A stretch of DNA of 64,000 nucleotides from Oculina patagonica. Its lineage: Eukaryota. The position numbers were made by a program, and so were the translations under genes. Location: positions 6,386,001 to 6,450,000 of the forward strand of contig NC_135767.1 of the NCBI RefSeq assembly GCF_052425735.1, read 5' to 3'. Of the stretch, positions 1 to 64,000 are shown one piece after another. The notes below the pieces were generated by a model that worked only from the letters and a program-made list of their open reading frames with translations, did not search any database and was not told the DNA's origin. The stretch's first letter is position 1. Each line of letters begins with the position of its first letter.

Positions 1-324
1 TTCTTTTTTACCTTACTTACATGTCAGGTGTAAACTAATCACATGTTTGTGCTGATACAGTTGCCATTTGTGACTTAGCATGTTGCTAAATTAAAGAAAA
101 ACGAATTTGCTCCTTCACTATTTGCGCCAAAAAAATGTGCAGTGAAAGGCGTTTCTTTCTCTGCAATATTACAGTTATCTTTCGTAATCTGGCACTGTCT
201 CAGTCTTTTCCAGTTCGATCTGAAGGCACTTTTGAACACTGCAAGAAATCAATTTAGCTACTTTTTTCACGCTATTTGGACAATTGTACTTTTCAACTTT
301 ATGTCGATTTACAAAACTGGTCTT

Positions 325-1236
325 TTAAAAACAGTAAAGCTGCCTGATTGTGTCTTTAACTGCTTGTTTGACTCCACTGATTTTCCAACAGTACACGATC
401 GGGTTTAGAGATGAGTTTAACAAGACCAGTGTATGTGTAGCTGACCAAGCCACGATATGTTTAATTCCATTCGTTTCTAGTACTGCCGCAATGCACCACG
501 GAACATAGGAAGCAACTAATGCCAACTGCACCCACATAATGCTGGAAACTGTCTTTTTGTATCTTGCTACGTTTAGTGGAATCCCTTCTCCGTTTTGTTT
601 TCCGTGGGGGACATTGTTTTGTACTTGGGCTTGTTGATGTCGTAGTTTGAGGTGGATCCTCGTGTAACAGAAAATGGAAGTTACCAGACAAAGTATTAAT
701 AAAACAGAGGCTTCCTTTAAGGCGATATCTTCATTCCACAGCCGGAGAAACCCACTTGAAATAGCAATCAACCAAAAACAAGTTATGACTACACGAACTC
801 GCCTCATTGTTACGACATGCCTGTATCTCAGTCCCAGCAACAGTGCGAGAAGTCTGTCCACACTTATTGCTGTCGATGTAAAGACAGATACTCCACATAA
901 AATATAACTTGAAGCTACATTAACTTTGTAAATATAGAACACGACATTCACGTTCACCTTGATTATACGAGACATACTGTAGGTGGAATAAAGTGGTTGA
1001 ACAATGAGACCAACGCAAAGATCAGTGACCGCCAGACATTGAAAGAAAAGTTTTGTCGGAGGATGAATAGAAGAGACATTCTTTAGAGCCACAAGGATCA
1101 GAGCATTGCCCACAGCAGCGGTGATGGAAAGAAAAATGTTCAAAGCTGAAAGAAATTCAACTATGCCTGCTGGTGGTGCGCTGAATGCTTGGTTCAGTTC
1201 GCTTGTGTAGTTTCCTTCCCCAGTAAAGTTCGCCAT
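325..1236 (-). CDS. Intronless class A (rhodopsin-like) orphan GPCR, short-tailed family, copy 1
   Basis: 303-aa ORF with 7 hydrophobic segments. Motifs GNALIL (TM1), LAVTD (TM2), SVDRL (DRY variant), YVP (TM6), NSSLNPIVY (NPxxY). N-terminal sequons NFT/NYT. Confidence 0.93.
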   Translation of the reverse strand: MANFTGEGNYTSELNQAFSAPPAGIVEFLSALNIFLSITAAVGNALILVALKNVSSIHPPTKLFFQCLAVTDLCVGLIVQPLYSTYSMSRIIKVNVNVVFYIYKVNVASSYILCGVSVFTSTAISVDRLLALLLGLRYRHVVTMRRVRVVITCFWLIAISSGFLRLWNEDIALKEASVLLILCLVTSIFCYTRIHLKLRHQQAQVQNNVPHGKQNGEGIPLNVARYKKTVSSIMWVQLALVASYVPWCIAAVLETNGIKHIVAWSATHTLVLLNSSLNPIVYCWKISGVKQAVKDTIRQLYCF

Positions 1237-2510
1237 TGTTCTTGGATAGTCAGAAAATTAAGCTTGTTGTTGAAAAGCTCTGAAAGTTGGGAAATGTACG
1301 AAACTTGGAACTAAAAGTTTCAGCTTTTTGGTGGAATGATGATTTTATGTCCTTGATAGCACGCCCTCTTGATTTCTAAATGCTTGTATTTTTTCTTATT
1401 AAATGTCTCTTTCCTTATTTGCTTTCTAAATGTCCTTTTAACTTTACTACCTAGTTATCCTAAAAAAACACCCAGTTATAATTGCATTATAATTGCATTA
1501 TAATTTTACATCTCGTCATTTGTCATTTTCATGAAGATTTGAGTTAAAAACAGATATAACTGTCAGTTGTTAAAATATAAGAGTATTTGAGATTGTGCTA
1601 TTTTTCCAAGCTGTTAGAGTTTTCCTAAAGATCAAATGAACTGGCATCGGTCACATATCTTTTTTAAACATAAGATATTAAATGAAAAGAGTGGGCGCAT
1701 TTCAAGTTTTGCTGTTATTTACGTAGAGCCTTGAGAAGTAATTAAATCTAGTTATTAAAATAAAACCTATTTTTCTAGCACATCGAGCTTGAATATCAAA
1801 AATCCTTTATAATTGCGATTGAAGATATCGAGTTGGCTGTATCAATGATCATTTGTTTTTCTGTCGGGGTGAGGAACATAGAATATCAATATGCATTCAA
1901 ACATTGCAAGATGCTAAAACTGTTTACACAAAAAATATAAAAGCCGGAGAAAACTGTTTACTCGTCATTTATTAGTTTCAACCGGTGACAATTATTGATC
2001 ATCAGATATTGCAATATTCAAACAAAAATTTGCAAATACTTCCTATAGTCGGCAATTTTCGTTGTAGGAGACATCAGTAGCTTACAAAATGACAGTTCAT
2101 TGCGTAAAAAACAAAACAATATTTCAAATGGGACACCTGCAAAGGAGGGAAAAGCAATGCCCTTTAATCAAATACTTTTATTTCTCGTGAATATGCTCTT
2201 TCGTTATTTCTGAGTTGCCACTTGCTTCTCTTTCTAATAGAAAAACGGTTTTCGGTGAAAACTGACTCATTCATATGGAAATAAGTTTGGGTTAAAAAAA
2301 TTAGCCAGTGATCTCGATCTCGTCCAGACAAGACGAACCAACTGACATTTTTAACTACATGTGAATGAACATTTGGGCAAACTCATCAAGCTCCATACTT
2401 TTGAAACTCGCCATTTGTCCTTTTCTCGAACTTATGAAGTCATGTTTTTCTTGAAGAAAGTGAATTATATATGCTGTCAGTAAATTGGTCATATTAACTC
2501 GTTTGCTAAT

Positions 2511-2561
2511 TCAATGGTTCAATTTGCTTGTGTAGTTTCCTTCTCCAGTAAAGTTCGCCAT
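2511..2561 (-). pseudogene. 5' stub of a fourth short-tailed GPCR copy
   Basis: The reverse complement reads MANFTGEGNYTSKLNH*, matching the N-termini of the three intact copies. Its upstream flank (2562 onward) aligns with the flank of the 5382-6293 gene. The rest of the CDS is absent. Confidence 0.85.
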
Positions 2562-4700
2562 TGTTCTTGGGTGGTCTGAAAATTAAGCTTGTCTTGAAGA
2601 GTTCTTGAAGTCGAGTATGCTCCGAAATTTAGAAGTTTTAGCTTGCAGCTTTGATAGTGAGTTAGTGATTTTATATGTCACCGATAACACATCCGCTTGT
2701 GCTTTGTAAGTGTTTCTTGCAGGACTTCCTATTTATTTTTAAAGGAATGAATGTTTGTTTTTAACTTGATAGATCTGTCAGTTGGTGAGATATCAAAACT
2801 GAGCTTGTTCTTTTTTGTTTTGGGAAACTGTCGGTAACCTGTCGGTGGCCTGTCGGTAGTCTGTTGGTAACCTGTCGGCCGACTATTGACCGACAGTCGG
2901 TTAGCGGGAGCTGTTCTTCACAATTACCCAATAAAGACTGAAAACATAGATCGGTCACATATCATAGCGAAGAGGTCTGAAAATTACTGCCGTTGTTTAG
3001 GTGTAGAGTCTTATCAAGTCTATCGATAGATATTACAGCTGTAGACCGTTTTTCCTCTTATTAATTAAAATAAATTTACCTAATTTTGTTGTCATGCACG
3101 TAGCACATCGTGCGGCTTAATTATTGAAAATTCTTCATAATCGTGATCGACTTGTCAAAGGTACAGACGTGTATTGAGTAAGCAGGAAAATAGTATTTCT
3201 TCTTGTGTGTGTGTGTTTGTGTGTGCGGGTTCAGGAACACACAAAACTGATCCATATGCATTAACACGTTGTAAGATTCTAAACTATACATACATACACA
3301 GTTTTAGAGCCGGGCACAGTTGTTTTCTAATTATCTAATGTATTAGTTTTTCACTGGTGACAATTAGCATCGGTTGTGTTTAATCAGACTTCAAAGTTTG
3401 ACAAGCATGGCCATTAACCTGGTTTGAACGAAAATGGCAGATAACGTTAGGGATGTGCGCAATTCACTTTGAACTGGCGATAGATTAAATTGTATTCTGC
3501 AGCAAGATGAATAGAATTACATGTATATTCCGCAGCTAAGAGGTTTCAACCTTTGGAGGACAAAACGTTTCTTCTAAGAAAGGCATTTTGAATTTCTTTC
3601 GAAAATTTAAACTTCTTTTTCTTTTTCACCTACACATGGAAGCGGAATTTTGTAGAGAAAGTAAATTCTTGGCTTGCCAATGCTGCCAGACTACGTGGTC
3701 CAAAATATTTGTTTTGCGAGAAGCAATTAAATAAAAAGTTTACCTTTAAGAGTGTGAAAAATTTGACATGTAAAGCTCAGATAGGACACACAAGGAATCA
3801 ATTTTGTCAAATGACAAGATAATCATCAGTGTTTATTACCGGAAAATTGTAGAAAAAATGGCTCTGCTCTTAAAAGTGTGAACAAAAAGGCCGTAAATAT
3901 TAAAAGGTGGGCTTTCTCAAAGTCGTTTCCTTCTGGTTCAGAAGGCCTGCTCTCTCGTGCTCCGCTTTCCTTCAGCTCAACTTGAAAGCAAGTCTAATTG
4001 AACGGTAAATATAGTGGTTTTAATTGACAAAATAAACATTTGTCGTTGCGTAGTCTGGTAGCGTGGGCAAGTCAAGAATTAATTTTCTCAAACACTTCCC
4101 CTTACAAGTGCAGGTGATCTGAAATCGAAATTTAAGTTTCTCGTAAACATTTAGCTTAAAGATGCTTTGAAAATTTCCAAAATAACTATACGAGGCTTTG
4201 CCAGCCTACAGTTCATCAATTCAGTGAAAATAAAACTTTAGTCAAATGAAAGTCAGTATTTTTTTTAGTATTTTTCACAACAGTGCTTGCACTGGAAATA
4301 ATTCCACTGAGTTCTAATGCCAAGTGGATTATGAAACGCATTTTTATTTCTGTCCTTTCAACTACAATCATAATGTTTTTTTATAATTACGGAATAGAAC
4401 CTTAGTCACTGTGGTTGCGTATGTTGTGAGTTTGTCTATGTGGTTGTTCTTTCGACTGCACCAGATGTCCTTGTGTTTTGTTGAGTTTTGCTGCGTTGTG
4501 TTTATATCGGCAAGAAACACTCTGAATCTAACTCAGCCCAGCTTTATAAATGATCGAGCATCAGTGAATTGTTGGAGGTATCTGACTAAATGATATGATA
4601 ATGACCATTCTCAATGACTCAGTTAATTTATCCATTTCTTAAAGACGGCTTTTTCAGCTCTCATGAAGAAGCAATTTCCATATTTCGAAGATTTCTTTGT
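2515..4700. repeat. Segmental duplication unit; paralogous to ~6247-8340 and partly to ~9570-10430
   Basis: Long near-identical non-coding stretches, e.g. gatcggtcacatatcatagcgaagaggtctg at ~2949 and ~6588, and cagcccagctttataaa at ~4534, ~8164 and ~10413. Confidence 0.9.
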
Positions 4701-5381
4701 GTCTTTTTCAAATTAAATGAACGATATGTCGCGATATTTCAGTTAAGTCATTTTTCTAATATATTCAAAATTACTTTGAAACTAAACGAAACGTTAAAAA
4801 ATAATAGTTTTCTAAGGAAGAATAGCCACGGTAATAGAAAGAAAATAATAAATAAAAAATAAACAAGAATGAATACGACTGAGGAAGATTGAGGGGGATA
4901 ACAAACGACGAAGCTGAAAAATTTGACCGGATTTTATTTAACATTCTGTGTTAACTTTTCAAACAAATTATCACACTTACTTGATTACAATCCTTAATTT
5001 AGCAAAAGTTTTAACTCTGGTAAAGGTCACAATAAATCGGCATAAACTGTTAAATGTCTGTTGTGGAACATAACATCGCGTTTACATTTATTAAAGTTTT
5101 CTCATCGGTGGCTTAGCATGGTAGCTAAATTAAAGTGTTAAAGTTAAAACAAAGTGGCTGCTTCACTGTTTGAGCCAGATGGATATGTATTGGATGGCTC
5201 ATCTTCGTCTACAGTTTTGCAGTTTATCGTTCGTAATCTTGCGCTGTCTCAATCTTTTCCAGTTCGATTAAATTGAAGGCAATTTTGAACATTGTAAGAA
5301 ATATATTTGGCTTTTTTTCACGCTATTTGGACACTGTCATTTGTACTTTGCAACTTAACGTCGTTCTACAGAACTTGTCTT

Positions 5382-6293
5382 TTAAAAACAGTAAAGCTGC
5401 CTGATTGCGCCTTTAACTGCTTGTTTCACTTCTCTGATTTTCCAACAGTACAAGATCGGGTTAAGAGATGAATTTAAAAAGATTAGAGTCTCTGTAGCTA
5501 TCAAAGCCACGAAATGTTCAATTCGATTCCCGTTTAGTACAACTACAATTACCCACGGAACATAGCAGGCAACTAATGCCAACTGCACCCACATAATGCT
5601 GGAAACTGTCTTTTTGTATCTTGCTATGTTTAGTGGAAGTCCTTCTCCGTTCTGTTGTCCGTGGGGGACATTGTTTTGAACTTGGGCTTGTTGATGACGT
5701 AGTTTGAGGTGGATCCTCGTGTTACAGAAAATAGAAGTTACGAGACAAAGTATTAAGACAACAGAGGCTACCTTAATGGCGATATCTCCATTCCACACCC
5801 GGAGCCATCCAACTGAAGCAGCAAATAGCCAGAAACAAGTTATGACTACACGAACTCGCCTTAATGTTACGGTATGTCTGTATCTCAGTCCCAGCAACAG
5901 TGCGAGAAGTCTGTCCACACTAATTGCTGTCGATGTGAAGACAGATACTCCACACAAAATAAAAGCTGAAGCTGAATAAACTTTGAAAATATAGAACAAA
6001 ACAGTGCCGTTGATTTTTTTAATACCAGACATAATTTCGGTTGTGAATAGTGGTTGTACAATAAGACCAACGCAAAGATCAGTGACCGCCAGACATCGAA
6101 AGAAACGTTTTGTCGGGGAATGAATAGAAGAGACATTCTTCAGAGCCACAAGGATCAGAGTATTGCCCACAGCAGCTGTGATAGAAAGAAAAATGTTCAA
6201 AGCTGAAAAACATGCAGCTAAGCCTACTGGTGGTGCGCTGAGTGTTTGGTTCAGTTTGCTTATGTAGTTTCCTTCTCCAGTAAAGTTCGTCAT
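5382..6293 (-). CDS. Intronless class A orphan GPCR, short-tailed family, copy 2
   Basis: 303-aa ORF with GN, LAVTD, SVDRL, CYVP and NSSLNPILY motifs; paralog of 325-1236. Confidence 0.93.
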   Translation of the reverse strand: MTNFTGEGNYISKLNQTLSAPPVGLAACFSALNIFLSITAAVGNTLILVALKNVSSIHSPTKRFFRCLAVTDLCVGLIVQPLFTTEIMSGIKKINGTVLFYIFKVYSASAFILCGVSVFTSTAISVDRLLALLLGLRYRHTVTLRRVRVVITCFWLFAASVGWLRVWNGDIAIKVASVVLILCLVTSIFCNTRIHLKLRHQQAQVQNNVPHGQQNGEGLPLNIARYKKTVSSIMWVQLALVACYVPWVIVVVLNGNRIEHFVALIATETLIFLNSSLNPILYCWKIREVKQAVKGAIRQLYCF

Positions 6294-8445
6294 TGTTCTT
6301 GGGTGGTCTGAAAATTAAGCTTGTCTTGAAGAGTTCTTGAAGTTGAGTATGCTCCGAAATTTTTTGAAGTTTTAGCTTGCAGCTTTGTTAGTGAGCTGGT
6401 GATTTTATATGTCGCTGATAACACATCTGCTTGTGCTTTGTAAGTGTTTCTTGCAGGACTTCCTATTTAATTTAAAGGCAATGAATGGTTGTTTTTAACT
6501 TGATAGATCTGTCAGTTAGTGAGATATCAAAATTAAGATTGTGCTATTTTTCTCAGCTGTTAGAGTCCAATAAAGACCGAAAACATAGATCGGTCACATA
6601 TCATAGCGAAGAGGTCTGAAAAATTACTGCCGTTATTTAGGTGTAGAGTCTTATCGAGTCTATCGATAGATGTTACAGCTGTAGACCGTTTTTCCTCTTA
6701 TTAATTAAACTAAATTTACCTAATTTTGTTGTCATAAACGTAGCACATCGTGCGGCTTAATTCTTGAAAATCCTTCATAATCGTGATCGACTTGTCAAAG
6801 GTACAGACGTGTATTGAGTAAGCAGGAAAATAGTATTTCTTCTTGTGTGTGTGTGTTTGTGTGTGCGGGTTCAGCAACGCACATTACTGATCCATATGCA
6901 TTAACACGGTGTAAGATTCTAAGCTATACATACATACACAGTTTTAGAGCCGGGCACAGTTGTTTTCTAATTATCTAATGTATTAGTTTTTCACTGGTGT
7001 TAATTAGCATCGGTTGTGTTTAATCAGACTTCAAGGTTTGACAGGCAGGGCCATTAACTTGGTTTGAACGAAAATGGCAGATAACGTTTGGGATGTGCTC
7101 AAATCACTTTCAACTGGCGATAAATAAAATTATATTCTCCAAGAAGTTGAATGAAATTACGTTCTGCAGCAAAATGTTCTCTACCTTTGGAAGACAAGAC
7201 GTTTTTTCTAGGAAAGGCATTTTTAATGTTTTCTCGAAACTTAACTTCTTTTTTTTTTCACCTACACATGGAAGCGGAATTTTGTAGAGAAAGTAAATTC
7301 TTGACTATCCAATTCTTTCACACTGCGTGGTGCAAAATATTTGTTTTGCGAGAAGCAATTAATTTAAAATTTACCTTAGAAGTGTGGAAAATTTGACATG
7401 TGAAGCTCATACAACACACACAAAAACGAATGTTGTCAAATGACAAGATAGTCATCGATGTTTATTACAAGAATATTGTGGCAAAAATGGCTCCGCTCTG
7501 CAAAAAGTCCCAATAAAAAGCCATGAAAATAAAAAAAATGGACTTTCTCAAAGTCGTTCCCTTCTGGTTCACAAGGCCTGCTCTCTCGTGCTCCGCTTTC
7601 CTTCAGCTCAACTTGAAAGCAAGTTTAGTTGAACGGTAAATATTGTGGTTTTGACAAAATAAACATTTGTCGTTATACAGTCTGGTAGCGTAGGCAAGTC
7701 CAGAATTAATTTTTTCTAAACACTTCCCCTTACAACTGCAGGTGATCTGAAATCGAAATTTAAGTTTCTCGTACACATGTAGCTTAAAAATGCCTTGAAA
7801 ATTACCAAAATGAGTATACGAGGCTTTGCCAGCCTACAGACGGAGAAATCTACAGTGGAAATAGAAATTTAGTAAAATGAAGTCATTTTTTCAGTATATT
7901 TCACAACAGTGCTTCTACTGGAGATAATTCCAGTGAGTTCTTATGCCAACTGGATTATAAAACGCATTTTTATTTTTTCTCTTTCGACTACAATCATAAT
8001 GTTTTTTCATTAATTACGGAATAGAACCTTAGTCGCTGTGGTTGCATATGTTGTAGAGGTGTCCTGGTCGAGCTGGTAGTTCTTTCGTGTGCTTCAGATT
8101 TCCTTGCGTTTTGTTGAGTTGCGCTGCATTGTGTTTAAGGAAAGAAAGACTCTAACTTAAATTCAGCCCAGCTTTATAAATGAGCATCAGCGAATTGTTG
8201 TTGAAATCTTACTAAATGCTTGTAAAAGACCTGTGATTGTCTAGGCCAATGTTCATTGTAAAGGACGTAGTTAATTTATCCATTTGGTAAATACGGCTTA
8301 CTCAGGCCCTATGAAGAGGCTATTTCTGAGTTTTGTTTGTGTTACTTTCTAATGAAACGAGCGATATATACACCTTATTCGATGGTTTATCATATAATAC
8401 GCGCAGATATATATTATACTTTGCGTCGATCTTCACAGCTCGTCT

Positions 8446-9354
8446 TTAAAAACAGCAACACTGCCTGATTGTGCCTTTGACTGCTTGTTTCACTTCCCTG
8501 ATTTTCCAACAGTAAAGGATCGGGTTTAGAGTCGAGTTTAAGAAGAATAGAGTCTCTACAGCTAACCAAGTCACAACAATTTCATTCACATTTAGCACAG
8601 CAACAATGCCCCACGGAACATAGCAGGCAACTAATGCCAACTGCACCCACATAATGCTGGAAACTGTCTTTTTGTATCTTGCTATGTTTAGTGGAATCCC
8701 TTCTCCGTTCTGTTGTCCGTGAGGGACATTGTTTTGTACTTGGGCTTGTTGATGTCGTAGTTTGAGGTGGATCCTCGTGTAACAGAAAATGGAAGTTACC
8801 AGGCAAAGTATTAAGCCAATAGGAGTTGCCTTATAAGCGATACTTCTTCTCCACACCCAGAGCAATCCACTTGAAATAGCAATTAGCCAAAAGCAAGTTA
8901 TGACTACACGAACTCGCCTCAATGTTACGACATGTCTGTATCTCAGTCCCAGCAACAGTGCGAGAAGTCTGTCCACACTTATTGCTGCCGACACCAAGCT
9001 AGATACTGTACACAAAATATAACCTGAAGCTCCCCAAACGTTGTTAACGTAGAACAGCACATTGACTTTCATATTTATTATACGAGACATGATACGGACA
9101 GCATAAAGGGGTTGTATAATAAGACCAACGGAAAGATCAGTGACCGCCAGACATCGAAAGAAAAGTTTTGTCGGAGGATGAATAGAAGAAACATTCTTCA
9201 GTGCATAAAGGATCAGAGCATTGCCCACAGCAGCGATGATGGAAAGAAAAATGTTGAAAGCTGAAAAAAATTCAACTACGCCTGCTGGTGGTGCGCTGAG
9301 TGCTTGGTTCGGTTCAGTGCTTGTGTAGTTTCCTTCTCCAGTAAAGTTCGCCAT
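8446..9354 (-). CDS. Intronless class A orphan GPCR, short-tailed family, copy 3
   Basis: 302-aa ORF with the same motifs; ends QCCCF. Confidence 0.93.
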   Translation of the reverse strand: MANFTGEGNYTSTEPNQALSAPPAGVVEFFSAFNIFLSIIAAVGNALILYALKNVSSIHPPTKLFFRCLAVTDLSVGLIIQPLYAVRIMSRIINMKVNVLFYVNNVWGASGYILCTVSSLVSAAISVDRLLALLLGLRYRHVVTLRRVRVVITCFWLIAISSGLLWVWRRSIAYKATPIGLILCLVTSIFCYTRIHLKLRHQQAQVQNNVPHGQQNGEGIPLNIARYKKTVSSIMWVQLALVACYVPWGIVAVLNVNEIVVTWLAVETLFFLNSTLNPILYCWKIREVKQAVKGTIRQCCCF

Positions 9355-11559
9355 TGCTGTTGGGTGGTCAGAAAGTTATGCTTGCCTGGGAGAGTGCTTG
9401 AAGTTGAGAAAGTTCCAAAGCTTTAAGAAAATAACATTAGCTTTCTTCTTTGTTATTTGAGATGATGATTTCATATGTCACTGAAAACACGCCCACCTGT
9501 GCTAATAACGTGTATATTAACATAGTGGACGTTTTATAATATTAGGAAAAAACAGCTCTGCTTTGCTCCACTCTGCTTAAAATTCCAAAATCCCTGTGAA
9601 AAGGTGAAGGTAAAGTTTATTGTCGATTATTGTTTTTGACAAAATAAAAAAATATTTTTGTTGTGCATTTTGGTAGTGTGGACATTAGCCAAGAATTCAT
9701 TTTCTCTAAACACTTCCGCTTATTTTGACAAGTGCAGGTGGTTTGAACATGGATCTTAAAAATGCCCTTTCTAGGTAAAAGTTTCGTCTGTACAAGTTAA
9801 TAACGGGCTGTCGACATATTCACTTGTTGCCTTAACTGGACGTTTAGGACAAAACGTTCTCTGTCGTTAATTCAAAATTTGAACATGCAATGTTTGATGT
9901 TAATTGCGTGTTGTCGTTTCGTGATGTTAAGAGCGTGTTTTGACATCCGTGTTGACTTCAGGATGCTACCGACGGGTGGTTCCATTTAAGGCAAACGGCA
10001 AATATTTGTTTATACTGCCAAGACTTGACAATTTATAAATAAACTATGCGAGACTTACCAGCCTACAGTTTTTTCATTTTAGAAACCTGCAGTGGGAATA
10101 AAAAACTTTGTAAAATGAAAGTTATTTATTTTAGTATATTTCAGAACAGTTCTTCAACTGGAATTAATTCTGTCACCAAGTTCTGATACCAACTAGATTG
10201 TGAAGCGCATTTTTATTTTCACCCTTTCGACTACAATCATATCTTTTTTTTTCATTAATTCTGGAATAGAACCTTAGTCACTGAGAGTGCATATGTTGTA
10301 AAGTTGAGCTGATGTAGTTGGTAGTTCTTTCGAGTACAGCAGATGTCCTCGTGTTTTGTTGAGTTGCGCTGCGTTGTGTTAAAGAAAAGAAAGAAAGACT
10401 CCTACTTAAACTCAGCCCAGCTTTATAAAAATATATATATTATATAATATATTAATGCTGAAGAGGAGCCGACGATTTGCTAAGATTCCCTCGAGGGGAA
10501 GTTTGTATTTAAGTGGCTAATGTTTATTCACAAGAGTGTATTTCCATATTTCCGAGATTTTTGTGTCACTATTAATTAGAGTGAGCGCTATTTCACGGTA
10601 TTTTAAGTCGTTTTTCTGATATACAAAATTACTTCCAAATTTAAGGGAATACTAAAAATTAATAATGGATTAATAAAATTAATGGATGGTTACGACTGTC
10701 AAAGGTAAAGAGGAATACGAACTGCAAATTGATCTTAAAATAAAACAGAAGATCTATTCACACACTGCAAAAGCTTTCGTGTGAAAATGAGTTTGATATA
10801 TATAAAAATAAGCCTGAAATATCCCGCAGTCGTCTTTTCGTTTCTTAATCCTTGTGAATTGTGAAAATTAAAAATTTCCACCATACACATACGAATATTG
10901 AGTTATCTAAAATTGATGTTTTCGCTGATTCAAGGCCGAAAATTTATGTGCAGAAGCTGAAAGGGTTGTTCGGGGCGGTCTTTTACTGTTCCTTTTAGTT
11001 AATATTTGTTTAAAAACTGGCATACCGATATATGCAGTGTTTATTTCATCGAACTTGCACAAAAACCGGCCTTGTTTTTTCATTGTCTGCTTATGTTCGA
11101 TTCCAAAACACTTTTTCTTCTCGGAGACAAAATCTTCGTGCGCAACAAATGCTGCGTGTGTTTGAAAACCCAAATTATATTGCCAAAAACCACAAAATAT
11201 ACAAATAAAGTAAATAAAAATATTCTACAAAGCAAAATAGAACGAGTATTTTGTGGAAGAAGTACAGGATTACACGGATGAAAGTGGTTTACAGTTCATC
11301 AAATTTGATTTTGTGACAGGATGTTAAGAAATCAAACGTTCCATTCTGGCGAAATTTCAGTTGAATCTTTAGTCCGATACATTTCTATTAGGTCCTATTA
11401 CATGTAAAGTTGATGTTTCTTTGCTTTACCGACCGTCCCTGTAGTTTGGAACACCCTCTTTCCCATTCCCCTTCCCTACCCTCATTTCGAACCAAGCAAC
11501 AAAACAAAGGCAGTGAAAACTTATTTTTTTTATTTATTATTTTTTTTTTTTTATAACAG

Positions 11560-14500
11560 GCCCACCAAAAACGGATCACAGTTCTGGAAACCGAATTCAG
11601 TACCAAGGAAACGAAATTACAAGAACAGGTAAATTACCTTTTTTACATTTCTCATGTGTTTCATTAAGCCTGGTTTTAATTTTGTTGAGGCTGCTTTTCA
11701 ATCTACCCTAATTACTCGAAGCGACTATTTAATGAAAAGTTTTTGAGCGATTTTTGATTGAGTGACATAAAACCAAAACCAAAGTAAAGACTTTGGCCAA
11801 TTACAAAAGACATAGACAATCCAGTGAACCAATCAAAACTCGAAGCAATTGCTTGTAGCTGACACGAAGCGCGGGAAAACGCATGTGAGTGAGTCACGAT
11901 TGATTTTAGTCTCAGTTCTGATTGGTTCCGAAAAGTGTGCGAGTGTTTTAAGGCCCCGTCCACACTGACCCAGATAAATTTAAAAACGCATCTTTTTTCC
12001 CCGGTTAACCCAACCGTTCACACTGAATCGGCGTTTTCGGTCACCGAAAACGGGGCTTTTCAAAAACGCTCACCAATGAAGCGTACCGTTTTCAAATTTA
12101 CCCGGGTTAATGTGGACGGAAAACATTTTACGCGGCGTTTTCAAATTTCTTCGTTTTCAAATTTACCCGGATCAGTGTGGACGGGGCCTAAGTTAATCAC
12201 AAAGCACATCAATGCAGGATCAAAGCAAACGCGAATTACTTCGACATTCAATTGAAAATTGCTCTAATAGTCGTTGTGTATACTATATTTAAACCGTCAG
12301 CTACACATGTTAGATTTCAATTGGGTGTCGTAAAACCAGTAACAAAGTAATTTTAATGGCGAATCACAACAAACATGAAGAACACATTGAACCAATGACA
12401 GCTGGAAGAAAATACGCGCAACTGGCTCCAAGCGCGGGAAAACGCACGTGACCAAGTCGTGAATAGTTCTGGTCTTGCATCTGATTGGTTGACTTAGTTT
12501 TCAATCTTACGACCTGGGTTTCCACGGGAGTTCCTTGCCACGGCCAGGTGGATCAGCCATATTTTACATCGGCCGTTGTTTTTATCGATCAATTGAGTGT
12601 TGAAGGTAATACGGATGTACTTTGGTTTTGCTCTACTACGCTCAGCGATTGGTTCAAAATCTTGCGCCACCTGATTCTCCTTTCTGAAAACTACACCTTT
12701 CTTTTCGTGTTAGTTCTCAGAATTTGGGTGTTACATTAAGATAGTAGCTATCGCAGTATCATTTGAGGATTACTTTAACAACTGTTAAGATCATTTTGGC
12801 TTATACCTTTTTTGATCTTATTTTGTTTAAAAGCTTGCTGAGCAAGAAAAAATTGCTGGTGAACTGCAAACTTCTTTAGAGCAAAAGGATGAGAGAATGA
12901 ACGGAATGCAGAGAAAAATTGAGGTAGGTGATTTGCTGAAAAAAAAAACTGTTGGTATCGTTGAATTTTTTAAAAATAGATGGGAACAACATTTTGAGAA
13001 GATTAAGTATATGCTAGCTAGATCATAGTGAAACTAACAGCATTGGTGATTTTATAGAATAGCACTCAACAAATAAAGGCCAACCAACCAAAATGAGGAA
13101 CAATTTCTTGCAAGTTGTAACAACTCGTAAGAGAAGTAGACATGAGCTTAACTTTGTACAACTTGTTGCCGCGATCTACAATACGGGAGTAAGGCCAAGG
13201 CCAAACATCGAACTTCACATGAGATGAACTAAATTGCAATTTTTTTCGACCCAAACAGGTAAAGCTTGACCGTTGGGTCAAACGTCGAAAATAATTCGTC
13301 AAACCGACCGTCGAACCAAATTCAGAGCAGCGAGAACGACTATTTCGAGGCTAAAATTTAATTAAGATACAAATTTGAAATTTATTTATTTAGTTCGTTT
13401 CATGACAAAGATCGACGTTTGTCCCACAGTCGATCTTCACACGTTCTATCCCTCTGAAGCAAACGGATAGAACATGTTGGTCGATCTTAATTCATTCGGG
13501 CGAACTCAACTAAGTCAAATATCGAACTTATCATCAACTTAAGTCGCTCAGTTTAGTTGGTTTCATGTGAAGTCCGACGTTTGGCCCGGGTCTAATACCC
13601 GTAAAAGCCCTTTTCAACTTGTCATGCAACATTGTGGCAACATTGTTGAAATTCGCGTGGTTATAATGGTGGCGAAGATGGAAATCTGTGCTTTTACTGT
13701 AATACTGGATTTTATTTATCAATTGTAATTTTACTTTAGTTATTTTACTGTTTTTGTTTATTACAGGTTTTGGAGGAAGAGGTTAAAAAAGAATGTGCAA
13801 GTTGCAAGAATTACGAAGCACAACTTTGTAAAATGCAAAAAGCTTCTAAGGTAAAGTGACTACTGAACAACCCTGTCTCGCTAATCATATATGCAGTTTG
13901 CTACAATAGTTGTATCGCTTAAATTGTTTCAATAACTGTTAATAGTCGCAAATCCTAGTCGAGGTAACTAAGTGCTTTCGATCTCCTATTAAAGGGACTA
14001 TTTCACGGATTTTAGCCAAATTTAGGCATGGGAAATGACCATCAAATTCGGTGAAATACAAAAATAACCGTTTAAAACAGTAAATGAACATTTCACTGAC
14101 ACAGCAAAGAAGGTACGGATGGACAAAAGCGACGAAGATTGAAACGGATTGTGATTGGGTTTACGAAATACTGTTGGGCTGAACAGTTTTCAAAGACAAT
14201 CTCGGTTGCTTGTAACTTTAAGTTATAACGCCCGGGAGATACATTTGGTTGTAATGAAGCTATGATTTTGTCGTTTAACTCATAGAAGCAATTTCTTTGG
14301 AAACATTAAGGTTCATAGCGAGTATTTGGCAAAACTTAATAAAATAAACTTAACTCAGCCGTGACACAGGTCTTTAACAAATCGAAAATGGCGTTACCAC
14401 TTCAAATCTTCTATCTTGTCACGCAAGTTCGTCACCACAGAAGTATAAATATTGCGTGACACAAGATTGGACGCGTGCGAACCAGTCAGGGTTGAAATAC

Positions 14501-17497
14501 ACTTTTACATTTAAATCCCGTTGCTTAGCAGCGTTACGTATTATTGTTGCATCATACTGACGTGACTGTTTTCGGAGTATTAGCGATGTTCATGTTAGTT
14601 GTTGATTGGACAACAAAAGTCGGAAACTGCTTGGGTACTTCGGGAAACGCCGTTTGTTCGTCGGTTGAAATCGTGTTATTGTTATGGCACAAAACAGTTC
14701 TCATGCTCATAGCTGAGGTGTCTCGATTTTGCTCACAGGAACAACAAGAGAAAATAACTCGACTTGAGAAGGAACATGAAGATGCTCGAAGCGATATCAA
14801 GGTAACGTTATTAAAAAAAAATGTCAAACGCATTAAGACGGAATCCGTTAGTAAATCGAGTAATATTAAATTTGGTTGGACAAAAATCGAGTACCAGAAT
14901 AATTTAAATCCTATTGCGTTATTTTCTACACTTTTTAAAAGCTAAAGATGTAAGTATTAATCCGTGATAACACCAACAACAATTTCTTATCACAGCCTGA
15001 GAAAATGAATTTCACAAGAACCATGTAAACTATAAGTAAAATTTCAGGTGTAGCTATTTGATTCAATGGAATTCAGTGGAACTTCGAAATTTGTTTTTGG
15101 TGTTGTTAGAAATGATATTTTTTTATAGGATATTTATACGATTTTGTTTCTCCGTTTACTTCTTAGTTTTAGCTTAAATTGATAAAATATTTCAAACACC
15201 CAAACACCTCAAAGTTCGTCAAAAATAATGCGTTTCATGTCGCATTTTTGTTAAAAACAATTGGTACTGAAATGCGATGAAACACTCTCTCTTGTGTTTG
15301 TTATATAACGAGAAAAGCCTGCTATCTTTAATCCCCCCTTTCCAAAAATGTAAATATGAAAATTTGAATAGATAAAAACATTGCTTAATTGGTAGCCGGT
15401 TTTTTCGTTTCCAGGACCTTCAGAGCCAAGTCACAGCTGGAGAGGAGGAACTGGGGCAAGTTAAGAGACAAGCGGAAGAAACCGAGGGCAATTTGAGGCA
15501 AACTGTAGAACAGCTCAATGAAGTAAGTTTGTTGTTCATAATCCGTCTCAATCTTATTCATCCTTGTTTCTTTTCAGTTTTTTATTACTTCTTTGTTGTT
15601 TTTCTACCTTAATAAACTGTTATTTTGAAGTTTTCTTCAAAATGAACATAAATTTGTACTTGTTCTTAAAATTTGTGTTCCCAACCGTATTTGAAAGTAT
15701 GGTCGTGAGAAGACCAGACACTATAGGACTGTTTTATAGTTTTTAGCGAAGCGAAACGTCTTTTATTACTTTCGCTAATTTATGTATTGAAAATTTAGAG
15801 CAATGTATCAAAAAGGTAAAAACTTAAGATCTTCCTATTTCTTTAACTGACATTTTTTTCTTCTTGCCAGGCAAAGAATTCGTTAGAGACACAAGTATTG
15901 AATCTGGATGGCGAGTTGAGGGCTGCACGGGAACAAACACAGAAAACAAAAGAAGAAAAGGTATAGTATTTGATTTGGAGGGAAGTAACCGGCTAAGAAA
16001 ATTCACTAATAATTATGTAGTAGTAACGCTTAGGGGATGTTTTAATTAACCAATTTTTATTTGTCAGGATTCCCTTGAACAAGAATTAGAGAGTCAAAGA
16101 GATGCTTTTAATGGGCTAAGGTAACTAAAATACTACGGTCAACTCTCTCTAAAACGGACACCGTCGGGACCGGCTTCAACTGTCTGTTTTAGAGAGGTGT
16201 CCGTCTTATAGGGAGTTTAGTTACAGTAAAGTGACTGAAAACGGCAAGGACGGGACCAACACTAGGTGTCCGTCTTATAGAGGTGTCCGTTGAGAGAATT
16301 GACTACCAATATATCTATCATGCACAGTCCTAGAAACAATTCGTTTTGAAACGAAACGAAACCACATTATTTCACTCCGACTTGCTTGCGGTTAGCTTTT
16401 ACTCCGTACCCCGCTTTGCTTGCGGCTAGTTTCACCCGGTTTGCTTGCGGTTAGCTTTTATTTGTTGGTTAGGGTTTCGTTCCGTGTTTTAGTACATGCC
16501 GTTCTTGATGTACCTTGTCTGTATGGCATGCAGATAGTGAAGGCACGAAGTGGTATGAAAAGGGGCTATAAAAAGGTTGGGTGACTGTCAAAAGTATAAT
16601 CATTTGAAACCCATGCACGGGTTAAATTTCAATTCTTTATGTTTGGTTTGGATGGAAGAGACAAAAACAGACATAAACCTTATTGTTACTTAATTTCGCG
16701 GGACTTAATTTTTTGCGATTTAAAATCGCGAAATTAAAAACCCGCGAAAACCTTTTTTAACGTTTTTAACGTATTTTAATGCTTTTAACGTATTTTTTGG
16801 CTAAATCGCGAAAGTTAAGTCCCGCGAAATATGCCCGTTGCATTTTCGCGAAATAAAGTTCCCGCGAAAATAAGTTACAATAACCTAGAAGGAACACCAT
16901 TGACTAATTTCTAAACTTGATTGTTCAGTGAAATCCAGCCTTACAACAACCCGTTAACACGACCACCCCCTTTTTTATGACTATTTCTTTTTGCCCAAAT
17001 AAAAGTTATCACTAATTTTCTTATTTAAAAACCCCTTAAATACAACCATCGCGTTTATACCATCGCGCATAGAGTCGACCTCTAATAGTATTAAACTTGA
17101 ATGTCATCTGCTGTAGCTCACGCAAAACTGGGATCAAGCACGAGTATTAGTAGTAGAAGTCTATATTAACAATAAATGATACAAAAGCATTAGCTTAGAA
17201 TTTGTTACGAACTTTAAAGTGCTTGGAAATTTATTATTTTCCTATCTTTTAGAGTTTCATTGCAAACAAGAATAGCAGAGGTAGAGAAAACCCTCGCAGC
17301 AGAACAAGAAGCCAAGGAGAAGGTAAAGAATGTTTGGCAACTTTTTGTTGTTGTTGTTTTTAGTCCCAGCCAATGAAAAAGACAGGAAAGGTATTGTGCA
17401 CACTTACATTTCCATCTGTCGGCTCTAATTAGCTTCTCCGCCCTTTAATCTGGACTGACTGACTGACTGACGGACGGACGGACGAACTGACTGACTG

Positions 17498-17529
<32 letters not shown>

Positions 17530-17545
17530 ACTGACTGACTGACTG

Positions 17546-17577
<32 letters not shown>

Positions 17578-20500
17578 ACGGACAGGCGGGCTGGCTGGCT
17601 GGATGGATGGATGGATGGATGGATGGATGGATGGATGGATGGCTGGCTGACCGATTGACTGACTGACTTGCTAACTCGCTAACTGACTGACTGACTGACT
17701 GCCTGACTGATTTACACTTATTGACTTTTGGATTGCTGCTTCAACGAAATTTGTTTACTAATTCTTCCAAACTTAAGTAGCTTGATGTTAACTTGTGCAT
17801 ATTTTTTATTTGTTTTATGACCGCGGAGCATTTTTCCAATTTGGGGGGGGGGGGGGGCTGACTAGTGACTTGAAGTGGGAGGCTTTTGAGACTTTTCCCT
17901 TAGAAAGTCTTTCTCTTTTCGGAAATATTCGGGTGGCTAAGCCCCCCCCCGGCTCCGTGGTCCCTGGGTTCCCCCCCCCCCCACTCCGCGGTCCCTGGTT
18001 TATCACAGTGGTGTTGAGAAAACCTAATGCAAACCATTGCAAACTATTTAACCGTCCAAACAGACAGCGTGTTACATGATTGTTATATTAGCGGAGCTCC
18101 ACAGCGGCCCGCAGGGCCGCAGAGCGGAGCCCCATACCCATAGAAAATTCACAGAAATAGGAAAACCATGAACTTGAGTTTTCATGGTCATAATGGCTAG
18201 CGGCATGGCTCGCGGGCGCGTACGGCGTCGTACGTACGGTGTTGCTCACTTCAGAAATAGATAAACACTCATCTATTTGTTACTGGGCATCCAAGTTATG
18301 GTCAATTGACAGCTGTCAATACAAGGTATCCGCTGACCAGTATCACGTGATCATATCACGGGCTCAGGTGTATAACTCATCGAGGTAACGCGTTTTTATA
18401 AAGTTGACCGCTGACCGAAAAATGGTTTTTCTATTGGATTGCGGGCTCATTAACTATTTTTTATGCCTACGGTCAGTGAATTCAGATATTTTAATAAAGG
18501 GCAAAGTAAATTACCGGGGAGCTCCGCTTTTAGGCTTGGCTAAATCTATTTAATATAAATGCTTTTCTTGTATATCAAAGGCGCTGCAAGAGGCTCAAGA
18601 GAAACAGCAGCTTCTTATCAAGCAAAAGTTAGAGCTGGAAAACAAACTAAACAACACTGAAAAAGGACTCAAAAAGGTGAGCATGAAGCAGTTTGAATTT
18701 CAACGTATCTTGATAACAGGAAAATTTGGGATTTATGTTTTCATTTAGAACTTAGATACTCGTAAGAGTAAAAATGAAAGCCGGACGTTTTTCTCGCCGT
18801 TGAGCTATGCAAGAAGTTGTGTTACGCCAATGAATAAATTGTTGTTTCTTGTAGGAAGTAATTTTGTTATAGATTGTTAAAGTTTTTGTTTTCACCATTG
18901 CCAGTCTTTAGAGGAACACGAAGAAACTAAAGAGGTGTCCAAACGAGTTCAACTGTTACTGAAGGAAGAAACTGCAGCCGTGCAAACTAAACTGGTAAGA
19001 AGTTTCCTTCTATTTGTTTATTTTCTTTTTGGTACATAACTATGTAATACATTTTTAACGACAACAATATAGCGCATGCTTTCTGAAATGCTGATGCCCG
19101 CTGTCCATTGACCCGCGGGCACTTTGCCTTTTGTTGGCAAAAGCTTAATCTGAGGTCTATCGAATTCAAGCATATTTCAGAAATACACTGACGTGAGACG
19201 TCCACAAATCGGCAGTTGTCAAGGACAAATGCACGCGAAAGGGATTACCTATAGAATCGCTTATTTTTCAACATTTTTTAGCGAGTTTCTCGATATTAAT
19301 TATTAGTATATTTCAAACAGTGGATAGCGTATTTGGCGCGCGCTGATTGGCTAGTTAAACTCCGAATATTCTTTACCTCCGAGCAAAGCGCGCGAGAAAA
19401 TTGTAATCTTTGACAGGAATTAACTCGTCATAAATCATCCTTTCGGTTTATATTATCTCACTGTTTTAGTCTGCACTATAACAAGTATTCACCTCCACTT
19501 TGGTGAATAGTTCTTAAAAAGCTAATTTAAAAAGAAGAACCTGGCAAAGGTTGGTTATTTAGAGATAAGACTTGTTTCACAGCAGCTCTGGCAGTCAAAA
19601 GGCTAGCTTGCTGAAAGAAAATGATAAAACATTTACTAGGCTCTTTTTGCCGATTTAAACAGCCTGTGAGCAATAACGCTAATACCGTTGTTTGTTAACA
19701 GGCGACGTAAGGTTCGAAAGTTCGTTTGCTTTCAAGAACAAAAACGCCTTAACTGTTTACAGCCAAACGTCTTTCTCATTCAAGAACGCTGCATTTTCAG
19801 GCAAACGAAACGCAAGAGCTTGAAGAGCTTAAAAAGAGCAAGGAACAAACCGAAGCGAGGCTCAATATTCAGATTTCATCACTAAACGAGAACCTCACGG
19901 CAGCGAGGACTGAGGCCGAGAAATTCCAACAGCAGACGAGAGAGACTGAGGCAAAAGTCACAGCAGCCGAGAAACGAAATGACGAATTAAAAGGAGAAAT
20001 TGCTGGTGAGTGGATGACAGTAAGAAATTGCAGTTTGTTAATGAAGATGCCTTTGGAATTAGACCATTTACCATGAATGATTTTATTTTCGTTTCTTTAC
20101 TTAGTTTTGGAAGCAACTGTTCAGAATAATCTGGACGAGAGAAGAAAACTACTTGAAAGGTATGTGTCATGAAGTTACTAACTGTTCTCTAAACTCAGTT
20201 CATGAAACTAGATGAGAGGTAGACAACTGGTGACAACTTATACTACGTAGTGGCAGAAAACAGCACTTTGGGCTTTGGTCATGCATAGAACAGCACTTCG
20301 CTAACGCAAAGAGTAGAGAAAATACGCAAGAAAGGGTATTTTATTCGAGAAAGGTTAGTGTTTTCTCGCCAATAATATTGATGAACCCGGCAGCTGGTGT
20401 CACGCAAATTGTCACGATTGCGTGACGAATCAGAAGAAAAATCGGGTCAAAGTTCGTGGGAAAATTCGACTCCATACTTCCAAGTAGGGTCCGGTTGTTC

Positions 20501-23286
20501 AAAGAGTGGATAACGCTATCCACCCGGATAAATCGTTATCTCGATTATATCTGGTGGATAAGTGTCGCAAAACAATCTACGCTATTCATTGGATAGTGAT
20601 TTATCCTTTAGATAGCGTTATCCATCCTTTGAACAACTGGAGCCAGATCTATCCTTCAAATTTGAACAGTGAAGTCTTTTTCCAGGTTTGTGAACTGTAG
20701 ATCTTCCAGTAGCAACGATTTTTGTTTGTGGAATAAGTCGTAAACTGGTGTGTCTGCTTTTTGTTGTTCTTTAGATGTGTCGCTGGGGACGAGGTGTTAG
20801 AAAAACAGAAAAAAGAAAACGCTGAGCTGAAGAGGAAAGTGGAGAATGCACAAGCAGCGATGATGGAACTGACGCAGGAGAATCAGTCGTTACAGGTATA
20901 ACGAAAAACGAGTAGTAAGGTATAGACGAATGCTTCTTGACAGTGTTTTCAGACTTACATAAAGCGGTTTTCCGTTTGCATGCAACTTGTGCCAAGTGCA
21001 GGAAAACATACAGCTTGTGCCAAGTGCAGAAAAACATACAGCTTGTGCCAAGTGCAGGAAAACATACAGCTTGTGCCAAACGTGGGAAAACACGCAACCG
21101 GTGCCAAGCGCGGGAAAACACGCAGCCGTACCAAGCGCGGGAAGACACAAGCCAGTGCTAAGCGCGGGAAAACATGCAACCGGTCCCAAGCGCGGGAAAA
21201 CACGCAACTGGTCCCAAGCGCGGGAAAACACGCAGCCAGTACCAAGCGCGGGAAAACAAGCAGCTGGTGCCAAGCGCAGAATACATGCAACCGCTGCACA
21301 GAGCAGGAAAACATACAGCTTGTGCCAAACGTGGGAAAACACGCAACCGGTGCCAAGCGCGGGAAAACACGCAGCCGTACCAAGCGCGGGAAAACACAAG
21401 CCAGTGCTAAGCGCGGGAAAACATGCAACCGGTCCCAAGCGCGGGAAAACACGCAACCGGTCCCAAACGCGGGAAAACACGCAGCCAGTGCCCGGCAAGC
21501 GCGGGAAAACCAGCAGCTGGTGCCAAGCGCAGAATACATGCAACCGCTGCACAGAGCAGGAAAACAGGCAACTTTTGCCAAGCGCGATCAAAGAGTAAAA
21601 TAGGTGATGTTGGTTTTGTTTTTGATCGGCTGAAAATTATAGCATGCTTGTTTTGATTGGCCGCCGCATTTGCGATTTGAGATTTTTTCACCAAACCTCT
21701 AATCTAAAGCCTAAGTTCGAGACCAAAAAGAGCAGAACAAAGATCATTAGTTTTACTTTACATTCACATTTTCAGATTTTAAATAATCAGAAGAACGCAA
21801 GGAGATGGGAAAGCGATGCTGACGTCTCAACTTGCAAGGGCTGTGAAAGACTGTTTTCGATGACGATCAGAAAGGTTGGTTCGATCTTTAGCAGCGTTGC
21901 TCATCTCTTTTTATGTGTCTTGTTCAATCGTAAAAAGCCCGTAGTTGTATACAGCTTGTCAAAGAAGTTTCTATTTCGTTGTTTTATTATTTTTGGCGCT
22001 CCTCAAATCAGCTGACATTCACGCCTCATTTGCTCTCTTTTCTAATCTATTTCTTTTTTTTTTTTCTTTTTTCAGCACCACTGTAGAAATTGCGGGTAAA
22101 TAGATCACCTTTTTGTATATTTTACATACATTAATATTTGTACGATCACATCTTTTCTCTTCCTCGGAGACCCAGGAGCAGTAAGTGGGGGCGACGGGCA
22201 GCTTATCGGGACGACGGGATTTTCGGGCGAAAGTTTACAAGACTCTTGTAAACTTTCGCCCGAAAATCCCGTCGCCCTCACTAACTGACCCTGGGTCTCC
22301 GAGGATGATCTTTTCTTTTCACTTTCTGGTTTTCGCAGGAAAGTTTAGATAGTTATTGCTGGAATAAATTGCCGAAAAATTGTTGAAAGTAATCTCTGAA
22401 GTGAAATAATTGTTGAAAACAAAGGGAAAATAGTAGTAATCTTGATTAAAAAAATTGGATTTTACATTTCCCACGGTCCGCCATTTTGGATCTTATGACG
22501 TCATCCAGTTCCCCTTTATTACGTAGCAACGAGCAAAGGAACTATTTTCTGATAATAGGAACACGTGACTTGACGCCATTAGATCCGAAATGGCGGCGTG
22601 AGGTTTAAGAATTTTTTTTACAACCTGTCGTAATTTTCTGTTTTGTTTTCTCTCCCCCACAGGTTAATTTACTGTGGTGATTGTACGTCCAAAAATGCGC
22701 CGCTTACGTCGAACAAGAAACCTGTACGAGTGTGTGACAAGTGTTTCGACGAAGTCACGTCGGGCACAGCTAAAGTGAGTTTAACGGTAACCCTTCTTAG
22801 CTGCTTAGGCCCATCGTTCCAAATGGAGCATAGGCTATTGACAACAGCGCGCCAGCGAGCTCGACCTTGGGCTTTTCGCACAGCTTCCTGCCAGGTGTAA
22901 CCCATCATCCTAATCTCTGCATCTGTGTCGCGTCGCCAGCTGTTTGTGGGTCGTCGCTTCCTTCTCTTCCCCTGGGGGTTTCAGGTCAGGGACTGGCGAG
23001 TGTTGTTACTTTCTTTTTAAAATCTGTCTGCCTACTGGTTCTTGATCTCCTCGCTGCCATAGCTCTTCATAACGAATTTTTCAGGTCACCACGCCGTACG
23101 ATCAAGGATTAATAGTTATTTTGTTAAAAAGGGCAAATTTTCATTATTTTCATTGAGCGTTTGAATTCCACGTTATTTTGAGCTGTATAAATGTCTTAAG
23201 CAGTGCTCACGTACCGAGATTTTAACTTAATATTGTTTTTTGTTTTTCAGTCATACTCGCTCACCCCAAACCAAGGCTTTAGCTGA
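11560..23286 (+). CDS. EEA1: Early endosome antigen 1-like protein (coiled coil + C-terminal FYVE), 3' 17 coding exons, ~486 aa, 5'-incomplete
   Basis: Frame-consistent GT-AG exons: 11560-11628, 12834-12923, 13767-13850, 14739-14801, 15415-15522, 15871-15960, 16068-16120, 17253-17322, 18581-18676, 18905-18994, 19801-20005, 20105-20159, 20775-20895, 21776-21874, 22076-22095, 22663-22774, 23251-23286 (TGA). The translation includes LNENL...[28 protein letters not shown]...ENQSLQ and a FYVE domain [32 protein letters not shown]. This matches the EEA1 C-terminus as I recall it. Confidence 0.88.
11745..12267. mobile_element. Older MITE-like repeat (CCAAT/GCGCGGGAAAA family) interrupted by a younger MITE
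   Basis: Degenerate inverted ends gagcgatttttgattgagtg...cattcaattgaaaattgctcta. Related copies lie at ~12315-12490 and ~60600-60720. Confidence 0.6.
11952..12188. mobile_element. PIF/Harbinger-type MITE
   Basis: TIR GGCCCCGTCCACACTGA...TCAGTGTGGACGGGGCC, flanked by TAA on both sides (11949-51, 12189-91). Confidence 0.85.
13197..13586. mobile_element. MITE with terminal inverted repeats
   Basis: ggccaaacatcgaacttcacatga ... tcatgtgaagtccgacgtttggcc. Confidence 0.65.
13993..14373. mobile_element. Non-autonomous TTAA-flanked DNA transposon (Kolobok-like)
   Basis: TTAA|AGGGACTATTTCACGG...CCGTGACACAGGTCT|TTAA. Same family as 41623-42015 and 42784-43111, which are in the opposite orientation. 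Confidence 0.7.
16135..16306. mobile_element. Tc1/mariner-like MITE
   Basis: ta-cggtcaactctctctaaaacggacacc...ggtgtccgttgagagaattgacta with internal GAGGTGTCCGTCTTATAG repeats. A related copy lies at ~41398-41610. Confidence 0.6.
16677..16886. mobile_element. Palindromic MITE (TTCGCG/CGCGAA-rich)
   Basis: ttattgttacttaatttcgcggga ... tcccgcgaaaataagttacaataa inverted ends. Confidence 0.65.
17452..17710. repeat. Compound tetranucleotide microsatellite (GACT)n/(GACG)n/(GGAT)n
   Basis: Directly visible. Confidence 0.95.
20488..20647. mobile_element. MITE with GGATAA/TTATCC internal repeats
   Basis: ggtccggttgttcaaag ... ctttgaacaactggagcc inverted ends. Confidence 0.65.
20980..21586. repeat. 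Intronic minisatellite, unit ~28 bp (CCAAGCGCGGGAAAACACGCAACCGGT-like), with a 249-bp higher-order duplication
   Basis: Directly visible. aacatacagcttgtgccaaacgtggg recurs at 21061 and 21310. This repeat explains the stop-free ORFs in all six frames. Confidence 0.93.
22159..22307. mobile_element. Hairpin (foldback) MITE with a ~9-bp TSD ATCTTTTCT
   Basis: TCCTCGGAGACCCAG...CTGGGTCTCCGAGGA ends. Central perfect arms GATTTTCGGGCGAAAGTTTACAAGA-C-TCTTGTAAACTTTCGCCCGAAAATC. atcttttct occurs at 22150-58 and 22308-16. Confidence 0.8.
22795..22995 (-). mobile_element. 3'-terminal fragment of an RTE-clade LINE
   Basis: The minus-strand translation has PQGKRG and then, across a frameshift, [26 protein letters not shown]. 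This resembles the W...AQDR..WR..V..LC C-terminus of RTE ORFs. Confidence 0.7.
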
Positions 23287-26200
23287 AAGCACGCCTCAAG
23301 AATATATCATTGTAGTTTTGTATTCCTGCGCCTTCCGACAGCTCTGTAATGTGGTGTAACAATCTTGAAATGTCAACTTATGATCCAATGTGGAGAGTTG
23401 TATGTCCAAAATGTCGGCCACGAATATCTTCTGTCAGCAAATGTGAAACTGGACGACATTTTAAACTGCCGTAAAATTGCAAAAATAATCCCCCCGAAAT
23501 CGCATGCGCAAAAAATCCTATCTAAACTAAACCCTCCCAAATATAAGCTCATGCGCTTATATTTAGTTAGCGCATTTATAGAAAGGTTTAACTTTTCCCA
23601 CTATAAGCGTCTATTGTTGAGCTTTTTTACGTTGTTAGAAAATGCTTAGAGCGACTGTAGGGCTTGTTTTGGGTGTTATATCGTTAGGTTTAAATAGTTT
23701 TATTATTTGGTATTCTTGTATGCACAGTATCACGGCCAAATAGAAAGAGAGAATTTTGAAACACAAATTTCCATCCGAAATTAACCCCCCCCCCCCCCCG
23801 TATATAAGCCCTCCCAGAAAATAAGCCTACCTGAATTGGGTGTTAATCACATATATAAGCACAGAGCTAATTTTCGGATTATTACGGTAATTATTGTAAA
23901 ACGCATTATGAGTAACGTTCAAGTATTTAGCCATAAGTAAAGTTTCAGTAGTGGGGTCTTAATTTAGCGACAAAAGAGGGTAGGGTTAAGATGTTTTCAA
24001 CTTCAGTAATTGATAAATTTACTATTATTCTATTTAGGATAGGTTTTTTATTACCTTTTCTACAAACATGAGAAATATATAAACGATATTTTTTACCCTG
24101 TGAAATATTTTGATACGGTTATTATCTCGCGTGTCGTGCGTGTAGCGTGTCATTGCGCGTGTACATTCGCAGTATTAGAAGGTGGCGTTGCGCAAAAAGA
24201 AGTCCCTCAAAAAGATGATTGCGCAAAAATTTAAGTTGTCATATCAGCACATATTTGAACAAGTTTAAAACTTACGTTTGACTCAAGGGAAACGAAGGGT
24301 CAACACTTTATTTGGTTACAACTTTTAAATCAGTCTCGCTGGGAATTCGAATCTGTGATTTGGACAGTGAAATCGGTAAAATTGAAACTTAAAATTGTGG
24401 AAAATCGCGAAAATGTATTGTCGTTAGAATATTAATATTGCACTACCAAAGTCTCAAAATTAACTTGCCGGGAAAATTTCCAGTAATAATGTAATTGATG
24501 GTGGGTGGGCCGGTTATTAGAGCCGGAAAAATGTGTTAGTGTTAGCGAAGAACGTTAAATAGTCATAACTACTTAGTGGTTCGTAGATGTAAATATAAAA
24601 AGAGGTATATATTAACTAGGTGTATTTTTGCAGTAATACTATTATTAGGTGCTGATACACGATGAGAGACATATATGGGTTGTGACATGCCCCTTTTACA
24701 TTTTCTTGTGAGTGTACATGTGATTTTTGCCCCTGCTTCATGTCCCTGCGACATGGCCTTGCAACAAGTCCCTTTCTGTGTCAGTTGGTGTCAGTACTCT
24801 TAAACACAAGTTAAATTAGGAATAAAGGTAATTAACTATACAGAAACAGTAATGTTCAGAATTAAGGGTAGTTTATGAGAATTCTGAATTTTTTTAATGT
24901 TCTAACAACTGCACTACAAAGACAGATAGACGGAATGAGTCTAGGTTATCGCGAGATTCGTAGGTAAAATATAAATCAATTTTCGTTGTCCTCGGCGTAG
25001 TTTTCCTGGGTACTTGAAGTCTGATATCAGTTGTGGGGCCGGGGGGCGTCAAACCTGCAAACCTGCTTGTTTATCTTGTTTTCTTTCTAGCCATTTACCT
25101 GTAAAGCGAATGTACTACATTCAATTTTCTATATTTTGTAAACCTAAGATGAAGCAAAACATTGTTAAAGTATTGTTTTCTTATGAGGGATGCAATAACA
25201 CTTTGAACACGGTTAATTGAAATTGTAAAATGGGAAATAATATTGATATCTTAGCAATATCCGAGAACCATTTTACCACACTGAGTTGATAGAGTAGGCC
25301 TTGTATTTCAATTTTATATCCACATGCATTTATCAATATAAAAATTATGTTTTAACCTTTGAGTCCCAATGTGGAGACCTTCTGGTCAATAACAGGTTTA
25401 AATGCCTCTATTGCTGGGTTTCACTAGCACACTAAGATAATCCTTGAATAAAAGAAGTCAAGAAGTTAAAATGTCATAGAAGGTTAATCTCGATTTAATA
25501 GATACCATATATAATAGATAATTCTCTTCTTGTCCGAGTATCAGGTCTATGCGGTATTCCGTACTCGAGTTATTCGTCAAAATGTTCTTCAAATTTATGG
25601 AACTCGGTATTTGTGTCCGCTTAGGGGCACCAATATGGCGGCCGGAAATCAATGAGAACATCTGGAATTTACCTTTGCCATAAAACAAGGGAACATGACC
25701 ATAAGATAATTCGGAACAAGGTAGGAACGAAAGGAAAATAAAACTGGGAACAAGGGAACAAAAGCTGTTTTACTGATATTTTAGGGAACATGGATCACAA
25801 AAATAGACAAAATACTTTTAGGGAACAAGGGAAGTCAAGGGAATTTTTGGGGAACAAGGAAACATCTTCCCCTGGGAGGGGCTCATTTTGACGTCGCGTT
25901 GAAACAAAGAAATGATTGTTACATAACATCTTTGCTCATTTATTCCGAGGGCTTGGACGACTAGACGCTTCCTTCTGTTTTACAGCAAATTTATGGCGGG
26001 AGTAAACGTAAAGGCCATGCTTTTGCCTCTTAACATGGGTTTCTAGAGATATCTCGTTCGCGCTTCAAGCAGTGCAAAAACCCTATGCTCATCGCATAAA
26101 TCTATGTTTGGGGGTGTTTTGTAAATTTTTGGGTGATTTTTTAGGAAGTAGGTTTTCTCAAAGGATTTGTAAAATTTAGAGAAATTAGAATTAAAGTAAA

Positions 26201-28249
26201 ATTGGTGGAAGGCCACCAATCGGTCCCCTGAAAACCTGGGGTGCTCTTTCGGGGGATTAAACTGTCTGGTGGCGTTCCGAAACTATTTTTCTTTTCTACC
26301 CTTCCTTTAAACCTCCCAAATTTCACTAAAATTTACGTTTAGTCCGCCTTAAGCAGGCAGCTCAAAGACATGTTTTGATTTAAAACGAAATTCTCCCAGA
26401 AGTATGACCTATTTGAACTGCAGAAAGAGAATTTCAGTCCTGATGTAATGGCTAAACGGTGTTTCTGTTTGTAAACGATGGTGTGTTGTCGAAGAGATAA
26501 AGTACTTGCTAACTGTTTGCGATTATTCCTAACTTCTTTTCCTTAAAATTTGCTTCAGTAAACATGCTCATTGCAAAACTTTCGCAAATAACCGTTGGAG
26601 ATATGTTGCGGGAATGTTGATAACAGTAAAGAAAGAAAAGAAAACACCTTGCTTTAATTGTAACTCTGCAAAATATCTACGTTCCACATACGTCTTAACA
26701 TTGACTTCTCTACGTTCCAAATCCATTCACAAGAGAGCCTGAATGAAAAAGGCCCCTTTTAAGAGTCTGTTTTTATACTGTTCAAGGAAGTTTTTTGGTA
26801 CTTAAGAGGAGATCTGTCCTGGATAATGCTCAGTAATTTTATGACCCGGAAACGCCTGCTTTTGTGGGGGAAAGTCTCGACACTGTTCTAAGAGGTATAC
26901 GTAATTTTTTTGGCCCCAAAGTAGAGATCTTTCTTGGGTATTTTTAAAGCTACTTTTATGATCCGAAAGGTTTGTCTTGGCGCTATCTTGACCACTGTGT
27001 GATCGTGCTAACTAAAATCCACATAACAGAGTAAACTATTGTAATCGTTACCTTTTACACTGTAGTTATAGAAGCTGCTTTTCCGGCTACTTCGCTGTGC
27101 GCTGATAGTACATCCGTGGCGTCAACATATCATTCAAGGCTTTAACGGTAACTAAAGTAGGGAAAAGAAATGTAGATGAGCCTGCGTAGCAGTCGATTCC
27201 TTTCCAAGTGCACGGAGTGAACGAACGAAAGACATTCGTTCGTTTCAGATATGTCCAGGATCGAACGTTAATGAGATGCACGTTGCTCATGACAGACATC
27301 ACGAAGTGTCCTCATTAATAAAAGTTCACCAAAACACATCAAAATCTGTCAAATATGAAATAATATGAAAATGTCAAATACCACAGTCAAACATGAAGTA
27401 CTCATAAGTGGAATCCTATAGACTTGCACTGTTTATTACCACAATCCTTTGTATGCCATGTTGTACATGCTTGGATTCCTGTTTCATTTTTACGCCGTGA
27501 GTGCCAGGCTGCAATCTTACATGAAAGAAAATAAGCAGTCGTAAGTAATACATCTCTAGGATTATGCATATATGGATAAATTACCCGAGTATAACCGAAC
27601 AAATAATAAACAAAGCAAAGTTATTACGGAAATTCCCGATTTTTAAAATGGCCGCCATGATGTAACGTCACATGGTTATCAAATTTGATAACGAACCCGA
27701 ACTGTCATGGTAGTAATGTAGTAAATAAAAAGCTCAAAAGATCTTTCTGCTCATTTTAATTACCTTAGCTTAAGCAATAGGAGGAATTGATAGAGAGAGG
27801 GTACTTATTAGAGAGTGGGAAAGCCTTAGTTTACCGCCATTTCACTTCAACTTACAACTGGAACACAATTCATTATACTGTAATGACGTTACAAGATTCA
27901 AATGCATACAAGCGACCCTGCTTAGGATATCTGTGGGTGGAAAGGAGATGTTTGCTGTCCCTGGGCTAACCCTGCAAAGATAATATTATATCAATTATGA
28001 ATGAAAGCCAACTCTACTATGTGTAAATAATTTAAGTGACCCTAATGTCCCCTTAACCAACCAAAAAGGCTGGTTCACACGTCCGTTTTGCATATTAGAC
28101 GCTTTCACACCAACCAATATTTTTTTCATTTACTTCTTTGGTTAATAGATCAATCATAAAACAAAACCTCATCAGCTAGAATTTCCGAATCTGACGAGCT
28201 TTCAACTTTCTTCAGCAAAGCACAACTCGACGTTTTGCCTAAATATCAG

Positions 28250-30680
28250 AATTCAGTTCCATTTCTGAAGTACAAATTCGAGTTGTGAATTTTTTGGTGA
28301 AGCGCATTTCAGATGTGTAAGGTGAAACTCTGACCTGAGAAGTTGAGTAAAGCACAATTCGGATTTGTCAGTTAAAGACCAAGTTGTGAATTTTTTTAAG
28401 CACAACTTCAATTTGTAAAGCAAAAATCCAAGTTGCGAATTTTGTAAATTACAATTTCGATTTCAAAAGTAAATATCCAAGTTATGAATTTTAAAAATCA
28501 CGATTTCGATGTCTAAACTAAAAATCCAAGTTGTGAATTTTTTAATCACAATTTCGATTTCTAAGCTAAAAATCAAAGTTTTGAATTTTTTAAATCACAA
28601 TTTCGATTTCTAAAGTAAAAATCAAAGTTGTGAGTTTTTGAAATCACAATTTCGATTTCTAAACTTAAAATCCAAGTTGTGAATTTTGAAAAATAACAAT
28701 TTCGATTTCTCAAGTAAAAATCCAGTTGTGACTTTGTAAATCATAATTCGGATTTCTAAACTAAAAATCCAAATTCTGAATTTTGTAAAATCACAATTTC
28801 AATTTCTCAAGTAAAAATCTAGTTGTGAATATTTGTAAATCATAATTTGGATTTCTAAACTAAAAATCCAAGCTGTGAATTTTGTAAAATCACAATTTCG
28901 ATGTCTAAAGTAAAAATCAAAGTTGTGAATTTTGTAAATCACAGTTTTGATTTTTAAACTTAAAATCCAAGTTCAGTGTGTATTTTGAAAATCACAATTT
29001 GAATTTCTAAAGTAAAAAAATCCGTGGCACTTTCCGCCATTTCGTTTTTCGTTTGATTCATTTGGTTGGTAAAACTGAATATCTCTTTATTTTATATTTT
29101 CCGTTTTCGATAGTAGGATTGATTTTTGATAATTTTATCATGTGCTTTCTCCGTTTTTTCATATTTCCTTTTTCTGGGACCGTCTTATCCTTTATCCTTT
29201 TACCTTTTTCTTTATTCAATTTTCTATTTTCCCTTTATCAATATTTCGTTTTTCTTTTTTTCCTTTTTCCTTTTTCCTTTTTCCTTTTTTCTTTTTACCG
29301 TCTTCCTTTTTACTTTTTTCTTTATTCTCTTTTCTCCTTTTCCTTTTTCTGTATTCCTTTTTCATTTTATCTTTTTTCCTTTTCCTTTCTTCAATTTTTT
29401 TTCTTTCTCTCCATCGCATACCCAGTAACCTTTGCTGGCAAATTTTGCGCCATTTTCCGATTTCGCCATTTCCATGTGCGCTTCATTTGGTGCCTAGTGG
29501 TCTTCATGATCAAACTCTGACATGGAGAACTTTGTGCAAGTCCAAAGCGGAGTTTAAGTTGTTAAAGTAAAGCTCAATAATGACACGATTACTTTGTTGT
29601 CCAAGGTGTTTAGCCTGCAGGCCGAAACGATCTATCTAATCGGTGATGACAGTGTGGTAATGCCCACAATAGAAAAAAGGAGAAAAGAAAAAAAATAAAG
29701 AGTAAAGAAAAAAGGAAAAAGGTAAAACAAAAAACGGAATAAAGGAAAAAGGAAAATAGGAATAAAGAAAAACGAAAAAAGAAAAAGATAAATGAAATAT
29801 TAAAAAAGGAATAAAGAAAAGGATTAATCGGAACCAGAAAAAAGAATATGATTATTTATTAAAAAGAAAAGAGGAAAAAGGATAAAGCACAGGATAAAAT
29901 TATCAAAAACTTATCGCACTATCGAGAACGGAAAATATAAAATAAAGAGACATTCAGTTTTACGAACCAAACTAACCAAGCGAAAAACGAAATGGCGGAA
30001 AGTGCCACGGATTTAAAAAATCCAGATTGTAATTTAATTTTCAAGGAAACCGCAGTTCGGATATCAGAGTTTTGAATTTTTTTAAATCACAATTTCGATA
30101 TCTAAACTAAAAATCCAAATTCTGAATTTTGTAAAATCACAATTTCAATTTCTCAAGTAAAAATCCAGTTGTGAATTTTGTAAATCATAATTTGGATTTC
30201 TAAACTAAAAATCCAAATTCTGAATTTTGTAAAATCACAATTTCAATTTCTCAAGTAAAAATGCAGTTGTGAATTTTGTAAATCATAATTTGAATTTCTA
30301 AACTAAAAATCCAAGCTGTGAATTTTGTAAAATCACAATTTCGATTTCTAAAGTAAAAATCAAAGTTGTGAATTTTGTAAATCACAGTTTTGATTTTTAA
30401 ATTTAAAATCCAAGTTCAGTGTGTATTTTTAAAATCACAATTTGAATTTCTAAAGTAAAAAATCCAGATTGTAATTTAATTTTCAAGGAAACCGCAGTTC
30501 GGATATCACAAGTAGAAATCCAAGTTGTGAATTTCCAGGGGAGTAAATAAAGTACAATTCGGATTTCTGCAAAAAAAATCCGACTTGTGATTTTGGTAAC
30601 ACACAACTCGTAGTTCTCAGTTACAAAATCCGAATTCTGGTTACACAAAACTCGCATTTGTGCAAAAACAATTCTAGCTA
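28250..30680. repeat. ~49-bp AT-rich satellite made of alternately inverted half-units; interrupted by the element at 29019-30013
   Basis: tcaca recurs at 28546, 28595 and 28644. Unit TCACAATTTCGATTTCTAAAGTAAAAATCCAAGTTGTGAATTTTGTAAA, in which TCACAATTTCGATTT is approximately the reverse complement of AAATCCAAGTTGTGA. Confidence 0.9.
29019..30013. mobile_element. Foldback non-autonomous DNA transposon, copy A (995 bp), 6-bp TSD TAAAAA
   Basis: AATCCGTGGCACTTTCCGCCATTTCGTTTT ... AAAACGAAATGGCGGAAAGTGCCACGGATT, with ~350-400-bp imperfect T-rich/A-rich arms. TAAAAA at 29013-18 and 30014-19. The empty site is visible in the duplicate block at ~30450-30470. Confidence 0.9.
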
Positions 30681-30847
30681 CAAATTAAACAAAACATTCA
30701 CATCCAACAATCCGAGTAGTAAATTTATGCAAACTAACAACTTTAACTTTGCACTAAGATTGCACTTTGTGTATTTTGAGGAATATGCAACTCTGATCTC
30801 TTTGCTAAAAATCTGAGAAGTGGAAAGGAAAAAAAATGTCCCATAAA

Positions 30848-32215
30848 AATCCGTGGCACTTTCCGCCAATTCGTTTTTCGTTTGATTCATTTGGTTGGTA
30901 AAACTGAAATCTCTTTATTTTATATTTTCCGTTTTCGATAGTTGGATTAATTTTTGATAATTTTATCCTGTGCTTTCTCCGTTTTTTATATTTCTTTTTT
31001 CTGGTACCGTCTAATCATTTATCCTTTTACCCTTTTCTTTATTCAAATTTCTATTTTCTCTTTATCAATATTTCGTTTTTCTTTTTTCTTTTTTCTCTTT
31101 TCCTTTTTCCTTTTTTCTCTATTTCTTTTTTCTTTTTACCTTCTTCCTTTTACTTTTTTCTTTTCTTTTTTTCTCAATCGCATACCCAGTAACCTTTACT
31201 CGCAAATTTCGCGCCATTTTTCGCCATTTCCATGTGAGCTTCATTTGTTGCCTAGTGGTCTTCATGATCAAACTCTGACGTGGAGAACTTTGTGCAAGTC
31301 CAAAGCGGAGAACAAGGTCTTAAAGAAAAGCTCAATAATAGCACGATTACTGTGTTGTCCAAGGTGTTTAGCCTGCAGGCCGAAACGATCTATCTAATCG
31401 GTGATGACAGTGTGGTAATGCCCGATCCAGACACAATTTTCAATGTTGCGGACATATTATCCTCAATTTGTTACATACGAAGTACATGGTCAGCAAATAA
31501 CTCGCAAGCCCGACCCCATCGACAAGTTACCCGTACCCCTTGAAAATCGTTTTTCGTACCAATCATCTTACTTGGCCGCCGGCACAAGCGGCAAAAAGAG
31601 AGTAACCAGCTGCAGTAAGAAACTGTCGCTTCCCTCGCGACCGGATTTTACTTTCAAGTCAAGGAGAGAACATGGGCAAACTTAGAAATGGCGCAAGAAT
31701 ATTATTATCTCCGAAGTTGTGGATGGTAAACCTTCACCCATCTATCAGATATACCTCACTGTCAGTAAATGAAACAGCGTCGGTCGAGCAAGTCGCACGA
31801 ATGGTGGAAGAGGAGGTTGCAACACGTGTCATGCTGCCTTCTGAATCAACAATAGGAAAAAGGAGAAAAGAAAAATAAATAAATAGAAAAGAAAATAGTA
31901 AAAAGAAAAAAGGTAAAACGAAAAACGGAATAAAGGAAAAAGGAATAAAGGAAAATAGGAATAAAGAAAAACGAAAAACGAAAAAAGATAAATGAAAAAT
32001 TTAAAAAAGGAATAAAGAAAAGGATAAAGCGGAACCAGAAAAAAGAATATGATAATTTAATAAAAAGGAAAGAGAAAAAATGGATAAAGCACAGGATAAA
32101 ATTTTCAAAACCTCATCGCACTATCGAGAACGGAAAATATAAAGTAAAGAGATATTCAGGTTTTCGAACCCAACTAACCAAGCGAAAAATGAAATGGCGG
32201 AAAGTGCCACGGATT
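30848..32215. mobile_element. Foldback non-autonomous DNA transposon, copy B (1368 bp), 6-bp TSD CATAAA
   Basis: Same termini as copy A; CATAAA at 30842-47 and 32216-21; longer internal cargo. Confidence 0.9.
31280..31850 (+). pseudogene. Decayed ORF carried inside foldback copy B
   Basis: Protein-like segments joined by frameshifts and an in-frame TAG (31683-85): (M)ENFVQVQSG..SKVFSLQAETIYLIGDDSVVMPDPDT / QFVTYEVHGQ..REHGQT*KWRKNIIISEVVDGKPSPIYQIYL / NETASVEQVARMVEEEV. The ATG is preserved in copy A (29522-24). Confidence 0.6.
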
Positions 32216-32314
32216 CATAAAGCCGCGGTTCCACTGGGCTCCATAATCAACACGTGACTAACAAACACAAGAGGCTTGGGACCAAGTGTAAACCGAATGT
32301 AACACGTGACCTAC

Positions 32315-32380
32315 CATTACAGTTTGGTTTCTTCATTACAGCTGCCATATTGTGAGGATCAGAGGAGCAGTCTTGCTTTT
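32315..32380 (-). pseudogene. Fused (chimeric) exon relic of a second copy of the multidomain gene
   Basis: caacag|AAAAGCAAGACTGCTCCTCTGATCCTCACAATATGGCAGCTGTAATGAAGAAACCAAACTGTAATG|gtaggt. The 5' end plus ~70 bp of upstream intron match exon 36292-36378. The 3' end (DCSSDPHNMAAVMKK) matches the end of exon 35266-35889 (DCSFDPENMAAVMQK). Confidence 0.75.
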
Positions 32381-32599
32381 CTGTTGAAAACAAGCGAGTT
32401 TCCAAATAAGATCATTTTGCAATTCCTTATACGTACTATATCTTATACTAGGAATTTCATAATGAAAGTGAGTGCTGGCTAGATCGAGGAATTAACGATT
32501 ACACTACATTATTTCTGAAGTTTGGAGGTACAGTATGTTAATGAATGGCTTGTTTGGAGTTCTGGATTTCATTTTTGGCGATTATTAAAGAAACAATCG

Positions 32600-33480
32600 T
32601 AGAAAAAAGCATATGAATTTTCCATATCTTCCTAAAAATCAAATAATGGTCCTGACCCGTACGAGAAAATAAAGCAGAATTCACACAATCATACACAGAA
32701 AGCTGTGACCTCGAGCAGCTTGCAAAAGCGGAAAAATCGTATACAATTTCGCTTTAAAATATATCCAACAATGTAACGATGTTCAAGAGCACATTGAACG
32801 CTGAATAGTATAAAAAGGTACAATTATAAAATGAAGCAGATGTTCTCCCTATCTCCAGTAAAAGTTCTTCGCTGTTACTGAAGCTATTAAAAGAGTAATT
32901 TTGTCGTGCTTCTTTAAAGTTGACCCAAGCTTCAGTTGCAATAATATAACCGCATTCAATAGCATATTCAATGTTTTACACAATCGTAATGGCATAAAAA
33001 AAAAAATAGAGCACATGAATTTTCCGTATCTCCCTAAAAATCAAACAATGGTCTCGCGACTGAAATAGAGAAAAATTTACACAGTCACACGCCACAAGTT
33101 GTTACTCAGAGGATCTCTCAGAGCAGCTTTCAAAAGCGGGAAAATAGCATTCAATTTCGCTTTAAAATACGCCAAACAATATAACGGTGTTCAATACGTA
33201 TTAAAAGGTAAAAAGTATTAAAAAGGCTTAATAGAAGAACTTAGCAGATGCTGTTCCCTATCTCCAAAAAACATCGGAAGCATTTCTGTAACGTTACAAT
33301 GTATGGACCTTTTGCTGTGACTAAATGTACTAAGACAAAAAAAAGTTGTACTTTCGTCGGGCTGCTTGAAATTCGGCCCAAATTCGGTTAACAATGGTTC
33401 TAACAAAAAGAAGCATTCAACAGCATATTCGGTTTTCAACGCTATTAAGATGAAGTTTACATATCTCCCAAAAAATCAAA
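32600..33480. repeat. Degenerate local tandem duplication (~400-bp period)
   Basis: atgaattttccatatcttcctaaaaatcaaa-like at ~32613, ~33016 and ~33450; gagcagctt..aaaagcgg at ~32713 and ~33121. Confidence 0.7.
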
Positions 33481-33989
33481 CAATTATTTACTGTATGCTT
33501 TTAATAAACACTTCTTCACGCAATCGTGTGACAAACGGTAATACAGGCTATCGTGTGACATAATAAAAATATACAGAATCGTAGACCGCATGCGCTAAAT
33601 CTGACATCCAAAATTTGGCTCCGAACCTCATACACAACACAGAATACCCAACACACACAGGACTGCCAGAATAGTGTGCTGTCTCGCTAAGGCGGGCCAG
33701 CAACAAGTTTGTTGTTGCTACTTGCTTTCGATTTTGTTGTTGTTAATGTTAATGTTGTCGCATGGTACTTGAGCAGTTTGAAACACACACAGAAAGAATT
33801 AAAGCAGAGGCGGCGGAGCGTTAATTTTGAAACGTGTGAGGGCCCATCGTACTCCAAGCCAAGCACATACCCCCCACCCCCGGGGGGGACGCATCCCCCC
33901 ACCTAAATTTTCAAATGCTTTTTACAGTGTCCGGTGTGTCCGTAATCGATTTGTGACAATCCATAACTAGGCAGTACAGACGATCTTAC

Positions 33990-34897
33990 TTCATGGTGCT
34001 TTTTGGGTTGTTCTTTAGACGCCGGAGGGTAGAAAATGTATGCTTTGAAGTCGCCGATGCCTGTCAAATACAATCTTAACAGATTGTTGACTTTTCCTAG
34101 TAGCGTTTTGGGGAAAGGAGTTTTGTTGAAAGTTCTACATCATATTATCCCGCCAAGCACTGTCCTGATAAAACGATTTTTATCTTGACAAACAATTGTA
34201 TGCGGCACTAGCGATACTTTTGGCACTGAAATGTGGTGGGGGGGGGGGGGAGGAGGGCTGACCCCCCAAAAAATTTTGTTGGGGGCTACGGCCCCCCCTG
34301 CCCCCTGCTCCGCCGCCTATGTAAAGTTTTCAAAATTAAAAGGACACGACACATGACATCAAATAGATGACTGAGAACAACAGAAACTAGTAGGACAACT
34401 TGGAGGGAAATCACTTCACGAGACGAGACTGCTTGTGTCAGAGAACAAACCTTCTAAAACGAGTAAAGCCGGTTTAGATAAACTGCTTGTCAAATATGTC
34501 GCGAAGCTGCAATAATAATCGCCTTGATCCTCATATTGAAAGCTGTCAATCTTCAATTGGCTTCCATATCGTTCCATTGACGTTCCGTTCTTAAACCACG
34601 TGATCTTCACTTGTAGTGGACTGGACGCGTTGCATGTCAATATGGCTGGGGCGTTCTCCTTTAACGTCTGGGGGACTGGGTTTAAGGTGACTATCGGTGG
34701 ACCTACATAGAGCAAAATAATAAACCAGTATTTTTATGACTAGCTAATTACAAACAAAAAATAAACAACAAACGAGCCATCAACAAAGAAAAACAAACAG
34801 ACAGGCCGACAAACTAACAAATAACTACACAACCAAACAATAAAGACAGCCAGGCGAACAGACAAACAGGCAGGCGAACAGACAAACAGGCAGGCGA

Positions 34898-34936
<39 letters not shown>

Positions 34937-37900
34937 AACAGACAGACACAGATATACAGACACGGGCTGACAAATAGACAGGGTGAAGGACAAACAAACA
35001 AACAAACAACTAACAAACAAAATACAGGTAGATAGACAGACTGAGAAACAGGCAAAGTAATATATATAAAGCTTTTCCGAAGCGTGTACGAGAAGTAAAT
35101 TCGTATAGAAAAAAAACTACCTAGAATTTACATTTTACACAATGAAGAGATTACAAAATGGTTGAAAACTGTAACACTATCTATCGTATGACATGACTGC
35201 CTTACAATCATTACCGTAAGCAAAACGCGAGAAAAGTTTGAAACTTACTGAAACACATGACTTACCAATACAACTCGAGTACTTCTGCATCACAGCTGCC
35301 ATATTCTCAGGATCAAAGGAGCAGTCCGCTTTCAACTTCTCACTTGCATTAAGCTTCTCCTGCCGGTCATACAAAGGTACTAAGCACTGTGCACTTGGGC
35401 ACGATGGGTCGCTACTGGCTCGTGCGGGCTCTGGAGAATCATCCTTTTTACAAAACTTTACAGCTTCGTCATAAGATGTCCTGATATCATTACAATCGTC
35501 GCGTGAAATTAATTTAAAATTTGCCCTGTTTTCAGTTTTTCCCCACCGGTCGCTGTCTGTCACGCGAATTTTTAAATCAAATTCGTCGCCATCCTTAAAC
35601 ACAAAGTCTTGCGTTACTTTTAATTGCCCACTCTTACGATGAATGCAGAAATAATTCAGTGGCTCGTATTTGCCGGCCTCTTCGCACACGTCAGCAATGT
35701 CACGCCGTCGTCGCTTTAGGCTGCCGCGTGACTGCTGTCCTGGTGTGACGACATTGTCAATGTAAAATATAAACGGTTGAACAAGGGAAGCCAGTTTCCC
35801 TGTAACGGTAACATTTGTGACAACAGTTCCTGGCTTGATATCATACGTCAGGTAAGCCGTCAGGTCACGAAGCTGCAGAGGATTTGTGTCTGTAAAAAGA
35901 GAATTATATGATTAATGATACTTATATTCGAATATACGGGTTTTAAAAGATTTTTTAAGTAATACTTATTCAAATTATATTATTCTATCTTTTATATTTT
36001 GTTATAGATTAATCGATTGTAAGTACGTTTGAATTTATGTGTACAAATTGTTAGCAAAATTTTATTTTTCTGTTTTGTTATTTCGTTGACTTGTTCTTAC
36101 TTTGTGGGCTTCCTGTAAAGTAGCTTTTTGCTAAGTGCAGTTCCACGTTAAATAAAGTATCTCTTATCTCAGTGTAGTTATATAATAAAACCCTCCACTA
36201 TTATTTCCGCTTATAACAAAAAAATGTTTTCCTATAATTATAGTACTCGGAATTATAATGAAAATACCAAAAACCCCTTCAGCCATCTCACCTAAATGCT
36301 GATGAAAAGGATCGAGAGCACTGCAGCAGTTAGTTGGCGCATAAACTACAACATTGCACCGCAGTCCTTTTTGCTTTTCTGTTTAGAAACAAGTGCGTTT
36401 CCAAAGAGGATCATTTTGTAATTCTTGGTACGTACTATATCTTACACATGTTTGTTATTGCTGTTTTTGTTGTTTTTAATGTTTGAACACGGTACCTGAG
36501 CAGTTGGAATTTCTTGTCATCCCTGTTTTGCCGAATGTCTGTTTCTTTGCTGGACATTTCTTACATTTCTTTTGACCTTGCTCGTCCTGGTATGTGTCCA
36601 AAGGACAACGCGCACAAACACTACTGGGAACGAAATGAAAACCAGGCACACAACCTGCAAAAAGGCAAAAAAAGTAGAGCTTTCCTGAAACCATTAAAAG
36701 CAAATTTACATTAGCTGCAATTCCCTTAACTGCAAACAGAAGGTAAGGTTAAAAGTTAGCTTTAAGTATCTTCGTTTCCAGGGTCTCTCGAACGAGAGGG
36801 GGCGGGAAAAAGAGACCCTGGAAACGAGGTTGAGTTTCAAGCCAGCGAGAGCTGGAGACCTTATGGAAAGACTAGAGTTCCATTCCTGCTACTCCTCCTA
36901 GCCGAAAGGGGTGCTACCATATTGTATTGCAAGCTACCTAATAACTTGCCGGTGGCACAGAAGGGTAGAGAGACATAATGAGAGCAGTGCAATGGCATTA
37001 AGAAGATCAGTGTCGTCTTTGAATACTATATTGTGACATAAGTCTTCGTAGTTTGTAGAAGTAGTACTTTACTTTACTTACTAGTAAGAAAAACACTTTT
37101 GAATCTTTATTTCACAAGAACGTATACTGTAAGTAATTCGTTGAAAGACTTTGTTCTGCCCTAAGTAAGTTCGAGTTCGTCTAAAAGCCTTGCTTTCGAG
37201 GCTCGTTAACATTCCTATCAGAACTTAAACGATATAAAAATTAAAATGGTCGATTTATAATGAAAATATAAATAAATTGATTAACATCTTACCGCATTTA
37301 GTGCTGGACGCCTTAATTGATCCCGCGGCACAGCAAGGCGGCGGTATATCCCCACCGCAACAGGATCGTTTGTCGGATATAGTGGATAAATTGTATTTTG
37401 TGTAAGTGACACCACCTTCAGTTATTTTTGGAGTGTTGTTGTCTATAAATCCCTTGTGATTAGATTTCGCTGTGTTTATACAACTTATAAGCTTCGAGGA
37501 GACTTGATCTTCCGGTATATTCTTTGATGCTGTAAATACAATTGGCAGTCGGAAGAAAATGTTGGTCGCCCCCGGTGGGGAGGCAGTTATATCTTCACTA
37601 GTAGTGGTCACTCCACTACATTCGGGAACAAGTGCAAAAATGCTAGATACGTTCCTAAAAAAGTCGGAAAACTCCGACTTGGACTTATTAATTGTGTTAC
37701 TTGTCAGGCCACCAGGGATCTGATAGTGAAATGTGAAGTCGACTTCGTAACATCTTTTAATATCGTAGTTTGCAATCAATGAGGCATCTGAAAAAAAATG
37801 AAACACTGTATTAAGCCATTGCTTAAATTTCCTGAGCACTACACGAAAAATGCCGGACTGAGATAAAACAAATCGGATCGAAACCTAAAATTTTTATTAA

Positions 37901-40900
37901 CAATTGCTATATTAGAGCACTGAAACTATTACAAGCGTCTTTGGCTGCGGATGGCCAGGATGGAAATAGATTGCAACTTGAAAAGTTAAGGCTAAACTTT
38001 TCAAGTTGTTTTCGCGCGTCTTCAATAAAAACTCGATATTTATATCCGTAGTTTGATTTCTATCCGCTATCCTTTTTTCATGGCTTAAGTTGTCTTACAG
38101 TAATTTCAGAACAGTTTAGACCAAAAATCTGCAAAATTCTTCGTGACGTTACTCCTTTAATGTTACTGTGGCTGGCACCCTCATGAAAGGGTATATTATC
38201 AAAGCTGTAAACTGTGTTGTTTACCATGTCAACAATTGCAATAACAGTCGAATAGTTGTAAAGCATTATGAATGAGTGTAGTTGTTGTTTAATTGCTACT
38301 AAACTTCACTCTTTAGCCGGGAGGTACCACTTCTTTCTTGTAGCTCACACGGAAAAGTTTTTTAGAGAGATTAGCGACAGGGAGGTTTACAGGAAAATTT
38401 TTATCAAAGCTGACTCACAGATGCACATATGAGAAAACGAAATACAGCTATCCTAACGAGCGTGACGTCACCGATACATCACTTACTAAAAAAAGCGTAC
38501 ACATCTTGTGCCCAGGTTCCACCTGTTCCGTTTACACATCTCGTCGAGCTCCCGTACTTTTTGTACGTCATGTGAGCCTGCGGTCCTGACCAGCACTCTC
38601 CAGCGTTCTGCACTCCAAAAACGGAGTACCCACCCTTCTCTGCGGCCAGAGCGCACTTCTGAACAGCTTGGCTATCATGTCGCCAGTTACCAAGCTGTAT
38701 AGGCATGGTTCGATTATAGGATTCATTAAAACATCCAATATGGTAAAAACTGTTTGGTGTGATACTTGCAGAACAGTTGGACTTGCTTGTCATCCCTGTC
38801 TTTCCGAATGTACCTGTATTAACTGGACAATTCTCACAAGACGTCTGACCTTGCTTATTCTGATAAGTATCGGAAGGACATCGGACACAAGAACTGCTGG
38901 GAACGAAATGGAATCCAGTCACGCAACCTACACACAAAAAAACAAAACCATTCTTAGAAATAAAAGTTTTTGGAACTTTTCCTGAATGTTCCCTACCAAG
39001 CCCTTATTCCGGAAAAATGACAAAAAAAGATTGTTCACCGTGCTTGCAAAAGAAATATGATTGGCTAATTTTACGCCATTTATACTTCTACTGGTACTAA
39101 TCACGCGCGTTTTTCCATCCAGCCTCGTTATATTTTGCGGTAGCTGGAAGCAAAGTTTGGTAAAGTATATTTAGAAATTCTCCAGCATATGAAACAGTGT
39201 AACATATAATTTATGGAAAAATCGCACAATTTAAAACAACATTGACTCAAAACTTTCCTTGAGTCTCTGTTTTCAATGTCGAGATTTGCGTCCTCGAGTA
39301 CCAGTTTTGTCAACGCTTTTTGCTACAACTTTTTTTTTCTTAGAACCTTTTTTCAAAACTCGTTACTTAAAGAGGATAATTTGAAAACCAAAATTATGCA
39401 GTAAAAAATATAGGTCATCGTGCTTGCTTACGAAAAAACGACGATTTATCTGTAGGGCGTATAGAAAAAGCCACCATTATGTTTATGTGCGCGTTAATTA
39501 CGCGCAAAAGGTTGCACAGTGAGGATTCGCAATGCAATACTAAGGAATCTCCTTAGGAGTTGAAGTGATTTGTAAACACTAAAGTCAATTCTAATGCAGA
39601 AATGATTGTGCAAGATATCAGTCTTGAAAGCATTTGAATAATTTCGTGCAACTTGTGGAAAGCCCTACCATAACCTGTCTTGTAGTATTACAATTCCCTA
39701 TATCACATTCTGTAACGAGTATAGTTAAATTCGGATTAAGTTCCCATGGTCCCTTAAGTTTTTTTTTCAAACGTTTTTAAGCGCATATTAACCAATTAAG
39801 CCCCATGAGTGCCAACAATAAATTTCTCCTCACAATATCAGTACATAAACAAGAGAACAGGTTGTGAGAATTGACAAATGATCACTAATAAAGGAAAAAG
39901 TACTTTGATTGTTTAACACATTCTCCAGCTAATACTTAAGACAAAATGTATGAAAATAAGTAGAGAGAATTTGTGTTTTGACATTGGGGCCTAAAGGGTT
40001 AAAACACCTCTTCTTACCGCATTTAGTGCTGGAGACATTGACTGAGCCCACGTTACAGCAAGGCGGCGGTATATCCCCACCGCAGCAGGACCTCTTGTGG
40101 GATATTGTGGATAAATTGTATTTTGTGTAAGTGACATCCCCCTCAGTTATTGTAGGAATGCGGCTGTCTATAAATCCCTTGTAGCTAGATTTCACCGTGT
40201 TTATGCAGTTTGTGAGCTTTGAGGAGACTTGATCATCAGGCACATTACTTGATGCTGTAAATATCACTGGTACTTTGAAGAAAACACTGTTCACCCCTGG
40301 CGGAGAGGATGTTATTTCTTTCCTGGTAGTGTTTACTCCAAGGCATTGCTGAACAGTTGTAAGAAGGTTGGTCATGGTCTGAAATAAGCTGGAAAACTTA
40401 GTTGTGGTATTTGCAATTGTGCTGTTTGTTAAACCGCCTTGGATTTGATAGTGAAATGTGAAGTCGACTTCGTAACATCTTTTGATGTCGTAGTTTCCAA
40501 TAAACGAAGCATCTGAAAATACACATTAAACACTATTACTATGATTTCAAAGCAATTATTAAAGCACCCTTAAGTATCAGTTATCAGCTATTAATATACA
40601 ATCTTCGTTCACTGTCCAAAATCCACGCGCGCAATTGGTTAAAATAGATCACGTGATTTTGCTTTACCTGTCGTCAGCAAACTCAGACAGTGCAGTATTG
40701 ACAATAATGCACGAAAATCGTGCATTATTGAAGGTGTCTTCAGCTTCAAAGCTTGTAGAAGTGGAAGAAAAGTATATTCCTCAAATTATCAACGATCCAA
40801 TACCAAACAAAATCGAAGAGGATAACAACTTGAAGCGCTTTCATGTTCAAAGGTAAACTGCAGCTCAATAAATACATTTTTGTGTGCGATTGACTTGCTT

Positions 40901-43900
40901 GTAGTTGCTTGATTGTGAAAGCCATCGACTTGCATTGAACAAGCTTCTCGCTGACTGTATTTATGAACGACCACAGCTGATGAACGATTTTATGAACCAT
41001 TTTAAGTTTTATTTCTGTACGGCTAATTTGTGATTTTTATATTATTGATGTAATCCCGTGTAATTATGTACTACTACACTTCTTATTTTTAAACATTAAG
41101 TTTGTTGTTTGAAGTTCGTTAAGTCGATGATCGCTTGCAGTTCGATGCAGTGTACTCAGATTGTATATTAAAAGGGTTAGAGTCTGTTCGTTCGTGTTTT
41201 GTTGACAAATACACGCACTTGCTGGCCTCACAATGAACTCAAAATTTTCAATACTGCACTCGGCTACGCCTCGTGCAGTATTGAAAATTTCTCGTTCATT
41301 GTGCGGCCAGCGCGTGCGTGTATTTGTCAACAAAACACTCACAACAGTCTCTAACCCATAATTGCAACACAGTACATCATACTACAGTACATCATACTAT
41401 AGTCGAAACCCCCCCCCCCCCCCGTGAGAAAACATCCTTGGGACTAGAAAAGGGAACACTTCTAATGAAAGGTTATAAAACTGTAGTGTTTGTATGCGGC
41501 TTAGACCATGACTAAGTGTCCACTTAGGAGAGGTGTCTGCTTATGGGAGGTTAAAAATGTGGTGTTTGTATGTGTCCCCTTGGGAGAGGTGTCCATTAGC
41601 GGAGGTTTGGAAGTGATTTTAAAGGGACTGTGTCACGGCTAGGTTAATTTTATGTTGTTACATTTTGTCAAATATTCGCTATGAAACCTAATGTTTGTAA
41701 AATAAATAATTTATGATTCTACATGACAAAACCATAGCTTTATTGCAGCCAAATATGTCTCCCGGGCGTTATGAATTTAAAGTAAAAAGCAGACAAGATT
41801 ATCTTTTAAACCTGTTCCGCCGGACCATATTTCAAAAATCAATATCGTAATCCGTTTCAATCTTCGACACTTTTCGCCATCCGTACCTTCTTTTGCATTT
41901 GGTGTGTTATTTCAAATATTTCTTCACTGTTTTAAGTGGTTATGTTACACATTTAAACAAATTTGATGGTCATTTCCTATGCCTAAATTTGGCTAAAATC
42001 CGTGACACGGTCCTTTTAAAGTTACTTCGTTACACGTTTAACATAACAGCTGACACAAACTTGATTTAATACCTGCAGAACAATTGGACTTGCTTGTCAT
42101 CCCTGTCTTGCCGAATGTACCTGTATTAACTGGACAATTCTCACAAGACGTCTGGCCTTGCTTGTCCTGATAAGTATCGGAAGGACATCGGATACAAGAA
42201 CTGCTGGGAACAAAATGGAATCCAGGCATGCAACCTACACACAAAACAAAACAAAAAACATTTCTTAGAAATAAAAGTTGTTGAAACTGTCCCTGAATGT
42301 TCCCTGCCAAGCGCTGTTTCGAAAGATAGGTCACCGTGCTCGCAAAAGCAATATGATTGGCCATTGTTACGCCATTTATACTTGTACTGGTTCTAATCAC
42401 GCGCGGTATTCCATCGGGCCTCGTTGTATTTTGCGGGAGCTGGAAGCAAAGTTTGGTATAGTAAAGGTAAAAATTATAGGCCATATCATATAACAATGTC
42501 ACATATAATGTATGGAAAATCGCACAATTTAAAACGACATTGACTCAAAACTTTTCTTGAGTCGCTGTTTTCAATGTCGAAATTTGCTTCCTAGAGTACC
42601 AGTTTTGTAAACGCTTTTTGTTTCATCTTTTTTCTTTATAAGAACCTTTTTAAAAACTCGTAACTCAAAGAGGGTAATTTGGACACCAAAATTATGCAGT
42701 AAAAAATATAGGTCACCGTGATGGTTCACGATATAGAAAAAGCTGCCATTTTGTTTATGTGCACGTTAAGGAAGGAATCCTAAAGAGACTGTGTCGCGGC
42801 TGAGATAAATTTCTTTAGTTACGTTTTGCCAAATATTCGCTATTAAACTTAATGTTTGCAAAGAAATTACTTCTATGGATCTAAATAACAAAAGCATAGT
42901 TTTATTGCAACCAAATTTGACTCCCGGGCGTTATGAATTAAAGTTACAAGCAAACGAGATTAACTTTGGAACTGTTCAACCCAACAATATTTTAAACACC
43001 CAAAGTTTGAAATGTTCCGTCACCGTTTTAAAGGGTTATTCTTTATATTTTACCGAATTTGATTGTCATTTCCCATGCCTAAATTTGGTTAAAATCCGTG
43101 TCACAGTCCCTTTAAATGTTGAAGTGTTTTGTAAACAACTGCAGAAATGATTGTTCAAGATATCATTCTCTTCTCTTGGATCAAGTTCCCATTCACTATG
43201 ACGCGCGCACTTTTTTTAGTTCCATTTCAGCCATTGAAGAAGAGGCAACAGCCTCGAAACATATCATCTTTTATGTTTTTTTTTTTTCAATGTTTTTAAG
43301 TGCATATTTAAATACAACTCTTCTTACCGCATTTAGTGCTGGAGACATTGGCTGAGCCCACGTTACAGCAAGGCGGTGGTATATCCCCACCGCAGCAGGA
43401 TCTCTTGTCGGATATAGTGGATAAATTGTATTTTGTGTAAGTGATACCACCTTCAGTTATGCCAGGAGTGATGTTGTCTATAATTCCCTTGTGATTAGTT
43501 TTTGCTGTGTTTATACAGTTTGTGAGCGTTGAGGAGACTTGATTATCAGGCAAACTACTCGACGCTGTAAATATCACTGGTACTTTGAAGAAGACACTGG
43601 TCGCCCCTGGCGGAGTGGATGTTATTTCTTTCCTGGTGGTATTTACTCCAATGCATTGGGGAACAACTGTAAGAAGATTGGTCATGGTCTGAAATAGGCT
43701 GGAAAACTCAGATGTGGTATTTGCAATGGTGCTGTTTGTAAGGCCGCCAGGGATCTGATAGTGAAATGTGAAGTCGACTTCGTAACATCGTTTGATATCG
43801 TAGTTTCCAATCAACGAAGCATCTGAAAAGAAACATGAAACAGTTCTATGCAATTTTTTTTCAAGATTCTTTCTTACACTACTGGAGAGGTAGTTAATCA

Positions 43901-46847
43901 AATAAGCCCAAAACGAGGTAGTCAATATTGGCATCGATGAAAAAGATTGATAGAAAATAGCGGGTTGCTGTGAAAACCGTAGGCACCGTCTCCTGCATCT
44001 TCAGTGTTATGGTCAGCAGGGGACGTTAAAGAACAAACACACTTATCGTAAAGAGTAGCGCATGTAGTTACCGCCGGTGTTGTGGTCTGGTCTTTGCCCA
44101 TTGCACTGTGCGTACTGTTGAAATACTCGGAAATATTACCTATATAAGCTACTCTTCAAATCAGAGGGTAAATAATAAATGTGATGTAAAAGTGAATTGG
44201 GAATCTTGTCGGGTTAAAGAAGCTATGTCACGAGGATTTCGCAGAGTTTTGGTCTAAATGTTCTGAAATTAGTGGTAGGCAACTTAACCCACGAAAAACA
44301 TTACCTTTGAACATCTAAAGGAAGATACTAAAACCTTAATTTGTGGATAGAAATCAAACTACGGCTATAAATATCGATTTTGTGAAGACGCGCGGAAACA
44401 ACTTCAAAAGTTTAGCCTCAATGTTTCAAGTTGCAATCTATTTCCATCCCAGCCATTCCAAGCCAAAGAAGCTTAGTAACCGTTTCAGTGTTAAAATATA
44501 GCAGTTGGTAATAAAAATGGACCATTATTTTTTAGGTTGTTTACTACACAAATATAAATTTTATCTGTTCAAAAATCTGTAAAAAATCCTTGACGAAGCC
44601 CCTTTAAGCTTACATTTCAAGTTCGACATTGTTAACCCGTGACAATTTTCCATTGTCTAAACCATTACTAAGCTACGCGAACTCCTTATTCCTTTTCCAC
44701 TGGACCTTATTTACTGATTTGTGAACAATCTAACATCCGACACGAAACAATGAAACTGAGCTATTTTGGTGATAAAAGTTGACGGGGTTCAACTTGTGAA
44801 GATTTTGCAGAGAAACAATACATTTCCGTTGTTGCCAACGAGACAGCCGAGCCAAGAGGCGAGGCTGTCGAGGCGGCAGAATCATAGAGCCGTGTGCGTA
44901 TGAGTATATAGGCAGAGAAAATCTTAAGTTCTGCGTAAGGGACTTTTTTTTTACCATATTTGGGTGTAAGTAAACCCCATATTTGGGTTGTATTGTTCTT
45001 CCCAACTGGTTCCCAGTCTCTCACTCCTTGCTAGAGAGCAAATGACCAAAATGGCGTCCACGCGGCTCGCTGTTCAAATTTTCAATGTGGTCATTCATCC
45101 CTTTACCGATAAATACACCTTTGGGAAATTATAAATCGAAAGAGAATACCCTACAGAATATTCGACCGCCGAAAAAATGAACATCAAGGTCTTCAAAGCG
45201 ATGAAATAATCTTTCGACTTTGGAGTCTTTTGATTTACGATCGAAGAGAGACATGAAAATCAAAAGCGGACTGTTGACTTCAAATAGAGTTTTCTTGACT
45301 TATGAGAATGCTGAAGTCGGGTAAATGCTTCCTTTTAATTAGTGTTGATTGTGTTTATAGTAATTGTTTGACCGATGATTTATTTCAAATCAAATACCGT
45401 TTATATTTTATTTGGCACGCATTTTCGCTCCGCGTAGGAATAACATCAATACAAAGCGACGCTCACTAAAATTACTGCATGTCATACACACAAGAAAGTC
45501 AAAAGTTTTTTGCTTCTAACGGCAAATGTAATGTTAACTTAAATAAAATTTTTGTCTCCAAATAATCCTTGACCGTTCAAGTTTTGTTTTCTGTTCAAAT
45601 TTTTCAAGTTTTGCGTAACTTGAACATGACACTTCGCATGCGAGACTGAAATCTGACCCGTGCATTACTGTCTCTGATTACTGAAAATTATTTTTAAAAA
45701 AGCATCTTAGCAGTTTTGATTTTGGGATTTGATTTATAAGAAGTTCTTGAAGTGCAACTATCCCTTTTGTGGACGGAAACATTTTAACCATCGCGTATTG
45801 TATTTAAAAAAACAGTGATTAAACCTCATTTATTGCCTACATTTTGTGACATTTTAACGTTGAAAAGAATTTAAAGATTTGTCAAGAGTTATCAATCTGT
45901 CAAACCCGTAGCCTGCGTAGCAGACATCTGTGTATCTTTTTTAGTGTGTTTAAAAGAGTGCGCGATCGCGAGAATACGCGCACTGGAAACTACGGCGCCT
46001 GCTACGCAGGCTATCAAGCCTGTGTCATTTATGAACACCAGAGAAATAGCACTTTTTTCGCATATTACCTAAAATACAACAGTTCTATCAAAAACGATTC
46101 AATATCTGTTCTTATGAACAAACATGAGTATTTCGCTCGTTGGCACTTACCGATAGGTACAACTAGTTAAATATATACTAGCCATGTGACCCGAAAACAA
46201 AGAGGCCTAGGAACAATTTGACCTTATTTTCTCGACTGCCGACAACTGATACCCTATTACTGATTTGTATTACAGTTCATTTTAGGACTTAAGTAAATAA
46301 CATTTCATTTCACTATCTGTTCTTTAAAAGACGAAATGAACAGAGTGATTATCGCAATATCGTTAGAAAAGGTTAATAAATTGTGTAAGACTAACGACAG
46401 ATTGGTGAGAGTTGCATTGAAGGTTTGTAGTTGAGCTGTTTGGCTTTACTTCCGCCCATAAGAATTTGGCTCCTGACCAATTTGCATAGTGAAGCGAAGT
46501 TGATCAGGCTTCGTCTCGTTGCTTTAATTGACTGCGTAAGAAAGGCTTTCTTTGGTCTATTGAAGTTTCACACAGTATTTTTATCCATGACAATCAATCC
46601 GTCGCGAATGTAATGTGAAAACAGTCGATTGTGTTGATTGTGTTCGATTTCCAAAGGTTCTAAGCGTGAAAACATGTCAGTTTCGCTGTGTTCCTTTCTC
46701 GAGCACTTAAATTCGATTTTAAAATCATTCTCCTATTTACGCGGGATAGTTACGTCTAGATCTTCGCTTACCTGTAAAGAATCGAGTTTGTATCAGGAAA
46801 AACACGACGAAAGTTGACGATAAAACCACTGTCCCTTTAGAATACAT
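33990..46847 (-). CDS. Secreted/cell-surface multidomain protein: signal peptide, 3x[unrecognised 165-aa domain + GCC2/GCC3 (ephrin-receptor-like) Cys repeat], WSC-like module, cadherin-like domain with furin site, Cys-rich segment, Ig domain; 3' end unresolved
   Basis: GT-AG exons joined by phase-1 introns: 46772-46847 (MYSKGTVVLSSTFVVFFLIQTRFFT), 43328-43822, 42073-42234, 40018-40512, 38487-38927, 37293-37787, 36496-36654, 36292-36378, 35266-35889, 34451-34702, 33990-34060. Total 3357 nt, open. Motifs CxxCPxDTYQDxQGQxxCxxCP, HIGCFNE..CA..A..G..VFGVQNAGECW, and LTC..ITWFKNG..LKI..DQGDYYC. Confidence 0.8.
34745..35055. repeat. Low-complexity (ACAG/AAAC)n tract
   Basis: Directly visible; source of spurious CLSV-repeat ORFs. 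Confidence 0.9.
36772..36832. mobile_element. Small hairpin MITE
   Basis: tcgtttccagggtctct ... agagaccctggaaacga. Confidence 0.65.
41623..42015. mobile_element. TTAA-flanked non-autonomous DNA transposon (Kolobok-like)
   Basis: TTAA|AGGGACTGTGTCACGG...CCGTGACACGGTCCTT|TTAA. Confidence 0.75.
42784..43111. mobile_element. TTAA-flanked non-autonomous DNA transposon (Kolobok-like)
   Basis: AGAGACTGTGTCGCGG...CCGTGTCACAGTCCCT|TTAA. Absent from the paralogous intron position near 39550. Confidence 0.72.
43965..44180 (+). mobile_element. SINE fragment with a Nin/Deu-type conserved core
   Basis: aaaaccgtaggcaccgtc...ggacgttaaagaacaaacacacttatcgtaaagagtag...ccggtgttgtggtc resembles the Nin/DeuSINE central domain (from memory). 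A-rich end aaataataaat. Confidence 0.6.
44218..44603. mobile_element. Second TTAA-flanked element family; related fragment at ~37870-38160
   Basis: ttaaagaagctatgtcacgaggattt ... aatccttgacgaagcccctttaa. Confidence 0.55.
45909..46013. mobile_element. Short MITE
   Basis: TAGCCTGCGTAGCAG...CTGCTACGCAGGCTA inverted ends. Confidence 0.75.
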
Positions 46848-48183
46848 CGTCTCTTCCGTGTTCATCAGTGGAGTAGTCGATTTTCGCTTGAGTAAACTGA
46901 AACTTGATAAAAAGCTGGAATGACCTCTGGGGGTACCCCCTATAAAAGTGACGGGTTTGTTCGTCGGGACGTTTGAAACGAGCCCCCGTGAGATAGGGGT
47001 AGATCGATGGGTAGAATGAAGGCCGCACAGAGGTCGCCAAGGGATTTAACCCATTTCAAGATACCCGGACTATTTTAAATATCTTTTTAATAAGGCATCG
47101 CAAGAGCTATAAATTGTAGACATTTGAGATAGTCCACTCTAAATGTTACAAAAACGACCTTTTATTACCCCTGATGGGGACAGAGCCAGGACCGTCATCC
47201 ACGCTAGTGCCATACGAGAAGTTCATCGCCCCCACCTCCCTTTCTTCTCCACCCCCTCTAGGGGAATAACCGCTTGATGTCAAGATTCTAGGTTTTAATA
47301 TGGAATTTCCGATTTTTTCGGGTCATTCTTTCTTCCATGCAGAAAGCCAATTCTGAACAATTTTCAAGCAACGTCATTCAGCAGAGAGTCACAGTACTAA
47401 ATACAGAGTTAAAATCGTGCAGCTTTCGTCTTTTATCGAGGAATAACTTCCTTGACTTCAATGGAAGTTTCTGTTTTTATAGTGATCTAAGGGATTTGGA
47501 CACCAAGCATTGCGTGACACGATTCAGTCAGTCTTAGCTTGTTCCTCTTGTCTCGCTTGAGATCTGGGTACTAGGGAGTTTTCTTGTGCGACTTCAAGTT
47601 CCGGTCATTTCTGGGCCGTGCATGTTACTATTTTGTTCGTTTACTAAGAGATGAGGTAGGAAAGTAGGCCAACTTTTAAGAGCTTAAAAGCTCGCTCTTC
47701 TTTTATTCAATTATGGACCTATGATGAAAACGAAAATCGCTCAAATGGCTGAGAATCTCTAGCAAGACATTAATGTAGCTTTTAATTTTAAAGGGAAAAA
47801 TATTTTTAAATTCAAATTCCAGGTCCATTTAAACTGTTACGCTTGGCTACCTGTGGTTTCTTAGGTAACTTTCAGTCAAAGATTGCTCTGACTGCGATCG
47901 TGGACAAAACTAACTGGTTATTCAAACCGGTTTCCTTGGAGCACTCTGTACGCATGTCTGTTCGAATAATTGACTGATTGGTAAGTGAGCCCGCAGTGAT
48001 AATCTTACCGCATACAGCTTCTGAGTGGTTTCATATGACATCACGTGCGAAAGTTGTTTGGTCGCTAAGTAACGCTATCGCATGCTAATTAAGTCAGAAC
48101 AGAGCCTCCTTTCTTCCGTCCAATTGCAAAATGACGCAAAATATACTCTGCCAGCAAGGAAATCTATGAAAACATGCAATTGT

Positions 48184-48690
48184 TTAAAGTTTCGTTTCCT
48201 CTTAACCGTTCCGAGCAGGGTCTTTCTCATTAGTCAATTCAGCAACAGTTAGTTTGTTGTCCAATGTGTTTAAGTTCAGTTTTGACAAAATTGGAAACGA
48301 CCTGGATCTCGGAAAATTCTTCTCTGCTGCATTTTGATGGCATCTTGCAAGTGCGACGAAGGAGTTTTCATTAAGCGACGTTGATCGCACAATTTTACGA
48401 GTGCTATTAAGTCGAGATCTCGGTTTATTCTCCATGGTATCTTTAGGTAGTTCACTAGAATTATGCTGACTTCGCTTTTGTCTTGGGATATTTTTAATCT
48501 GGACTGTTACGACTAGTTTGTTGCGTTGTTGTGTGAAGACCTTTTCATCTTCGATAGAGCTGATCTGGGCCTATCCTTCACTGTCTCATTCGACAGCACC
48601 GCAAGATTCAGATCTTTCAAAACGGGGCTGTGTTCGCCCGATTTGAAGCTCTTCAAACTCCAGCGATGCCACAGGTAAAACGTCATCTTG
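48184..48690 (-). pseudogene. C-terminal-tail remnant of a fourth long-tailed GPCR
   Basis: Matches the tails of the 53298-62440 genes (VASLEFEELQIGRTQPRF..SESCGA; NKLVVTVQI; KIVRSTSLNEN; NTLDNKLTVAELTNEK). It has internal deletions and a premature TAA before EETKL*. The 7TM part was not found. Confidence 0.88.
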
Positions 48691-49178
48691 TTTCCAGATG
48701 TCGCGAAGCCGAAGGCGAGATCTGGTCAAATCCGATTTGTACCACATGATTGTGATTGCCTGTCAGGAATGTGGCAGGCAAGTCAATAGCGCATGCTCGA
48801 GACAATTTTAAGAAAATGACAAATAACCAACGAATGCTTAACCAATCTTGTCTTTCCTGGAATGAAATCTATCAGAGTAGTTTACCAAAGAATAAAGCAG
48901 AAGGCAATCATGAACGCTTTAATAGTCCGGGTAATAATATATTTAATTTAAAAAAGTGTTTATTCGGAACGGCCGTTACGTGCAATGACTGAGACATGTC
49001 TAGGTTTTATGCAAATTTGATCGGGTCACGAAAATATTCTTACGGCGGATTCTCTGCTGTTAAACATCGTTATTCGTTAGAAATAGCTTTATAATGCTAC
49101 GAAGAACTGAGAAGAAATCTTCTTGATTTTGAGGCCGACTGTAAACAGCCAAACGTTCCTAGAATGATTATATTATAA

Positions 49179-49270
49179 GGTTCTCAATGGGGTTAACCGT
49201 TAGCCGTAAAACGGCCAAAAATTTAGCCGTTAACCGTAAAAGCGCTAGCCACCACCCCATTGAGACCCTC
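49179..49270. mobile_element. Small MITE with an 8-bp TSD (hAT-like)
   Basis: TATTATAA at 49171-78 and 49271-78; inverted ends tctcaatggggt...accccattgaga. Confidence 0.7.
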
Positions 49271-49278
49271 TATTATAA

Positions 49279-49442
49279 TAGGCCAATTCCGATATATTAA
49301 TATTCTAACTTAGCTCCGAGGCTTGGGGGAATAAAACAAAAGAAATGATTTATTCATTCCTGAACCTCGACGTGATATCTTTTGTTTTATTCCTCCAAGC
49401 CTCGGAGCCAAGTAAGAATTTTAATATATCGGAAATGCCCTA
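49279..49442. mobile_element. Palindromic MITE
   Basis: ttccgatatattaa..gctccgaggcttgg.ggaataaaacaaaaga mirrored by tcttttgttttattcctccaagcctcggagc..ttaatatatcggaa. Confidence 0.75.
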
Positions 49443-49564
49443 TTGCGTGCAGATCCCTAATTTGCATAAAAAGCAGACGTTGAATATCCTTGAGGCCCGC
49501 AACGCACGTTCAAATTTTAGCGCTGTGACAGCCATGTTTGAAAGAGGTTATTTACGACCAATTC

Positions 49565-49599
49565 ACCACTGATGAAGGGCTAAGCCCGAAACGTTTGGT
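49565..49599 (+). ncRNA. Minimal type I hammerhead ribozyme motif (Penelope/retrozyme-like)
   Basis: ACCA-CUGAUGA-A-GGGC-UAA-GCCC-GAAA-CG-U-U-UGGU. Stem I is ACCA/UGGU, stem II is GGGC/GCCC, the core is CUGAUGA and GAAA, and stem III is the palindrome ACGU. Confidence 0.6.
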
Positions 49600-49997
49600 T
49601 TTTAATGAACTTTTTTGGCATTTACAATACACTTTTTTTCGCAATGTTTTGAAAGAGCCCGTCAAAAAATAAAGAGCGTGCAAATCAAATTTGTTTGAAA
49701 TCTTCCTATCGTAAAAACAACTTTAACTTTGTAACTTTGTATAAACTCCAGTTTCGCCGCTTTAATATCATACAACTAATATCTACATGGATATGACAAC
49801 CAGAAAAACTTCTCAACATTGGCAAAGGACAATAAACAAAAGTCTTTATCGCCCAGCTGCTTTTTCTAAGTTTCACCTGCTTTGGAATATTTGAGTGTTA
49901 TGGTCAAGTTTAACGTAGAATCTTCTAATGACATTTTAAACCGTTCAGTTCTGTGATTTAATTCAGGCCGCATTTTTCTTTCTTCACTTTAAACTTA

Positions 49998-50536
49998 GGG
50001 CCTGTTTACAAGCAGGCGGGTAACCCTAGCACATAGGGTTACCCTAGCACCTAGGGTTACCCTAGCGCTCCCACATTTCTTCTTTTTTCATCGACGTGTT
50101 TACAAGGCGCTAGGGTTACCCTAGCAGCTAGGGTAACCCTAGCTGAGTGCTAGGGTTACCCTACCTGCTAGGGTAACCCTAGCGCCTTGTAAACGCTCTG
50201 CTAGGGATAACTCGCCTACCCGGGACAACTTTATTTTGGCTCCAAAAAGCTAAATATGTTTAAAAATACCGACAAAAACAGCGAATTGTGACCAAGAAAC
50301 ATCGTGTTCATTCACAATTTGTCGTATTTTTGCACTGGAACGGAATTATTTTCGAATAACAGTTTCTAACGAAAAAATTTTACAAGGTTAACTGAAGCGT
50401 AACCGGTGTAAGTTGACCTGGGTAAGTAGGGTTACCCTACCTGCGAATTTTGCTTGTAAACCCGGGCTATCTTCTAACCCTCTTGCTAGGGTAACCCTAG
50501 CACCTAGGGTTACCCTACCTGCTTGTAAACAGGCCC
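49998..50536. mobile_element. PIF/Harbinger-type MITE with internal TAGGGTWACCCTA palindromic repeats
   Basis: TTA|GGGCCTGTTTACAAGCAGG...CCTGCTTGTAAACAGGCCC|TTA. Confidence 0.88.
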
Positions 50537-51148
50537 TTAACGTTATCTATTTTAGGTTGGTATCTAATGTTCTCCTATGTTCTTCTCGCGAAGTGTTCGG
50601 CTAACGGCCGATAAACAAGACTTGAAGTTATATTATTTATAGTGAGCAAGGTGATTGGTGAAAACCATTTAAAACCAATCAGCATTCCTCTGAAGGCACA
50701 AATAAAAATTGTTTTTTTGCGTCGGTTAGTATCATAAAATCTTGTAAACATGTCTGTTTTGTTGATTAGACAAAAATACGTTGGATTAACTTTCTCGATT
50801 GAGTATCTTTAAAAAGTTACAACCCCAAAATGTAAAAAATCAAATAGGATAAATTTTACCTCTTTAATGTGTTCATAACAACTATTTTTTTTAGCATAGA
50901 GACCCGATTTTGTTGATTGGTAAAACTTAACAAAATCCGTTAATACGTGGTTACTGAGAGAAAAATACAACCGACTACAGGCAAAAGAAAACGAGCAACC
51001 GCTAAAGCTTGGATGAATTCTGCTGGCAGAATTTCGAGCATAATTATAATTCGCTTCTTTGGACAGTGCTCTCTACGTACCGGCATTATTCCGCATTTCT
51101 AAGTCAAATCCAAGCAGAATTTGGAAAACTTTACGTAGTAAAGGACAT

Positions 51149-51314
51149 AAGAAAGTGATAAATGATCATCGCAGTGAATTTCCAATTTAAGCAATTGGAA
51201 TAAAGAAGCCTGAAAAAAATTCAGGGCTTCAAATGGAAATTCACTGCGATGATCATTTATCACTTTCATATCCATCCGCAGCTCATATATGAATTATTTC
51301 ATATACATTACATC
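51149..51314. mobile_element. Short insertion with a 9-bp TSD and an internal inverted repeat
   Basis: AAAGGACAT at 51140-48 and 51315-23. Perfect arms gaaagtgataaatgatcatcgcagtgaatttcca / tggaaattcactgcgatgatcatttatcactttc. Confidence 0.7.
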
Positions 51315-51400
51315 AAAGGACATGAGATAATTTTCTTTTAAAAAATGTTCCAAACTAATCGAATAGATCTACGACTCAAATCTCGCATTTCATAACATTA

Positions 51401-52661
51401 GGGACCATTCATTATTTATACCAGGGGGTGGGCCGGCAAGAATAGGGGGTGGGTCATGATAAATCCAGGACACTCAGAGGGGGGGTTATCAGGAAAACTG
51501 CATACAAAGAGGGGGGGCTATCTGTTTTTATGTGTATTTTTGTTAATTTATTATTTTTGACAAATACATGTAATTTCATTGTTGCTTTCTGATAATGGAA
51601 AATGTCAAGAGTCTCTGAAACGATATAGTTTATACATAACAGTTTAAAGCTCATACAGGAAATAGTCAAGGCTATGTATCATGAAATGATGTCTCAATAT
51701 TACGTCCAGATCGAGTTTAGCGAGGTAACGGTTAAGCTGGTACCAGATTTTCCTTTGCATAGTTCTCGCTCTCTGAGTACTCTGCACTACTGTAATGCAC
51801 AAAAACGTTTTCCTTTGCTATCTTCACCAGAATCACTAGATTCATTGTCTGATAACATTTCTGGGTGACTTGCCTAGGGACTGTGTGTAGAGTGCTCCTT
51901 TTTGTTTGTTAGACATTTGCAATGACCCGTCAGACTTTATCATCTCTCTTGCCTTTCAACAGAAGATTAAAGTGAGTTAGATACTTTTACAGCTCTTGGA
52001 TTTTTAGTTTCTGGAATTCAGCAGTGTGACAAGGAGTGTCACAGTTGTAATTTTCAAAACTTTTCTGTTGTCTCTGCTGCCATTTTTCAATGTGTCCTTT
52101 TTGTGAAGATTCCTTGTCCTCTGTAGTAAGACGAAGCATATGATCTTTCACTAGTTCTTTTTTCATGATGAATTTTTTAGAAAACAATAAAATTATTTTT
52201 AATCTCACTGATTGCAAGTGATTGGTAAAAAACTATTTTTAGCATGAACTAAATCAGTGGATAGCGTTGTTGGCACCCTCTGACTGGCTACCAAACTCGG
52301 AATATCCTTGCTATTCACCTCCGAGCAACTTGCACGGAAAAATTTTAATCGTTGAGTTAAAAATTATCCTTTTAGGATTATTTTATCTCAATATTTTAGT
52401 ATATACTAAAACAACTAAAACAACCTCAGTGTTAGTGGCCAGCGGCGAGGAAAATATCCCCCACTAGCCACCTCCACTTCGATAAATAGCTTCTGTGTTT
52501 TTTTTTTTGCAGGTGGGGCAGGGGGGGCTATCTATTTTTTACATTACATGTAGAGGGGTCATGAACTTTCTTCTTTTCCTTGGAAGGGGGTCAACAACTT
52601 TTGTTTTGCTTGATGATGGATCTTGCCGGCCCACCCCCTGGCATAAATAATGAATGGTCCC
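51401..52661. mobile_element. PIF/Harbinger-type non-autonomous element (1261 bp) with a nested repeat at ~52250-52490
   Basis: TTA|GGGACCATTCATTATTTATACCAGGGGGTGGGCCGGCAAGA...TCTTGCCGGCCCACCCCCTGGCATAAATAATGAATGGTCCC|TTA. The empty site cataacattagctaa is in the paralogous block at ~60265-60279. The nested repeat resembles ~19315-19510. Confidence 0.9.
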
Positions 52662-53297
52662 TTAGCTAAGAACGTGCTTACATGTCTTCATATCGAACGG
52701 TACCGTACAAAATAACATTAGATATAATTGCTTTCTTTGCTAACAGTTTTGTTACACACAGTTAAATGAGTGAATATCTACACTAAACTTACACTTGGCT
52801 ACAATTTTGCTATACACAGCAAATGTCTAATAAGGCAACTGTACCGAGCGGAATTCGAGCAAGATTTCGATGCTCGAGGCGAATTTTCAGCAGAAAGCCT
52901 GGTTTTTACGAGAATTACCGGCAGGCATAATTCGCGAATTTACGAGCAGAATTTATCCGAGCCTAATGCCATCGACCCCAAACGCGGGAAACATGCAATC
53001 GGCGCGAAGGACGCGAAAATATGAAACCGGGCCTCGGTTATATCCCGGACTGGATGAACAAAAAAACATGGATTGTTTTCCTTGATTCGTTAGAGCAAGT
53101 TTCAGCTTTTTTTAAATGAAGAATCTACTTAAAACAACCTGAAAAAAGACACAACTAAAAGGAACACATGTCATTTCTTTGGAAGTCAATTTTATTTTAA
53201 TTTTACTGCTGTTTAAGTAAGAAAAAATGTTCTTTGGCCGTTAGGGTAGCCACAAACGCAATTTAAACTGCATAAGAACGTTCCCGGTAACTACTGA

Positions 53298-54800
53298 CTA
53301 AAGTTTCGTTTCCTCGTAACTGTTCCACGCAGGTTCTTTCTCATTAGTCAATTCAGCAACAGTTAGTTTGTTGTCCAATGTGTTTACGTTTGATGATAAT
53401 ATTGGCAATGACCTGGTTCTCGAGAAATTCTTCCCTGTTGCATTTTGACGACAGTTTGTGAATGTCTCGAGGAAGTTTTCATCCAGCGACGTTGATCGCA
53501 CAATTTTAAGCTCCGTGGTATCTTTAGGTAATTTAGTATCACGTTGAATGTGTTTCTTTCTTGGGGCATTTTCAATCTGAACTGTGACAACTAGTTTGTT
53601 GTGTTGTTCTGTGAAGACCTTATCGTTTGCTATCTTCGATGGAGCTGATCTGGGTCTTTCCTCCACTGTCTCAATCGATCTTCGCCGAACCGTATCCGAA
53701 CAAATCGTTGCACCGCAAGAGTCTGATCTTACCAAGCGGGGTTGTGTTTGCCCGATTTGAAGCTCTTCAACATCTAGCGATGCCACGGAATAGCGACGTC
53801 GCCTAGTTTGACGCACAGTGCGAGCTGCTGGCTGGATTTTTTGAGGCTTTCTGCACCTTAACAGCTCCAGCGCAGCTTTCCTTAAGCGGTGGTCTCTATA
53901 AAAGTACAGCAGTGGATTGAATAGAGAGTTTAAGAGAAGCATTGTTTGTGCCCACTGAAAACTAGAACCGTCGCGGGAAAAAGGCCTTATCGCGTACAAA
54001 AGACTGAAGAGAATGCTTGGAACACCCGAGATACAAACGAAAAGTGTTATCCAGAAAGTAGTGTAAGCAATCTTTGTTTCAAGCTTCGCTTTTGCCAGTG
54101 CAATCACTGTGCGACGGATTTGCGTTCGGTTCTGCTTTCGCACTCCGAGATAAACCTTAACATAAAAGTATAGTATAAATAAAAGGCACGCAAACCAGAA
54201 AATGCACAGTATAATCTTCACCGCTAAGATCAGTGTATGACGGACGCCAACGGTTTCCAATATTACTACTGGAGGAATCGTTAGTAATGTGAAGAGCCAT
54301 GCAACTCTCACGTACTTCTTTAGACGGTCTCTTGTAATTATTATCTTGTATTTCATCCATTTGACTATAGCCACGTACCTCTCCCAAGCAATAAGAAGCA
54401 AATGTAGAAACGACGCAAAGTAAACAGTGTACATCACAAAGACACCTATGTTACGTATCGTACATATAACATCCTCAAATAAAATTCCCTGCAAAAGTAG
54501 CGCTTTAAAAGTGATTGTCAGTGGCATGGATACAGCGCCCACCAAAAGATCAGTTACAGCCAAACTAGACAACAGGATGTTTGAATTCTTTTTCAGTTCT
54601 CTTCTCGTCTTCAATGCTATTATCACCAAGAGGTTTAACAGAATGGTAACGGGACAAGCAATGATCGTGACGCCAAGAATAATCTGAAGCGAAACTGTAC
54701 GATTTAAGTCCCAGACGTATTGTGGCGACTTCGGGCAATAAAACACTGACCTGGTTTCGTTGAAGGAATTGGCCAATGATTCTGTATTATTCACCGTCAT
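53298..54800 (-). CDS. Intronless class A orphan GPCR with a long C-terminal tail, copy 1
   Basis: 500-aa ORF with LN (TM1), LAVTDLLVGAVSMP, AWERY and NSLFNPLLY; ~200-aa basic/Ser-rich tail ending EETKL. Confidence 0.93.
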   Translation of the reverse strand: MTVNNTESLANSFNETRSVFYCPKSPQYVWDLNRTVSLQIILGVTIIACPVTILLNLLVIIALKTRRELKKNSNILLSSLAVTDLLVGAVSMPLTITFKALLLQGILFEDVICTIRNIGVFVMYTVYFASFLHLLLIAWERYVAIVKWMKYKIIITRDRLKKYVRVAWLFTLLTIPPVVILETVGVRHTLILAVKIILCIFWFACLLFILYFYVKVYLGVRKQNRTQIRRTVIALAKAKLETKIAYTTFWITLFVCISGVPSILFSLLYAIRPFSRDGSSFQWAQTMLLLNSLFNPLLYFYRDHRLRKAALELLRCRKPQKIQPAARTVRQTRRRRYSVASLDVEELQIGQTQPRLVRSDSCGATICSDTVRRRSIETVEERPRSAPSKIANDKVFTEQHNKLVVTVQIENAPRKKHIQRDTKLPKDTTELKIVRSTSLDENFLETFTNCRQNATGKNFSRTRSLPILSSNVNTLDNKLTVAELTNEKEPAWNSYEETKL

Positions 54801-55539
54801 GATTATTGATTATTGATAGGACGATTCCAGAGAATTAGATTCTTGATAGCTCGGGTCTGGTTTATGTTTCGTCTTGTCAAAACCTCTTAACACATAAAAT
54901 GTTGTTGCTAATGGTGCAATGTTGTTTTTCAATCAGCTTTTTGAGATTTTTTTCTCTTTTTTTTTTCGTTTTCCGGTAGCAAATAGATTTCCAGAGACCA
55001 GAATTAATTTCCTACTCATTTGAAATCAAGCTTTGTTCAGTGAGGATATCTATTGTGGGAAGTTCCTTGACTTCCTCATAGAACTCTCGTCACTCAGTTG
55101 TATAGTTCTTTTCTTTTCTGACCATACACCGTGAAGATTCTTTTGAGAGAAGTTTAATTTGCTTAGAATTTTTCCTCAGTTCTATTGTTTTTTGTTTTAT
55201 TTTAAGCATAAGTTGTAGCAATTAGCGCCGTTTTTTAGCATTGTGTGAAGTGAATTGACAGGAAATTTATTTCAGTATTTTTTTCAGATTTTTAGTTTCC
55301 ATACGCCTACAGTGGTTGCACCTAACAGGAACTCGGTTGAAACAGATATCTTTTCTCGGTAGAGTTCTTTCTCGCCCACATGTGTTGCAGGAAAATGTTT
55401 CCTACAAACGTAGTTTCTCATTAAAATTTGTTTTTATCCACAATTACTTCTTCCATGGACGCTTTTGTTTTTTTAAAAACAAAATGCAATCTTTAAATTC
55501 ACAAATTTACAATCGTTTTGAATAAGAAAACCATTGTAT

Positions 55540-55957
55540 AGACTTTAAAGCTGTCTTAGACGTTAAAGCTGTCTCGAGACGATATTAACGTCTAGTATAA
55601 AAACGGCAAATAACGGCAAAAAAAAAAACGGCAAAGACAGACGCCTTTAACGTCTTTAGCGTCTGAATGACGCTCTTATCGGACAGCTTTAACGTCTCAG
55701 ACGTTAAAGTCGTCTAGTATAAAAACGGGACGTCGTTAACTAGTATAAAAACAGTAAATAAGACAGACGCCTTTGACGTCTGATGGCTTTACGTCTTCGT
55801 GTCCAGTGTCCTCCGAGCGTCGAACCCAGTCTTTTTTATTTTTTTCTGAAAAGCTGTCTTCTAAATGCGTCCCGTTTTTATACCAGACGCCAATAACGTC
55901 TTAGACGTTAAAGTCGTCTAAACGACATTATCATCTCTAGCATAAAAACAGCCATAG
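55540..55957. repeat. AGACGT/ACGTCT-rich palindromic repeat (probable transposon relic)
   Basis: Repeated aacgtct(t/c)agacgttaaagtcgtcta and ctagtataaaaac units. Confidence 0.6.
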
Positions 55958-56039
55958 ATAACATTTCCGTCTTTCTATTTAACAATTAGACTACGAGCCC
56001 GAGTTTTCAACGAGGCGCAGATTTTGGACATGGAATAAA

Positions 56040-57172
56040 AACAAGGATGAATTTACACCCAAACTATACATTTCAAGTCTCAAACTGGCCGGTTTTGCTG
56101 GATCAATAGTGAAAATAAGCCTTAATCTACGTGGTGGTATTTCAACACAAGAGCCCAAATTCGTCCATTTCAGTGGCTCATGTAGGCTTTTCGTTTTCGA
56201 TTCTTTTGGACCAGGAGTGAAAATAAGGATGAATCCATGTGATGACATTTTTGCAAAAAGACCCAAACTGCACATTGCAACTCTCGAACTGGCCGGTTTT
56301 GCAGGATCTGGAGTAAAAATAAGCTTTAATCTACGTGGTGGTATTTCAACGCAAGGGCCCAAACTCGTCATTTTCATTGGATCATGTAGCACTTTCTTAC
56401 GCTATAATTCGTTTAGACCTGGAGTGACAATTAGGATAAATCCACGTGATGGCATTTTCCAAAAAGACCCAAACTGTATATTGCAAGTCTCACACTGGCC
56501 TGTTTTGCTGCATCTGGTGGGAGAATAAGCTTTTATCTACGTGGTGGTATTTCAACACAAGAGCCCAAAATAGTAATTTTTAGTGGCTCATTTATTCGAT
56601 TCTTTTGGAACTGGAGTGAAAATTAGGATAAATACTACTTATTAACCGAGAGTGAGGTCATTACAGGGGAATCTCAGACCGAGGCCTTGATGTATTGACC
56701 GAGCGATAGCGAGGTCAATACATCAAGGCCGAGGTCTGAGATTGCCCTGTAATGACTGAACGGACGAGGTTAATACGTTATTTATTATATGGCCTTTAAG
56801 CGCTATTCTAAACTGAAATATCTAAAAAACACCGAGGCGAAACTCGCTCTCGCTCTCTGTGGCTCTCTTCGTCGTTCATACTAAAGAAGTATCGGTATGC
56901 TTATATTTTTCTTTCAGTTGTTAAAAAGATAGTTACATTTTGTCGGTATTTATTGTCGTTCTCGCAATTGCGCTAGTAGCTTTTACTCACAACTCAAAAA
57001 ACCATGTAAAAACCTCCGAGCCGAGAAAATTTTTCATAATGCCCGGTCATTACAAGAAAATAATGCCCGCTCAGCAGCCAATCAGAGCGCGCGTACTATT
57101 GTAGCCATATAATAAATCAACGTGATTGCAATTTTCCAAAAAGACCCAAACTATAGATTTCAAGTCTCAAAA
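56040..57172. repeat. ~205-bp tandem repeat (about 3.5 units) interrupted by a ~480-bp insertion at ~56634-57116
   Basis: tacgtggtggtatttcaac at 56128, 56332 and 56538. The unit resumes (..acgtgattgcaattttccaaaaagacccaaact) after 57117. The insertion has a hairpin ggccttgatgtattgacc/ggtcaatacatcaaggcc. Confidence 0.8.
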
Positions 57173-57358
57173 TGACGGAAAGCACAAGCACAAGGATCAA
57201 AATTTGTCATTTTTGCGTGATTGTGCGTATGCTTGCGCTTGTGCTTGCGTCACTAGTGAAAACCAGGCTTAAGGTAGCCACAAATGTAATTTTAACTGCA
57301 TTAAAACATTGACAGAAATTAAATATTATATAATATATGGAGTCATGAAAACAACTGA

Positions 57359-58870
57359 TTAAAGCTTCCTTTCCTCGTAACTGTTCCACGCAAGTTTTTT
57401 GTCATTAGTCAATTCATGATCAGCATCAGTAAGTTTGTTGTCAAATGTCTTTATTAAGTTTGCTGATAATATTGGCAATGACCTGGATCTCGAAAAGTGC
57501 TTCCCTGCTGCATTTTGACGACAGTTTGTGAATGTCTTAAGGAAGTTTTCATTCAGCGACGTTGATCGCACAATTTTAAGCTCCGCCGTAGTATCTTTCG
57601 GTAATTCAGTATTACGGTGAATACTTTTCTTTCTTGGGGCATTTTCAATCTGAACTGTGACAACAAATTTGTTTTGCTGTTGTGAGAAGACCTTATCGTT
57701 TGCTAACTTCGGTGGAGCTGATCTGGGTTTTTCCTCCACTGTCTCAATCGATCTTCGCCGAACCGTTTCCGAACAAATCACAGCACCACAAGATTCAGAT
57801 TTTACCAAGCGGGGTTGTGTTTGTCCGATTTGAGGCTCTTCAACATCTAGCGATGCCACGGAATAGCGACGTCGCCTAGTTCGACGCACAATACGAGCTA
57901 TTGGCTGGTGTCTTTGAGGTTTTCTACACCTTAACAGCTCCAGTGCAGCTTTCCTTAAGCGGCGGTCTCTATAACAGTACAATAGTGGATTGAAGAGAGA
58001 GTTTAACTGTAGCATTATATCTGCCCATCGCAAAACAGAAGCCTCGAGGAGAAAAGGCCAAATTCCCCTGAACAGGTAAAGGAGAACTGTCGAAACGCCC
58101 GAGATAAAGACGAAAAGTGTTATCCAGAAAGTCGTGTAAGCAACCTTTCTTTCAAGCTTCGCTTTAATCAGAGCATTCACTGAACGGATTTGCGTTTGGT
58201 TCTGCTTTTGCACAACGAGATAAACCTTAACATAATAGTATACTATAAACAAAATGCCTGCAACCCAGAAACTGCTAACTAGTACATCCACGGCTAACAT
58301 AACTTCATAACGGACGCCAAAGGCTTCCATTACAGTCATCACAACAACGGTAAGTGATGTTGCCAGCCATGCAATTTTCGCGTACTTCTTTAGACGACCT
58401 TTTGTAACAATGACCATGTACTCCATCCATTTTACTATCGCGACGTACCTCTCCCAAGCAATGAGCACCAAATGAGAAAACGATACAATGTAAAGAGTAT
58501 ACAGCACAAAGGCACCTATGATACCTACTGTACAGATAATATTTTCAAATAAAATTCTTCGCAGAACTAACGCGTCTAAAGTAATAGTCAGCGGCATAGA
58601 TACAGCGCCCACTAAAAGGTCAGTCACAGCTAAACTAGATAGCAGAATGTGTGAATTATTTTTCAATTCTCTTCTCGTCTTCATTGCTATTATCACCAAG
58701 AGGTTTAACAGAATGGTAAAAGGGCAAGCGAATGTCGTGACGGCCAGAGTAATGTTAAGAGAAGTTGTTTGTTTTAAGTCCCAGATAAAATCTGGTGTCT
58801 TCGGGCAATAAAACACTGACCTGGTTCCGTTGAAGGAATTGGCGAGTGATTCTGTATTATTCACTGTCAT
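57359..58870 (-). CDS. Intronless long-tailed class A orphan GPCR, copy 2
   Basis: 503-aa ORF with the same motifs; TM6 Pro replaced by Ser (ISGVSTV); ends EERKL. Confidence 0.92.
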   Translation of the reverse strand: MTVNNTESLANSFNGTRSVFYCPKTPDFIWDLKQTTSLNITLAVTTFACPFTILLNLLVIIAMKTRRELKNNSHILLSSLAVTDLLVGAVSMPLTITLDALVLRRILFENIICTVGIIGAFVLYTLYIVSFSHLVLIAWERYVAIVKWMEYMVIVTKGRLKKYAKIAWLATSLTVVVMTVMEAFGVRYEVMLAVDVLVSSFWVAGILFIVYYYVKVYLVVQKQNQTQIRSVNALIKAKLERKVAYTTFWITLFVFISGVSTVLLYLFRGIWPFLLEASVLRWADIMLQLNSLFNPLLYCYRDRRLRKAALELLRCRKPQRHQPIARIVRRTRRRRYSVASLDVEEPQIGQTQPRLVKSESCGAVICSETVRRRSIETVEEKPRSAPPKLANDKVFSQQQNKFVVTVQIENAPRKKSIHRNTELPKDTTAELKIVRSTSLNENFLKTFTNCRQNAAGKHFSRSRSLPILSANLIKTFDNKLTDADHELTNDKKLAWNSYEERKL

Positions 58871-60913
58871 GATCGATACACAAGGAGGGTTCGAGAAAAT
58901 TAGTTTCTTGATAGCTTGGTTCGGGTCTTATGGTGCTTCTTTCTTGTCCAAATTCCGACTCGATACTTGCTCGACAGCGCAAATAACTTTGTTTTTAATG
59001 GCTTAACTTTATTTTATTTTATTTTCGTGTGAATGTTTGCATTTTGTAATTTTCCTGTCAATTGATTTCGCTATGTATTTTTGGAAACAGATTTCCATGT
59101 AAAGTGGGTAATTTCCTACGTAAGTGACTTCATTCAGAACAGTCTCGGCTTAAGCTATCTTTCCAAACAATTTATCCTCGCTTGTTTTTTCTTTTTGGGT
59201 ACAAACCGAAGCAATTAACTGCAACATATGGTGTATTGTACAAGGTAAATTGACAAGAAATTTGTCAAGCGAACTTGGTGTTAATCTATATAACACAAGC
59301 ATGATTCCAGAAAATTAATTTCTTGATAGCTCGGTTCTGGTTTGGTTCTATGCTTTTTGTTTGTTTGATTGTTTTTCGGTAGTTTTGCTAACATTTCTTT
59401 TTCGATGTTTCATGTTAATTAGGGAGACCAAAATTTATTTTTTGAATCACTTGTTGTCACTTGTAAGGTTCTTATGAGAGTTAAGCTGCGTTTCCCTTTT
59501 TTTATAGAATTTGGCCATTACGATTGAATGCCAATAAATGCACGCTTTGTGACAGGCATCACAAAGTGTCCTCGCCGATAAAACTTCAGCAAAATACACA
59601 CATACTGTCAAATATGAAGTAATATGAAAATGTCCAATAACCCAGTATTATATGACGATGTTATCAGTTTTTTTAATTCTTTGCGTAAGCTGAACCAATT
59701 AGCGCCACTGTTTAAGCATTCAGTGCTGTGAATTAGCGGGGAAGTTTTAATTATTCGCCTGGCTTAGTCTTTTACTGACTGTTAATACACGCACAATGGC
59801 CGCACCTGGTTTAGTTGTTTTCAAAATCAGTTACATTCCCTAAGTAAAAATCTGTTTGACCAACATGTGAGGAAAAATGTTCGTTTGAGCATAATTATCG
59901 GCAAATAAACTATATTTTTGAGCGGGGGAAAGTGTTCCGATTTCATTCTCCTTTTAGCCCACTTTAAACTTTTCCATACTATTTGCCTTTTTAGGGTTGT
60001 CTGTTTTCTTTCTCCATCGAGTTTATTCATTAATTCAACATAACAAGAAAATACCCTAGAAAAGTATTAACAGTAACTTCTTAGTAAGACAGAATAATCC
60101 GGTACGAGGTCAATATGCTGCCTGCAGATAAGATGAGTTCCATAAGGAACTCACCACGGTTATGTTCGCAAAATTCTGAAAAATCATTTACACAAAAGAT
60201 AAAGCTTAAAAGGTTAAAACATTCAAGTGGATCAAAAATAACTAGCGACTCGAATCTCGCATTGCATAACATTAGCTAAAAACCCCGTTCTCAAATGCGC
60301 TCACAGAACATAATTTCAGTACATTTTCCACATCTAATGGTATTGCACAAAGTAACATTAATTATTATTGGTTTCATTACTAACAGTTTTGTTACACACA
60401 GTGAAATGAGTGAATATCTACACTTAGCTACAATTTTGCTGTACACAATGTCTAATTAGCCAGCTGTATCTAGCAGAATTCGAGCAGAATTTCGATGCCA
60501 ACCCGAAGTTTGAGCAGAAAACGTGATTTATACGAGCATTTCCGGCAGGCATAATTCGCGAATTTACGAGCAGAAATTATCCGAACCTTATGCCATCGAC
60601 CCTAAGCGCGGGAAACATGCAATCGGCTCCAAGGACGAGAAAATATGAAACCGGCGCTCAACGCGGAAAATGCGCGTGAGCCAAGTCACGATTGGTTTTG
60701 ATTTTATCTCGGACTGGATAAAGAAAAAGATGGCTTGTTTTCCTTGATGCGTTAGAGCAAGTTTCACAATGTTTTAAAAAGAAGAAAATACTGAAGACAT
60801 GAAACAGACGCAACTAAAAGGAACAAGAAAAAAAATCAAGAAAGAAAAATTCTTTATGGCCGTTAGGATAGCCACAAACGCAATGTATATGGAGTTATTA
60901 TTCATTCAACTAA

Positions 60914-62440
60914 CTAAAGTTTCGTTTCCTCGTAACTGTTCCACGCAGGTTCGTTCTCATCAGTCAACTCAACAACAGTTAGTTTGTTGTCCAATGTGTT
61001 TAAGATTGTTGATAACATTGGCAATGACTTCGATCTTGAGAAATTCTTCTCTGCTGCATTTTGTTGACAGTTTGTTAGTGTGGCGGAGGAGTTTTCATTC
61101 AGCGACGATGATCGCGCAATTTTACCACCCATGGGATGTGGAGATCTTTTAAGCTCCGTGGTATCTTTCGCTAATTTAGTATTACGCTGAATGCGTTTCG
61201 TTCTTGGGACATTTTCAATCTGAACTGTTACAACTAATTTGTTTTGCTCTTTTGTAAAGAACTTTTTGTTTGCTATCTTCGATGGAGCTGATCTGGGTCT
61301 TTCCTTCACTGTCTCATTCGACCTTCGCCGAACCGTTTCCGAACAAATCACCGCACCGCAAAATTCAGATTTTACCAAGCGGGGTTGTGTTTGTCCGATT
61401 TGAAGCTCTTCAACATCTAGCGATGCCACGGAATAGCGACGTCGCCTAGTTCGACGCACAGTGCGAGCTGCTGGCTGGATTCTTTGAGGATTTCTGCACC
61501 TTAACAGCTCCAAGGCAGCTTTCCTTAAGCGGCGGTCTCTATAACAGTATAATAGTGGATTGACGAGAGAGTTTAACTGCAGCATTGTATCTGCCCATCG
61601 AAAAACAGAAGCCTTGAAGAGCAAAGGCAAAATTCCCCTGAACTGGTAAAGGAGAATGGTCGGAATGCCCGAGATAAAGACGAAAAGTGTTATCCAGAAA
61701 GTGGTAATTGCAACCTTTCTTTCAAGCTTCGCTTTAACCAGGGCATTCACTGAACGGATTTGCGTTTGGTTCTGCTTTTGCACAACGAGATAAACCTTAA
61801 CATAACAGTACAGAATAAACAAAATGCCTACAAGCCAGAAACTGCTCACTAGTACATCCACGGCTAAAATAACTTCATAACGGACGCCAAAGGTTTCCAT
61901 TACAGTTATCACAACAACGATTAGTGATGCTGACAGCCATGTAATTTTCGCGTACTTCTTTAGACGGTTTTTTGTAACAATAACCTTGTACACCATCCAT
62001 TTTACTATCGCCACGTACCTTTCCCAAGCAATTAGCACCAAATGAAAAAACGACAGGCTTGAAACAGTATACAGCACAAAGGCAACTATGATACCTACTG
62101 TACAGATAATATTTTCAAATAAAATTCTTCGCAGAGCTAACGCGTCTAAAGTAATAGTCAGCGGCATAGATACAGCGCCCACCAAAAGGTCAGTCACAGC
62201 TAAACTAGATAGCAGAATGTTGGAATTCTTTTTCAATTCTCTTCTCGTCTTCACTGCTATTATCACCAAGAGGTTTAACAGAATGGTAACAGGACAAGCA
62301 ATAATCGTGACGGCCAGATTAATCTTAAGAGAAGTTGTTCGATTTAAGTCCCAGATGAAATTTGGTGTCTTAGGGCAATGAAACGTTGACCTGGTTTCGT
62401 TGAAGGAATTGGCGAGTGATTCTGTATTATTCACCGCCAT
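60914..62440 (-). CDS. Intronless long-tailed class A orphan GPCR, copy 3
   Basis: 508-aa ORF with AWERY and NSLVNPLLY; ends EETKL. Confidence 0.93.
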   Translation of the reverse strand: MAVNNTESLANSFNETRSTFHCPKTPNFIWDLNRTTSLKINLAVTIIACPVTILLNLLVIIAVKTRRELKKNSNILLSSLAVTDLLVGAVSMPLTITLDALALRRILFENIICTVGIIVAFVLYTVSSLSFFHLVLIAWERYVAIVKWMVYKVIVTKNRLKKYAKITWLSASLIVVVITVMETFGVRYEVILAVDVLVSSFWLVGILFILYCYVKVYLVVQKQNQTQIRSVNALVKAKLERKVAITTFWITLFVFISGIPTILLYQFRGILPLLFKASVFRWADTMLQLNSLVNPLLYCYRDRRLRKAALELLRCRNPQRIQPAARTVRRTRRRRYSVASLDVEELQIGQTQPRLVKSEFCGAVICSETVRRRSNETVKERPRSAPSKIANKKFFTKEQNKLVVTVQIENVPRTKRIQRNTKLAKDTTELKRSPHPMGGKIARSSSLNENSSATLTNCQQNAAEKNFSRSKSLPMLSTILNTLDNKLTVVELTDENEPAWNSYEETKL

Positions 62441-63766
62441 GATCGATACAGAATGAGTTTCTTGACAGCTTGGCTCTGGTACAGCTTTCTTATTGTCAAA
62501 ATTCTCCTATTTATTTTATTTTAGTGTGAATGTTTGCATTTTGTATTTTTTCTGACAATCGTTTTCGTTCTGCGTTTGAAAAACGATTTCCATGTGAAGT
62601 CCTCGGAAAGCCACTAGCTCTTTAGAACCTTTCTTTTCATCCACCCATTGGATACACTACTCCTATGTTTTCTAGGGCTAGGGGAATTGTTTAGACCTGT
62701 TAAGTATTGTTTTAAGAACCAATGACATGTCTTGTTTAATGAGGTAGTGGGCGATCCGATTTCCTACGTAAGTGGGATCATTCAGGACAGTCTCGGTTTA
62801 AGTTATCCTCACTTGAGTTGTTTTCATTTCTACTTTGAACACAAACCGAAGCAATTAACTGCAACATATGGCGCATCGTGCGAGGTAAATTGACAGGAAA
62901 TGTGTCCAGCAAACTAAGTCATGATCCTTACGCAGGGACGATTCCAGCGGATAAGTGTCTTGATAGCTCGGTTCAGGTTTGCTGCCGTCTTGAAAAAATT
63001 CCCTGTTAATACTCGGTCGAATTTCATAAAACACTGTTCCTTAGGGCGTAATGTTGTTTCTCGATCTGCATTTCGAGATTTTTTCTCCCTTTTTTGTTTT
63101 CGTTTTCCGATTGTTTTGCTTACAATTATCTTAGAAGTTTCATAGAATCAGCCAATTTATTCGCATTTTATACGCTCACAATACCGGCTGCACCTGTTTC
63201 AGTTATTGTCGGACTGAGTTCAGTGCCCGTCAAATAAAGTTTATTTTAGAGCAGGGAAGAGAGCTAAGGCAAGGGATGCCTCGAAGAATTCCGATTCTTT
63301 TTGCTATTAGCCTATTTTAGGCGTTTCTATACTATTTGCACTTTTTTGGTTTGCCTTTTCTTTGTCCATCAATTTAATTCTTTAATTTAACGTAACACGA
63401 AAATCGCCTACCAGGGAATAAAATGTGACACACATGTGGACTCATTTGTGGACAATTTTTTTAGTAAAATAAAACGCATTTTCCCCCTAAATTTTCTTAT
63501 TTGTATCCAGAAAAATGGAATATCACCTTACTGCTAGTCAATGCCGGATGATTTTATAATAAAATAAAGCTTTTCTTATCCTTTGAGCTTTTCACGTGTA
63601 TTTTAAGCCAAGACGCATTTCCATTTTTTAATAACAAACAACTCGCCTTTATCGTTAAATTTGAAAGAATTCCACTGAATCATTTTTAATATAATTTTAA
63701 AATAAAATTAATTTCATTATCAATCATGCGTGGTGAACGTTTTTATAAATCTATTAAGATGTTTTA

Positions 63767-64000
63767 AAAGTTGGTTCTCATATGATCGCCCTGATCGCTT
63801 CTATCGCATCGGTCGTTTGCAAATACTGAGAAAATTGTAAGCGATCGAAGCGATTGGAAGCGATCGGTTCTCATACGATCGTCTCAATCGCCTGGTATGA
63901 GCGAAGACCTACGAAAACAATCATTTTAGTCCTAGATCCAACACAATGGCAGCCTTCAATGTTATAGCAAAACTCGTGGCCTCCTATCTTCTCAGTTATC
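63767..64000. mobile_element. Probable left end of a DNA transposon with GATCGC/GCGATC subterminal repeats; runs off the window
   Basis: aagttggttctcatatgatcgc..gcgatcg..ggttctcatacgatcg. The right end is not in the window. Confidence 0.45.

Follow-up and report, generated by a model that had tools for sequence, protein, structure and literature searches.

Non-autonomous DNA transposons are classified by their terminal sequence and by the length of their target site duplication (TSD), as indicated in the available part of PMC4455052. Concerning the IS3EU and GingerRoot transposons, the portions at hand of PMC10045372, PMC6839031 and PMC12730594 describe a TSD, usually of 6 bp, without sequence preference, terminal inverted repeats (TIRs; 100–150 bp in GingerRoot), non-autonomous derivatives, an integrase-like DDE core whose motifs follow the order HxD..KL / DG / RxDxGxE / N..ER.W, a passenger gene opposite to the transposase, and occurrence in cnidarians and fish. 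According to the same portions, complete IS3EU elements 'always' have TA..TA ends, and GingerRoot elements have TA..TA or, rarely, TG..CA ends. IS3EU biochemistry is considered largely unexplored (PMC11934779, in part). A 6-bp TSD is also found in hAT6 (PMC12730594, in part) and in Polintons/Mavericks, which have long TIRs, an integrase-type enzyme and AG.. termini (PMC6839031 and PMC11131425, in part).

Copies A and B and the adjoining satellite

The DNA analyzed (the window) is a stretch of 64,000 nucleotides of Oculina patagonica (contig NC_135767.1, positions 6,386,001 to 6,450,000). It contains two independently inserted copies of one transposon family, with the following features:

29019..30013, + strand: copy A, 995 bp, non-autonomous, AATCCGTG...CACGGATT
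30848..32215, + strand: copy B, 1368 bp, non-autonomous
29013..29018, + strand: left TSD of copy A, TAAAAA
30014..30019, + strand: right TSD of copy A, TAAAAA
30842..30847, + strand: left TSD of copy B, CATAAA
32216..32221, + strand: right TSD of copy B, CATAAA
29019..29355, + strand: 5′ TIR arm of A, with T-rich 6–8-bp units inside, 82.5% complementary to the 3′ arm of A
29668..30013, − strand: 3′ TIR arm of A, complementary to the 5′ arm of A
30848..31170, + strand: 5′ TIR arm of B, 82.3% complementary to the 3′ arm of B
31881..32215, − strand: 3′ TIR arm of B, complementary to the 5′ arm of B

The 21-mer terminus occurs four times in the window and in none of 100 shuffles, and the two copies are 92–94% identical. 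A preliminary description had recognised two TIR elements that end in AAT…ATT and differ in their 6-bp TSDs, and its coordinates, termini and TSDs were exact. The inverted arms that it reported are also there, with a length of about 325–345 bp rather than 350–400 bp; their complementarity is about 82%, rising to 85–89% in the outer 155 bp. The label of foldback was not adequate, as A and B contain a unique interior of 310–710 bp and are not pure foldbacks.

Copy A is inserted in a satellite with a 49-bp period, of which two blocks are present:

28250..29012, no strand: satellite block 1, host sequence outside the element (TRF 28379-29018, period 49, 13 copies)
30068..30640, no strand: satellite block 2, duplicate of block 1 (TRF 30068-30477)

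Decayed satellite units reach back to about 28245. Block 2 is 97.4% identical to the joined flanks of A and, as had been proposed, preserves the empty site of this copy (30456-30461). Since TAAAAA occurs only once in this unfilled site, the AAT and ATT termini are part of the element, and the TSD measures 6 bp. The satellite had been called palindromic and both insertions had been placed in or next to it. The 49-bp unit is a partial palindrome only (score 57 versus 25 ± 10 in shuffles, with 3 of 300 shuffles reaching 57), and it is A that lies in the array, while B is outside recognisable satellite, the nearest decayed unit being at 30735-30822 (E 1.2).

It had further been suggested that the family prefers this satellite, the 3′ junction of which (AAAAAATCC) would mimic the element end. 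The location of A within the array, that of B at about 200 bp or less from its decayed end, and the presence of AAAATCC 15 times in the array could be interpreted as targeting aided by that likeness. However, a profile of the satellite had no match with E under 0.5 across 107 further loci (733 kb, including the flanks of other copies), the search of the whole genome gave only the window and two weak matches of 67–71% (a lower bound), and ATCC follows the TSD at 0 of 16 other perfect-TSD sites. Besides, a twin of copy A, 99.2% identical, is located at G000:C7:24872539-24873528 with its own TSD, AGAGAT. The family does not have most of its copies in one target repeat, as a target-specific transposon would. 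Satellite targeting is therefore rejected for this assembly as very improbable; the likeness of AAAAAATCC to the element end looks like a coincidence, and the satellite would be a bystander to the insertions of A and B.

A dispersed family that clusters beside its own copies

Short elements that end in AAT…ATT and duplicate 6 bp of the target make up the window family, which has a minimum of about 40 members. A genome search with the 21-bp terminus, which the preliminary description had recommended, provided 24 paired copies, with TSDs of 6 bp that were perfect in 17 and had one mismatch in 2, a TSD of 5 bp in 1, and none in 4. The 17 perfect TSDs correspond to 16 different hexamers (40% GC), without sequence preference. 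The ends are AAT in 65 of 68 cases, TAT in 2 and CGT in 1, and some short copies are 99.2–99.9% identical to one another. A relaxed search with 12 bp of the terminus gave 109 matches; among 20 stretches examined around those outside the 21-mer set, 2 belonged to a sister subfamily and the others were different repeats. A long copy encoding a DDE transposase had also been sought on the same recommendation; none appeared in 13 stretches with orphan ends and weak interior matches, and no intact direct parent with the family terminus AATCCGTGGCAC was obtained in the assembly searches (lower bounds in all cases). Foldback elements of the MuDR or P type, with TSDs of 7–9 bp, also have long modular TIRs; the TIRs of the window family, however, are not linked to a transposase of hAT, MuDR or P type, which separates it from these foldbacks and from hAT6.

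It could be thought that the short elements derive by deletion from a Polinton/Maverick, as two paired family termini at a distance of 17.5 kb, flanked by a perfect TSD, enclose ORFs resembling protein-primed polymerase, rve integrase and capsid. However, the Polinton-like element in this pair is bounded by perfect 248-bp TIRs that belong to it alone and by a separate target duplication, and on either side of its insertion point the sequence of B continues without a break (B 1-893 and 884-1368). A Polinton parent was rejected, and is hardly credible, because the Polinton-like element entered an ordinary short copy at a later time. Between family termini, genes for pPolB, integrase and capsid were found only in this nested element; the window family displays no polymerase or capsid homology, and its ends are AAT..ATT, not AG...

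Concerning the distribution of the family, 7 pairs of its 43 loci (5 clusters) are less than 1 kb apart, against 0.009 expected and a maximum of 2 in 20,000 shuffles, under a null of uniform placement and with a hand-compiled locus list in which a few coordinates are approximate. Neighbouring copies in the clusters are only 89–94% identical. This tendency of the family to gather around its own members likely accounts better than the satellite does for the short distance between A and B: new copies would tend to insert into older ones or at less than 1 kb from them, which would have brought A beside B. MITE multimers and self-insertion are known in rice and maize (Jiang and Wessler 2001, cited in the available part of PMC5172404). 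They are alike in being non-autonomous TIR elements located beside, or nested in, members of their own family by independent insertions, whereas the window elements are longer (1–1.5 kb), low-copy and of an integrase-type superfamily.

Gene remnants and a proposed parent element

Transposase sequence is absent from A and B themselves, which retain remnants of a RING-protein gene:

29522..29668, + strand: 5′ remnant of the RING-protein gene in A, ATG kept, stop at codon 11
31280..31850, + strand: decayed first exon of the RING-protein gene in B, 87 codons open, then frameshifts

The remnant in A is truncated by a 425-bp deletion relative to B. The exon in B matches ORF1 of a 9-kb family with AATCAGTG ends (33% identity over 54 aa, pairwise E 1e-7), a match that is weak genome-wide (E about 0.3), and the 3′ part of this exon gave no significant match. 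The sister subfamily, represented by L105 (TSD CCTATG) and L046, has the same terminus as the window family, shares about 80% identity with the 5′ arm of B in its TIRs, and contains decayed transposase exons 1 and 2, pieces of which are 45–85% identical to database protein P0006. Judging from the homology of the sister TIRs together with the weak ORF1 match, the window family is likely connected to this transposase lineage, and A and B likely arose by internal deletion from a two-gene transposon that belongs to a divergent lineage related to IS3EU/GingerRoot.

Like the 9-kb relative, the parent would have carried two genes between long modular TIRs: one for a RING-finger protein, running inward from one end, and one for a spliced DDE transposase of about 400 aa (HxDQNEKL…DG…RxDHG…ERxW), running inward from the opposite end. 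One deletion would have left the TIRs with the start of the RING gene (window family), and another the TIRs with the start of the transposase (sister subfamily). A and B have then probably been moved in trans, in a cut-and-paste manner, by the integrase-type transposase of the parent lineage. This enzyme would attach to the subterminal repeats, cleave the DNA outside the (AA|GG)T[CG][AC]GTG ends and insert these with a 6-bp stagger, whatever the target sequence. The complete account (IS3EU-related two-gene parent, deletion derivatives, mobilisation in trans and clustering) is held with good confidence.

The 9-kb family is young and largely intact; its six uninterrupted copies are 99.1–99.8% identical, and 6 of 7 copies have 6-bp TSDs. 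Of 4 runs, 3 contained the splice joints of its transposase; these runs carry the label 'RNA?', which is a guess, and their contigs retain intron 1. The transcript appears to be spliced. These young copies offer a substrate for studying how an integrase-type enzyme handles ends that are neither TA nor CA, and are also suited to asking why insertion occurs beside own copies. One may ask whether the 9-kb transposase itself, rather than that of a direct parent missing from the assembly, moves the short copies today. Its family is the youngest intact relative, its terminus AATCAGTGAAAG has 17 of 24 nucleotides in common with the window family, the enzyme groups with P0006 in the tree (support 96), and some short copies are nearly identical, as indicated above. 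On the other hand, the subterminal repeats are 46–47-bp units in the 9-kb family versus T-rich 6–8-bp units in the short copies, and over exon 2 the sister remnant is nearer to P0006 (69%) than to the 9-kb enzyme (47%). Mobilisation by the 9-kb enzyme is thus rather doubtful, and a missing direct parent is preferred.

The QNEKL lineage compared with IS3EU and GingerRoot

The transposase of the lineage (about 400 aa) has a QNEKL motif instead of the G/T-N-H-K-L or G/S-Y-D-K-L of the published IS3EU cores, and ranges from sponges to zebrafish. Its homologues pass the cut-off of Pfam PF24764 rva_4, while single exons were mostly blank in Pfam. The QNEKL profile scored two full canonical IS3EU-type transposases of the same genome with 85 and 55 bits and, in a further difference from Polintons, did not score the Polinton integrase (1.6). 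The motif order agrees, by eye, with the IS3EU cores of PMC10045372 Data S3; 'NEKL' is absent from the published alignment. A structure model (pLDDT 88) resembles retroviral integrases and IstA/MuA/TnsB. The profile found 0 matches in a PDB sequence search, tblastn against plasmids none, and a literature search for QNEKL/PF24764 nothing combining the terms among the matches listed, which were dominated by unrelated 'rva4' matches.

All the boundary-defined families of the lineage end in (AA|GG)T[CG][AC]GTG: AATCCGTG, AATCAGTG, AATGCGTG, GGTCAGTG and GGTCCGTG in this genome, and AATGCGTG (TSD CTCAAG) and GGTGAGTG in two independent families of metagenome contigs. Only boundary-defined ends are counted, because the 8-bp motif by itself showed no enrichment upstream of the transposases at 58 metagenome loci (31 matches versus 25 in the reversed control). 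A single clean element emerged when 32 long loci were screened for inverted repeats on either side. The TSDs of the 6.8-kb family are imperfect (1 of 3 clean 6 bp), and in the C12 family the end abuts a second inverted end, making the TSD unreadable. Three canonical IS3EU families of the same genome have TACGG, TATGG and TATGA ends and 6-bp TSDs; in a canonical family designated Y no TIR pair was found.

The proposal of an IS3EU-like family with a non-canonical terminus and a 6-bp TSD is supported by this protein evidence and by the TA-ended control. The lineage shares with IS3EU/GingerRoot, as far as the available descriptions go, the features listed at the beginning, including the DDE core, which A and B themselves lack. 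It differs in its AA..TT or GG..CC ends with conserved T[CG][AC]GTG, its TIRs (250–960 bp) and its RING passenger gene, present in 13 metagenome loci and 3 families of this genome and in 0 of 18 stretches around canonical elements, where the passenger looks HECT-like (weak Pfam match). Apparently, it is a widespread, undescribed branch of IS3EU type with AAT/GGT ends, set apart by comparison with the published descriptions.

These differences, the missing 'NEKL' and the very long separating branch (SH-aLRT 99, with only 22–24% identity to TA-ended transposases) could also mean a separate superfamily, sister to IS3EU/GingerRoot. However, the Pfam family, motif order, 6-bp TSD and two-gene layout are those of IS3EU, the published GNHKL and GYDKL subgroups are mutually distant too, and the quick tree, with Repbase sequences left out, is effectively unrooted (a Polinton integrase taken as outgroup fell inside the ingroup with a branch length of 10 and was uninformative). 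A separate superfamily seems less likely than an IS3EU-type branch. Equally tentative is the joint reading of an uncatalogued sister of superfamily level, extending from sponges and cnidarians to zebrafish, with QNEKL, a RING E3-like passenger and homing to own copies; if true, the young spliced autonomous copies would make its end chemistry testable.

A rule based on TA ends would miss, or leave unclassified, a widespread AA/GG-ended branch, which the end motif and the QNEKL signature provide the means to detect. By means of the signature, many genes of fish and corals now listed as 'uncharacterized', zebrafish si:ch211-227p7.1 among them, could also be annotated as transposases. It may be added that TNNG, with which IS3EU elements start, is preceded by two purines at the ends of the QNEKL lineage, as if the cut were shifted two bases outward.

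Copies A and B and their family

The window holds two short elements with AAT...ATT ends, A and B:

Copy A, 29019-30013: ends AATCCGTGGCACTTTCCGCCA…TGGCGGAAAGTGCCACGGATT, TAAAAA on each flank.
Copy B, 30848-32215: ends AATCCGTGGCACTTTCCGCCA…TGGCGGAAAGTGCCACGGATT, CATAAA on each flank.

Their 21-mer terminus occurred four times in the window and in none of 100 shuffles. The coordinates and duplications agreed with the preliminary description of two elements with a common terminus and different 6-bp TSDs. The empty site of A, which it placed in a duplicate satellite block, was also found: the joined flanks of A matched the second block with 97.4% identity, and this block has TAAAAA only once, which fixes the ends of A and its 6-bp TSD. 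The inverted arms are present too, although their length was about 325–345 bp (82% complementarity) rather than the ~350–400 bp claimed. A lacks 425 bp of the B interior.

The window belongs to an animal genome of 529 Mb; homologues from corals and metagenome runs of corals point to a coral as the host. In this genome, the exact terminus occurred 50 times (control, 0). Among 24 paired copies, the TSD was a perfect 6 bp in 17, had one mismatch in two, measured 5 bp in one and was absent from four; the 17 perfect TSDs had 40% GC and no common consensus. AAT started 65 of 68 ends, a count mildly biased by a pattern allowing ≤5 mismatches. Most copies measured 1.0–1.7 kb. The median identity of 20 aligned copies was about 91%, but three groups reached 99.2–99.9%, one of them formed by A and a twin in contig C7 with its own TSD. 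The family is thus old, with recent bursts. In another stretch (L044, G000:C7:17343876-17349236), two copies 18 bp apart, with the single outer TSD CCAGTG, are nested in a third copy; the pair is a composite, apparently moved by its outer ends.

One terminus pair encloses 17.5 kb, with ORFs resembling Polinton polymerase, integrase and capsid:

Polinton/adintovirus-like element, G000:C9:23998446-24015972 (L031 1504 to L032 8014): ~16 kb, nested in a family copy.

It was rejected as the parent, since it has perfect 248-bp TIRs and a target duplication of its own, and B sequence runs on unbroken across its insertion point; it is a guest. It contains long open frames, its TIRs end ACACAC...GTGTGT, unlike the AG.. 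ends described for Polintons, and the duplicated target comes out at 5 bp, with symmetrical ends.

Satellite and clustering of copies

The proposed preference for the 49-bp satellite was refuted. With its profile, 107 other loci (733 kb, flanks of other copies included) showed no match below E 0.5, and a genome search gave at least two matches outside the window, both weak. The satellite junction said to mimic the element end had no counterpart, as no terminus-like sequence followed the TSD at the 16 other perfect sites. Within this assembly, the satellite (window 28250-30640) is nearly confined to this locus; it is partly palindromic and has a 98-bp higher-order structure. It may represent the inner part of an old element, whose ends were not found. 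Other tandem arrays of the window lie at 20989-21586 (28-bp unit x 21) and 56057-56591 (206-bp unit x 2.6).

Seven close pairs (≤1 kb), in five clusters, were found among 43 loci, against 0.009 expected under uniform placement, a null that ignores regional bias. Neighbouring copies were 89–94% identical, the same as random members. A local hop from B as the origin of A was rejected: A entered after the satellite duplication, which is 2.6% diverged, yet it differs from B by 6–8%. Two of four young, near-identical copies have an older, dissimilar copy no more than 0.5 kb away. Self-insertion is known for rice MITEs, according to PMC5172404. A transposase bound to resident TIRs would recruit new insertions and so produce clustering; we infer that such recruitment is its likely cause.

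Relatives and the QNEKL transposase

The interior of B carries a decayed reading frame. Ranked after the copies of the family itself, a genome search with it gave seven equal weak matches (34%, E ~0.3), all copies of a young element starting with AATCAGTGAAAGTTTTCGGCAATT:

9-kb element, G000:C7:17698711-17707674 and six other copies (L066-L072, L086-L092, L107): autonomous-looking.

Six copies are 99.1–99.8% identical and an interrupted one ~98%; 6-bp TSDs occur in six of the seven. The terminus has 17 of 24 bases in common with that of A and B, and the remnant in B matched ORF1 with 33% identity over 54 aa. ORF1 has a RING finger at its end, matched in Pfam at E 0.002, short of the cut-off. 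A transposase of five exons lies on the opposite strand, and its introns are GT-AG in five of six copies read; introns 2 or 3 were joined at these sites in contigs of three of four runs, whose RNA label is only a guess and whose contigs retain intron 1. The intron-2 donor is missing in the C7 copy and present in five others, and three copies have an extra insert of ~300 bp in this intron. Genome searches found no intact direct parent of A and B.

A sister short subfamily (L105, with TSD CCTATG, and L046; terminus AATCCGTG) has arms ~80% identical to those of B and decayed transposase exons 1-2 of the QNEKL kind, closest to the database protein P0006. It is a second link, a direct one, between short elements and QNEKL-type transposases.

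QNEKL homologues are ~400 aa long and have PF24764; the best 120 of 235 matches cover sponges, cnidarians, a brachiopod, a hemichordate and many fish. HxDQNEKL was present in 108 of 125 retrieved proteins, the commonest spacing being D-58-D-39-E (72/125). A structure model from 20 homologues (pLDDT 88) matched retroviral integrases, IstA, MuA and TnsB. The IS3EU-like character first suggested was supported by PF24764, by a motif order shared with the IS3EU (14) and GingerRoot (7) cores of PMC10045372 Data S3, none of them with QNEKL, and by QNEKL profile scores of 85 and 55 bits for two transposases of this genome, both complete and TA-ended (Polinton integrase, 1.6). In a quick tree (34 rows, effectively unrooted), a long branch parts the QNEKL proteins from three TA-ended ones (SH-aLRT 99). 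The QNEKL transposase has a RING gene as its companion at 13 metagenome loci and in three families of this genome; no such gene turned up in 18 stretches surrounding canonical IS3EU-type elements.

Element ends compared with IS3EU

PMC10045372 gives TA..TA as the invariable ends of complete IS3EU families and TA..TA or TG..CA as those of GingerRoot, the TSD being 6 bp in both groups. Three canonical families of this genome end in TACGG, TATGG and TATGA, with a 6-bp TSD each; for a fourth, no TIR pair was obtained.

Ends of the QNEKL families
Window family and sister subfamily: AATCCGTG
9-kb family: AATCAGTG
6.8-kb family: AATGCGTG
C8 family: GGTCAGTG, TSD CGATGA
C12 family: GGTCCGTG

The type of ends tracks the transposase lineage: the three canonical families follow the TA rule and the QNEKL families depart from it. 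A metagenome scan run after noting this pattern added a complete element of 5.4 kb, with TSD CTCAAG and ends AATGCGTG. It also yielded a multi-copy family of another animal, with boundaries at GGTGAGTG. The 8-mer end motif alone, being too short, was not enriched in 58 metagenome loci (31 vs 25 control matches). QNEKL ends read RR+TNNG and IS3EU ends TNNG; it can be speculated that the QNEKL cut is as if moved two bases outward.

No description of non-TA, non-TG ends for IS3EU/GingerRoot or 6-bp-TSD superfamilies was found in the available literature, Repbase and Dfam lying outside the search. The observation itself (A and B, their ends and TSDs) is real. Zebrafish, a well-curated species, has a QNEKL gene; its derivatives may therefore stand in Repbase or Dfam among unclassified elements with 6-bp TSDs.

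In the C12 family (L099, G000:C12:12598500-12600700), a TIR end adjoins a second, inverted TIR end, and the two form a palindrome ≥1.4 kb long. Young canonical TA-ended IS3EU families (L108-L113, L120-L123, L126-L127) contain HECT-like passenger genes and modular 250–500-bp TIRs, and one has about ten near-identical transposase matches. Many extra 12-mer matches were due to an unrelated repeat in which AG, and often TTAA, come after AATCCGTGGCAC (L047/L048, L052, L053, L055, L057, L059-L062, L064, L065).

What the first reader, a model, noticed from the sequence alone, without database searches (positions are those of the whole stretch)
33990..46847. Modular extracellular protein with an unrecognised 165-aa domain repeated three times by phase-1 exon shuffling
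Seen: the ORF track shows only fragments, but 11 exons splice into one open frame of >=1119 codons starting with a signal peptide. Three exons are exactly 495 nt. Each encodes ASLIxNYDIKRCYEVDFTFHYQIxGG...C.GV...PPG...FFxxPxxFTAS...C(I)NT...RSCCGGDIPPPCC...SSTKC, and each is followed by a GCC2/GCC3-like Cys exon. One repeat also has a WSC-like module. The combination with cadherin-like and Ig domains is not one I recognise. Inference: the 165-aa unit may have a SEA-like fold, and the protein is a candidate adhesion, glycan-recognition, mucus or skeletal-matrix component.
Basis: partly seen in the sequence, partly recalled or inferred. Interest (0 to 1): 0.74.

Follow-up and report, generated by a model that had tools for sequence, protein, structure and literature searches.

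The report
Truncated coral adhesion-receptor copy, new domain
This stony-coral gene is real and expressed: it copies only the outer tip of an adhesion-type cell-surface receptor and repeats three times a 165-residue domain that no domain library describes, so it is a modestly new building block in a well-known kind of gene remodelling.

Summary
The core observation holds. On the minus strand, nine GT..AG exons (46847-34451) give one open frame of 1066 codons. Every internal exon is phase 1-1. Three exons are exactly 495 nt and 70-84% identical in protein. Each is followed by an Ephrin_rec_like (GCC2/GCC3) exon. WSC and Ig domains pass Pfam cut-offs. RNA-like contigs from public runs show three of the junctions.

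The 165-aa unit matches no Pfam family. A profile search of 1.84 billion proteins found only 34 credible relatives, all exon-sized anthozoan fragments; one is a named Exaiptasia protein. AlphaFold2 (pLDDT 91) gives a ferredoxin-like alpha/beta sandwich with a Cys-rich tail. That is SEA-like in topology only.

The genome is Oculina patagonica. A paralogue about 650 kb away has the same signal-peptide exon, then WSC, one unit, Ephrin_rec_like, a cadherin-like exon, Ig, a true SEA domain, and GAIN/GPS/7TM. It is an adhesion GPCR, and its exon series is collinear in another coral. The window gene is a 5' partial duplicate of that receptor. It has the unit/Ephrin_rec_like cassette in three copies and no GAIN/7TM copy anywhere in the genome. 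Its function, soluble or single-pass ectodomain, is inferred.

The parts
46772..46847 (-). Exon 1: ATG plus a 25-codon hydrophobic signal-peptide-like leader, ending in phase 1
   Evidence: A homologous first exon of the paralogue (76% nt identity, same length and phase) lies at C10:5717065-5717153. No RNA junction was tested.
43328..43822 (-). Exon 2: unit A, 495 nt, phase 1-1, the 165-aa unrecognised domain
   Evidence: No Pfam hit. AlphaFold2 model with pLDDT 91.
42073..42234 (-). Exon 3: Ephrin_rec_like (GCC2/GCC3) A, 162 nt, phase 1-1
   Evidence: Pfam PF07699, E 2.1e-9. Boundaries. A 490-nt contig of run X9 lies on 42073-42228 and leaves the genome near the acceptor (record 31).
40018..40512 (-). 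Exon 4: unit B, 495 nt, phase 1-1
   Evidence: A contig of run X3 (record 10) joins 40016-40150 directly to 38679-38925.
38487..38927 (-). Exon 5: Ephrin_rec_like B fused in frame to WSC, 441 nt. An 18-nt relic of a collapsed intron (AGTATCACACCAAACAGT-type, coding SITPNS) lies between them
   Evidence: Pfam PF07699 E 3.7e-9 and PF01822 E 2.7e-7. Unspliced contig over 38487-38872 (record 4). Relic donor and acceptor compared with exon 3 and with the paralogue's WSC acceptor.
37293..37787 (-). Exon 6: unit C, 495 nt, phase 1-1
   Evidence: Joint 38487|37787 in runs X3, X4 and X9, and joint 37293|36654 in runs X1, X3 and X9, both GT..AG on the minus strand.
36496..36654 (-). Exon 7: Ephrin_rec_like C, 159 nt, phase 1-1
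   Evidence: Pfam PF07699, E 6.5e-9. Joint with exon 6. Boundaries.
35266..35889 (-). Exon 8: 208 codons, phase 1-1. A beta-rich cadherin-like part with a conserved polybasic LKRRRR loop, then a Cys-rich helical part
   Evidence: No Pfam hit. ESM neighbours are cadherin clusters, score 0.90. 88% identical to the paralogue with dN/dS 0.37. AlphaFold2 model unusable.
34451..34702 (-). Exon 9: Ig domain, 252 nt, phase 1-1. This is the last exon shared with the paralogue
   Evidence: Pfam Ig_3, E 2.9e-13. dN/dS 0.25 against the paralogue. Homology with the paralogue ends 13 nt past the donor.
34288..34386 (-). Candidate terminal exon (unverified): VSVVLSHLFDVMCRVLLILKTLHRRRSRGQGGP*, a transmembrane-like tail reached through a 64-nt intron. 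The alternative is read-through of the exon-9 donor to a stop after 11 codons, around 34418
   Evidence: Phase-1 acceptor with a pyrimidine tract. The Kyte-Doolittle 19-residue mean of 2.05 is the highest in the protein. No transcript evidence. A junction pattern was not found in JGI metagenome contigs.
33780..34321 (-). It is not part of the supported gene
   Evidence: At least 44 matches (73-87% identity) on many contigs of the same genome, from 472 candidates. A copy also lies upstream of the paralogue's WSC exon.

Best explanation
The locus is an expressed Oculina patagonica gene that arose by duplicating the 5' part of an adhesion-GPCR gene. It keeps the signal peptide and the distal ectodomain modules (WSC, the 165-aa unit, Ephrin_rec_like, a cadherin-like exon, Ig). 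It lacks the receptor's SEA, HRM-like, GAIN/GPS and 7TM parts. Inside it, the phase 1-1 cassette of unit plus Ephrin_rec_like was amplified to three copies. One duplication junction survives as an 18-nt in-frame relic of an intron that fuses Ephrin_rec_like B to WSC. The 165-aa unit is a domain that Pfam does not model. Apart from unnamed, exon-sized ORF fragments in environmental and other public assemblies (taken here to be anthozoan; their organisms were not established), its only identified holders are this coral and the sea anemone Exaiptasia. It is a glycosylated ferredoxin-like alpha/beta sandwich with SEA-like topology and no cleavage motif. It ends in a conserved SCCGGxxPPPCC...C knot that leads into the Ephrin_rec_like module. 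Inferred, not shown: the product is a secreted or single-pass, heavily N-glycosylated protein (26 sequons, 56 Cys). It would display the same binding head as the receptor in three copies. It would therefore act as a multivalent adhesion or recognition protein, or as a competitor for the receptor's extracellular partner, without G-protein signalling of its own.
For: Gene structure and open frame. Splicing and expression: exon-only coverage, GT..AG joints for exons 4-5, 5-6 and 6-7, and an unspliced exon 5, in runs of four studies. Purifying selection: dN/dS 0.33-0.53 among the units and 0.25-0.37 for the cadherin-like and Ig exons against the paralogue. Domains. Rarity of the unit: 35 hits in 1.84e9 representatives, all but one chance hit being ORFs of 342 aa or fewer, and one is Exaiptasia XP_028516384. 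Only 5 genomic matches exist in the own genome: three in this gene, one in the paralogue and one in its haplotig. Fold: pLDDT 91, pTM 0.84. Species. Paralogue: a homologous signal-peptide exon; WSC, unit, Ephrin_rec_like, cadherin-like and Ig exons at 74-82% protein identity in the same order; three SEA exons whose phases continue from the Ig donor, the first hitting Pfam SEA at E 3.7e-5; then GAIN_B, GPS and 7tm_2. The same 16 conserved blocks are collinear on one strand in another coral's contig. No SEA, GAIN or 7TM homologue lies in the 64-kb window. The paralogue's GAIN exon has no other copy in the genome. Intron relic.
Against: The 3' end is not established. It could be read-through, a TM-like mini-exon, or something unrecognised. 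The runs are labelled 'RNA?' by guess. That the paralogue is one transcript is inferred from exon phases and conserved collinearity, not from reads. No binding, localisation or proteomic data exist, so the adhesion or decoy role is inference. dN/dS of 0.3-0.5 is only moderate constraint. The Ephrin_rec_like C exon shows 0.98 on very few sites.
Confidence: 0.68

Rival explanations
1. It is still a receptor. The transcript continues past the Ig exon through a long intron to membrane or signalling exons that were not recognised, or to another gene's exons.
For: The Ig exon ends in a phase-1 donor identical to the paralogue's. About 22 kb of minus-strand sequence lies between the Ig exon and the next recognised genes.
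Against: tblastn with the paralogue's SEA-c, HRM-like, GAIN, GPS and 7TM peptides finds nothing in the window. The GAIN exon exists only at the paralogue and its haplotig. Homology with the paralogue stops 13 nt after the donor and is followed by a dispersed repeat. The downstream GPCR genes are intronless class-A receptors.
Confidence: 0.1
2. It is a young, transcribed but functionless partial duplicate on its way to becoming a pseudogene.
For: Partial duplicates that lose their 3' half are often non-functional. The 3' end has been replaced by a repeat insertion. A further degraded fragment of the cadherin-like exon lies at 32295-32378. The signal peptide is less canonical than the paralogue's.
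Against: There are 1066 codons without a stop or frameshift across nine exons, although synonymous divergence reaches 0.25-0.56 among the units. dN/dS is 0.25-0.5. All splice sites are intact. Spliced contigs at 98-100% identity occur in several runs, and contigs at 90-95% identity occur in runs labelled as other organisms.
Confidence: 0.12
3. It is a structural component of the skeletal organic matrix or of mucus. The unit would then serve as a SEA-type mucin module.
For: The protein is secreted, Cys-rich and heavily glycosylated. The topology is SEA-like. WSC is a putative carbohydrate-binding module.
Against: There are no Ser/Thr/Pro-rich mucin repeats and no acidic stretches in the 1066 residues. 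There is no SEA cleavage motif. No Swiss-Prot coral skeletal-matrix protein appears among the top 30 structural matches. The one coral skeletal proteome paper consulted mentions WSC only in a polycystin-like protein (PMC4890752). The closest relative is a receptor.
Confidence: 0.1

Closest known systems
The paralogous Oculina patagonica adhesion GPCR at C10:5.717-5.752 Mb, and its orthologue on ENA contig ctg90711 of another coral
   Same: A homologous signal-peptide exon, then WSC, the 165-aa unit, Ephrin_rec_like, the cadherin-like exon with the KRRRR loop, and Ig. These share the same exon phases. Identity is 74-88% in protein for the Ephrin_rec_like, cadherin-like and Ig exons. Nucleotide identity of about 80-84% extends through the intron between the cadherin-like and Ig exons.
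   Different: The paralogue has one unit, and its WSC exon comes first. It continues into SEA, an HRM-like exon, GAIN/GPS and 7tm_2. The window gene has three unit/Ephrin_rec_like cassettes and a fused Ephrin_rec_like-WSC exon, and none of the receptor half.
SEA domain (Pfam PF01390; MUC1, MUC16, TMPRSS11D, ADGRG6/GPR126)
   Same: An extracellular, glycosylated alpha/beta sandwich of about 110-120 core residues with beta-alpha-beta-beta-alpha-beta order. It sits in a receptor ectodomain. A PPG..SVFF hairpin occupies the position of SEA's G|SVVV. The nearest protein-language-model neighbours of unit A are SEA clusters (0.84-0.87).
   Different: No sequence-profile match. Structural scores do not exceed those of unrelated ferredoxin-like proteins. 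Two residues separate G and S, and the motif is not conserved across the family. There are eight conserved Cys, including a C-terminal CC...CC...C knot that SEA lacks. A divergent family member shows no SEA neighbours. The paralogue carries a true SEA domain as well.
Unnamed ~140-aa alpha/beta module in bilaterian 'Sushi/SVEP1-like' and 'Ephrin type A/B receptor-like domain-containing' proteins, and the Sp38 domain of zona-pellucida-binding proteins ZPBP1/2 (AlphaFold DB)
   Same: These are the best structural matches found: Foldseek E 6e-5 to 1e-3 and TM up to 0.62 for the cluster representatives, and ZPBP1 at E 4e-4. Several of these proteins also contain Ephrin_rec_like or other Cys-rich modules next to the matched part.
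   Different: Sequence identity is only 10-16%. Both sides are predictions. No sequence search links them. The Cys-knot tail is not shown to be shared.
Ectodomain-only or 7TM-less relatives of adhesion GPCRs
   Same: A receptor-derived extracellular module set is expressed without the seven-helix part.
   Different: Here the retained part is the distal head. The GAIN/GPS stalk is lost too, so no tethered-agonist mechanism can apply.

Membership tests
SEA domain (PF01390) | Match to the family's sequence profile | tested here: not met
   SEA is not hit by any of the three units or by any of 36 family members at E<=10. The first SEA exon of the paralogue, only 37 aa long, does hit it at E 3.7e-5.
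SEA domain (PF01390) | Ferredoxin-like beta-alpha-beta-beta-alpha-beta sandwich | tested here: met
   AlphaFold2 model with pLDDT 91: E13-23, H30-52, E60-64, E76-87, H93-109, then short strands. The top matches are ferredoxin-like folds.
SEA domain (PF01390) | Structural similarity to solved SEA domains above the generic background | tested here: inconclusive
   MUC16 SEA (8vm1) E 0.018, TM 0.28. GPR126 SEA region Z 6.5. PCDH15 MAD12 Z 6.7. Unrelated top hits reach Z 8.1. MUC1 models give E 3e-3 to 9e-3.
SEA domain (PF01390) | G|S[VI]VV autoproteolysis motif in the beta2-beta3 hairpin (present in cleaving SEA domains) | tested here: not met
   The units read PPG(A/V)(T/N)S(V/I)FF. Relatives read PPRESNVFF, SNSSLNFF and similar.
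Adhesion GPCR (class B2) | GAIN domain with GPS motif followed by 7tm_2 | tested here: not met
   The window gene has no homologue of the paralogue's GAIN, GPS or 7TM exons in the window. The genome has no second GAIN copy. The paralogue itself meets the feature: GPS E 1.8e-12, 7tm_2 E 1.5e-20.
Ephrin_rec_like / GCC2_GCC3 (PF07699) | Profile match above the gathering score | tested here: met
   35.9-37.5 bits against a cut-off of 23.1 for all three exons.
WSC (PF01822) | Profile match above the gathering score | tested here: met
   31.1 bits against a cut-off of 27.8 in exon 5.
Immunoglobulin (Ig_3, PF13927) | Profile match above the gathering score | tested here: met
   50.5 bits against a cut-off of 30 in exon 9.
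Cadherin repeat (PF00028) | Profile match or cadherin fold | tested here: inconclusive
   No Pfam hit. 28 of the 100 nearest ESM-Atlas clusters are cadherin clusters, at about 0.90. The AlphaFold2 model from a 3-sequence alignment has pLDDT 34.
Coral skeletal organic matrix proteins | Identification in a skeletal proteome | not testable with these tools
   No proteome data were searchable by sequence. No coral skeletal-matrix entry appears among the top 30 Swiss-Prot structural matches. PMC4890752 mentions no such architecture.

The most novel reading that the evidence does not exclude
The unit plus Ephrin_rec_like cassette is the ligand-binding head of a hexacoral-specific adhesion GPCR. The window gene is a naturally evolved, trivalent soluble or tethered decoy or co-receptor that tunes that receptor. 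In addition, the unit is the cnidarian branch of an unnamed, metazoan-wide alpha/beta module that accompanies Ephrin_rec_like and Sushi domains and includes the ZPBP (Sp38) sperm-egg recognition domain.
Probability: 0.15. Interest if true: 0.7.

Novelty: new variant of a known kind. Interest (0 to 1): 0.5.

Why it matters
The finding gives a confident structural model and a 36-sequence alignment for a domain that domain databases lack. It places that domain in a defined setting: the distal ectodomain of a coral adhesion GPCR.

It also documents, almost base by base, how a modular extracellular gene is rebuilt. The steps are a partial duplication, amplification of a phase-1 cassette, and an intron collapsed to 18 translated bases.

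A receptor next to a receptor-less, trivalent copy of its binding head is a natural experiment. It could be used to find the ligand of an orphan cnidarian adhesion GPCR.

It does not change any general principle. Exon shuffling and truncated receptor paralogues are well known, and the fold is common.

Tried and rejected
1. Sequence families for the unit. Pfam on the three units and on all 36 aligned relatives gave nothing. A profile against PDB sequences gave nothing.

2. Structure searches. Foldseek against PDB gave no match at E<=1e-3. VIA-align wide gave only generic ferredoxin-like matches at Z<=8.1. The ESM-Atlas shape search was generic apart from a ZPBP1 row.

3. ESM features. Unit A has SEA clusters as nearest neighbours. 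A divergent member (P0034) gave lipocalin-like noise instead, so the SEA lead is not robust.

4. P0033, a 1297-aa repeat protein at E 4.7e-4 in the representative search, was judged a chance hit.

5. AlphaFold2 of the cadherin-like exon with three sequences gave pLDDT 34 and is unusable.

6. Looking for spliced ORFs that would define the 3' end. All Ig-exon relatives were genomic read-through ORFs. The exon 9/10 junction pattern is absent from JGI metagenome contigs, which is uninformative.

7. Trying to see the public annotation of the locus through a neighbouring intronless GPCR. Records of this genome are withheld.

8. The unit phylogeny is unresolved except that A and B are sisters (95/95). 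P0032's placement is a long-branch artefact.

9. Literature. No paper was found that describes this architecture. The searches were few and keyword-based.

Full report
**1. What is in the sequence**

The feature lies on the minus strand. Translating between stops shows three long open segments that share a ~165-residue sequence. Their boundaries are identical. Each has an acceptor ...ttttcag|AT GCx TCx and a donor ...AAA TGC G|gtaag. The three exons are 43822-43328, 40512-40018 and 37787-37293. Each is exactly 495 nt and both ends are in phase 1.

The encoded units are 84% and 70% identical to the first. DNA similarity collapses within a few bases outside the exons. That pattern is expected if the coding sequence is maintained and the introns are not.

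Pfam finds nothing in the units. It does find Ephrin_rec_like (the family formerly called GCC2_GCC3) in the exon after each unit, WSC in the second of these exons, and Ig_3 further downstream. All of these score above the curated cut-offs.

**2. Gene model**

Exon 1 (46847-46772) starts at an ATG, encodes a hydrophobic leader and ends in phase 1. Joining nine exons gives 3199 nt, which is 1066 open codons plus one base. The exons are 46847-46772, 43822-43328, 42234-42073, 40512-40018, 38927-38487, 37787-37293, 36654-36496, 35889-35266 and 34702-34451. Every intron is GT..AG and every internal exon is phase 1-1. The product has 56 Cys and 26 N-glycosylation sequons. Its only strongly hydrophobic segment is the N-terminal leader.

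**3. Transcript evidence**

One read-laying run of at most 6 kb was allowed, and I spent it on 36400-42399. Four runs whose type is only guessed ('RNA?') were used. They cover the exons at depths of about 10-100 and leave the unique intron stretches at 0-2. Some intronic repeats are very deep.

These runs contain three joints. Joint 38487|37787 appears in three runs. Joint 37293|36654 appears in three runs, and both show GT..AG on the minus strand. One contig joins 40016-40150 to 38679-38925.

One 390-nt contig crosses 38487-38872 without a gap, so Ephrin_rec_like B and WSC are one exon. Another contig lies on exon 3 and leaves the genome at its acceptor.

Several contigs are 98-100% identical to the window, so the gene itself is expressed. 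Junctions 1-2, 3-4, 7-8 and 8-9 were not covered and rest on sequence and homology.

**4. The 3' end**

This stretch is a dispersed repeat with at least 44 scored copies on many contigs, so I do not accept them. Two ends remain possible:

- Read-through of the exon-9 donor, which stops after 11 codons.
- A 64-nt intron to a mini-exon (34386-34288) that encodes a TM-like segment (Kyte-Doolittle 2.05) followed by HRRRSR.

Neither is verified.

**5. The 165-aa unit**

A profile of the three copies was searched against 1.84 billion representative proteins. It found 35 hits. One, a 1297-aa repeat protein at E 4.7e-4, looks like chance. The rest are ORFs of 342 aa or fewer, mostly called on environmental contigs. 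Only one has a name, an uncharacterised Exaiptasia diaphana protein.

The 36-sequence alignment (A3) shows the conserved skeleton KRCY..F.Y.IPGG ... C..V ... SPPG..VFF.P..FTAS ... C ... SCCGG..PPPCC..GS...S..CG. In relatives from other species the unit is again followed by an Ephrin_rec_like exon.

With this alignment AlphaFold2 gives a confident model (pLDDT 91, pTM 0.84). It has a beta-alpha-beta-beta-alpha-beta sandwich followed by the Cys-rich tail.

Structure searches gave the following:

- Against solved structures, only generic ferredoxin-like matches appear. SEA-type modules (MUC16, GPR126, PCDH15 MAD12) score no better than unrelated enzymes.
- The best matches are in AlphaFold DB. 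They are an unnamed ~140-aa module in invertebrate Sushi/SVEP1-like and Ephrin_rec_like-containing proteins (E 6e-5, TM up to 0.62) and the zona-pellucida-binding proteins (E 4e-4). MUC1 SEA follows at E 3e-3.
- Language-model neighbours of unit A are SEA clusters at 0.84-0.87. Those of a divergent member are not.

The SEA autoproteolysis motif is absent. I conclude that the unit is a separate, undescribed family with SEA-like topology. Homology to SEA is not shown.

**6. Selection**

dN/dS is 0.33-0.36 among units A, B and C, with dS 0.25-0.56. It is 0.43-0.53 against the paralogue's unit. A and B are sister copies.

**7. Origin**

The genome is Oculina patagonica. An intronless GPCR in the window has named relatives of that species on a contig of the same length as the window's.

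The unit profile finds only five places in the 529-Mb assembly: the three here, one at C10:5737629-5738117, and an identical copy on a small contig that is probably a haplotig.

Around the second locus, on one strand, the following lie in order:

- a first exon homologous to exon 1, encoding MYTKGTVVLWSILIALFLVQTQSTS with the same phase;
- WSC, one unit, Ephrin_rec_like, the cadherin-like exon and Ig;
- three small exons whose phases continue from the Ig donor (1 to 0, 0 to 2, then 2) and together read as a SEA domain, the first alone hitting Pfam SEA at E 3.7e-5;
- an HRM-like exon, GAIN subdomain B, GPS and 7tm_2.

The same series of 16 conserved blocks, in the same order and orientation, is present on a 773-kb contig of another coral. 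A more distant species has WSC, unit, Ephrin_rec_like and Ig in that order. The paralogue is therefore an adhesion GPCR. Its status as a single transcript is inferred from exon phases and conservation, not from reads.

Similarity between the window and the paralogue runs from the Ephrin_rec_like exon through the cadherin-like exon, the intervening intron and the Ig exon at about 80-84% nt identity. It stops 13 nt after the Ig donor. The window holds no SEA, GAIN or 7TM homologue, and the GAIN exon has no other copy in the genome.

Exon 5 preserves a duplication junction. The former donor of Ephrin_rec_like B (CAG|GTAT changed to CAA GTA TC) and the former acceptor of WSC (..AAACAG|) are separated by only a few bases. 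Together they form an 18-nt in-frame relic of an intron that is now translated.

The cadherin-like and Ig exons show dN/dS of 0.37 and 0.25 against the paralogue.

**8. Interpretation**

Shown: the gene structure, its expression, the domain content, the rarity and fold of the unit, and the derivation from the receptor gene.

Inferred: the protein is a secreted or single-pass, glycosylated molecule that displays the receptor's distal head, with the unit/Ephrin_rec_like cassette in three copies. It would act in adhesion or recognition, or as a competitor for the receptor's partner.

A conserved LKRRRR loop in the cadherin-like exon may be a furin-type site. This was not tested.

**9. Known or new**

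I found no paper describing this architecture. The searches were limited and the public annotation was not visible.

The processes involved are familiar: phase-1 exon amplification, partial gene duplication and receptor-derived ectodomain proteins. The fold is common. What is new is a domain family that lacks a model, and a well-resolved example of how it was multiplied.

No earlier follow-up of it exists.

Noticed in passing
window 33780-34321: A ~520-bp interspersed repeat with G/C homopolymer runs. It has at least 44 scored copies (73-87% identity) across the genome. Another copy sits just upstream of the paralogue's WSC exon.
   Followed up: partly
window 44829-46167 and L007 (C10:5738575-5739936): A 1.37-kb element, 95% identical between intron 1 of the window gene and the intron after the paralogue's unit. 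It is in opposite orientation relative to the two genes. It is probably a recently active transposon.
   Followed up: no
window 32295-32411 (minus strand): A degraded fragment (58% aa identity over 29 residues) of the end of the cadherin-like exon. The similarity continues into what would be the start of its intron.
   Followed up: no
window 35700-35715 (LKRRRR in exon 8); L007 and L011 homologues: A polybasic furin-like motif is conserved in the cadherin-like exon of the window gene, the paralogue and another coral. In the other coral the surrounding loop is expanded and even more basic.
   Followed up: partly
window 37800-38200, 39400-39600, 40600-42200: Intronic stretches with summed contig depths of hundreds to thousands in all four runs. 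Many joints and loose ends occur at 37890, 38101 and 38137. These are transcribed repeat families inside the gene's introns.
   Followed up: no
window 325-9354 and 53298-62440 (minus strand): Two tandem arrays of intronless class-A GPCR genes (about 303 aa and about 500 aa) flank the gene. The 303-aa type belongs to a very large Oculina patagonica expansion whose members are named 'adenosine receptor A3-like'; dozens of its relatives lie on the same chromosome-scale contig.
   Followed up: partly
G000:C1112:5197-8685 and 17284-17832: A small contig carries copies of the paralogue's unit exon (same score as the chromosomal copy) and GAIN exon (100% identical). It is probably an uncollapsed haplotig, so genomic copy counts are inflated by one.
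   Followed up: no
window 34740-35120 and 17430-17740 (minus strand): Low-complexity repeats that read (CLSV)n or (SQSV)n in open frames, inside the intron between the cadherin-like and Ig exons and further downstream. The paralogue's equivalent intron has the same repeat.
   Followed up: no
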